From NCBI GenBank assembly GCA_963575745.1, contig CAUYUJ010000058.1, forward strand, positions 62,001 through 118,872: 56,872 bases of DNA, read 5' to 3'. This stretch comes from Prorocentrum cordatum. Taxonomy: Eukaryota. The notes beneath the pieces were generated by a model that searched no databases, was not told where the DNA came from, and saw only the letters and a program-made list of their open reading frames with translations. Made by a program: the position numbers and the translations under genes. Positions 1 to 56,872 of the stretch are shown in pieces. Numbering within the stretch: the first letter of the stretch is position 1; each line of letters starts with the position of its first letter.

Positions 1-708
1 CGGCACTCTGGGATGAGGAGGATGGGGAGGATGGGGCGGGGCAGGGGGTGGGAGATGGGTGAGGATGCGCATAATGGCAAGGACGACGAAGTGTAGTATG
101 TGGAGCTGGCGGAGGAGGAGGACGAATGAACTAGAGAGGATGGAGCACGGCGTGGGGAATAGTACATCGGAGTCCCCATTTCCCTTGTTCGGCATGGGAA
201 CGGTTCAACCTGTTATGACCTCCTGGCGTGGTCGTGCCACCCATGTTGCGCCAATGCGTGTGAGGCTTCAACGTGTAGGTCTATGGGTGCGACATCCATT
301 GGTCAGGTCTCATAAAGGGGCACACTATCAGAGGGATAGTGTCTCAGACCTTACCCCAGGGCGTGCCCTTTCGCGGCATGCCCATGTCTGTCAATATGTT
401 GGGCACCAGCGAGTTGAATGCTGTTCCAGTGGTGAGACAGCTTCCGTTTTGGACAACTCTCGCTTCAGTTTTCACAGGTATTACTTGGCATCGCTCGGAC
501 GTGTCATTTTTTCTCGGCGAGAACCATCGAGGAGCATCCTGGACCATCGAGCAAAAAAACACGCACGAAACCGAAACATGCACGGGAAATGGACGTCCGA
601 GCGACGCCCAGATTAGGGGCTTCGTTTTGCCATGCCGCGAGCCGCATGCTCGCTCATGCTTTGGATGCGTGTTCTACGCTTCTCTGCGAGGTCATCTGCG
701 ACAGCATC

Positions 709-858
709 AGGAGGAGGAGGAGGAAAAGGAGGAGGAGGGGAAGGAGGAGGAGGAGGAGGAGGAGGAGGAGGATGGGAAGGAGGAGGAGGGGGAGGAGGAG
801 GAGGAGGAGGAGGAGGAGGAGGAGGAGGAGGAGGAGGAGGAGTGAGAGGAGGAGGAGA
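709..858. repeat. (GAG)n microsatellite; similar tracts at 1237-1338, 2138-2196, 15646-15783, 16969-17190, 40180-40610, 41763-42073, 50409-50585, 51582-51679 and 52673-52859
   Basis: Direct reading. Confidence 0.95.
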
Positions 859-1406
859 AGGCCTGAAGAGAGGGCCTGGTTGAGAGTCGGTTGCAACAGC
901 ATCGGGAAGTGCTGGCCTCGTCCTCTGGATTGGAAATCGAAGGGGCGAGATGACGACAACCGTGGACTACCTTCTTGATTACTTCGGCCTCGGGGTCCAC
1001 TTCACAGCCATGTTAGACCTCCTTGGGGCCTCTCAGAGTCACGCTGGAGACCATCTCATGCCATGCTGGCCAATCCTGCGGCAGCTTGGAGGCATCATGT
1101 GGGCTCTTCGTAGGCCATCTTGGGTGCTCCAACCCCGCGCGACCCCCAGTGAAGATGAAAAGGAGCGAGGATGCGAGGGGAGGAGGTGGGAGGGGAGCGG
1201 GCGGGGAGTGACAAGCGCGAAGGAGTCCAGGATGGATGAGGAGGAGGGGGTGAGGAGGAGGAGGAGGCGGAGGAGGAGGAGGAAGAGGAGGAGGAGGAGG
1301 AGGAGGAGGAGGAGGAGGAGGAGGAGGAGGAGGAGAGGCACGTGAAGGACGTGTAGGCGCAAGCGCTCCACTCGTGCGGCGCCCTCCGTGGCCCCCCCAG
1401 CCCATC

Positions 1407-1614
1407 CGACGAGAGCGCGCGAGGGTGCTCCGCGGCCACCCGGCTCGAGCTGCGGGGGGACGGGGGCACGGGCGGCCAGGCCAAGCCGCGGCCAGATACC
1501 GGGCCACCCCCCCCCGCCCCATTCGACGAGAGCGCGCGAGGGTGTTCCGCGGCCACCTGGCTCGAGCTGTGGGCGACGGGGGGCACGGGCGGCCACGCCA
1601 AGCCGCGGCCAGAT
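1407..1614. repeat. Two-copy ~117-bp direct repeat
   Basis: CGACGAGAGCGCGCGAGGGTG...CCAAGCCGCGGCCAGAT at 1407 and 1524. Confidence 0.85.
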
Positions 1615-1791
1615 GCCCGGCGCAGCATGGGCGCGCAGCACGCCCGGGGCAGCGCAGCTCCCGAGGAGGGCGCCCCGGGGGCCGGGCCTCCTGGGGCCGC
1701 CGCGGAGCCTGCGGCCTCGCCGGAGCACGGCGGCAGCTCCTCCGGCAGCTGCGCGGCGCCGCCTCGGAGGCAGTTCCATGCAGAGGAGGAG

Positions 1792-1819
1792 AAGGTACCG
1801 GTAGCGCTACCCTTGGTCC

Positions 1820-1860
<41 letters not shown>

Positions 1861-2079
1861 TTTTTTTTTTTTTTTTTTTTTTTTGCTTTTTTTTATTTTT
1901 TTGTTTTTTTGTTTTTATATATATATATATTATATATATATATATATAAATATATATATATAGATATATATATAGTTCGGCCTCCTGGGAGGCCCTCGTC
2001 GCCCCCGCTGGGTTCGCCTCGGCATCCTTGTCAGACCGCACCCCGGGAGCGGTCCGGGGAGTAGCGGTATCGGTACCTT
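1792..2079. mobile_element. Possible MITE enclosing poly-T and (TA)n
   Basis: AAGGTACCGGTAGCGCTAC (1792-1810) matches the reverse complement of 2061-2079 at 17/19. Confidence 0.5.
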
Positions 2080-2202
2080 TTTGGATTCCCCGTCCCTGAA
2101 GGAAACGGGTCCTGAGGAAAAAGTGTCCTGAGGCAAAGGAGGAAGAGGAGGAAGAGGAGGAGGAGGAGGAGGAGGAGGAGGAGGAGGAGGAGGAGGACCA
2201 GT

Positions 2203-3537
2203 GTCAAGTAAGCCAGCTCGAGCGAGTCAAGCATGGCATGCCCATTCCCGCCCGCCCTCCCACAACATGAGAAACAGTGCTGGCGCAACTGGGGGCCGAA
2301 ATCAGATCGGCAAGGTGGTTCGGCACAGCTGATGCAGCCGCGATGGCGGTTACCGATGGGAAATTCCTGGCGCTGTTCAAAGGCTGCGCTGGCATTTCAG
2401 CACGAGGCACGAGCCGAGGAGGCCCCCGGGAGGCCCCAGGAAGCTTCAGGAGGCCCCAGGAGGCCTCGGGAGGCCCCAGGAGATTGCAGGGGACGCCCCA
2501 GCGAACCCCAGCAGGCCCCAGGAAGTCCCACGAGGCTTCAGAAAGCCCGACGTAGGATGTCTCAGGAAGCCTTGGGGAATCCTAGAAAGCCCCAGGAGGC
2601 CCCAGGAGGATCCACGAGGCCCTGCGGAGGCCCTGGGAAGCGCGAGCTGGAGGCCACAGGAAACCTCAGGAGGCCCCAGGAGAATCCACGAGGCCCTGGG
2701 CTGGCTCCAGGGGCACTATCATGCCCCGGGATGTGCCAGGAGGCCTTGGGAGGCCCCGGGCGCCCGACGAATTGGTGAACGAAACATGTGCGCTGCGCCT
2801 GCGCTGGAGCGCAACTTTCAGAAAACATGCGCTCGGCGTCAAGGCGAGAGCGACATTTCGTCCTGTGGCGACTTGGCGAGTTGGAGGCCCCAGGAAGCCT
2901 CAGGAGCCCCCAAGAGAACCCACGAGGCCCTGGGAGGCATCGGGCGCCCAACGAATTGGCGAGCGAAACGTGTGCGCTGCGCCTGCGCGGGAGCGCAACT
3001 TTCAGAAAACATGCGCGCGGCGCCAACCAGGGCGAGAGCGACATTTCGTCCTGTCGCGCGAGACTGCGCCGCGCCCCATTCTTGCCACGCATTTCGCAAC
3101 GCCGACGACGAGAAAGTCCACGTTGAGAACAGACAGGTCGACTTTGCATTGTTTTTTGAGTGGTAGGATGGCCGCTCCCGCTTGGGGTTGCCCCAAATGT
3201 TCGCGCGCGATGTGCGCCGCGTCCCGTTCCTGCCCCGCATTTCGCATCGTCGACGACAAGACAGGCCACGTTGAGAGAAACATCAACAGCTTGTTCATAT
3301 TTTGTTACAGTTCCGATGGGAGGGCCCGGATTGACGGCCGCGCGCGATGTGCGCGCGTCCTACTCCTGCTACGCATTTCGCATCGTCGACGACAGTAAGG
3401 GCCATGCTGAGAGAAATAAGCGACGACGGTGTGTGGTTTTTTTTTACAATTAGGATGGGAGGGCCCGGATGGGGCCGCTACCGGCCGGCCAGAGGGGGGA
3501 GTAAGAGTGTAGTTATTCTAATAAGGGATGAGGATAA
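2203..3537. mobile_element. Dispersed composite repeat family A, uninterrupted copy
   Basis: GTCAAG.AGCCAGCTCGAGCGAGTCAAGCATGG..., then an AGGCCCCAGG satellite, then ...GAGCGCAACTTTCAGAAAACATGCG...AGGATAA. It is colinear with 5424-5921 plus 7439-7998. Confidence 0.8.
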
Positions 3538-4950
3538 ACCCCAACAACCATCAACGATGTTTGAATCAACCCTCCCCCCAAGCTTCCTCCTCATAGGCCC
3601 CATACAACGGTTCCTTTCCATTGACGGAACTGCCTCTTTGGACGACAGCCGTTTGGAGACCCTGAAGCATGCCAACACATTGTTCTCGGGATTCCAACGC
3701 CACGGATCAACGTGACTGTTGCGTCTTGTCAACCCGGAATCGTGCCAGAACGCCATTCTTGGGACAACACAGCGAATCACCTTAACTGTTGCACCCACAT
3801 AATCCGGAATCGCTTCAAAACGCTATTTTTGGCACGCTGATGATGGGAATCCGTGAAATTCTTGCAACTGTTTGAAACGAATGTGCGCCGCGCTGGGGCG
3901 AAAACCACACTTCGAAAAGGAACCGCCTGCAATCAGTGAAATGATTACAAAGTCTTGTCTTCACGCTTCGCGTCTCCCCGCCAGCCCATTCAGAAACCGT
4001 GCCCTTCAGAACTAACGGGAAAAAGGACAAAGAGACACATCTAAGGAACAAAGCGAGCAAGGGGGTGGCGGGGTGGCCTTGGAAGGTCTCTTCGGGCCAT
4101 CCCTGGGTGCCGCGTGGGGGCGAGGGGAAGAGGAGGAGGAGGAGGACGAGGAGGTGGACGAGGACGCGGATGAGGACGAGGACGAGGAGGACGAGGACTA
4201 GAATGAGGACGACGCGGACGAGGACTAACTCATGGAACCATCTAGAGGTATTATATTATTGCGGTTGTTGTTGCTGCTGGTGCTCTTTGGGGGTTTGGGG
4301 GGCCCTCTCGGAACCCTCTTGGTAACCCTGGAAGGCTTCTTGGGACCATCTTGGAGGCCATCGATTGCAGGAGGCGGGGTCCCCAAATCTACACCCCCCT
4401 CAGGAGCCGGCGAACCGCTTCTTGGGGCTCTCTTGGAGCGCTCATGGGCGCTCTTGGAGCGGTCTTGGGGCCGTTTGGAGCATCTTAACAGCAATCTTGA
4501 GCCAGCTTGGGCTATCTGAGCCATCTTATCTTGGAGGTCATTTGGGGCTGTCTGAGACCGCTCGGGGGCCTCTTGGGGACGTCTCGGGTGCCTCTTGGGA
4601 ACCTCTTGGGATCCTCTTGGAGCCCTCTTGGGGCTCTCGTGGGGCTCTCTTGGGGGCCCTGGAGCGCCTCTTGCGGCCATCTTCGAGGCGACCGATCAAA
4701 GGAGGGAGGGTCCCCGATCGGCGACCCCCCCCCCCCCTCGGGGGCCACGATCCTCGTGAGGGTTGTCAAAAAATGACCCTCCCAAGGGCCGATCTTGGAC
4801 GCTCCAACAGATCGCGGCCCCTCCCGTCCAGGTCAACGGGAGGGGGTGGGGGGATGGGTAAACCCCTCCCCGGGGGGGAAGACAGGTTTTGGAGGAGGGA
4901 AGAAAGTCACCGTCAGACCACTTGTCGCCCAAAGGGCTAGTTGGGTTTTT

Positions 4951-5290
4951 TAAACGTATGTGTGCCGCGCTAAAACGATAACCACATTTTGAAAACGACC
5001 AGCCTTCAACCCGTGAGTATTTTGCAAATGTTTACAGCGAATGTGCGCCGCGCTAAAACGAGAACCACATTTTGAAAACGGCCCGCCCTCAATCCGTGAA
5101 GCTCTTGCAAATTTTTAAAGCGAATGTGCGCCGCGCTAAGGCGAGAGCCACACTTTGAAAACGACCCGCCCTCAATATGGGAAGCTCTTGCAAATGTTTA
5201 AAACGAATGTGCGCCGCGCTGAGGCGACAACCACATTTTGAAAGCGACCCGCCCTCCATCTGTGAAGCTGCTGTCACTTTTCAAGCTTCA
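4951..5290. repeat. ~83-bp tandem repeat; related unit at ~3870-3945
   Basis: ATGTG(C/T)GCCGCGCT anchors at 4958, 5042, 5124 and 5207. Confidence 0.85.
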
Positions 5291-6214
5291 GAATCATAGA
5301 TGGTGAGGAGGTCGCAGGCGAAACGCACGGCCCGCCCTAAAAATTGGCCTCGGGGTGCGACAGGGAGAAGTTGTTTGTAGCAGGAAAGTAGGAGTGATAG
5401 TAGGAATAAGAGTAGAAGTAGGAGTCAAGCTAGCCAGCTCGAGCGAGTCAAGCATGGCATGTCCATTCCCACCCGCCCTCCCACAACATAGAAAACAGTG
5501 CTGGCGCAACTGGGGACCGAAATCAGATCGGCAAAGTGGTTTGCCACAGTTGATGCAGCCGCGATGGCGGTTACCGATGGGGAGTTCTTGGCGCGTCTCA
5601 AAGACTGCGCTGGCATTCCAGCACGAGCCGAGGAGGCCCCAGGAAGCCTCAGGAGGCCCCAGGAGGCCTCAGGAGAAGCCCCCGCGACCCCCAGGAAGCC
5701 CCAGGAGGCCTCAGGAATACCAAGGAACCCCCAGGTAATTCCAGGAGGCTTCAGGAAACCATAGGAAGTGTAAGGAAGCACTGGGGAATTACAGGAAGCC
5801 CCAGGATGCCTCAGGAGGTTCCAGGAGGATCCACGAGGCCCTGGGGAAGCCCAGGATGTCCCAGGAGACCCTACGAGGCCCCAGGGGGCCTTAGGCGCTC
5901 GACGAATTGGCGAGCGAAAAATTATCCCAGCAAAGCAACCTAACAGCGATGTGTATAAGCATATCTAGAAGCATCCCCCTTAAGATTCAGGTGAGAATCC
6001 AGTTGTAGAATTCTGCTGTTCTCGCAGTCGCAGTCGCATTCGCAATGACAGTCGCAGCGGCAACGGCCTTAGGATCCAATATAATCCTAAGGATTCCTAA
6101 GGATTCCTGAGGATGTTTAACTATGCACTATGCCTACGGATTCCTAAGGATGCCGGCGGATTCCTGAGGATTCCTAAGGATTCCTATGGATTCCTACGGA
6201 TTCCTACGGATGCC

Positions 6215-6952
6215 TCCGCCTGCCTCAGTTTCAGCTTCAGCCTCAGCCTGCCTCGGCTTGCCTCAGCCTCAGCCTCAGCCTGCCTCGGCCTCAGCCTCAG
6301 CCTGCCTCAGCCTCAGCCTCAGCCTGTCTCGGCCTCAGCCTGCGTCAGCCTCAGCCTCAGCCTCAGCCTCAGCCTCAGCCTCAGCCTCAGCCTCAGCCTC
6401 CGCCTCAGCCTCAGCCTGCCTCGGCGTGCCTCCGCCTCAGCCTCAGCCTGCCTCGGCCTCAGCCTGCCTCGGCCTCAGCCTGCCTCAGCCTCCCCTCCCC
6501 CTCCCCTTCCCCCCCCCATTCAGCTTCACCTTGTCTCAGCTTCGGCCTGCCTCGGCCTCATCCTCAGCCTCAGCCTCAGTCTCAGCCTCAGCCTGTCTCG
6601 GCCTGAACCTGCCTCGGCCTCAGCCTCAGCCTGCCTCAGCCTCAGCCTGCCTCAGCCTCAGCCTCAGCCTCAGCCTCAGCCTGTCTCAGCATCAGCCTCA
6701 GCCCCAGCCTCAGCCTGCCTCAGCCTCAGCCTCAGCCGGCCTCAGCCTCAGCCTGCCTCAGCCTCAGCCTCAGCCTGCCTCAGCCTCAGCCTCAGCCTGC
6801 CTCGGGGTCAGCTTGCGTCAGCCTCAGCCCCAGCCTGCCTCAGCCTCAGCCTGCCTCAGCCTCAGCCTCAGCCTGCCTCGGCGTGCCTCAGCCTCAGCCT
6901 CAGCCTCAGCTTGCCTCGGCCTCAGCCTGCCTCGGCCTCAGATTGCCTCAGC
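6215..6952. repeat. (CCTCAG)/(CCTG) mixed microsatellite
   Basis: Direct reading. Confidence 0.95.
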
Positions 6953-6979
6953 TCGGGCACTCGAAATATGGCACAGGAC

Positions 6980-7310
6980 TAGTGTTCTGGAAGCACGAAG
7001 ATCACGAAGTGGCCCACAGTTGGCTCCGGGCAATCAAAATATGGTGCAGGAGTGATGTTCTGGGAACGCAAAGAACACGAAGTGGCCTACAGTTGGCTCC
7101 GGGCATCCAAAATGTGGCCCGGGAATGGAGTTCTGGGAAGTCGAAGAGCACGAAGTGGCCTACAGTTGGCTCCGGGCATCCAAAATGTGGCCCGGGAATG
7201 GAGTTCTGGGAAGTCGAAGAGCACGAAGTTGCCTACAGTTGGCTCCGGGCATTCAAAATGTGGCCCGGGAATGGAGTGCTGGGAGGTCGAAGAGCACGAA
7301 GTGTGTGACT
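6980..7310. repeat. 73-bp tandem repeat (~4.5 copies)
   Basis: CGAAGT anchors at 7005, 7078, 7151, 7224 and 7297. Confidence 0.9.
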
Positions 7311-7999
7311 GTTTGGTTAAAACGAGCCCGGCCCTGAGTCCGGCCCTCGCTGTCCGGATGCCGCCCAGACCTCCCTTCTGAGTCATCAGATGCTCTCTTT
7401 TGACGCCACTAGAAACCTATCAGTCTTCGCTGTTAGGTAATGTGCGCCGCCCTTTGCGGGAGCGCAACTTTCAGAAAACATGCGCGCGGCGCCAAAGCGA
7501 GAGCGACATTTCGCCCTGTCGCGAGCGATGTGCATCGCGCCCCTTTCCTGCCACGCATTTCGCAAAGCCGACGACAAAACAATTTCCACTGATAAGAAAC
7601 ATGCCGACTTTGTATGGCTTTTGACAGGTAGGATGGCCCTTCCAGCATGGGGTTGCACCAGACGTCCGCACCCGATGTGCGCCGCGTCCCGTTCCTGCCA
7701 CGCGTGTCGCATCGTCGACGACAAGGCAGGCCATGTTGAGAGGAGCAACGGGGACTTCGTATTGATTTTTACAATGACGACGAGAGGGCCCGGATTGACG
7801 GCCGCGCGCGATGTGCGCCGAGTCTTTTTTGCTACGCATTTCGCATCGTCGACGACAATAAAGACCATGTTGAGAGAAGGACGACGTCTTTGTATTGTTT
7901 TTTAAATCGTTGAGATGGCAGGGAACGGATGGGGCCGCTATCGACCGGCCGGAGGGGGGAGTAATACTATCTTATATTCTATGGAGGAATAAGGATAAC

Positions 8000-14907
<6,908 letters not shown>

Positions 14908-16176
14908 TAGGGGTGCACATGGTCTTTGTGTCGCTACAAACTTCACCTTCGTGTACTCTTCTTTTGTATCAGGCCTGATAGAACTCCTACCAGGGGAATT
15001 ACGAAAACCGTAGTTTCAAACCTGGCCTTCGTGTCTTTCGCGCCAATGCCTACCTTCGTGCACTATTAGCTGTAGAGGCTGTAGATTGGATTCGCATGAG
15101 AAAGTGAACAAGAAACGGCAGTTTTACACCTGTCCTTCGTGTCGACGTCGGATTTGGAGCAACCGCCACTGCCAGCCGCTTCATTTCGGTACAATCCTCT
15201 CGAGGATCGTGGGCCTGGCCCTCCAACGCGCGATTCCGGCGCGCACTTCACTAGGATCGTGGCCCTGGTCCAATTGGGAGCGCTGCCGAAAGCCCACCGA
15301 CGTCCAATTCCGGCGCGCCGCTCACGAGGATCGTGTCCGGGCCCACTTGGGAGCGCTGCCGACGGCCCACCGGTGAGCAATATCGGCGCACCCCTCACAC
15401 GGATCGTAGACCTCGCCACATTTGGATCGCCTCCCGACGCTGAAGTTCGGCACACCTCTCACATGGATCGTGGCCCTGGCCCAATGTGGAGCGCTGCCGA
15501 CGGCCCACCGACGCCTAATGCCGGAACATCCCTCACGAGGATCGTGGCCCTCTGGTCCACTTGAGAATGGGTTTTCATTAGGACGTCGTTCTGGTTTTAT
15601 TCGGGAGCGCATTATGGTTTTATTCGTTTCTGGTTCGTGATGGTTAGGAGGAGGAAGAGGAGGATGAGGAGGAGGAGGAGGAGGAGGAGGAAATGGAAGA
15701 GGAGGAAGAGGAGGAGGAAATGGAAGAGGAGGAAGAGGAGGGGGAGGAGGAGGAGGAGGGGGAGGAGGAGGAGGAGGAAGGGGAAAACGATCAGGAAAAC
15801 TTCCACAATGGGTTTGCGAACCTCACCTTCGTGTATTATTGGCTCTATAGCCCCAGTATTGTTTTCTTACGAGCCAACGGCGAAATTGTGGTTTTCCGAA
15901 CCCCTTCTTCGTGTATCATTAGAATCACTGGGCTACCGAACCTCATCTTCGTGTGCTAATAACTGTATAGCCCCTGTATTGTTTTTCTACCAGCGAATGG
16001 CGAAATTCTAGGTTTCCGAATTCCTGCTCCGTGTACAATTAAACTCCGACAATTATAGGTTGTTTTGTTTGGTTTTAACAGATTGTGTAGAACCCGAACC
16101 CGAACCCTCACCCTTACCCTTACCCTCACCCTTACCCATGCATTCCTGGTAGACACGAAGGTGAAGCTTGACCCTA
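14908..16176. mobile_element. Non-autonomous TIR element (hAT-like TAGGG...CCCTA ends) inserted in the (TAG)n tract
   Basis: Subterminal inverted repeat CAA(A/G)CTTCACCTTCGTGT (14937-14954 vs 16153-16170). GTAGTTG lies on both flanks (14901-14907, 16177-16183). Internally there is a ~70-bp tandem repeat (15200-15560), (GAG)n and telomere-like hexamers (16091-16137). Confidence 0.6.
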
Positions 16177-16968
<792 letters not shown>

Positions 16969-19317
16969 GAGAGGAGGAGGAGGAGGAGGAGGAGGAGGTG
17001 GAGGTGGAGGTGGAGGGTGAGGAGCAGGAGGAGGAGGACGAGGAGCAGAGGAGGAGAAGAGGAGCAAGGAGGACAGGAGGAGCAGGAGGAGGAGGAGCAG
17101 GAGAATCCGAGGGATCAGGAGGAGGACGAGGAAAAGAAGGAGGAGGAGGAGGAGGAGGAGAGGAAGGAGGAGGAGGAGGAGGAGGAAGAGCGGAAACGGG
17201 TCCTCGGGCCCTCCATGGGGCTTTTCGAAGAACAAAAACAGGATACATATAAACTTTCGACGTTCCGCGCGGAGCCCCCTGGTGGCGCCTCCGGCGCCGC
17301 CGTTGGCGCGCTCCGCGCGCCACGGAGGGGTCTCCAGCCTAGATCCAAGAAATCCGCGCGGACCTCCAACAGTTTATGTTTGTGCCATTTTGTCTTCTGT
17401 CTTCTTCCTTTTCGAGCCTTCAGGGCCCTCCTCGGGTCCCGGGACAGGCCCCGGGGTCGAGGACCCGTCTCCCCCGGGATCCGTTTTTCTTTCATGATGC
17501 CAGAGGCTGCACCTGTTCCCTTGTGGCGGGGCCTACTACGGGGAGTCAGTGGGAGGCTTGCCGCACGGCCACGGCGTCGGGATGTCCGCGGACGGCGCCT
17601 TCTATCGAAGACGCCTGCGGCGGATTACGGCCGCCCCTCGAAGAAGCAGCAGTTGCATAGACATCGATTTTCGGATCTCCGAACGGGCTCCTCGGATCTG
17701 CACTGGAACCCCCTAGCCGGGGCTCCGCGCGCCAGGGAAGGTGGCTCAGTGCAGATCCCAGAAATGCCTACGTGGTCGAACGATGCGGCCAGGGCTTGGC
17801 CGAACTCTACAGGGCTGGAGCGCCACGAGTGGATTGGAGGATGAGCGCAAGGTGAGTCTTTCAGCTGCGGGGGGGCGCGGGCGTTTGCCGCCGCGCAGGG
17901 GTCAGGGGTAATTGGGAAACGCTCAGGGAAATCCAGGGCGGCAGGTAGAGGAAGAACGGGGGAGGGGGAGGGCAACACAGCGGGCGGGAATGGAGAACAT
18001 AGTGACCAGGCGAGATGCTCTGATAGGGGGAGCGATGTGGGCGGAGGCCGCAGGTGGAATTCCTTCGGAAAGCCTTGGGACGTTCAGACACCTCCGCCCG
18101 GAGGCCGGCAGGGGGTTCAGCGGCCCTTGCCTTCCTGACTTTGCGGGCGGGGCGCGACAACGCACCCGACCTGTACCCCGTCCCTTTCGCTAGGTGCCGG
18201 TCTGTACGTGCACGCCCCGCGCGAGACATCCAGCACGTGCAGAATTACACTCAGCCAGGTACTAGGTGTAGTTATGTACGTGCTGGTTTTGCCGGAGACA
18301 TCCTCACAAAACGGACCACTTATAGAACTACACCTGGCCAGCGGGGCGGGGTGTATGTCGGGTGCCGCCACTCGCGTTCCCAACGTGTACCGCGCCCCGG
18401 CCGCTAAGTGCCGTTCTGTACGTGCCCCTTTTTTCGCGAAGCATCGGCTGCCCGCGCTGCCCATCGCCGAGGCCCCGCCCCCGGGGCCGCTTCCCACCGA
18501 CATCCCACATCCGCTGGCTCAGCGAAGCCAGCCGTATGCCTGGGGGCCTCAACCTCGCGCGGCCCGCTTCCCTCCCCCGCCTGTGCCCCAGCAGCAAATT
18601 CGCGATCCGGTCCCCCGCGCTTTCGGGTTCTTCTTCGCGCCGGATTCCTCGTCCGTGGGTGAATCGCTTGTTCGTGTTATGATTATTCTTGCGGCTGCCG
18701 CCAAGCCTCGCCGTGAGAAATGGTGATCGCTTCCACGCTCGGCGCGCAACTTAGTCGGCGCGCCCATCGCTTTCCATCGCATGTCGCGAGGCGGTGTCCG
18801 TCCACCCAGATCGACCGACGCGCTGAATCGAATTATGATTGCCACCCCTGGTCCCCGCAACAAAGTGCAATTCTGCTGTGTGTAGTTGTAGATGTGTTCG
18901 AAAAGAGCAACCTGAACGTAAATAGCGGCCCAGCACGCCCCCGCGCAGCCCGCGATACCCTTCCGGCGGGTCTCCAGGCCTCCAGGAGGCCTCCAGAACC
19001 CCCAGGGGGTCCGGAAGATCCCACACCCCTGAGGAGCCCTGCAAGCAAAATCCGCGAGGCACAAACCAAAAACGGCGCCGAACAGCGCCGAGGGACTGGA
19101 ACGACATGGAAATCCCACAACTATTGTTTTTTTTTGGTTTGGCCCCCGGTCCACTCTTGCACAGCAGACCATAATTCTGACCCCCTTCACCTCCAAGAAA
19201 AACCAAGGAAGCCCTTGAGGGCCCCAAATCGTCGAATACCTAAAGGAAATGAATAATTTCTGCGTTTCCGCGCTTGTCCTTCTATGCGATTCCCAGGCTT
19301 GCGCAGGGCCTCCAAGG

Positions 19318-19530
19318 TGCGAATACAGATCAATATCCGTCCCACCAAGCACTTGATGCAAACACAAGATGAGATACATATGATTCATGTATATGCGTAT
19401 TCAAAGCAAAACGTGAGTAGGTGCGTCCACATTCCGGCCCAGCTTATGAGCCACAACGGCCATGGGCGGAAAGGGAAATATAATTCATTATCACCCTAAA
19501 TATCACATCCTTGCCTATCTGATCTGCACA
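19318..19530 (-). repeat. 3' LTR of the copia element
   Basis: TGCGAATACAGATC...ATCTGATCTGCACA. It shares long blocks with 28173-28387, e.g. TCAAAGCAAAACGTGAGTAGGTGCGTCCAC and GCCCAGCTTATGAGCCACAACGGCCATGGGCGGAA. Confidence 0.9.
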
Positions 19531-19960
19531 CAGGAAAAGAAACGGTTGGTAAAGAATGCGTAGCAAATTCTGAAGCGAGCCTCCCGACGATTCATGAATA
19601 TGCGAGACGGTTCGACCGGCCAAAGCCGCCCGCACTCCGAACAACAGTTACCAAAATGACATATCAAATTTTGAACAGCTAATATCAAGATATCCGTCCA
19701 ACCAAATCTTCCGCAACAAAACCAAGATAACACATCACACATTGATGTAAACATTATCCAATCACTTGAAAAGGTGCACTCATCTTCTCTTCACCCGAGA
19801 GGGTGCACTCACAACCTCTTCAACCAACCAACGAAGACAACGTTGGCAGTGAATCTGAATAGAATATCTTCGACCACCCAACGTAAACACACAATTGGTC
19901 GTGAAATCCCAACACAATCTCTGCAACATCCAACGTAAGCGCAACGTTGGTAGTGACATC

Positions 19961-20860
19961 TCAGCGTAAGCGAGCTGACGTGATGATGCTGTAGGCGATG
20001 TTAGTCTTGATACTCGGATCCAGACTGTTGCTCCTGCTCTCGTCTGCGTCAAGCTTCAGACACTGGCCCAAGCAATTGGCATACTGATTGTCCTTGCTAT
20101 ATATGTCTGCGAAGCTGCTGCCCTCGTATTTGCCACTCTTAATGCGCATCGGTCCCAGTGTAGCCAACCACAGCTTCAGGAGAGCACTGCCCCCCAGGTA
20201 GATATGTCAATCCTCCGTGACCTCGTCGGAGTACGTCTCCGCCTCAGGCTCAGCATTTAGGCGTAGTGTAGCTGTCATGAGTTTTGCCTGCTTGGGCACC
20301 TCCGCCCTGAAAAGGTTGTCGCTGTTTGAACTGTCCACCTCCATCGGTGCCATACCGAAATTATCGTCGTCGCTCTGCTTAGGCTGTATCACGTAGATAA
20401 ACACGATGACTCCCGCAATGATAGAAACCAACGCCACCACCGTAGGAGACATCGAAAGACAAACTCCAGACAGTGCAAGTGCGCGATCTGAATCAGAACT
20501 GCAACTTGGTCAGGTATCTGGATGGTTCGCTGCGCGCCACTCCTGTCTTCTGGGTAGTTGTCCATCGCATCGTCCATGTAGAATGTTTCGACACAGTGGG
20601 TCTCGCCATAATTCTCGCCCTTGTCATTGTAGAAGCACTCGTCCACATAGTTGTATGTCTCCACCGGCCAGGTAGATATCTCGTCGTTCCCATCGGTCGT
20701 CGTACAGCGCCTTCTTGACGTACTTAGCCATCTTCGCGTTCGGGTCGTCGACCTCCTTGTTGGCTGCCACCTTCTCTGGTCCAACTAGAATTCCGTCCGC
20801 GTATTGATGGTGCTCTGTCATCAGGCCCAAGAGTCCACAAGTTAGATATCACAACTTTCC
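19961..20860 (-). pseudogene. Extra coding-like region between RNase H and 3' LTR (hydrophobic helix plus GKYxG-type motif); function unknown
   Basis: Same-strand ORF fragments 20389..20784, 20207..20452 (VVALVSIIAGVIVFIYVI, transmembrane-like) and 19961..20167 (GKYEGSSFADIYSKDNQY). The sequence is complex, not microsatellite. Confidence 0.5.
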
Positions 20861-21360
20861 TCGCGCTGTCTCCTGGAAGCACTGTCGTCAGACAGTCCGC
20901 TAGCATATGCTCGCTCTTGACCCAGTTGATGCTGCCCTCCTTTGGTGACTGACGTAGTATACCCGCCTCCAGAGAACAGAGAACGACTCCTATCCGTCAT
21001 ATATACCTTCTCCGTCGTGATCGTGTCATACAGGCTCTTGCAGTCGGTGACCGAAATGCGTTTCAGTATGCAGGTGTCATGCGCGGTTTCGGCCGCATCC
21101 ATCTCTGGGTACAGGATCTCCGCCTAGGAGGACCCTGTCCAAATCAACGTTTCCACCGAATCTGCACATGAGTATGCCTCCGCCGATCGAGTAGATCGCA
21201 CCACTCGTTGAGTCTTTGAAGACCGCCACCTAATGCACTGTACCTTGTACTTGGTGCCGTTGGCCTCATCGATCTTCTCGTCACCTAGCATGATGAAATG
21301 TCCTCATTGATCTTCTCGTCACCTAGCACGATGAAGTGTCGAACACGTTGATCACCGTGG
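20860..21360 (-). pseudogene. RNase H domain of the copia element (frameshifted)
   Basis: Copia RNase H motifs are split across frames: VFDTS; WRSSKTQRVVRSTRSAEAY (~21170-21230); TDCKSLYD (21025-21048); MLADCLT (start 20906). A 38-bp local duplication interrupts it at ~21266-21340. Confidence 0.85.
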
Positions 21361-24300
21361 TCTTCCACAGGTTCAGACCAGCTGAGAACTTGATCAGTAA
21401 GTCGTCCCGCTTCTGGATTCTCCTGGTAGCCGCATTCCCATCCTGTAGATCCTTCACCGTCGGAGCTCCCAGCGTTGATGCCAATCGGGGTGTTTCGAAC
21501 GCTTCTTCGAAACAAATCATTCGCGCAGCCCGCTGCAGTTGTCCAACCACCATTCGTAGTCCTCGGTGCTCTGCAGGGGTAAGTGCACTGTCAGGTGCTT
21601 CGCTGCGCTCCCTGGAGACACGCACAATCTGCATAGACTTCACATAGGCCTCCATGGTGACGTTGATGCTGTCGTCCTTGTCTTGCTGATAGGCCCGGCC
21701 ACAGAACGTCGCCTTCCCCTGCCTCGCGTACTTGACCTCGCCAAAGTCAATCTCCTTGTGAAGGTCCTTTATGATCTTGGCGCCCTCAGGGTCGTCCTGC
21801 TGGATGCCAATGAGGAAGTCGTCAACGTGTAGACACATGATCCCGATGATCGTGTTCTCCTTGTTGCGCTTGATGAAGTTCGCGGCTTCGACGCTCTGGC
21901 CTTCCCATCCAAGCTTCACGAGCGTCTCGCGCAGCGCCACGTACCAAGCTCTTGCCGCATCGTTGGTCCCGTAGATGTTCTTATTAAGCTTCAGCAGGTC
22001 GCCTGCCCTACCACCTGGGATAGTACACTTCCCAAGGTTCGTCGGGATCCGAAAGTAGAGCTCGCGTGTGCTCGCCTTGCCTTGTAGAAAGGCTCCCTTC
22101 ACATCTGCAACGACTAGGTCCAAGTTGAGGCTCGATACGATGCTGCACAAAAGTAGCGTCATTTCTGCTGAGACTGTCGGAGAGTCTCGACGTAGCTTGT
22201 CGTCGAACTCCTCCTCGTAGCCCATTCCACATATTCTCGCCTTCGGCTCAAAGGTCGTAGGGTCTTTGTCCGCCCAGACCACCTTGGAGCTTAGGATCTT
22301 GTCTGGGTCTATTTTCTCAACCGCTGCTCTAGATATGTGGGTTGCTGCATCGCACTTGCACCAGGTATTCCACTCCTTCTCCACTGCTCTCTGCATCTTC
22401 TTCCACTTGAGCTTGTCGTCGCCCAGCGTCTTCAGGTTGATCTCCTGAGGCTTGTTAGCCCTTGTCGGCTGGGTGCACATCCCCTCGGCCACGAATGCTT
22501 CAACCAGGAGTGGTGTCTCCGCCAGCTGCTTGACTGGCCCCGTCTGCCCCTTCGCACGCTTGATGCTGATGGGTACGTTGTCCAGCAGGAACTCCTTAAG
22601 CGTCACGGGATGTTCCTGGCGCTTGCTGCCCTGATGCTGCTGCTCCGGCTGTCTTGTACTCGATATTGTTGTCCCTTGCTGTTCTTCCGTTGCCGGTGTC
22701 GGCACTGTTGCCGTCTCCTCTGCCTTCTTGCGTTCTTCCATGTATCTCTGGATACTGGCAGGTACTTGAAGTTGAGCTCGGTCGTCGTGAGCATCGTCCT
22801 TCTTGGTCTGCTTGAGCTTCAGGTCCTTCTTGACCGAATACTTCGTACCACCGCGCTTCACCTCCTTGGGCTGTTCTGGCTCCTCCATGATCTCGTCAGT
22901 GTTGCCGCCACTTGGAGACCCAGGCTGTGAGGCTGCAGGTTGTTGACCACCTCCCGGTCCATCTTCAGTTCCTTCTTCCTTCATCGATGTGATCACCTCG
23001 ATGACCGTGATCGGTTGCTGTGCCACCACATCGTCGATGATCTGAGGGTCTGCTATCCAGTCAACCCTCGAGATGTCTTGAACCAGGTCGCGTGTGTCCA
23101 GATTGAACAGCCGCCTCCTCTCGATCTGATACCCTGGTGCCGGTTCGGGTAGTAGAGGTGTATTCCTGATGTTGTCCAGCTGCCTTAGGTCGGTCTTGCC
23201 CTTGCTGTTGGATGCCACTGCTCCCAGGATGGTGTCCCAGGCTTGGTGTGCTCGACGTAGTCGCGCTCGTAAATCTTCCTCTGCTTGGTCTTGATCAGCT
23301 GGTACTGGTTCGTACTCATCATCCAGCCTCTGCCGCATCGGCATCACGTCATTCTCGTGCACCACATCCGATCGTCTCTTTCTGCTGTCCGACTGCTTCG
23401 GGTGACCCTCGCCACCTTGAGCTGGTGCTGCTCCTGGTGTGTCTGGTTGTCCTTGCACTGGCTGCTGTTGTGGAGCTTCTTGCTGTCCAGGTAGCTGCTG
23501 ATGATAGTCTTGCTGTCGTTCTGTAGGCTGTTGATCTTGATGTTGGTCTGGCTGTTGATCAGGTGGTTGATCTGGCTGCTCAGCATCTCGTGCTGGATTA
23601 TATTGTTCCCCTCGAAGGTCTATAAAGCCTCTCTGTCCAGCTCGAGATCGGGCTGGCCCACCGTCTGAGAACAGGTCGGTGAACTGCATGGTCGTCACCT
23701 CGTGCTCAGTCGCTTTCCGTAGTAAATTTGGTGAGCTCAGAATCGGGATCCGATTGTGAATCAGCCAGTAGCCATGCTCGTCCCTGCCCAGGCACTGGGC
23801 AGGTCCATGCCATCGAGCATGTAGGTTTCTCTTTGGATTGTCCGATCGCCAGAACATCAGTAGATCACCGTGCTGGAAGGGCCCTGGCTGGGGCCTTGTC
23901 CTTGCCAGCACTGTCCGCCTCAAAGCAGATGAGATAGCTGCCTTGAAGAAGGACTCCGAGCACATTTGCTGAAGGTGTAGTCGATTCCAGAACGATGTCT
24001 TTTCAGCTACCCTGGGAACTACTGCTAGGTCGTTGTCGGGATTCGCCAAACTCGCAGGTAGTCGATGTCCAGCTCCTAGTACCCACTGCTGTGGTGAAAA
24101 GCCCGCTGTGCTAACCAGCTGGTTGTACGCGTTGGCCATGCCTCGCACTGCAGCTGCAACTGAATCCTGACCACGAATTTCTCCAGCATTGAAGACACTC
24201 GTCGCCATCTCTTTTAGGTAACGTATCTTCCTCTCGACTTTGCCCATTTGCCAGTGAGCTTCTGGCGCAGCGTTGTTGATCACCAGGCAGAGGTCGTTGC

Positions 24301-26158
24301 ACAGTGTCTCGAACTCGCCCATGAAGGTAGAGTCCTGGTCCTGCTCAACCGCAGTAAGTGGTCCAGCCCAGGTCAGCCATCCAAGCTCGAAAGCCTTCTT
24401 AACCAACTCTGTTGTCGGTCTTGATCCAGGATACGTGTAAATAGCCACTGTAAAGTCCGATGCAATATCCACGATCACAAGCACCACGTGCATATTCTTG
24501 TCCATGTCGGGTATGATCATGTAATCCATGCCAATGGCCTCGTTAAAGTTTCTAACCTGGGGTTGAGCTGCTGTAGGTCTGGCTGTCGTCCGAGCCTGGT
24601 CCTCACACGCTGTGCATCTGAAGAGTCGTGCTGCTTGCACCGCTCGTCGACGAGCTCCACCGTGCTGTAGGTATCGTACTAATGACTCCTTGTAGGGTCC
24701 ATGTGAATGGCTTTCGTGTACCTTCTTGATAGCTGCTCGCATAAGTGGCGATACCGCCGTCCATTCCACCATCTCGATGTTGTCGCCGTGCTTGCTGAAG
24801 ATCGTCGCTGCACTCGCGTGCATGGGTGCCTCCGCCTCTGCGGGATTGGCCTCGATCTCGTCAAGCTCGATGTCATCGAATTTGTTGGCGTACCTGGCGT
24901 ACCCACCATGCTGCTTCTCGAGGTCCCGCTGATTCTCGATGCCGTCCATGATCGTCTTAGCCAGTTTCGCCGTCCAGTTGCCAAGACTTGACGCTGTTCC
25001 CTTCGGCCTGTTGATTACGCTCGTGTGTTCGTTCGTGTTGTCACACCTGATGCTGTTGAGCTTTGCGCTTGGCATGATGGCCGTAGTCAGGAACCGCGTT
25101 GGCTTCTTGACGGAATCGCCCATGAAGTCCACCAGGTTGCCGCCCTCGGCGCATTGGTGCGTCATCGCGGCCACAAACTCTGAGCCTAGCCACGGCATGA
25201 ACTTCCACGCCTTGGATGTCAGCGGGTTCTCCAGTAGCATGTGTGCTTCTCGACGCTTGCAGTTGAGGCAGATCTGCTTGCCGAACCGCAGGTGCTTCAT
25301 GCCAGTTTCCAGCTTCATCATCCTTGTCTTCTGCGGAAGCATGTGCGATATGTTCGTGAACGGATCGCATGGAAAACCCACGATAGTCATGTAGGGGTCG
25401 TTTTCGTCCAGTTGCTTCAGCACTTTCCGCTGTGACTTAATGTCCAGTAGGTCGTCCCCTATCAGGATGTCCCTTGGTCTCGTAGTAGGGCGTCGCCGCT
25501 GCTGAGCTTCCGATGTGGCTGCCATGCCACTAGCATAGAGCTCGCATATGATAGACCGTTTCTCCTCTGGGTCCGCCTTTAGCGTCTCCACGACTTGCTG
25601 ACACTGGTCCAGCTTGTCCTGCATCTCTTTCTCCCACGTCTTGATATGCTTCCTCTGCTTTCGTCGTAGGATGCCCTTGTCTATCTCTTGCACCTCCGCG
25701 GTCCAGATGTCGATCTCATCCGTCATAACTGATGGTACTGTTTTGGTCGTTTCTTTCTTCGGCCAGTCCTTGATTGAGATCGTCAGGTGCCCCTTCTCGG
25801 TCTTGTTGAGCGGCACCCCGTACTTGTTGTTCGCCTTGAAGTCCGCTTTCCGCTCCTTCACGTACAGCATTGTGTCTAGCTCCTCCAGCTGGTGGATGCT
25901 GAGCAGTATTGGCGTCTTCGATTTCGGCAGCCTCTGGAATCGTATATTCACGTCGGCTCCTGCAAGTCCAGCTGTCACCTCCTGCTCGCCTTCTGCCATG
26001 ACGGGGGCGCTATCATTCACGCCTCGGAAGCGCATGGATGAGCCCCTCATCCTCGTAGTGACCCTGCTGTCCTCCACGTAGCCGTCCAACGCTAGTGAAC
26101 CTCCACATCCTTGTAGGCACGCCGTGTCCAGTACAGCATGTCCATCTGGAGTAAGTCC
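21323..26158 (-). CDS. pol: pol polyprotein frame: aspartic protease, C5-DNMT-like domain, integrase, reverse transcriptase and start of RNase H
   Basis: The 1588-aa ORF stays open upstream to 26158 and contains protease VLDTAC (LDTAC 26117-26131). Integrase: HHCC (HESHSH...CTAC, 24605-24718) and D,D(35)E (IGMD 24524, EQD 24338, VER 24233). RT motifs: KARICGMG, DVKGAFLQG, LNKNIYGTNDAARAW and HVDD (21818-21829). RNase H starts at VFDTS. Confidence 0.93.
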   Translation of the reverse strand, partial: GLTPDGHAVLDTACLQGCGGSLALDGYVEDSRVTTRMRGSSMRFRGVNDSAPVMAEGEQEVTAGLAGADVNIRFQRLPKSKTPILLSIHQLEELDTMLYVKERKADFKANNKYGVPLNKTEKGHLTISIKDWPKKETTKTVPSVMTDEIDIWTAEVQEIDKGILRRKQRKHIKTWEKEMQDKLDQCQQVVETLKADPEEKRSIICELYASGMAATSEAQQRRRPTTRPRDILIGDDLLDIKSQRKVLKQLDENDPYMTIVGFPCDPFTNISHMLPQKTRMMKLETGMKHLRFGKQICLNCKRREAHMLLENPLTSKAWKFMPWLGSEFVAAMTHQCAEGGNLVDFMGDSVKKPTRFLTTAIMPSAKLNSIRCDNTNEHTSVINRPKGTASSLGNWTAKLAKTIMDGIENQRDLEKQHGGYARYANKFDDIELDEIEANPAEAEAPMHASAATIFSKHGDNIEMVEWTAVSPLMRAAIKKVHESHSHGPYKESLVRYLQHGGARRRAVQAARLFRCTACEDQARTTARPTAAQPQVRNFNEAIGMDYMIIPDMDKNMHVVLVIVDIASDFTVAIYTYPGSRPTTELVKKAFELGWLTWAGPLTAVEQDQDSTFMGEFETLCNDLCLVINNAAPEAHWQMGKVERKIRYLKEMATSVFNAGEIRGQDSVAAAVRGMANAYNQLVSTAGFSPQQWVLGAGHRLPASLANPDNDLAVVPRVAEKTSFWNRLHLQQMCSESFFKAAISSALRRTVLARTRPQPGPFQHGDLLMFWRSDNPKRNLHARWHGPAQCLGRDEHGYWLIHNRIPILSSPNLLRKATEHEVTTMQFTDLFSDGGPARSRAGQRGFIDLRGEQYNPARDAEQPDQPPDQQPDQHQDQQPTERQQDYHQQLPGQQEAPQQQPVQGQPDTPGAAPAQGGEGHPKQSDSRKRRSDVVHENDVMPMRQRLDDEYEPVPADQDQAEEDLRARLRRAHQAWDTILGAVASNSKGKTDLRQLDNIRNTPLLPEPAPGYQIERRRLFNLDTRDLVQDISRVDWIADPQIIDDVVAQQPITVIEVITSMKEEGTEDGPGGGQQPAASQPGSPSGGNTDEIMEEPEQPKEVKRGGTKYSVKKDLKLKQTKKDDAHDDRAQLQVPASIQRYMEERKKAEETATVPTPATEEQQGTTISSTRQPEQQHQGSKRQEHPVTLKEFLLDNVPISIKRAKGQTGPVKQLAETPLLVEAFVAEGMCTQPTRANKPQEINLKTLGDDKLKWKKMQRAVEKEWNTWCKCDAATHISRAAVEKIDPDKILSSKVVWADKDPTTFEPKARICGMGYEEEFDDKLRRDSPTVSAEMTLLLCSIVSSLNLDLVVADVKGAFLQGKASTRELYFRIPTNLGKCTIPGGRAGDLLKLNKNIYGTNDAARAWYVALRETLVKLGWEGQSVEAANFIKRNKENTIIGIMCLHVDDFLIGIQQDDPEGAKIIKDLHKEIDFGEVKYARQGKATFCGRAYQQDKDDSINVTMEAYVKSMQIVRVSRERSEAPDSALTPAEHRGLRMVVGQLQRAARMICFEEAFETPRLASTLGAPTVKDLQDGNAATRRIQKRDDLLIKFSAGLNLWKTTVINVFDTSSC
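24938..25555 (-). CDS. C5 cytosine DNA methyltransferase-like domain within pol
   Basis: Motifs occur in canonical order: I-like ELYASG (25526-25543), IV GFPC with catalytic Cys (25367-25378), VI ENP (25223-25231), VIII-like QC...KKPTRF (25091-25156) and X-like GNWTAKLAKTIMDGI (24938-24982). Confidence 0.78.
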
Positions 26159-26501
26159 TTATCGCGTAGGCCTCGGTCTCCTCCAGCTCCTCGTAGTTCA
26201 CCTGCATGCCAGATGATGGTGCTCGATCCTCTGTGGGCTTGTAGTCCGTGCCTGTCCTGCGTTCCGTCCACAGCCTTGTCGGTCGCACTCCATGAGGTAG
26301 GCGCTCGCAGGTGCTCCTTACGATGTCTGGTAGTTCCGAGGTACTGTCCCAGGGTTCCTGAGCCCCTGTGGTGCCATCTCCATCGTGATGCGCATGAGCT
26401 GGTGGATCCGGTGTAGTGCCCAGTCCACACCAATCCATGTAATCCTTGTAGGTTGATTCCATGTTCTCACAGCTGACCCATGATGCTGCAATATGTGCTG
26501 C

Positions 26502-27863
26502 TCAATATTTGATCTTCTGTAGGTCTGCCGCTGTGGTATCCTCTTCATGGTAGTCGGTGCTCGATCTGCTGGGCCGTGTCTGTCCTGATCCAGATCCTGG
26601 CGTTTGGTCATCACTCCCCTCAGGTATGCTGTGGATCCGATTCGCTTCTCCAGGCCACTCTCGTGTCCCTTGATCGTCTCCAAGTGGTGATACCGTCCAG
26701 GTATTCACGATCTGCTCGTCGGTGTCGATCCTCACCTTCGTCAGACTCGTGGTCTCCTCCATCGTGGTCTCCATGTTCGCCAGCTGGTCATTCACGATCT
26801 GGATGGCAGTCATGTCCATTGAGCTGTCCGCCATCAGTAGCTTCACCGCAGCTGCCATCGCAAACCCAGCCCGTCGTAGAAAACCTCCAGGTCGCCCGTG
26901 AAAGCCTCGGCCACCACCTCGTCCTCCACGCAGTAAGCTGCTCGATGATCCGCCGCCCGATGGCCTTGTCTTCTCAAACTCCGGGTCGCCTTTCCAGTGA
27001 CCCGTCTTGTGGCATGCGTTGCACTTCGTGCGAGCCTTCATCTTCTTGAGCTTCTCTTCGGCTTCCTTGCCGTCCATCTTGATGAATCCCTCATCGCTCA
27101 GAAGCCCGTCCTCATCGCATACACCACACTCGTATCCAAGTAGGGCTCCTCCTCGTCATTGTCGTAGTCCACCGGGTATGTTCCATAACGTCCGTGACCA
27201 CGTTCGTCTCTGCACGTCGTGTCCAGCTGGATGAGCATCGCCGCCGTCACGTCGTCCCAGATGTAGTCGTTGTTGCACTGCCCGAGAATAGCTTTGTGCT
27301 CGGTCATGCTGAGATTGGCCAACTTTAGCAGGAAGTGTGTCCGCAGGTCTTCGCTCACTGGCGTGTTTGTTGGAAGAGAGACTCGAGCCGCGCATACTCC
27401 GTTTCCCGCCTCGATCTGTAATCTTGGAGAAGTACTCCTCCTCCTCCTCCTCCTCCTCCTCGTAATCCTCCTCCTCCCCCTCCTCGTTTCGTTTGCGAAA
27501 GCCTTTGGAGAAGTACTCCTCGAAAGCTTGCTGCTTCTGCAGTGGGGCGATCCGCTCGCAGGCTCGTCGTACCGTTGCGACCACCAGCTTCACTGCAGCG
27601 AGTGGGTCATCACCTGCTTTGTCCAACACTGCTCGCGTCGCAATCTCAGCCCTCCTCCTCGAGAGGTTCCACGCTCGCCCATTTAAGGAATTCACGGGCT
27701 TGATCGCGTGGAGCTTCTGCAGCTTCTCTTCGCTCGCATAGTAGCCGAGCATCGCGCGCTCCTCGAACTCCTCGCCGTAGGCTGGGTCGCCGTTGTAGTG
27801 TACGACTCCCTCCTTGTCCACGAAGAGGGGTCCGTCGTTGGGTTGTTGCTGCCTGGTCGCCAT
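26502..27863 (-). pseudogene. gag: gag region of the copia element (frameshifted; degenerate zinc knuckle)
   Basis: Probable start MATRQQQPNDGPLFVDKEGVVHYNGDP (ATG at 27863). It continues through ORF fragments 27156..28136, 27098..27358 and 26502..27077. The knuckle CNACHKTGHWKGDPEF (26976-27023; last Cys apparently TGT>TTT) is followed by an RGG-rich tract. Confidence 0.8.
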
Positions 27864-28153
27864 CTTGTCTGTAGTGATGGTGTTGCCGTCTCTGATGATA
27901 GTGTTGTCGTCTCTGATGCTGGCGTCGCCGTCTCTGATGATGGCGTCTCCGTCCAGCTCGTAGTAGATGTCGTTGTCACTTCTGCTGTCCAGGTTGTGGC
28001 AACGATTCCCGGCCAGGCTGCAAGTGAGGATGTTCAGCGTGTTGATCGTTGAAGGAAGTGCGCAGTGGTAAAGCACTACGAGAGTCTTGAGCGCCAGCAT
28101 ATATCTGCACGGCCACTCACAATACGAATCTCGCAACCGTAGAACTGATCCAG

Positions 28154-28171
28154 CTCCAGTCCAGGCTACCA
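28154..28171 (-). promoter_or_regulatory. tRNA primer-binding site (PBS)
   Basis: The minus strand reads TGGTAGCCTGGACTGGAG, 1 nt after the 5' LTR. TGG is complementary to tRNA 3'-CCA, and TGGTAGC is the start of initiator-Met-type PBSs. Confidence 0.8.
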
Positions 28172-28172
28172 G

Positions 28173-28387
28173 TGTAAATACAGATCACAATATCCTTCCC
28201 ACCAAGCACTTGATGCAAGCACAAGATAAGATAACTAAGATCTTTGTTAATTCCGTACTCAAAGCAAAACGTGAGTAGGTGCGTCCACCCTCCCGCCCAG
28301 CTTATGAGCCACAACGGCCATGGGCGGAAGGGAAAGATACTTCATTATCACCCTAAATATCACATCTTTGCCTATCTGATTTTCACA
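28173..28387 (-). repeat. 5' LTR of the copia element
   Basis: TGTAAATACAGATC...ATCTGATTTTCACA, with imperfect terminal inverted repeats. It aligns by eye to 19318-19530 at roughly 85-88% identity. Confidence 0.9.
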
Positions 28388-28632
28388 AAGGGAGTCCCTG
28401 GACGCAAGAAGCGACCAACGTGAGATGACAGTAGTTAGTCTATCAAGCCTAGCTAGAACTTGAGCGCGCGCGCGAAACGCGCGATGGTTCTGGTATGTTT
28501 TATATGTGTATACATACATACATACATACATACATACATACATACATACATACATGCATGTATGCATGCATGCATACATACATACAAACATGCATACCTA
28601 CATACATACATACATCCATCCATCCATACATA

Positions 28633-29850
28633 CGAGAGAGCGTGATCCACCGCCGCTTTACTGTGGAAAATTGCCAGCTTTTTCCTCCGGAACCCGGGGG
28701 TCGCCCCCCCCCCCCCCCCCCCCTCCGAAAATCCCCCCCCCCTGCTGGAACCCCTCCCCCCCCCCCCCCCCTCTCCCCCGGCAAAACCCCCCCCTCCCCT
28801 AACCCCCCCTCCCCCCCCCCCCCCCCCTCCCGCTCGAAAACCGGGGGGGTCACTACCGGTTCGAACCCCTCCCCCCCCCCCCCCCCCTCTCTGGATCCGG
28901 AAAACCGGGGGGGGTCACTACCGGATCGAACCCCCCCCCCCCCCCCCCCCCCCCCCCTACTCACCGCCAGCAAACGACTCCCGGTCCCCACCACCGTCCG
29001 CATCACATCCCCCACTGGTGTTCCCAGCACCACTGTCCTCACCACCGCTGTCCCCACTGGTTCCACCACCGCCCCTACTGTCCCCACCAGTGGCCCCACC
29101 ACTGTCGCACTGTCCCCGCTGTCCCCAGAACTGTTCCCACCACGGTTCCACTCTCCCCACTGTCTCCACGGCCCCAACCACTGCCCGACTATCCCCACTG
29201 TCCCCACTGTCCCACTGACTCCTCCGCTGTCCCACTGAGCTGTCCCACTGTTCCCACCACTGTCCCCACTGTCCCCACCACTGTCCCCACTGTACCTCTG
29301 TCCCATTGTCCCACCGCCGTCCTCGCCACCGCCTTCACCACTGTCCCCACCACCATTGTACCCTCCACTGTCCCACTGTTTCCACCTCATTCCCATTGTC
29401 CCCACACCACTGTCCCCACCACCACCGTCACCACCACTGTCCACTGTCCCCCCCTGTTCCCACCATTGTCCCCACCACTGTCCCCACCACTACCGTCCCC
29501 ACCACTGTCCCACTATCCCACTGTCCCCACCACTGTCCCGCTATCCCCTCACCACTGTCCCCACCAACACCATCCCCACCACTGTCCGCACCCCCACTCG
29601 GTTTTCGAGGAGGGAGAGAGGGGGGTTCGAACCGATCGTGAACCCCCCCGGTTTCCGAGGGGGGGGGGGGGGGGAGGGGTTCGAACCGGTAGTGACCCCC
29701 CCCCCTTTTCATGATGAGCTGGGGGGGGGGGGGAGGGGTTTCGAACCGGTAGTGACCCCCCCGGTTTTCCGGAGGGGGGGGGGGGAGGTTTTCGAACCGG
29801 TAGTGACCCCCCTCGGTTTTCTGCCAGCAGCGGTAGAACACGCTCTTTCA
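28633..29850. mobile_element. Foldback/MITE element with TA flanks, inserted in a (CATA)n microsatellite
   Basis: The terminal IR GAGAGAGCGTGATCCACCGCCGCT matches the reverse complement of 29826-29849 at 20/24. There are inner inverted GGGGTCACTACCGGTTCGAAC units and a central (CCCCACTGT)-like satellite. (CATA)n continues on both sides (28508-28632, 29851-30161). Confidence 0.75.
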
Positions 29851-30120
29851 TACATACATACATGCATACATACACACATGCATACATACATACATACATA
29901 CATACATACATACATACATACATACATACATGCATGCATGCATGCATGCATGCATGCATGCATGCATACATACATACACACATACATACATACATACATA
30001 CGTACGTACGTACATACATACATACATACATACATACATACATACATACATACATACATACATACATACATACATACATACACAGACATACATACATACA
30101 TACATACATACATACATACA

Positions 30121-30156
<36 letters not shown>

Positions 30157-30834
30157 CATACGTAGCACCCCGCAATTGCGGATAAGAGTGAGGGGGCGGG
30201 CGCGGGCGACGCGGGCGTCGTCGAGCCGGCGGACCTCGTGGCCCCCACCTTCCTTGTCGATGGCGCTCTCCTCCACCTCCTCCTCCTCCTCCTCCTCTTC
30301 CTCCTCCTTCTCCTCCTCCTCTTCCTCGTCCTCATCGTCATCGTCATCCTCCTCCTCCACCTCGTCCTCCTCCTCCTCCTCTTCCTCGTCCTCCGTCTCC
30401 CCCCCTCGTCTTTTCATCATGGTCCTCCCATTGTCGTCCTCCCCCTCATCGGCCTCCATCATCGTCCTCCCATTGTCGTCCATCATCATCATCATCCCCC
30501 CCTCCTCCCCCTCCTCGTCCTCCTTCTCCCCCTCCTCCCCCTCCTCCCCCTCGTCCTCCTGCTCCTCCTCCTTTTCTTTCTCCACGTTCTCCTTACATCC
30601 TCTCTTCTTCCACGTTCTCCTCGTCCCCTGTTTACTCATCCTGCCTCCCCCTCCTTTCCCAAGATAACTGCAACGCAATCCTTTGTTCCACTTTATGCTC
30701 CCCGCCTTCTCTGATCAAGGCAACTCGCCAGGGCAAAGTTGCTGGACGGGCTGGCGTGGATGTGCGGGGCGTGAAGAGGTCCTTGCGGGCTCAGACGGCA
30801 TGCAAGAATCCGCCGCCGCGCTTGTGCGGCATTG

Positions 30835-31545
30835 GTTTGTTCAGTGAACGTGGTTTAGGTCGCGGGTGGGTCGCGGGCTCTCCACCTCCACCTGGAAGGA
30901 ATGCAAAAGCAGCCCGCCGCAAGCGCCAAAAAATTGGTTCGTACACGGAACGAGGTTTGGGTCGCGGGTGGGCCGCGGGTTCTCCACAGGGAACGAATGC
31001 AAAGGATGCCCGCCGCAGGCGCCGAAAATGTGGTTTGTACCCTGAACGTGGTCGCGGGTGGGCCGCGGGCTCTCCACCTGAAACGAATGCAAAATATGCC
31101 CGCCGCAGGCGCCGAAAAATGTGGTTTGTACCCTGAACGTGGTTTGGGTCGCGGGTTGGTCGCGAGTTGGTCACGGGATGTGTCGCGGGCTCTCCACTTG
31201 GAAGGAATGCAAAAAAGCCCGCCGCAGGCGCCGAAAATTATGGTTTGTACCTTGAACGTGGTTTGGGTCGAAGGTGGGTCGCGGGTGGGTCGCGGGGTAG
31301 GTCGCGGGTGGGTCGCGGGTGGGTCGCGGGTGGGTCGCGGGTGGGTCGCGGGTGGGTCGCGGGGTGGGCCGCGGGGGGGTTGCGGGGTGGGTCGCGGGTT
31401 GGGTCGCGGGGTGGGTCGCGGGGTGGGTCGCGGGGTGGGTCGCGGGGTGGGTCGCGGGTGGGTCGCGGGTGGGTCGCGGGTGGATCGCGGGGTGGGTCGC
31501 GGGGTGGGTCGCGGGTGGGTCGAGGGGCGGGTTGCGGGTGGGACG
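30835..31545. repeat. ~95-125 bp tandem units followed by a (GGTCGCGGGTG)n minisatellite
   Basis: Recurrent GAACGTGGTTTGGGTCGCGGG...GAATGCAAAA...CCCGCCGCAGGCGCCGAAAA. Confidence 0.85.
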
Positions 31546-32010
31546 ACGACAACAAACAACAACAACAACAAACAACAACAACAAGAATCCGCACCGCGGA
31601 ATTCCACATCAGCCACGCACCCAGGGACAGTGAATGACCGTTCGGCCCCCTCACTCTGACATACATACATGTGTGTGTGTGTGTTCCAGGACGTCGTTCG
31701 CCCAGCTTCTTCCTCACGACAGGAAAAAGGCCACCAGGGCCGCCCACCTCCGTGCGTGCAGCGCGCCGGCCTCGCAGTGCCCCGCGGCACGGCGGCGGAC
31801 GAGGGCGAGTGGCGCGACGGGGCCCCGAGCGCCCCGCCTCGCGGCGAGGGCCCGGGCGCCGCCTCCGGCGGCCGCCGCCCCGAGGTCGGGGCCTCCTAAA
31901 CCTCCTTTTGGGCTACCGCCCCGAGGTCGGGGCCTCCCACGCGGCGGCCACCGCCCCGAGGTCGGGGCCCCGAGGTCGGGGCATCCCGAGGTACGGGCCT
32001 CCCGAGGTTC

Positions 32011-32207
32011 GATGCTCGTTTTGGGGACCTTCCTGGGGCCCACCTAATGGATCTGGTCGACTCAGGCTCGACTCAGGTTCGACACAGATTCGACTCAGGT
32101 TCGACTCGGATTCGACTCAGGTGCGACTCAGGTTCTACTCAGGTTCGACGCAGCTTCGACGCACGAGTGGAGCGAGTGGCTCCAGGAAGGTCCCCAGAAT
32201 GAGCATC
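32011..32207. mobile_element. MITE with 30-bp TIRs and an internal (TCGACTCAGGT)n repeat
   Basis: GATGCTCGTTTTGGGGACCTTCCTGGGGCC matches the reverse complement of 32178-32207 at 27/30. Confidence 0.7.
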
Positions 32208-32611
32208 TAAGCTAGGTCGGGCGTGTCCCTCTGCTCGGGGGCGGCAAAGAGGGGGGTGATGACTGGGGGGGGGGGATATCATGGCGGGGGCCATGATTTT
32301 TCTCCTCAGATCTCATGGCGCCTCTTGTTGTTTTCATACGTCCCCGGCCCCCCCCCCCGTGGGCCGCGCGCATGCCGCCGGCCATGATTTGCACCCCCCC
32401 CTCTTGGACACCCCCCTCTTGGCCGCTCCCGAGTTGAGGCGGGCGTGTCCCGCCCTCTACAGGGGGATGTTCAGAAATAGTCAACAAACAGTCTGGGGAC
32501 GATTTGGTTTTACCATTTCTGGGGTATTTGGGGGGTATTGTTTGCGTATTTCTTCATTTTTCGCCCACAATTCCCCATGTAGGGGGACAGGCCCGTGCTG
32601 ATCGGCACGAA

Positions 32612-32804
32612 CGAAATGGGTACGGAAAGAATGGGTACAATACCCAGTAGCAGTTCTTGTCGTTTTTGAACAGGACTCGCCGTCGGCGTCGCCGTGGCCT
32701 GTGTCCATCTGAGGCAGAAGGCCGCCTGCCCAACCGCGGCCGCTGTTGGTTTGGGACAACAGTTGTGGTTGGGCATTGTACCCATTCTTTCCGTACCCAT
32801 TTCG
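32612..32804. mobile_element. MITE with 35-bp inverted repeats
   Basis: CGAAATGGGTACGGAAAGAATGGGTACAATACCCA matches the reverse complement of 32770-32804 at 34/35. Confidence 0.8.
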
Positions 32805-33557
32805 GGCGTCCAAAGCTGAGAAATATTTTGCTTGCCTCCAGGGTGCCCTGGGCTTCTTGGGTGCCCAAGAAGCATCTTTGCATTACCCAGAGAGCCGAGG
32901 ATCGGATTTTTTCCATCCGGCGTTTTTTTTTTTCCTGGCTTTCGGCCTCAATGTCGGGCGTGGGGACCATCAATGACGGATCTGGGACGAGATTACCCCC
33001 GCGGGAGGGATCGGGACCTCTGGGGCCGCGGTTTGAAGAAATCATACCGGCGGATGTCTGGGTACACGTGCGCCAGGTCGTCGTTCTCTTAGTCATTGTT
33101 TTGCCGATCGGCGCGGGCCTTCGCACCCCCCCTCTTCCCCCCCATGGAGTAGATCTTGGCTGTTTTTGCTTTTGGCGCCTGTTTCGAGCGGGTGGAGTCT
33201 CCCCCATAATAGACCCTTTGTTGCAAGCAGTCGCGCTAAGCAGAGGTCAGGAGCCAGACCCCTCCCCTCCCCCCCCCCCTCCACCCAATGTCGAAACGCC
33301 GAATAAGAAAACGCTCACCAGCCCCATCCCTAAGAGCACAGCCTGTGTCGAAGACGAACAAACCGGCATCAATATGAACGTTTGGCCCTCCGCGCGGATC
33401 TCTCGTGTCTGCGCCAGACGCCCCGTGGCGGGGCCTCCGGCGCCGCCCCTAGCGCGCTCCGCGCTCCGGGGAGGGGGGTCCAGCGCAGGTCCAAGAAGTC
33501 CGCGCGGACCGTCAAAAGTTTCTGTTTGCGTCGTTCGGGGGGCGACTCGGCCACTGT

Positions 33558-33700
33558 CACAGACACAATTTATCGTCGACTCCCAGGAAAATATGGGAAA
33601 AGATGGGAATTGGGCGGGAAGACAGAAACCCAGAAAATATGGAAAAATATGGGGAATCTTTTTCTTTGTGTGTATTTATTTGTGTGTCCCTAGGCCCCTT
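33558..33700. repeat. Dispersed ~140-bp repeat (second copy ~37288-37432)
   Basis: CACAGACACAATT...ATATGGGAAA...TGTGTGTATTTATTTGTGTGTC occurs at both loci. Confidence 0.8.
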
Positions 33701-34206
33701 GACACTGGGGCCCAGGCCGAGCTCGCACACATGCGCCAGCCCCAGCCCGACGGGCGCAGCCTCCGTCCCCATCTGACAGGCTCATCGGCCACTGGGGTCC
33801 AACCCAGGCCAAGCCAGTGGGAAAGGGCAGCGGTTGTGCGCCGCTCCACTGAGTGACGCGAAAAAAGACGTCGACCGCGCCGACGTGGATGAGCAAACTG
33901 CCCGCGTGAGGTCGCCGGCGACGACGGCGGCGGCGACGGCGACGGCGGCGGCGGCGGCGGCGGCGGGTACAGTCGGGGCGCTGAACAAGAAACCCTTTTC
34001 GTTGGGGAGGGGCTCCGTGTTCCTCAATTGTTTCGCAGCTTGCCTTAGGTTGTCCGTAGGTTCTGGATGGGGAATCGAAGTCCAATTTGTGGAAAAAAGG
34101 GGCCTCGTTCCTTATTTCAGAGCGTGAATTCTTTACGCTTCGCGTATCCCCACCAGCCCATCTCACAGCAGCAACTCTCGCGAAGCATGCCGACAGTCGT
34201 GTTTTT

Positions 34207-36175
34207 ACCTAACAGCGAAGACTGATAGGTTTCTAGTGGTGTCAAAAGAGAGCAGCAGATGACTCCACAGGGGGGTCTGGGCAGCCGTTGGGGAGGTGTT
34301 GGGGGGCCGTTGGGGGGCAGTTGGGGATTGCCGGGGAACGTCGTTTTTCGCAAACAGTCACACACTTCGTGCTCTTCGACCTCCCAGAACTCCATTCTTC
34401 GACCTCCCAGAACTCCATTCCCGGGCCACATTCTGAATGCCCGGAGCCAACTGTAGGCCACTTCGTGGTCTTCGAGTTCCCAGAACTCCATTCCCGGCGT
34501 ACATTTTGGATGCCCGGAGCCAACTGTAGGCCACTTCGTGGTCTTCGAGTTCCCAGAACTCCATTCCCGGGCCACATTTTGGATGCCCGGAGCCAACTGT
34601 AGGCCACTTCGTGGTCTTCGAGTTCCCAGAACTCCATTCCCGGGCCACATTTTGGATGCCCGGAGCCAACTGTAGGCCACTTCGTGCTCTTGGACTTCCC
34701 AGAACTCCATTCCTGGGTATGATTTTGAATGCCCGGAGCAAACTGTAGGCCACTTCGTGTTCTTCGAGTTCCCAGAATTCCATTCCCTGGCCACATTTTG
34801 AATGCTGAGGCAGGCTGATGCTGAGGCTGAGGCAGGCTGAGGCTGAGGTCGAGGCTGACGGCAGACTGAGGCTGAGGCTGAGGCAGGCTGAGGCTGAGGC
34901 TGAGGCAGGCTGAGGCTGAGGCTGAGGCAGGCTGATGCTGAGGCAGGCTGAGGCTGAGGCTGAGGCTGATGCAGGCTGAGGCTGAGGCAGGCTGAGGCTG
35001 AGGCCGAGGCTGAAGGCAGATTGAGGCTGAGGCTGAAGCAGGCTGAGGCTGAGGCTGAGGCAGGCTGAGGCTGAGGCTGAGGCAGGCTGATGCTGAGGCA
35101 GGCTGAGGCTGAGGCTGATGCTGATGCAGGCTGAGGCTGAGGCAGGCTGAGGCTGAGGCCGAGGCTGAAGGCAGATTGAGGCTGAGGCTGAAGCAGGCTG
35201 AGGCGGAGGCTGAGGCAGGCCCAGGCAGGCTGAGGCAGGCTGATGCTGAGGCAGGCTGAGGCTGAGGCTGATTGCAGCTTGAGCAGAGCAGGCTTGAGGA
35301 CTGAGGCCGAACTAAGGCAGATTGAGCTGAGGCGAGGCAGAGCGGCTGAGCTGCGGCTGAGGCAAGGCTGATGCTTAGGAGGCTGAGGCGAGGCTAGCTG
35401 ATGAGGCCGAGGCTGAGCAGCTGAGGCCTAGCCGAGGCCCTGAAGCAGACTGAGGCTGAGCTAAAGCAGGCTGAGGCTGAGGCTGAGGCACGGCTGAGGC
35501 TGAGGCTGAGGCAAGGCTGATGCTGCTGAGGCTGACCAGGCTGAGGCTGAGGCTGAGGCTGATGCAGGCTGAGGCTGAGGCAGGCCGCGGCCGAGGCCGA
35601 GGCTGAAGGCAGACTGAGGCTGAGGCTGAAGCAGGCTGAGGCTGAGGCTGAGGCAGGCTGAGGCTGAGGCTGAGGCTGAGGCAGGCTGAGGCTGAGGCTG
35701 AGGCTGATGCAGGCTGAGGCTGAAGCAGGCCGAGGCTGAGGCCGAGGCTGAAGGCAGACTGAGGCTGAGGCTGAAGCAGGCTGAGGCTGAGGCTGAGGCT
35801 GAGGCTGAGGCTGGCTGATGCTGAGGCAGGCTGAGGCTGAGGCTGATGCAGGCTCAGGCTGAGGCAGGCTGAGGCTGAGGCCGAGGCTGAAGGCAGACTG
35901 AGGCTGAGGCTGAAGCAGGCTGAGGCTGAGGCAGAGGCAGGCTGAGGCTGAGGCTGAGGCAGGCTGAGGCTGAGGCAGGCTGAGGCTGAGGCTGAGGCTC
36001 ATACAGGCTGAGGCTGAGGCAGGCGGAGGCTGAGGCCGAGGCTGAAGGCAGACTGAGGCTGAGGCTGAAGCAGGCTGAGGCTGAGGCTGAGGCAGGCTGA
36101 GGCTGAGGCTGAGGCAGGCTAATGCTGAGGCAGGCTGAGGCTGAGGCTGAGCTGATGCAGGCTGAGGCTGAGGCA
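34207..36175 (+). mobile_element. Second, inverted copy of the 5922-7438 element; far end lost in the gap
   Basis: TTTTT|ACCTAACAGCGAAGACTGATAGGTTTCTAGTGG, then 73-bp units (~34365-34803) and (GGCTGA/GGCA)n at 34805-36175. This is the reverse-complement layout of 6215-7438. Confidence 0.8.
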
Positions 36176-36275
36176 NNNNNNNNNNNNNNNNNNNNNNNNN
36201 NNNNNNNNNNNNNNNNNNNNNNNNNNNNNNNNNNNNNNNNNNNNNNNNNNNNNNNNNNNNNNNNNNNNNNNNNNN
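36176..36275. other. Assembly gap (100 N)
   Basis: Run of N. Confidence 1.
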
Positions 36276-38004
36276 CTCTTGGGGCCTCGTGGGGCCTCTT
36301 GGGGGCCTCTTGGGGGCCTCTTGGGAGCCTCTTGGGGCCGCTTGGGGGCCTCTGGGGGGCCTCTTGGAGGCCTCTTGGGAGCCTCCTGGGCGCCTCTTGG
36401 GGCCATCTTGGGCCTCGTGCGACCTCCTCAAAAGCGCAAATGAGAGCTGCCCCCTGAGAAGGACAAAATGATCCCAAAACCTTCGTAAAATCAATGATTT
36501 TGCTATGAGGGAAGATGAGCGCGGCCCCCTCAGAAGGCCAAAATGGGGCCAAAACCCACGTAAAATCAATGATTTCTGCTTCAAAGACGAGCAGAGGAGC
36601 CAAACTCGGCCCCCCCGTCGGGGCCAGAATCCTCGTGAGGGTCGTCGTTTTTTGGCCCTCCGAGGAGTCGAAATGGACCCCCCTGAGAACACTCGGGGCT
36701 CCCTGTCCAGGCCCAGGGGGAGGGGGTAGGGGGAGGGGTAAACCCCTCCCCGAAGGGGAAGAAGGGGGGTTGGGGGGTGGGGGGTTGAGAACAGAGAAAG
36801 CTCTCTAAACCACTCACGCCCAAAGGGCTGGTGGGATTACCTACCCCGCTTTCGCTTCCAGGCAAAACCAAGTCATACCACGCGCGGCCTCGGCAAGCGG
36901 CCTGACCAGTACAGGCCGTAAATTTGGCATCGCTTGGTATCTCTTGGAAGCGAGGGTGGTCAAAAGCGAGGCAGGCTTGTTTGCCCCCTACTGTTCAGGG
37001 CTCCTTCTCTCGGCCTCGCTCTGAGGCTCCGCCGCTTCCTCCCTCCTCTTCTCCGCCCAATTCAGGCTTCGCGCGGCCCGCTTAGCTTCGACCGGAAGAG
37101 GTGCGCTCTCGACCCGCGGATCAAACAAAAATATTGTTTGGGGCTCCTTAGGTCCACGCCCCGACGGGCTGTCCTCCTGCGGCCCCTCCTCGCTGCCCAA
37201 TTCAAGCTTCGCGCGGCCCGCTCAGCTCCGACCGGGAGAGGTGCGCTCTCGACCCGCGGATCAAACAAATATCCAGGAGGGGGAAAAACACAGACACAAT
37301 TAATTGTCGATTCCCCAGAAGATATGGGAAAGTATGGGAAGTGGGGGGGATGACGAAAAACCTAGAATATATAGGAACATACGGGGAATCCGTTTATTTG
37401 TGTGTATTTATTTGTGTGTCTCAGGGCCCCTTCAAATAGTGTAGGGTTCCTGAGGTATCTCTTGGAAGCGCGGGTGGTTAAAAGCCCCCCATTATTCAGA
37501 GTTCCTTTCTTGTTCAGAGCTCCAATTATTCTCTAGGGCTCCTATTATCATTTTGGGCTCCTCTTATTCAGGGCTCCTATTATTATTTGGGGCTCCTCTT
37601 ATTTAGGGCTCCTATTATTATTCGGGGCTCCTCAAGGTCCACGCCCCGACGGCCTGCCCTCCTGCGGCCCCCGCGGGCGCGCCGCGCGGCGAGGCGGCCG
37701 CCCCGGCGCCGGCGCCCCCGCCGCCCGCCGCGGGCGCGCCACCGCAGCCCGCCGCGGCCCGGCCGGCGGCCCGGCGGCCCCGCAGGGCGCGGCGGCGGAT
37801 AGGGCGCCGCGCCGGAGCGCCGGCGGTGGACGACGGGCTGGGCCGGAACGGCCGGACAGTGTGAAGGCTGACGCGGAACACACGGAACCCTCAGCTCGAC
37901 GTCGACGGCGATGCTTCCCCCGCGACACACGGAACAAACGGAAAACGCGACACACCAGGCAGGAGAAGAAAGGCGCGACGGCGACGGCGACGACGACGGC
38001 GACG

Positions 38005-38037
<33 letters not shown>

Positions 38038-39716
38038 GCGACGGCGGCGATGACGACGACGACGACAGTGGCGGCGGCGGCGACGACGACGACGACGGCG
38101 CCGGCTGCGGCGACGACGACGACGCTTGGCATCGCCTCGGTCGTGTGCATGTTTCCTTCGGCGAGGGCAATCGAGGAGCATCCTTGATCATTTGGCGAAA
38201 AAACCACGCACGAAACTGAAAAATATGGACGTCCGAGCGATGGCCACGACGACGACGGCGATGGCGGCGGCGGCGGTGGCGGCGGCGGCGGCGTAGGCGA
38301 TGGCGGCGACGGCGACGGCCTCCACGACGACAAGCAGCGGCACGGCGGTGTTCGGGGACAGCGACGCGGGGGGGGGATACGTAGGCATGGGGGGATGCGT
38401 CGACCTCGGATGTTTAATACATAGACGATGAGTCGACGATGCATAGTTGACATCAGGGCGATGCAAATCATGGGAGCTTTGTGTGCCCTGACAATTCCGT
38501 CTCTAGAGAACACTCGCGTCGATTGGTGTTTGGTAGTCGATGAGATAGCGCTGATTTAGCATCGACTAGCGTCGGTTAGCGCCGATGTAGGGTCGAGTTT
38601 GGCGTCTGTTAGCGTCAGCTGGCGTCGGTTAGCGCTGATTCGCAAGAGCTAACAAGCGTTACGGGAGGCTCTCATGAGTTTGCCGCAGAAGGGGGATGTA
38701 TCGACCTCGAATGGCTGATACAACGACACTGCATTGACGATTCACTGATACCCGGGCGATTCATCGCCGATGTTTCACGACGATGCGTGGGGCGGCCGGC
38801 GTCGACGATGCACCGACCATACGTGGGCGATGCGTCGGCCCTTCGAGGTCGATATGCATGTCCTCCCGTGTGCCTGCCCACCCCCTGCTCGTTGCCCCCC
38901 CGGCAAGGTGTGGAGCACCGCGGCGTGGAGGCCTGGAGCCTGGAGGAGGCCCACGGAGAAACGCTAACGGGGGGGGGGGGGGGCGCAGAAATGGGGGGCA
39001 GATCACAAATGGAGGGGCGACGACGCCCCGAGGGGCGGAAAAGTGGTTGAGGGGGGGGGGGGGGCCATGGGGGCCATGCATGGAGGGCGCGAGCCGAAAA
39101 AAGTGCGGGGGGGGGGGGCGATAGGCGATGAATAGGAGGCGGCGATTGCCTGCGAGGGAGGCGAATGAGCGGGGTGAGGGGAGGGGAGAGAGAGGTGCGT
39201 TTGTTTCGCGGACCTGACGCCTCTCACTCTCGGGGTGGGGGCCCCCGAAAAAAAAAGGGCCCCATTTGGGAGCCCTGAAGGGCCCCTTCCTCCGCAGCCC
39301 TCGCTGCCCCCCTCCTTGTCGAAGTCGCCCCCCCACTGCGCCACGCCCGAAACGCCAGGGCGGGGTGGGGGGGGGGGCGCATCGCTCCTCCGACGTCCTC
39401 GGGCGCGGCCGTCGCTCCTGGGCGGGTTTGTTCAGCCTCGCGGGGCCCTTCGGCGGCCGCGCCTCGCCGAGAGCCTCCGTCGGACGTCTTCTCGGGCGTC
39501 GCCGTCGCTGCTCGGCGGATCTCCGGCCTCGCGGTGCCCTCCAGCCGCCGCGTCTCGCCGACCGTCCCGAACGGCCGCCGGAGGCCCGAGTACTGTGGCC
39601 CGAAGGCCGCCATGCGGACTGGCTCGGGGGATCGGGATATAGCCGGCCCGGATCAGTAGGTCGACCCTGCCAAATCGAGGGAACCGTTGTGTCCTGTGTC
39701 TCGCGGCCCATGCTTT

Positions 39717-39913
39717 AGGGGAACAAAAAGTGGCATAAACATAAAAACTCGGAGGTCCGCGTGGATTTTTCGGATCGGCGCTGGGGCCCCTCGGCGGCGC
39801 CTCTGGCGCCACCCCTGGCGCGCTCCGCGCGCCAGGGAGGGGGGTCCAGCGCCGATCCGAGAAATCCGCGCGGACCTCCGAGTTTTTATGTTTATGCCAC
39901 TTTTTGTCCCCCT
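39717..39913. repeat. T-shaped palindromic element; related copies at ~17230-17400, ~17667-17765, ~33355-33537 and partial ~50587-50712
   Basis: ~68-bp near-perfect inverted arms enclose two short hairpins, GGCGCC-TCT-GGCGCC and CCCTGGCGCGC-TCC-GCGCGCCAGGG. Confidence 0.85.
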
Positions 39914-40672
39914 GTGCTTCCTTACCTTGCTATGGCAATGTGGCCCCCCGGGACCTCGGAAGGGTCTCGTGTCCTCTCGCGTGTCCTGTCCGATCAAGTC
40001 CGCCCGTACCGAACCGGAATCCGCGAGGCATCGGCCCAGGGGGGAGAAGCCCAGGGGGGATGCATCGGCCCCTTGCCCAGGAGTGCGCGGCTTCGCCCTT
40101 GGAGGCCCGTCCCTGGCCCATCGGCGAGGCATCGCCGATTCCAGGTCGGTGTTGCCCTCCCCTGGGCCAGGCCCCCATCCTCCTCCCTCCTCCTCCTCCC
40201 CTCCTCCTCCGTCCTTTTCCTCCTTCTTCCTCCTCCTCCTCCTCCTCCTCTTCCTCCTCCTCCTCCTCATCCTCCTGCCTCCTCACCCGACGACCCCTCC
40301 TACGGCAGCCCGGCCGCGCCGCTCAGAGCCGGGCTCAGGAAGCCCCCCCTCCCCAACCCGACCCGACCCGACCCTCCGCCTCCCTCCTCCTCCTCCTCCT
40401 CCTCCTCCTCCCTCCTCCTCCTTCCTCATCCTCATCCTCCCTCCTCCCTCCTTCCTCTCCTCCTCTCCCCTCCCTCCCTCCCTCCCTCCCTCCCTCCCTC
40501 CCTCCCTCCATCCCTCCCTCCCTCCCTCCTCCCCTCCCTCCCCTCCCTCCCTCCCTTCCTTCCTTCCTCCCTTCCTTCCTTCCTTCCTTCTTTCCTTCCT
40601 TCCTTCCTCCCCTGAGCCAGCCGCCTGGTCGACGGAAGCGCCCGAGCGCCCGACCTTCCTCGAACCTCAGAG

Positions 40673-40828
40673 GTGGCCGACTGGCTCTGCACCCAGGGGC
40701 TAGGCTGCCACGCTCCCGCCTTCCGGCAGAGCGGCATCACGGGCGAGCGCCTCCTCGCGCTGGGCCACGGCGAGCTGGAGACGCGCCTGCACGTGCTCCG
40801 CTACGGGACGCGCTGCCGGCTCCTGGAG
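40673..40828 (+). CDS. Probable host-gene exon encoding a SAM (sterile alpha motif) domain
   Basis: Translates as VADWLCTQGLGCHAPAFRQSGITGERLLALGHGELETRLHVLRYGTRCRLLE, matching the SAM pattern VxxWL..GL...A..F...I.G..LL.L...L...L.V...G.R.+LL. It is flanked by an AG|G acceptor and an AG|GC donor, and an upstream WSTE lies at 40626-40637. Confidence 0.7.
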
Positions 40829-40875
40829 GCCGTCGTCGTCGACCTCGTCGCCGTCGTCGTCCTCGTCGGCGTCAC

Positions 40876-40929
<54 letters not shown>

Positions 40930-41022
40930 TGTCGGCGGCGTCTTGCTCGGCGTCGTGGGCGTCGTCCTCGTCCGATTCCGAGTCCTCGTCGTCTTATTCG
41001 GCGTCCTGGACGTCGTCGTCGT

Positions 41023-41053
<31 letters not shown>

Positions 41054-41095
41054 GCCGCCGCCGCCGCGGCCACTGTCGTCGTCGTCGTCGTCGAC

Positions 41096-41161
<66 letters not shown>

Positions 41162-41586
41162 CTGGACCTGCATCCGCGGCCTTGCGGGATCGGGCCCTGG
41201 GCTGCGACCCCGCGGATGCGCAGACGTCCGACGTGTCCAGAGAAACCCGAGGCGGAGGCGCCTCGCAGCCCTCAGCCTCCGAGGGGACCCCACTGGGCCC
41301 CGGGACCGTCCGTCGACGCGGGAGGAGGAGGAGGAGCAGGCCCCGAGGAACGGGCCCGGACCTCTGGGGGCCCCCGCGTTGCGAGGCTCGAGCCCCGGGC
41401 CGCGACCCCTCCGGATGCCCAGGCATCCGACGTGCGGGATGCCCCCCGCTCCTCTGGTCCTCGGCTCGCCCTGCCGGGTGAGGCGCCGAGGCGCGTGTCC
41501 GAGCGTCGGAGAGTGCGCCTGGGCCGGGGCCGCCCCGAGGTTTCGCTCGCGCTGCGGGCTATGCCGGCAGGGCTCTCTCCCTTTGG

Positions 41587-42454
41587 CCCAGACCCCCGAC
41601 GTCATGAATTTTTCATGACGCGACCCCCAGAGGTCCGGACCTATTCGCCGGGACCGGTGTTTCACCCTGAGCTGTTTTTTGCCGGTCCCGAGGGCCGGTA
41701 TAAGGGCCCCCAGAGGCGGAAAATACAGAGACACCTTCCGTCGTGATTTTTTCATGACTCGGGGGAGGAGGAGAGGAGAGGAGGAGGAGGAGGAGGAGAG
41801 AGGAGGAGGGAGGAGGAGGATGGAGGAGGAGGAGGAGGAGGAGGAGGAGGAGGAGGAGGAGGAGGAGGAGGAGGAGGAGGAGGAGGAGGAGGAGGAGGAG
41901 GATGAGGAGGAGGAGGAGGGGAGGAGGAGGAGGAGGAGAGAGGAGGAGGAGAGAGGAGGAGGAGGGGAGGGGGAGGGGGAGGGGGGAGGGGCGAGGGGAG
42001 GGAGGAGGGGGAGGGGGAGGGGGAGGGGGAGGGGGGGCGGGGAGGAGGAGGAGGAGGAGGGGGAGGAGGAGGGGGTCTGGGGGGCCTGCAGCTCGTCCTC
42101 CCGAGCCGTGCGCTGCCAGTCCCAGGGGCCCCGGCGGCCCCGCGCCCTCGGGGGCCGGCGGGTGCGGAGAAGCACCGCCGCGCCGCGCCTCCCTCGAGAC
42201 AGGGCGGAGGCCCGGGTGCCGGGCGTTTGTGCCGCGGGCGCCCCCCGCGCGGAGTGCACCTCTCGCCGACCCAGGCCCCCTCGAGTCGTGGAAAAATCAC
42301 GACGGCAAGTTTTTCTGTATTTTCCGCCTCTGGGGGCCCTTACCGGCCCTCGGGACCGTCAAAAAACAGCTCGGGATGAAACACCGGTCCCGGCGAATAG
42401 GTCCGGACCTCTGGGGGTCGCGTCATGAAAAATTCATGACGTCGGGGGTCTGGG
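41587..42454. mobile_element. Foldback element with ~180-bp inverted repeats around (GAG)n
   Basis: 41587-41765 is the reverse complement of ~42276-42454 (CCCAGACCCCCGACGTCATGAATTTTTCATGACGCGACCCCCAGAGGTCCGGACCTATTCGCCGGGACCGGTG...). Confidence 0.85.
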
Positions 42455-42884
42455 GAGCGCGTTCCACTGCTCGCAACATGCCTCCTCGCAAGCGTCCGAA
42501 CGACGCACGTGCCCGTTTTCGGTGCAAAATCCATCGTGGAGCCCCCGCGGCGGCTCCGGGCCACCTGCGAGCAGTTGCTTTCGAGTAGAGGAACGCGCTC
42601 GTCGAACGTCCGTGTGGCCGCGAGCCTCCGCGGGGAGCTCGCCTGGGATCCCCGACCCCGCCGGGCGCGGCTGTGGGCGCGGGCTCGGCGGCGCTCCCGG
42701 AGGCCGCGCGGGAGGCGGCGCGAGGACGCCCGGGCGGGCAACCCGCGCCCGTGGTCCGCGGGCGGTTTGTGCGCACCGCGCCGGCGTCTCCCGAGGCGTC
42801 GTCGAGCCTCGCCCCAGGGAAGAGGAGGAGGAAGGAGGAGGAGGAGGAGGAGGAGGAGGAGGAGGAGGAGGAGGAGGAGGAGGA

Positions 42885-45800
42885 GGGTTTGAGGGCAAGA
42901 CGGCCCAAGAGGCGCCCAAGACGGCCCAAGAGGGCCCCAAGACGGCCCCAAGAGGGGGACCACGAACCGAAAAGTCTAGCCTATCGCCCCAAGACGCTCC
43001 CAGGAGGCCCCCAGAGCCCCCCAAGAAGCCCCAAGAGGCCCCCAAGATGCGTCCCAAGAGGCCACCAGGAGGCCAAAATCATTGATGCCCCATGGGAAAA
43101 GGTACCTTTTTAGCATACACGGCTTTTCGGTTTCACGGCGTTGAAGACGGTCCAAGAGGCCCCCAAGACCGCCCCAAGACTGCCCAAGAGGCCCCCAAAA
43201 GGGTCCAAGAGGGCCCCAAGACGGCCCAAGAGGCGCCCAAGACCGCCCAAGAGGGCCCCAAGGTGGCCCCAAGAGGGGGACCACGAACCGCAAAGTTTAG
43301 CTCTTCGCCCCAAAAAGCTCCCAGGAGGCCCCCAGAGCCCCCCAAGAAGTCCCAATTGGCTCCCAAGAGGTTCCCAAAAGGGTTCCAAAAAGGCGCCAAT
43401 AGGACTCCCAAGAAGGCCCAGAGACGCCAAATCAGAGCGATCGGTAACGCAAAAAGCTCTTCACACCAAGGCTCCCAAGAGCGAACGGTGACGTAAACCA
43501 GCTGATAAGACCAAGGCTCCCAGGCTCCCAGCAGAGAGCGGTGACGTAACAAGTTCCTGACACCAAGGCCCAGCCAAGGCTCAGGAACGGGCGGCACCGC
43601 AACAATCTCTGAACACCAAGGCTCCCACGAGCGAGGGGTGACGTAACAAGCTCTCACAACGCCAAGTAATTTCGGTTTCTGTTTCTGAAGCGCTCTTTCT
43701 CTTTCCGTGCCGGGCCAGGTAACGGAAAGAGCAATGTACGAGTGATGACGTTGTGTTTGGGCGAAGCCCTTCAGGGAGGGGTCCAGGGGAGGGGCGAGGC
43801 GGAGACGCAGGGTTGGTAATGGCCGTTTTCGGGTTTCCCTTGGGTTATTGCATGTTTTTCGGGTTCCCTCCCAAGACGGCCCAAGAGCGCTCCAAGATAG
43901 CCCAAGACGGCCCAAGAGGCCCCCAAGAGGCGCCCAAGGGGCGTCCAAGAGGACCCCAAGAGGCCAAACTCATTGATTTTCCTAAGGAAAACGTGCATTT
44001 TTAGCATATACGGCTTTTCGGCTTTCGCAGCGTTGACGATGACGACAGCCCAAGAGGCCCCCAAGACCGCCCCAAGACGGCCCAAGAGGCTCCCAAAAGG
44101 CCCCCAACACGGCCCAACCAAGAGGGCCCCAAGACGGCCCCAAGAGGGGGACCACGAACCGCAAAGTTTAGCTCTTCGCCCCAAAAAGCTCCCAGGAGGC
44201 CCCCAGAGCCCCCCAAGAAGTCCCAATTGGCTCCCAAGAGGTTCCCAAGAGGCCTCCAAGGGCGCGAAAAGGGCTCCAATCGGATCCCCAAGAAGGCCCA
44301 GAGACGCCAAACAAAGAGCGATCGGTCACGCATTACCATGTCAGGACCACTCAATGCTGACTGTCATTCTGAAGGACCCGCAGTGCGCAAGAAGAGCACC
44401 CAACAGTGATTTCAGAAGAGCGCAGCAAGAAGAGGAACGGCAACTATACAAAATGGAAGCACAGGGGCGTTGAAAGAAACGCGTATGACGTACCTCCGAA
44501 TGATCCTAGTGGAACGTACCTCCGCTGGGCCACGAAAGTGGCGACAGTTGCGCAGATCGCAAGCCCCCCAGAGGGCGCCGAGGTCCCGAGGTGATCTGCG
44601 TGGGACCCACCTCCGCTGGGCCTCCCAGGAGCCAACGAAAGCGGCAATAGTTGCGAAAATCGCAAGCCCCCAGGGCACAGCGAGGTCCCGAGGTGATTCG
44701 CGTGGGACCCACCTGCGTTGGGCCTCCCAGGAGCCCACGAAAGTTGCGACAGTTGCGCAGATCGCAAGCCCCCAAGGCGGCGGCGAGGTTCCGAGGTGAT
44801 CCGCGTGGGACGTACCCCGCTGGGCCTCACAGGAGCCCACGAAAGTGGCGACGGTTGCGCAGATCGCAGCCCCCAGGGCACCGCGAGGTCTCGAGGTGAT
44901 CCGCGTTGGACGTACCTCCGCTGGGCCTCCCAGGAGCCCACGAAAGCAGCAATAGTTGCGAAAATCGCAAGCCCCCCAGGGGGCGGCGAGGTCCCGAGGT
45001 GATCCGCGTGGGACGTACCTCCGCTGTGCCTCCCAGGAGCCCACAAAAGTGGCGACAGTTGCGCAGATCGCAGCCCCCAGGGCACAGCGAGGTCTCGAGG
45101 TGATCCGCGTGGGATCCACCTCCGCTGAGCCTCCCAGGAGCCCACGAAGGTGGCGACAGTTGGGCAGGTCGCAGCCCCCAGGGCGCCGCGAGGTCCCGAG
45201 GTGGTCCGCGTTTGACGTACCCCCGCTGGGCCTCCCAGGAGCCCACGAAAGTGGCGACAGTTGCGCAGATCGCAGCCCCCAGGGCACCGCGAGGTCCCGA
45301 GGTGATCCGCGTTGGATGTACCTCCGCTGGGCCTCCCAGGAGCCCACGAAAGTGGCGACAGTTGCGCAGATCGCAGCCCCCCAAGGGCACCGCGAGGTCC
45401 CGAGGTGATCCGCGTTGGATGTACATCCGCTGGGCCTCCCAGGAGCCAACGAAAGTGGCGACAGTTGCGCAGATCGCAGTCCCCCAGGGCACCGCGAGGT
45501 CCCGAGGTGATCCGCGTGGGACGCACCTCCGCTGGGCCTCCCAGGAGCCCACGAAAGTGGCGACAGTTGCGCAGATCGCAGCCCCCCAGGGCGCCGCGAG
45601 GTCTCGAGGTGATCCGCGTGGGACCCACCTCCGCTGGGCCTCCCAGGAGCCCACGAAAGTGGCGACAGTTGCGCAGATCGCAGCCGCCCAGGGCACCGCG
45701 AGGTCCCGAGGTGATCCGCGTTTGACGTACCTCCGCTGGGCCTCCGAGGAGCCCACGAAAGTGGCGACAGTTGCGCAGATCGCAGCCCCCCAAGGGCACC

Positions 45801-48520
45801 GCGAGGTCCCGAGGCGATCCGCGTTGGACGTACCTCCGCGGCCTCCCAGAGCCCACGAAAGTGGCGACAGTTGCGCAGATCGCAGCCCCCCAGGGCACCG
45901 CGAGGTCCCGAGGTGATCCGCGTGGGACGCACCTCCGCTGGGCCTCCCAGGAGCCCACGAAAGTGGCGACAGTTGCGCAGATCGCAGCCCCCCAGGGCGC
46001 CGCGAGGTCCCGAGGTGATCTGCGTTGGACGTACCTCCGCTGGCCTCCCAGGAGCCCACGAAAGTGGCGACAGTTGCGCAGATCGCAGCCCCCCCAGGGC
46101 GCCGCGAGGTCCGAGGTGATCCGCGTGGGACCACCTCCGCTGGGCCTCCCAGGAGCCCACGAAAGTGGCGACAGTTGCGCAGATCGCAGCCCCCCAGGGC
46201 ACCGCGAGGTCCCGAGGTGATCCGCGTGGGACGCACCTCCGCTGGGCCTCCCAGGAGCCCACGAAAGTGGCGACAGTTGCGCAGATCGCAGCCCCCCAGG
46301 GCGCCGCGAGGTCCCGAGGTGATCTGCGTTGGACGTACCTCCGCTGGCCTCCCAGGAGCCCACGAAAGTGGCGACAGTTGCGCAGATCGAAGCCCCCCCA
46401 GGGCGCCGCGAGGTCCTGAGGTGATCCGCGTGGGATCCACCTCCGCTGGGCCTCCCAGGAACCAACGAAAGTGGCGACAGTTGCGCAGATCACAGCCCCC
46501 CAGGGCACCGCGAGGTCCCGAGGTGATCCGCGTTGGACGTAGTACCTCCGCTGGGCCTCACAGGAGCCCACGAAAGTGGCGACAGTTGCGCAGATCGTAG
46601 CCCCCCAGGGCACCGCGAGGTCCCGAGGTGATCCGCGTGCCTCCCAGGAGCCCACGAAAGTGGCGACAGTTGCGCAGATCGCAGCCCCCCAAGGGCACCG
46701 CGAGGTCCCGAGGTGACCCGCGTTGGATGTACCTCCGCTGGGCCTCCCAGGAGCCCACGAAAGTGGCGACGGTTGCGCAGATCGCAGCCCCCCAGCGCGC
46801 CGCGAGGTCCCGAGGTGATTCGCGTTGGACGTACCTCCGCTGGGCCTCCCAGGAGCCCACGAAGTGGCGACAGTTGCGCAGATCGCAGCCCGACGGCACG
46901 ATAGAAGAGGAGAGGGGAACACAGGAAATAGGAGAGGAGGAGGGGAGGAGGGGGGAGGAGAAGGAGAAGGAGGCCGGGGCGACCACACTGCTGTATTCAA
47001 AACGAGTACCCAACCATAGGAGGGTTGGGAAAAGCTGCTCTTCACACCAAGGCTCCCAAGAGCGAACGGTGACGTAAACAAGCTGATAAGACCAAGGCTC
47101 CCAGCAGAGAGCGGTGATGTAACAAGTTCTTGACACCAAGGCCCAGCCAAGGCTCAGGAACGGGCGGCACCGCAACAATCTCTGAACACCAAGGCTCCCA
47201 CGAGCGAGGGGTGACGTAACAAGCTCTCAACGCTAAGGCTCCCAGTACGAACGGTGCTGCGAGAAATTTCGGTTCCTGTTTCTGACGCGCTCTTTCAGTT
47301 TCTGTGCCGGGCCAGGTAACGGAAAGAGCGAGTTACGAGTGATGACGTTCTGGTGTGGGCGAAGCCCTAAAGGGAGGGGTTCCAGGGGAGGGGGAAGGCC
47401 AGACGAATGAGTGTTAATGGCCGTTTTGGGGGGTTTTCCCTCGGGTTTTTGCATGTTTTTCGGATTTCTTTTTTTTTCGTCCCAGAAGTGCCCAAGACCG
47501 CCCAAGACCGCCCAAGACAGCCCCAAGACGTCCCAAGATGCCCCCAAGACGCCCCAAGAGGCGCCCAAGGGGCGCCCAAAGAGGGTCCCCAGAGGCCAAA
47601 ATCATAGATTTTCGATTGTGAAACGTATATTTTTAGCATATACGGCTTTTCGCCTATCATGGCGTTGACGACGGCCCAAGAGGCCCCCAAGACCGCCCCA
47701 AGACGGCCCAAGAGGCTCCCAAGAGGCCCCAAAAACGGCCCAAGAGGGCCCCCAGACGGCCCAAGAGGCGCCCAGGACGGCCCACGAGGGCCCCAAGACG
47801 GCCCCAAGAGGGGGACCACGAACCGAAAAGTCTAGCTTATCGCCCCAAGACGCTCCCGGGAGGCCCCCACAGCCCCCCCAAGAAGCTCCAAGAGGCCCCC
47901 AAGAGGCGTCCCACGAGGCCAACAGGAGGCCAAAATCATAGATTTTCGATGGGGAAACGTACATTTTTAGCACACACGGCTTTTCGGCTTTCACGGCGTC
48001 GACGACGGTCCAAGAGGCCCCCAAGACCGCCCCAAGACGGCCCAAGAGGCTCCCAAGAGGCCCCCAAAACGGCCCAAGAGGGCGCCAAGACGGCCCTAGA
48101 GGCGCCCAGGACGGCCCACGAGGGCCCCAAGACGGCCCCAAGAGGGGGACCACAAGACGCTCCCAGGAGGCCCCCACAGACCCCCAAGAAGCCCCCAGAG
48201 GCCCCCAAGAGGCCCCCAAGAGGCCACCAGGAGGGCCCGCAAAGGGACCCCCACGAAGGCCCAGAGACGCCAAGAGCGATCGGTAATGCAAAAAGCTCTT
48301 CACATCAAGGCTCCCCAGAGCGAACGGTGACGTGAACAAGCTGATAAGACCAAGGATCCCAGCAGAGAGCGAGCGGTGACGCAACAAGTTCCTGACACCA
48401 AGGCCCAGCCAAGGGTGACGTAACCAGCTCTCAACGCCAAGGCTCCCGGTACGAACGGTGGTGTGAGTGATTTCGGTGTCTGTTTCTGACGCGCTCTTTC
48501 CGTTTCTGTGCCGGCCCAGG
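42885..48520. repeat. Tandemly reiterated composite repeat built on a CCCAAGA(G/C) satellite and ACCAAGGCTCCC/GGTGACGTAAC modules; interrupted at 44333-47029
   Basis: Modules recur at 42885-43750, 43750-44332, 47030-47350 and 47350-48520. A reverse-strand (CTCTTGG) satellite of similar type occurs at ~4290-4680, 36276-36420 and ~48610-49140. Confidence 0.8.
44500..46891. repeat. ~102-bp tandem satellite (~24 copies)
   Basis: The unit CACGAAAGTGGCGACAGTTGCGCAGATCGCAGCCCCCCAGGGCACCGCGAGGTCCCGAGGTGATCCGCG...CCTCCGCTGGGCCTCCCAGGAGCC recurs from 44531 to 46858. Confidence 0.97.
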
Positions 48521-49366
48521 TCTAATGGCTTTCGGCCCATCCCGCCACCGTGCTTGGGTTGTGTGCCACAGGCCTCTAGACTCTAGGATGTTCGCTGGGA
48601 TGTTCGCTGGGAGGCCTCTCGGGGGCCTCTAAGGGGCCGTTTGGAGCCTTCTCGGAGCCCGTTTTGGGGCCTCCTGGGGTTTCTTGGGGGCCTCCTGGTG
48701 GTCCCTTGGGGCCTCGCTCGGGGCCTCCTGGGGGCCTGTCGGGCGGAGGGCCAGGATGTTCGGCTCGTGCTCCTTCCCCCTCGTGGGCCCTCCCTGGGGC
48801 TGTCTTCGGGCCCTCTTTGGGCGCGCCTGGGGCCGTCTTGGAGCCCTCTCGGGCCGCGTTGGGGCCCTCCTGGGAAGCCTTTTGGGCCGTTTTGGGGCGG
48901 TCCTGGGGGCCTTTGGGCCGTCTTGGAGCGTCGGGAGCTCGAGAAGTCGAGGACCAACGAATCATTGAAAAACCTACTCTTGGGAAGGCGGGGCTCTCCT
49001 GGGGCGTTTCGGAGGCCTCTTGGGCCGTCTTGGGACCATCTTGGGCGTCTTGGTGCGATCTTCGGGCGTCTCGGGGCCTTCTTGGACCGTCTCAGGGGCC
49101 TCCCGAGGCCCTCTTGGCCCGTCTTGGGGCCCTCCTGGGTCCGAAATAGTCGTGCGACAAGGCGCGGGGACATTCGACAATTTGGGGCTCGGGCCCCCGA
49201 AGCACTCCTCAGGAGTGAGGACGGGGGCTCAAGACATCGGGCAAGGGAGACCGGAGGACGCGCCCGCTCCGTGCCCAGCGGCACGGTGGCGGACATGCGG
49301 CCCCAGACTGTTGGGGTGGAGTCCTTGGGGGAGGGGGGGGAGAAGGTGGGGGTGGGGGCACGAGTA

Positions 49367-49516
49367 CGAAGGGTTGCAAAAAAACGAAGGGTTGCAACAA
49401 AAACCGAAGGGTTGCAACAAAAACCTGGGTTGCAAAAAAACCCTTGGGTTTTTTGAAGGGTTGCAAAAAAAACCCAGGGTTTTTTTTGCAATCCTTGGTT
49501 TTTTTGCAACCCTTCG
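49367..49516. repeat. Small inverted-repeat element built of GAAGGGTTGCAA units
   Basis: CGAAGGGTTGCAAAAAAAC ... GTTTTTTTGCAACCCTTCG. Confidence 0.7.
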
Positions 49517-50102
49517 CCCCTCTTTGCCGTCTCCGTCCGAAGACCTGCGACCCCCGGCCCGATTCCTCGGGACAGAGCTCTGGGGGGTCTGTGGGCGTGC
49601 CGTCGGAGGTTGTCCCACTGCCTGCTCTCGAATGGGACCCCGGGGTCCGACGGCCCGTGCCCAGGTCTGCAGCGCCTGCACCTCCTTGCCCTTCCCCACT
49701 CCTCCTCCCTATGGGCTTCGAGTAAGGGATCGACTACAGAATTGGTCACCCCCAAAAATGTTGTCCGCTGAATCTAGACAAGTATAGATGATACTCCGTA
49801 TACCTGAGGGGCGTTGTGTTCATGTGTTTGTAGATTCGACGTAAGCCAATGTTGGGGTACATCAGTTCTGTAGTCGATCCCATACTCGAGGGATTCAGTG
49901 TTTGTGTTGTTCCCCGGACATGCTGCGTCTTATCTAGTTCAATGCGCGGCCCCCGCAAGTCCCGACCCCTTTCCAGAGGCTGGCTGTTCATCGCTCGTTC
50001 TTCGATGGCCCCGGGGCCCGGCAGGGGCCCTTTTGAGGGCCAGAGACGGCGAACAAACAGCGTTTTGATTTTTGTTGAGACGTTGCTTGTTTGGGATTCC
50101 TA

Positions 50103-50275
50103 CAGTCAAAAATCCTAATAAGGACGCGCGTCCTTGCTCAGGGTACCCTTGCGTCCTTGGTCTTCCTTGCTCTTGCGTCCTTGAGGTTGTCGTCGTCCGC
50201 CGCCCCAAAAATCCCAGCTTCGGCTTCCAAGGGTCTTGCGTCCTTACCGCGCGTCCTTATTAGGGTTTTTGACTG
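50103..50275. mobile_element. Tc1/mariner-type MITE (173 bp) with TA target duplication
   Basis: TA|CAGTCAAAAATCCTAATAAGGACGCGCG ... CGCGCGTCCTTATTAGGGTTTTTGACTG|TA; 28-bp TIR with 1 mismatch. Confidence 0.88.
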
Positions 50276-51572
50276 TAATTCCTTGTAGGTCTGAGCGCGT
50301 GCTGGAGACAGCTTGCCCCTGGCGGTAACGGGCGTGAGCGGGGAAGGGGGAGGAGGGCCGGCCACGTCACGACTCGCGCCCCGACGGCGCCGGCGCGAGT
50401 CGTGACTTGAGGAGGAGGAGGAGGAGGAGGAGGAGGAGGAGGAGGAGGAGGAGGAGGAGGAGGAGGAGGAGGAGGAGGAGGAGGAGGAGGAGGAGGAGGA
50501 GGAGGAGGAGAGGAGGAGGAGGAGGAGGAGGAGGAGGGAGGAGGGAGGAGGGAGGAGGGAGGAGGGAGGAGGAGGAGGAGGAGGACGGAACAAAATCTCG
50601 GACACGAGCAAACGGTACAAACACAAATTTTTGGCGCTCCGCGCGGGTTTCTTGGATCCGCGCTGGGCCCCCCCGGCGGCGCCTCGGGCCCGTCTTCGTT
50701 TTGTTTTTCGTCCTATTGAGTTGTTTTTGAGGGTCCCAAGGCCCGGCGAGGGCTCTGGCGAGGGAAAAAATCGCCCGCTCCAATTTTTCTGGTGCGTCGG
50801 ATCTCTGAGTAGGTCCAGGGTTTAGGGCTTAGTGGGCCCCGGGAACGGCAGGGCCGTTTGTTCATTGTGTTCGAAAAGTGTCTTGAAAATGGAAGCAGTA
50901 AAAAAACGGCGGCCAGAAACTGCAAAAAACGGCTCCGGGATTGGAACCGGAACCGGCCACAAAAATGGCGACGGAGCTAGCAAAACAACGGCGCCGGGCC
51001 CGGCCACAAAACGGCAAAACGGAACCGGTAAACAAACCGCCTTGTCGTTTCCAGTGCCCGCTAAGGTCCAGGGGATAAATAAACGGCCTCTTGGGATTCT
51101 AGGCTTCCCAGATGCGGTCTGAGTAGATGGAGTCGAAGGGTCGCCCCGCATCGCCGATACATCGCCGATGCGGCTCGATGTAGATCCTGTTTTGCTTCAC
51201 GTCCATGTCGGCGATGCATCGCTGACGTCGGCGACGCATTGCCGACGCATCGCTGATGCATCGCCGACGCATCGGCGATGTGGCGCGATCCTTCGGCCCC
51301 GCCTACTCCGACCCCATCTAGGAGGTCTCTACAGTGGAAACCCATGCCAAAAGACACCCTGCTTGCCTCCAGGGTGCTCTGAGTTTCTTGGGCTTCGATG
51401 GCCTTGCCATGGGGCGCGTGACGCTCCCACACCAAGAGTCGATGAAGTCTTGGGATTATTGTGGAAGGTTTCTTGTGGTCGGGCCCCCACTGTAGTTTTT
51501 TTGGGGGGGGGGGGGGATCGTGGCCCAGGGAGCCTCGGGAGAGGGTGGCGGTGCATGGTGGGAATGACGGCA

Positions 51573-51605
<33 letters not shown>

Positions 51606-51827
51606 GAGGAGGAGGAGGAGGAGGAGGAGGAGGAGGAGGAGGAGGAGGAGGAGGAGGAGGAGGAGGAGGAGGAGGAGGATGGGATGGGATGGGATGGGCT
51701 CCATCGCGGTGCGATAATACAAATTTCTAGGCTCCCCGCCACTCTGACCTCCTCCAGCAACGCGACGACCCAGAACGGGAACCCGAGTACACGAAGGAGA
51801 GGTGGAAGCCGTACGAGTCGAAGTAGT

Positions 51828-52580
51828 TCAGCTCTGCTTGCACTCCTCCGAGCCCGAAGCGCCACGTAGAGCATCGGCGTCTCGGAGGAGCCGCGCACGC
51901 TCAGCGCTGGTCGCCCAACGCTCGGCAGCCGACGGGGCAGGGGTGGCTGCCGCCATCGCCGTCCCGAGCCCGCGCAGCAGCGCACCAACGTCCGCGCCAA
52001 CGCCTCCGTCACGAGCACCCGCGCCCGCCTCCACCGCATCAGGGGAAGCTACCCCCCGCAGGGGCCCCGCGGGAGGGATTGCGGCCGCGCCTGGCGCCTC
52101 CGCAGCGAAGGGAGCGGCCTCTCCCTGGACTCGAGGGCCCACGGCACGCTCTTCGCCCTTCGGCGCCTCCTCCGACGGCACATCGGCGAAGTCCTCCACG
52201 ATGACCGCGGGCTCCAGCACGGAGTCGGCGGCCGCACCAGTGACTCCGCCAGGCGCCACCTCCGCCTGCTGAGGAGTGCTGGTGATTTCCTGCACGGCGC
52301 CCTCATCTCCAGCTCCCGCACCTGCTTCGCCATGAGCCCGACCCTCGGCAGGGTCTCCAGGCGGGCCCTCCAGGAGCGCCAGGCGAACCGCATGGCCCAG
52401 CCTCGACAGCTGCTGGCCGCGGTGCACCGTGATGGCCTCGAAGGCCTGCAGCAGGTGCTGCGCCGCCCGCCCCTGCGCCCGCGCATACTGCGCGCGGCGC
52501 CCCGCGGCAGAGCGGTTCGGGCGGCGGCGGCAGCACAGCCGCAGCCCGGCCGACCGGTCCATCCCGCGGCGAAGGGACAC
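51828..52580 (-). CDS. Hypothetical 250-aa ORF, possibly a retroelement ORF1 fragment
   Basis: Non-repetitive open frame with a helical-looking core RRAQYARAQGRAAQHLLQAFEAITVHRGQQLSRLGHAVRLALLE followed by an Ala/Glu/Pro-rich linker. No domain recognised with certainty. Confidence 0.3.
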   Translation of the reverse strand: MSLRRGMDRSAGLRLCCRRRPNRSAAGRRAQYARAQGRAAQHLLQAFEAITVHRGQQLSRLGHAVRLALLEGPPGDPAEGRAHGEAGAGAGDEGAVQEITSTPQQAEVAPGGVTGAAADSVLEPAVIVEDFADVPSEEAPKGEERAVGPRVQGEAAPFAAEAPGAAAIPPAGPLRGVASPDAVEAGAGARDGGVGADVGALLRGLGTAMAAATPAPSAAERWATSAERARLLRDADALRGASGSEECKQS

Positions 52581-53009
52581 GGGCGCGACGAGGAGGGGAG
52601 GGAGGGCCCCTGGGCGGCGCGGGAGCGCCGTGGCGCTGGCTCGGGGGCCACGGTTTGGCCCGAGCTGGCGCTAGGAGGAGGAGGAGGAGGAGGAGGAGGA
52701 GGAGGAGGAGGAGGAGGAGGAGGAGGAGGAGGAGGAGGAAGCGGGAGGAGAGGAGGCGGAGGAGGCGGAGGAGGCGGAGGAGGCGGAGGAAGAAGAAGAA
52801 CAATCATAAGAAGAAGAAGAAGAAGAAGAAGAGGAGGAGGAGGAGGAGGAGGAGGAGGGAATGGGAATGGGAGTGGGGTTCCTCGTCCCTGTGCAGTCTG
52901 TTCGAGCGTGTGCCGCTCCTCCCCTGCCCAGGACCGGGCCCCGCCGCGCGCGGCGAGCGGCCCGCGCAGGGCGCGGGCGGCCGAGGCAACGGGGAGTGGC
53001 ACAAGCAGG

Positions 53010-55610
53010 AAGTCGGGCCTGGCCCTCCACAGGAGGGATGTTCAAAGATAGTCAACAAAAAATATGGGGACGATTTTTTTTTTTTTGTTTTGTTTTGCAA
53101 TTTTTGATTATTTTTTGGGGGGCATTTTTAGCCCAAACTCCCCCTGTAGGGGGACACGCCCGACTTAACACAAGCATGAGCTTCGGTCGGGAAGTTGGGC
53201 CGGGCCCTCCACAGGAGGAATGCTCAAAGATATAGTCAACAACAAATAGTCTGGGGACGATTTTTTGACCATTTTGGTGTATTTTTTTTTGGGGGGGGGT
53301 ATTTGTTGTCCAGAATGATACAAACATAGTCAAAAAGAGTACGCCCTCCACAGGAGGAATGTTCAAGGATAGTCAACAAAAATGGTATGGGGACGATTTT
53401 GTTGACCATTATCGCGTATTTTTTTGGGGGGGGGCACAAGCATGAAGTCCGGCCGGGCCCTCCACAGGAGGGATGCTCAAAGATAGTCAACCAAAAACTA
53501 GTATGGGGACGATTTTTTTGCAATTTTTGATTATTTTGGGGGGGGCATTTTTAGCCCAAACTCCCCCTGTAGGGGGACACGCCCGACTAAACACAAGCAT
53601 GAGCTTCGGTCGGGAAGTTGGGCCGGGCCCTCCACAGGAGGAATGCTCAAAGATATAGTCAACAACAAATAGTCTGGGGACGATTTTTTGACCATTTTGG
53701 TGTATTTTTTTTTTTGGGGGGGGGGGGGTATTTTTTGCCCAGAATGATACAAACATAGTCAAAAGAGTACGCCCTCCACAGGAGGAATGTTCAAGGATAG
53801 TCAACAAAAATGGTATGGGGACGATTTTGTTGACCATTATCGCGTATTTTTTTGGGGGGGGGCACAAGCATGAAGTCCGGCCGGGCCCTCCACAGGAGGG
53901 ATGCTCAAAGATAGTCAACCAAAAATAGTATGGGGACTATTTTTTTGCAATTTTTGATTATTTTTTGGGGGGCATTTTTAGCCCAAACTCCCCCTGTAGG
54001 GGGACACGCCCGACTTAACACAAGCATGAGCTTCGGTCGGGAAGTTGGGCCGGGCCCTCCACAGGAGGAATGCTCAAAGATAGTCAACAACAAATAGTCA
54101 GGGGACGATTTTTTAACCATTTTGGTGTATTTTTTTTTTTTGGGGGGGGGGTATTTTTTGCCCAGAATGATAGAAAATAGTCGAAAATAGTACGCCCTCC
54201 ACAGGAGGAATGCTCAAAGATAGTTAACCAAAAATAGTCTGGGGACGATTTTTTGACCATTTTGGTGTATTTTTGTTTGGGGGGGGGTATTTTTTCCCCA
54301 GAATGATACAAACATAGTCAAAAAGAGTACGCCCTCCACAGGAGGAATGTTCAAGGATAGTCAACAAAAATGGTATGGGGACGATTTTGTTGACCATTAT
54401 CGCGTATTTTTTTGGGGGGGGGCACAAGCATGAAGTCCGGCCGGGCCCTCCACAGGAGGGATGCTCAAAGATAGTCCGCAAAAATAGTATGGGGACGATT
54501 TTTTTTTTTTGTGTGCAATTTTTGATTATTTTTTGGGGGGCATTTTTAGCCCAAACTCCCCCTGTAGGGGGACACGGCCGACTTAACACAAGCATGAGCT
54601 TCGGTCGGGAAGTTGGGCCGGGCCCTCCACAGGAGGAATGCTCAAAGATAGTCAACAACAAATAGTCTGGGGACGATTGTTTGACCATTTTGGTGTATTT
54701 TTTTTGGGGGGATATTTTTCCCAGAATGATACAAACATAATCAAAAATAGTACGCACTCCACAGGAGGAGTGTTCAAGGATAGTCAACCAAAAACAGTCT
54801 GGGGACAATTTTGTTGACCATTTTTGAGTATTCTTTTGGGGGGACCACAAGCATGAAGTCCGGCCTGGCCCTCCACAGGAGGGATGTTCAAAGATAGTCC
54901 GCAAAAAGTACGGGGACGATTTTTTGACAATTTTTGATTTTTTTTGGGGGGGTCATTTTTAGCCCAAGCTCCCCCTGTAGGGGGACACGCCCGACTTAAC
55001 ACAAGCATGAGCTTGGGTCGGGAAGTCGGGCCTGGCCCTCCACAGGAGGAATGTTCAAAGATAGTCAACAACAAATAGTATGGGGACGATTTTTTGATAA
55101 TTTTTGCGTATTTCTTGGGGGGGGGTTATGCTTCGCCCAGAATGATAAAAACATAGTCAAAAAGAGTACGCCCTCCACAGGAGGAATGTTCAAGGATAAT
55201 CAACAAAAATGGTATGGGGACGATTTTGTTGACCATTATCGCGTATTTTTTGGGGGGTGGCACAAGCATGAAGTCCGGCCTGGCCCTCCACAGGAGGGAT
55301 GTTCAAATATAGTCCGCAAAAAGTATGGGGACGATTTTTTTGCAATTTTTGATTATTTTTTGGGGGGTCATTTTTAGCCCAAGCTCCCCCTGTAGGGGGA
55401 CACGCCCGACTTAACACAAGCATGAGCTTGGGTCGGGAAGTCGGGCCTGGCCCTCCACAGGAGGAATGTTCAAAGATAGTCAACAACAAATAGTCTGGGG
55501 ACGATTTTTTGGAAGTTTTTATATATTTTTTTGGGGTGTTCTCTTTTTCGCCCCAAATCCCCCTGCAGGGGGCCACGCCCGACTTAACACGAGCATGAGC
55601 TCCGGTCGGG
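53010..55610. repeat. Higher-order tandem satellite (~420-bp unit of three related ~115-180 bp subunits, ~6 units)
   Basis: About 18 CCCTCCACAGGAGG(A/G)ATG(C/T)TCAA(A/G)GATAGTC anchors. A diverged monomer lies at ~32450-32593. Confidence 0.93.
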
Positions 55611-55838
55611 AAGTGGCACATGCACAGTTCGGCGGCGAGCATGACTGGGTTTCCAAGCCGACGTCTCGGCAAATGAGCGACGCAGGAACACGGGGTCGTC
55701 TGTGCCGGCACTGGCGCGTAAGCTACCCGCGCAAGGTCGCGCGGAAGCGCCTTCGTCTACAGTGTGGCGTGCGGCGCCGGCGGCCCGCGTAGGCCACCGC
55801 GTAAGCTCGCTGCGGCATCTCGCTTCAGACCCCTCCAC

Positions 55839-56038
55839 TCGGCGGCGAGCGAGGGGGGAAGCGAGAAGGAGAAGGCCTTCTCAGAAGGCGGCGGGAGTTC
55901 TCAGAAGGCGGCGGGGCTTCTGAGAAGTGTTCTGTGTCTTCGGGGAATGCTCAGAAAACGTCTCAGAAAGGCCGAGCGATTTCCGAGCCTTCTGAGAAGG
56001 CCTTCTCCTTCTCACTTCCCCCCCTCGCTCGCCGCCGA
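55839..56038. mobile_element. MITE with ~50-bp TIRs
   Basis: TCGGCGGCGAGCGAGGGGGGAAGCGAGAAGGAGAAGGCCTTCTCAGAAGGC matches the reverse complement of 55987-56038. Confidence 0.8.
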
Positions 56039-56209
56039 TCTTCTCGGTAGCAAAGCATGGGAGCCTCGTGTACCCTCGTAATTCTGTCGATTAGCGTCAA
56101 CTAGCGTCTGGAAGGCGATGAGATAGCGTTGACTCAGCGTCGACTAGCGTCGATTGGCGTCGATTCAGCGTCGATTAGCGTCGATTTAGGGTCGGTTATC
56201 GTTGATTTA

Positions 56210-56790
56210 GCGTCGATGCATCTAGGCCTCCTAGATTGGGTCCGCGTAGATGGGGTCGGAGGGTCGTGCCGCATCGCCGATGCATCGGCGATGCGGCCGG
56301 GTGTGGGGCCCGATTGGCTTCACGCCGACGTCGCCGATGCATCGCCCACGTCGACGATGCATCGCATCGCCGATGCATCGCAGATATAGGCGATGCAGCG
56401 CGATCCTCCGACCCCATCTACTCGGAGCCCATCTACCAGTGCCGGATGCATCGCCGATGCATCGGCGATGCGGCGCGATTTTCCGACCCCATCTACTCGG
56501 ACCCCATCTACCAGTGGCGGGCTCTGGTTCAATCCCAAGACTCGAGGCCTCCTAGGTGGGGTCCGAGTAGATGGGGTCGCAGGATCGCGCCGCATCGCCG
56601 ATGCATCGGCGATGTGGCTCGATGCGGAGCCCCACTTTCTCCACGCGGTCTTCGCCAATGCGTCGCCGACATCGCCGATGCATCGCTGGTGCATCGCCGA
56701 TGCATCGCCGATTCATCGGCGATGTATCGGCGATACATCGGCGATGCGGCGCGATCCTCCGGCCCCATCTACTCCGACCCCTTCCAGGAG
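56210..56790. repeat. Palindromic GCATCGCCGATGCATCGGCGATGC repeat family (also ~51107-51322, degenerate at ~38390-38860)
   Basis: Repeated self-complementary 24-mer with inverted GAGTAGATGGGGTC / GACCCCATCTACTC arms. Confidence 0.8.
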
Positions 56791-56872
56791 GCCTCTGACA
56801 CTACCAGTGGCGGGCTGTTGTTCCATCCCAAGACTTTTTGAGCGCGTGTGTACAGCGGGGTCTCGCAAACAC

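What the first reader, a model, noticed from the sequence alone, without database searches (positions are those of the whole stretch)
24938..25555. Ty1/copia retrotransposon with a C5 DNA methyltransferase-like domain fused in frame between protease and integrase
Seen: in the open pol frame, ~200 aa between the protease (VLDTAC) and the integrase HHCC finger carry C5-MTase motifs in canonical order. These are I-like ELYASG, IV GFPC (catalytic Cys retained), VI LLENP, VIII-like QC...KKPTRF and X-like GNWTAKLAKTIMDGI. A CDNTNEH segment lies in the variable (target-recognition) region. Established: Dcm/DNMT-family enzymes use PC, ENV and QxRxR motifs. DNMT capture by dinoflagellate and charophyte retrotransposons has been published; as I recall it concerned DIRS, Gypsy and LINE classes, not a PR-DNMT-IN copia architecture, but this needs a literature check. 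Inference: the enzyme would be processed from Pol and packaged in the particle, where it could methylate new cDNA before integration (self-marking or camouflage in a CG-methylated genome). Caveat: motif I (YASG instead of FxGxG) and motif VIII (KKPTR) are divergent, so it may be a distinct or inactive subfamily.
Basis: partly seen in the sequence, partly recalled or inferred. Interest (0 to 1): 0.88.

Follow-up and report, generated by a model that had tools for sequence, protein, structure and literature searches.

The report
Hidden methyltransferase-like domain in copia retrotransposon
A decaying copia-type jumping gene, of a kind found in coral-symbiont algae, carries between its protease and integrase a compact domain folded like a DNA cytosine methyltransferase; standard domain searches miss it, and the literature says these elements lack such a domain.

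Summary
On the minus strand, 24905-25558 encodes a ~220-aa domain inside a 1611-aa pol frame of an LTR copia element. The LTRs lie at 19318-19530 and 28173-28387.

- **Profile searches:** Pfam PF00145 does not hit the domain.
- **Family:** it has 375 relatives at E<=1e-3. In the long ones that carry further Pfam hits, it sits just upstream of the integrase.
- **Conservation:** it is as conserved as integrase and reverse transcriptase.
- **Fold:** two AlphaFold models (pLDDT 91 and 87) match only C5 DNA methyltransferases in Foldseek's listed PDB ranks.
- **Closest relatives:** short (~210-270 aa) phage and viral proteins annotated as DNA methylases. hhalign gives 96.9% probability and E 1.4e-10.
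- **Catalytic residues:** the motif IV Cys (61 of 62) and the motif VI Glu (60 of 62) are kept.
- **Departures from canonical enzymes:** the FxGxG SAM loop is mostly lost, QxRxR is replaced by K-P-T, and the target-recognition domain is replaced by a small Cys/His segment.

This copy is degenerate: gag and RNase H are frameshifted, and one near-invariant His is Asn. Methyltransferase activity is inferred, not shown. My literature searches found no description of this copia architecture, and one paper states that Symbiodinium copia lack a DNMT domain.

The parts
28173..28387 (-). 5' LTR of the element (TG...CA)
   Evidence: blastn of the two ends: 190 of 216 positions identical (88%)
28164..28171 (-). 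primer-binding-site-like TGGTAGCC, 1 nt after the 5' LTR
   Evidence: sequence read. That it resembles the initiator tRNA-Met site of Ty1/copia elements is recalled, not tested
26973..27863 (-). gag remnants (ATG at 27863), split over at least two reading frames; degenerate CCHC knuckle
   Evidence: tblastn of relative P0155 gives three pieces in frames -3, -1, -3; sequence and frames
21323..26158 (-). open pol frame, 1611 aa: protease motif, domain X, integrase, long low-complexity linker, reverse transcriptase
26117..26134 (-). protease-like motif VLDTAC (D-T-A in place of D-T/S-G)
   Evidence: Relative P0003 has LDSAC. No protease profile hit
24905..25558 (-). domain X: compact C5-methyltransferase-fold domain (residues 28-245 of the 260-aa model)
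   Evidence: AF2 pLDDT 91.4, pTM 0.84. Foldseek on PDB lists C5 DNA methyltransferases only. VIA gives M.HhaI Z 11.9 over model residues 26..245. hhalign to short phage methylase-like proteins: 96.9%
25526..25543 (-). motif I equivalent, ELYASG (invariant Glu, aromatic residue, Gly-rich loop degenerate)
   Evidence: E33 62 of 62 and Y/F35 60 of 62; aligned to DLFAGIGG of Dcm-type enzymes
25367..25378 (-). motif IV equivalent, GFPC (putative nucleophilic Cys)
   Evidence: P90 59 of 62 and C91 61 of 62; aligned to the PC of Dcm and of phage P087 gp15
25223..25237 (-). motif VI equivalent, LLENP
   Evidence: E137 60 of 62, N138 49 of 62, P139 61 of 62; aligned to ENV of Dcm and ENP of the phage family
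25097..25159 (-). beta-hairpin segment HQC...KKPT (family consensus DQC.FG...KKPT), in the position of motif VIII
   Evidence: C163 61 of 62, K179 61 of 62, T181 60 of 62. KKPT aligns to KKPT of phage gp15. Equivalence to QxRxR is not established
25025..25045 (-). C-x3-H-x-H motif (here CDNTNEH, first His replaced by Asn); possible metal site together with C163
   Evidence: C199 59 of 62, H203 60 of 62 (window has N), H205 60 of 62.
24938..24982 (-). C-terminal helix in the position of motif X
   Evidence: Helix 224-244 in the model. Y/W222 62 of 62 and L226 47 of 62. The VIA alignment runs to the end of M.HhaI
24059..24721 (-). integrase: H..H / C..C finger and D,D,E core
   Evidence: motifs located; aligned to relatives whose integrase hits PF00665. 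The window protein itself gave no rve hit at E<=10
21638..22294 (-). reverse transcriptase (RVT_2)
   Evidence: PF07727 E 3.6e-15, residues 1289-1507
20808..21309 (-). RNase H remnants in two further frames
   Evidence: tblastn of P0155: pieces in frames -2 and -3; ORF list
19318..19530 (-). 3' LTR

Best explanation
**What it is.** The segment encodes a compact (~220 aa) domain with the fold of a C5-cytosine methyltransferase. It is a standing part of the Pol polyprotein of one clade of Ty1/copia LTR retrotransposons. Every named member is from a Symbiodiniaceae dinoflagellate. The order is gag, protease, domain X, integrase, reverse transcriptase, RNase H.

**Likely origin.** The domain is most closely related to short phage and viral proteins annotated as C5 DNA methylases. 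It is not closest to host DNMT1 or DNMT3. It was therefore probably captured from a virus-like or prokaryote-like source.

**What is kept and what has changed.**
- Kept: the nucleophilic Cys of motif IV, the Glu of motif VI, and the aromatic residue of motif I.
- Changed: most members have lost the Gly-rich SAM loop.
- Changed: QxRxR is replaced by K-P-T.
- Changed: the large target-recognition domain is replaced by a ~35-aa segment with conserved Cys and His.

**Likely mechanism (inferred).** In intact elements the domain is made as part of Pol, next to or fused with integrase. It would attack C6 of a flipped-out cytosine in the element's new cDNA and methylate C5. The copy would then enter a heavily CG-methylated genome already marked.

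**This copy.** It is a decayed insertion and is unlikely to be active.

**Shown versus inferred.**
- Shown: fold, homology, architecture, conservation.
- Inferred: SAM use, substrate, timing, metal site.

**My odds.**
- Fold and homology: about 0.9.
- Conserved catalytic function of some kind: about 0.7.
- DNA C5 methylation specifically: about 0.4.
For: **Family**
- 375 representatives at E<=1e-3.
- Of 28 long members, 18 hit rve, 13 hit RVT_2 and 0 hit PF00145 at E<=1e-3. Domain X ends 80-150 aa before rve in P0003, P0007, P0036, P0049 and P0089.
- Named members are Cladocopium goreaui, Durusdinium trenchii, Symbiodinium natans and S. necroappetens.

**Fold**
- AF2 of the window domain: pLDDT 91.4.
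- Foldseek on PDB: 57 hits at E<=1e-3, and every row listed (ranks 1-50) is DNMT3A/3B/3C or DNMT2-type. Best E is 3.2e-5.
- VIA: M.HhaI at Z 11.9, rmsd 3.7, 181 aligned; DNMT3A 11.9; MET1 11.6.
- A second member, 24% identical to the window domain (P0058, pLDDT 87.1), again lists only C5 methyltransferases.
- BFVD: the best hits are 210-225-aa viral 'DNA methylases', E 2.9e-8 and TM 0.56/0.67. They include Lactococcus phage P087 and Tetraselmis virus 1.

**Sequence**
- hhalign, family versus 8 short phage proteins: 96.9%, E 1.4e-10, 148 columns. PPCxxWS, ENPxxSxxW and KKPT are shared (single-sequence version 79.5%).
- hhalign, family versus a 14-sequence Dcm/phage C5-MTase alignment: 72.5%, E 3.3e-5. 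Motifs I, IV and VI are in register.
- Member P0095 hits phrog_757 'DNA methyltransferase' at 2.3e-5, and PF00145 at 4.6e-4, 20.1 bits against a cutoff of 22.
- The nearest named ESM Atlas cluster is a viral C5 methylase family, score 0.86. This is a lead only.

**Constraint**
- Mean pairwise identity among 25 polyproteins: X 0.331, IN 0.339, RT 0.347.
- Among near-identical copies in 8 clusters, amino-acid mismatch density is X 107/11024, IN 96/9592 and other regions 1499/70083.
Against: **Against a working methyltransferase**
- PF00145 gives no hit on the window protein at E<=10. It hits only 2 of 23 members, both below the curated cutoff.
- A profile search of PDB sequences found nothing significant.
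- The FxGxG loop is degenerate. Gly occupies the first Gly position in 16 of 62 and the second in 6 of 62. The window reads YASGM.
- The motif X Asn and the motif VIII Arg residues are not conserved.
- There is no target-recognition domain of normal size.
- None of the short phage relatives was seen to be experimentally characterised.

**Limits of the structural evidence**
- VIA Z-scores do not separate DNMTs from other Rossmann folds. Short-chain dehydrogenases reach Z 10-11 and MAT2B 11.4.
- Foldseek TM-scores to PDB enzymes are only 0.39-0.49.
- The bridge from the phage family to canonical enzymes is weak by sequence: 59.6%.

**This copy**
- It carries Asn at a His kept in 60 of 62 relatives. 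Its gag and RNase H are frameshifted.
Confidence: 0.5

Rival explanations
1. The domain is a methyltransferase-derived pseudo-enzyme or reader. It keeps the fold and the base-flipping pocket but no longer transfers methyl groups. It serves integrase as a DNA-binding or targeting module, for example by tethering the pre-integration complex to CG-rich or methylated DNA. This would be comparable to the chromodomain of chromoviruses.
For: - The Gly-rich SAM loop is lost in most members, and the motif VIII Arg and motif X Asn are not kept.
- The domain always lies 80-150 aa before the integrase core.
- There is a small Cys/His segment where a DNA-recognition domain would sit.
Against: - Near-invariance of the nucleophile Cys (61 of 62), the neighbouring Pro (59 of 62) and the Glu (60 of 62) is what catalysis predicts. 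A binder has less need of them.
- The loop positions are still filled by small residues (T, S, G, A), the aromatic residue is kept in 60 of 62, and D/N63 is kept in 60 of 62.
Confidence: 0.25
2. The domain is an RNA m5C methyltransferase, as DNMT2 is. It would act on the element's genomic RNA or on the tRNA primer, not on DNA.
For: - DNMT2-type enzymes (EhMeth, human, S. pombe and Spodoptera DNMT2) are among the Foldseek and VIA matches. DNMT2 is rank 1 for the second model.
- The domain lacks a DNA target-recognition domain.
- The 2018 paper raises RNA methylation for the LINE-borne DNMT (discussion passage read).
Against: - No match favours DNMT2 over DNA enzymes. Z is 10.9 against 11.9.
- The closest relatives are phage and viral proteins annotated as DNA methylases.
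- No DNMT2-specific motif was tested.
Confidence: 0.1
3. The domain uses the same Cys attack on C6 of a pyrimidine but does other chemistry. It might use a cofactor other than SAM or make another C5 adduct. This would suit dinoflagellate DNA, which is rich in 5-hydroxymethyluracil as well as 5mC.
For: - The catalytic Cys and Glu are kept while the SAM loop is remodelled.
- E33 and C163 are invariant or nearly so, with no counterpart in canonical enzymes.
- Dinoflagellate DNA carries 22-45% 5hmU in place of T, and 7.6-13% 5mC (passage in PMC11572971).
Against: - No direct evidence.
- In the paper read, 5hmU is made by TET/JBP-type dioxygenases.
- The phage relatives keep an FDxGxG loop, which points to SAM in the ancestor.
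Confidence: 0.08
4. The resemblance is superficial. The domain is a generic Rossmann-like fold unrelated to C5 methyltransferases, and the motifs match by chance.
For: - VIA gives short-chain dehydrogenases Z 10-11, close to the DNMT scores.
- There is no PF00145 hit on the window protein.
- hhalign probabilities to canonical enzymes are only 64-72%.
Against: - Foldseek's listed PDB ranks hold only C5 methyltransferases, for two models 24% identical to each other.
- The BFVD top hits are cytosine methylases.
- Three motifs align in order and in register.
- hhalign gives 96.9% to a phage family annotated as C5 methylases. That family itself hits phrog_116 and, weakly, PF00145 and TIGR00675.
Confidence: 0.04

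Closest known systems
Short phage/viral proteins annotated as C5 DNA methylases (phrog_2882 and phrog_757). Examples: Lactococcus phage P087 gp15 (212 aa), 'putative C5 methylase (MAV1virus-like)' of Streptococcus prophages, and the 218-aa putative cytosine DNA methyltransferase of Tetraselmis virus 1
   Same: - Size of about 210-270 aa, with no large target-recognition domain.
- Shared motifs in the same order: PPCxxWS, ENPxxSxxW and KKPT.
- hhalign 96.9%, E 1.4e-10.
- Best structural matches in BFVD: E 2.9e-8 to 9e-6.
- Member P0095 hits phrog_757 at 2.3e-5.
   Different: - The viral proteins stand alone, whereas this domain is embedded in a retrotransposon Pol.
- They keep an FDxGxG loop, which most copia domains have lost.
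- The copia family adds an invariant Glu before the aromatic residue, a DQC Cys and a C-x3-H-x-H motif.
- The window domain itself gives no PHROG hit.
- I saw no experimental test of the viral proteins.
Canonical C5 DNA methyltransferases (PF00145: M.HhaI, Dcm, DNMT1, DNMT3A/B, DNMT2)
   Same: - Same fold: Foldseek probability 1.00, VIA Z 11.9 to M.HhaI.
- Motifs I, IV (PC) and VI (ENV/ENP) are in the same order and register.
- The catalytic Cys and Glu are conserved.
   Different: - No PF00145 hit on the window protein.
- 9-14% identity to the PDB enzymes.
- The FxGxG, QxRxR and GN motifs are not conserved.
- About 100 residues shorter, with no proper target-recognition domain.
Retrotransposons with DNMT domains: SymbioDIRS-Dnmt3, SymbioLINE-Dnmt, KnitGypsy-Dnmt3 (PMC5890265) and EpiLTRs (bioRxiv 10.64898/2026.05.21.726589)
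   Same: - A cytosine-methyltransferase-type domain encoded inside a retrotransposon.
- In the DIRS and Gypsy cases it lies inside Pol.
- Same host group (Symbiodiniaceae) as the DIRS and LINE cases (passages read).
   Different: - Those domains are recognisable DNMTs. The papers place them as DNMT3-like, Symbiodinium-specific or sister to DNMT4, and they sit in DIRS, LINE, Gypsy or chromovirus backbones.
- This one sits in copia between protease and integrase. It is invisible to PF00145 and is nearest to short viral proteins.
- The 2018 paper states that Symbiodinium copia 'lacks any DNMT domain'.
Ty1/copia elements of Symbiodinium (SmTCL; PMC5776459)
   Same: LTRs, integrase upstream of RT, RNase H, and the host group (passages read; window data).
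   Different: The paper's description and figure legend list PR, INT, RT and RH only. No extra domain is mentioned. I could not test whether the SmTCL elements carry domain X.

Membership tests
C5 cytosine DNA methyltransferase (PF00145 / Dcm-DNMT) | Profile hit to PF00145 at or above the curated cutoff (22 bits) | tested here: not met
   The window protein and domain give no hit at E<=10. 2 of 23 members hit below the cutoff, best 20.1 bits and E 4.6e-4. 0 of 28 long members hit at E<=1e-3.
C5 cytosine DNA methyltransferase (PF00145 / Dcm-DNMT) | Class I methyltransferase fold of the catalytic domain | tested here: met
   AF2 pLDDT 91.4 and 87.1. The listed Foldseek PDB ranks are all C5 MTases. 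VIA gives M.HhaI Z 11.9. Caveat: dehydrogenases score Z 10-11.
C5 cytosine DNA methyltransferase (PF00145 / Dcm-DNMT) | Motif IV Pro-Cys with the catalytic Cys | tested here: met
   P90 59 of 62 and C91 61 of 62; aligned to the PC of Dcm.
C5 cytosine DNA methyltransferase (PF00145 / Dcm-DNMT) | Motif VI Glu-Asn-Val | tested here: met
   E137 60 of 62 and N138 49 of 62. Val is replaced by Pro in 61 of 62. Aligned to ENV of Dcm.
C5 cytosine DNA methyltransferase (PF00145 / Dcm-DNMT) | Motif I FxGxG SAM-binding loop | tested here: not met
   The aromatic residue is kept in 60 of 62. Gly at +2 occurs in 16 of 62 and at +4 in 6 of 62. The window reads Y-A-S-G-M.
C5 cytosine DNA methyltransferase (PF00145 / Dcm-DNMT) | Motif VIII QxRxR | tested here: inconclusive
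   The family has DQC.FG...K-K-P-T in the same hairpin. hhalign confidence is low after motif VI. No Arg pair is conserved.
C5 cytosine DNA methyltransferase (PF00145 / Dcm-DNMT) | Target-recognition domain between motifs VIII and IX | tested here: not met
   Only about 40 residues lie between K179 and the C-terminal helix. The whole domain is about 220 aa, against 327 for M.HhaI.
C5 cytosine DNA methyltransferase (PF00145 / Dcm-DNMT) | SAM-dependent transfer of methyl to cytosine C5 | not testable with these tools
   Needs biochemistry.
Short phage/viral C5-methylase-like proteins (phrog_2882 / phrog_757) | Profile similarity over most of the protein, with shared PPCxxWS, ENPxxSxxW and KKPT motifs | tested here: met
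   hhalign 96.9%, E 1.4e-10, 148 columns; 79.5% to gp15 alone.
Short phage/viral C5-methylase-like proteins (phrog_2882 / phrog_757) | Direct HMM hit to the PHROG profiles | tested here: not met
   Of the 7 copia-family domains scanned, the window domain gave 0 hits at E<=0.1. P0095 hit phrog_757 at 2.3e-5, and P0058 hit phrog_2882 at 0.05.
Short phage/viral C5-methylase-like proteins (phrog_2882 / phrog_757) | Stand-alone protein of about 210-270 aa with an FDxGxG loop | tested here: not met
   The domain is embedded in a 1611-aa Pol frame, and its loop is degenerate.
Ty1/copia LTR retrotransposon | Two LTRs; integrase upstream of an RVT_2-type reverse transcriptase | tested here: met
   LTRs 88% identical. 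RVT_2 hits at E 3.6e-15. The integrase motifs lie upstream, and relatives hit PF00665.
Published DNMT-bearing retrotransposons (SymbioDIRS-Dnmt3, SymbioLINE-Dnmt, KnitGypsy-Dnmt3) | DIRS, LINE or Gypsy backbone with a DNMT domain recognisable by standard profiles | tested here: not met
   The backbone is copia and the domain is not recognised by PF00145. The published architectures were taken from passages read.

The most novel reading that the evidence does not exclude
Copia is reported to be the most abundant retrotransposon superfamily of coral-symbiont dinoflagellates and to lack any DNMT. A clade of it in fact carries its own active pyrimidine-C5-modifying enzyme. The enzyme would be of phage or viral origin and fused next to integrase. 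It would mark each new cDNA before or during integration. Copia would then be a third, independent and so far overlooked route by which retrotransposons feed into the unusual genome-wide CG methylation of these algae. It would also define a new, profile-invisible branch of the C5-methyltransferase fold with a Cys/His metal site in place of a target-recognition domain.
Probability: 0.35. Interest if true: 0.85.

Novelty: new variant of a known kind. Interest (0 to 1): 0.72.

Why it matters
Retrotransposons that carry their own DNA methyltransferase are known from DIRS, LINE and Gypsy/chromovirus elements. They have been used to argue that transposons can write their own epigenetic marks. The 2018 study explicitly set Symbiodinium copia apart as lacking such a domain (passage read).

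If the copia domain is active, a clade of the most abundant transposon class in these genomes also carries a cytosine-modifying enzyme. That enzyme would come from a different, virus-like source, and its minimal architecture could show how little of a DNMT is needed.

The result also shows that profile-based censuses of DNMTs miss a family with at least 375 representative sequences. For this window alone the meaning is modest, because the copy is a decayed insertion.

Tried and rejected
**Sequence and profile searches that gave nothing useful**
- Pfam on the whole Pol and on the domain gave no PF00145 and no rve hit at E<=10.
- phmmer of the domain against PDB sequences: best E 0.31.
- Profile A1 against PDB: nothing significant, with DNMT2 at E 2 on the PC motif only.
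- NCBIfam gave nothing useful for the domain.
- PHROGs gave no hit for the window domain.
- My search for Dcm relatives returned only orthologues of 74-100% identity, which were of little use for a profile. I replaced it with 8 phage C5 methylases fetched from the phage collection.

**Weak thymidylate-synthase hit**
- PF00303 hits at E 2.5e-4 and 20.7 bits, below the 24.3 cutoff. It lies just before the domain.
- Only 1 of 23 family members shows it. I rejected it as chance.

**Alignment and structure steps**
- hhalign in global mode gave a meaningless alignment. I used local mode instead.
- VIA Z-scores alone did not separate DNMTs from dehydrogenases.
I therefore could not check residue superposition or the geometry of the Cys/His site (one search shows no model file).

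**Genome, related loci and sequencing runs**
- No whole genome is held for this window.
- Only one copy of the element lies in the window.
With the single protein it found no relative in metagenome contigs. So no nucleotide dN/dS was possible, and I used protein-level proxies.
- Sequencing runs: only small shares of the words (0.17 and 0.04) and no RNA holder listed. No reads were laid.
- Rfam found no family at the gathering threshold.

**Names and literature**
- Cluster look-ups gave no organism names beyond Symbiodiniaceae.
- The literature on the phage relatives did not help. The 936-type phage paper gave no hit for m5C, C-5, cytosine or P087, and the one passage returned concerns SMRT detection of modified bases. 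The MAV1/marMP search listing showed no functional study.

Full report
**Observation**

The finding lies on the minus strand. A stop-to-stop frame runs from 26158 down to 21323 and encodes 1611 aa. I located each string exactly:

| String | Window coordinates |
|---|---|
| ELYASG | 25526-25543 |
| GFPC | 25367-25378 |
| LLENP | 25223-25237 |
| HQC | 25151-25159 |
| KKPT | 25097-25108 |
| CDNTNEH | 25025-25045 |
| GNWTAKLAKTIMDGI | 24938-24982 |

The protease-like VLDTAC (26117-26134) lies upstream. The integrase finger (HESHSH 24701-24718, CTAC 24605-24616) lies downstream.

**The element**

- Two 215-bp LTRs (28173-28387 and 19318-19530) share 190 of 216 aligned positions. They start with TG and end with CA.
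- TGGTAGCC follows the 5' LTR after one base. Its likeness to the initiator-tRNA primer site of Ty1/copia is recalled, not tested.
- Pfam finds RVT_2 at E 3.6e-15 on residues 1289-1507. The integrase motifs lie before it, which is the copia order.
- The copy is decayed. Against its closest full-length relative (P0155, 2646 aa), gag aligns in three pieces in frames -3, -1 and -3. RNase H aligns in two further frames. The last ~450 aa of the relative have no match.
- The window holds only this one copy.

**Direct searches miss a methyltransferase**

- PF00145 gives no hit on the Pol protein or the domain, even at E<=10.
- phmmer against PDB sequences gives nothing better than E 0.31.

**The segment is nevertheless a real, conserved domain**

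- An exhaustive phmmer search of 1.84 billion representatives found 375 proteins at E<=1e-3 and 49 at E<=1e-10.
- I scanned 28 long hits with Pfam. At E<=1e-3, 18 carry rve, 13 carry RVT_2 and none carries PF00145.
- Where both were mapped (P0003, P0007, P0036, P0049, P0089), the domain ends 80-150 aa before rve.
- The only organism names attached to members are Cladocopium goreaui, Durusdinium trenchii, Symbiodinium natans and S. necroappetens. Two further look-ups added none.

Conservation in an alignment of the window domain with the 61 hits that cover it (n = 62):

| Position | Count of 62 |
|---|---|
| E33 | 62 |
| Y/F35 | 60 |
| P90 | 59 |
| C91 | 61 |
| E137 | 60 |
| N138 | 49 |
| P139 | 61 |
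| W145 | 56 |
| C163 | 61 |
| K179 | 61 |
| T181 | 60 |
| C199 | 59 |
| H203 | 60 |
| H205 | 60 |

The window copy is the only sequence with Asn at position 203.

**Constraint**

- Among 25 polyproteins that carry all three domains, mean pairwise identity is 0.331 for X, 0.339 for integrase and 0.347 for RT.
- Within 8 clusters of near-identical copies, amino-acid mismatch density is 107/11024 in X, 96/9592 in integrase and 1499/70083 outside the three domains.
- RT gave 240/5645, a figure inflated by two clusters.
- These are protein-level proxies on non-independent pairs. Nucleotide dN/dS could not be done because no related DNA was obtainable.

**Fold**

- AlphaFold2 on a 58-sequence alignment gave pLDDT 91.4 and pTM 0.84.
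- Foldseek against the PDB gave 57 hits at E<=1e-3. Every row listed in ranks 1-50 is a C5 methyltransferase (DNMT3A/3B/3C, DNMT2, EhMeth). Best E is 3.2e-5 and TM is 0.39-0.49.
- VIA-align against 48,161 chains put M.HhaI first (Z 11.9, rmsd 3.7, 181 residues, model 26..245 on HhaI 10..327). DNMT3A (11.9), DNMT3B (11.8) and MET1 (11.6) follow.
- In the same VIA list, MAT2B (11.4) and short-chain dehydrogenases (10-11) come close behind. Z alone therefore does not discriminate.
- A second model, of a member 24% identical to the window domain (P0058, pLDDT 87.1), again gave only C5 methyltransferases in the listed ranks.

**Sequence bridge**

- hhalign of the family against E. coli Dcm aligned PC with PC and ENP with ENV (64.5%, E 6.3e-5).
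- Against a 14-sequence alignment of Dcm, five Dcm orthologues and eight phage C5 methylases, it gave 72.5% and E 3.3e-5. ELY also fell on DLF of motif I. Confidence is low beyond motif VI.
- The decisive lead came from Foldseek against viral models. The best matches are 210-225-aa 'DNA methylases' (E 2.9e-8, TM 0.56/0.67), among them Lactococcus phage P087 and Tetraselmis virus 1.
- P087 gp15 (212 aa) belongs to phrog_2882 (1.3e-60) and phrog_757 (2.5e-12), and hits PF00145 only at E 0.022.
- It has relatives in 103 phage records.
- A profile of eight of these proteins aligns to the copia family at 96.9%, E 1.4e-10, over 148 columns. PPCxxWS, ENPxxSxxW and KKPT are shared.
- Family member P0095 hits phrog_757 directly at 2.3e-5.
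- The phage family aligns to canonical enzymes at 59.6%, with motifs I, IV and VI in register.

**Differences from a canonical enzyme**

- The FxGxG loop is degenerate. Gly is at the first Gly position in 16 of 62 and at the second in 6 of 62.
- About 13 members keep E[ILV]F[GA]G together with an Asp at the end of the next strand.
- QxRxR is not present. The same hairpin carries DQC.FG...KKPT.
Only the helix [YW][PT]xxL[AC] is conserved.
- Between K179 and that helix lie about 40 residues bearing C-x3-H-x-H. That is too few for a target-recognition domain.
- With C163 these residues may form a metal site. This is inference, because I could not obtain model coordinates.

**Mechanism**

Retention of the nucleophile Cys, its Pro and the Glu at 95-98% argues for catalysis by attack on C6 of a pyrimidine. 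So does an evolutionary rate equal to that of integrase. The position next to integrase places the domain on the cDNA.

I therefore favour C5 methylation of the new cDNA in intact elements (about 0.4). The rivals are:
- a non-catalytic DNA-binding or targeting role (0.25);
- RNA methylation of the DNMT2 kind (0.1);
- other C5 chemistry (0.08);
- chance resemblance (0.04).

None of this is shown, and this copy is unlikely to be active.

**Literature**

Five searches looked for prior descriptions. I read passages only, no supplements.

- De Mendoza et al. 2018 (PMC5890265) describe SymbioLINE-Dnmt, SymbioDIRS-Dnmt3 and KnitGypsy-Dnmt3. They state that Symbiodinium copia 'lacks any DNMT domain'.
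- Chen et al. 2017 (PMC5776459) list only PR, INT, RT and RH for Symbiodinium copia.
- A 2026 preprint (10.64898/2026.05.21.726589) adds DNMTs in chromovirus-like EpiLTRs. For dinoflagellates it names only the DIRS and LINE cases.
- Against novelty, one sentence in PMC12344493 speaks of DNMT3 members in 'LTR Copia and DIRS families', citing the 2018 paper. The passages I read in that paper describe Gypsy, not copia.
- I found no description of a protease-DNMT-like-integrase copia.

**Unexplained**

The 4836-nt pol frame is open, yet the LTRs differ at 26 of 216 positions and gag and RNase H are broken. At 6% substitutions about 12 stops would be expected, giving P of about 7e-6 for none. Possible explanations are a recombinant element, indel-type assembly errors, or constraint on pol. 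I did not resolve this.

**Verdict**

This is a new variant of a known kind: retrotransposon-borne cytosine-methyltransferase-type domains. The backbone, position and origin are new, and the domain belongs to a subfamily that profile searches do not see.

Noticed in passing
window 21323-26158 (-) versus LTRs 19318-19530 and 28173-28387: The pol frame is open for 4836 nt although the LTRs are only 88% identical and gag and RNase H are frameshifted. At equal divergence about 12 stop codons would be expected (P of none about 7e-6).
   Followed up: partly
window 8000-14910: A 6.9-kb (AGT)n-like microsatellite of about 2298 copies and 77% matches, with GC 0.39-0.40 and GC skew about 0.63.
   Followed up: no
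window 6211-7303 and 34396-36175: Two composite satellite blocks lie in inverted orientation, about 80% identical over about 1.1 kb. Each is a GCCTCA/GCTGAG hexamer array plus 73-bp repeats. They bracket roughly 27 kb that contains the copia element.
   Followed up: partly
window 44530-46891: A tandem array with a 102-bp unit (23 copies) and a higher-order 406-bp period.
   Followed up: no
window 28453-30700: A (CATA)n array and C/T-rich low-complexity DNA lie directly outside the 5' LTR. They give long spurious Pro/Gly-rich ORFs on both strands.
   Followed up: no
window 25546-25816 (-), P0001 residues 115-205: A weak thymidylate-synthase profile hit (PF00303 E 2.5e-4, 20.7 bits, below the 24.3 cutoff) lies just before domain X. 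Only 1 of 23 family members shows it, so I took it as chance.
   Followed up: partly
window 22888-23615 (-): The Gln/Pro/Asp-rich low-complexity linker between integrase and RT is about 160 aa longer here than in the closest full-length relative (242 aa here against 78 aa in P0155).
   Followed up: no
L010:11474-12112 and loci L011-L018: The short phage 'DNA methylases' (phrog_2882/757) are themselves below the PF00145 and TIGR00675 cutoffs. They carry ENP and KKPT motifs. I saw no experimental characterisation of them.
   Followed up: partly
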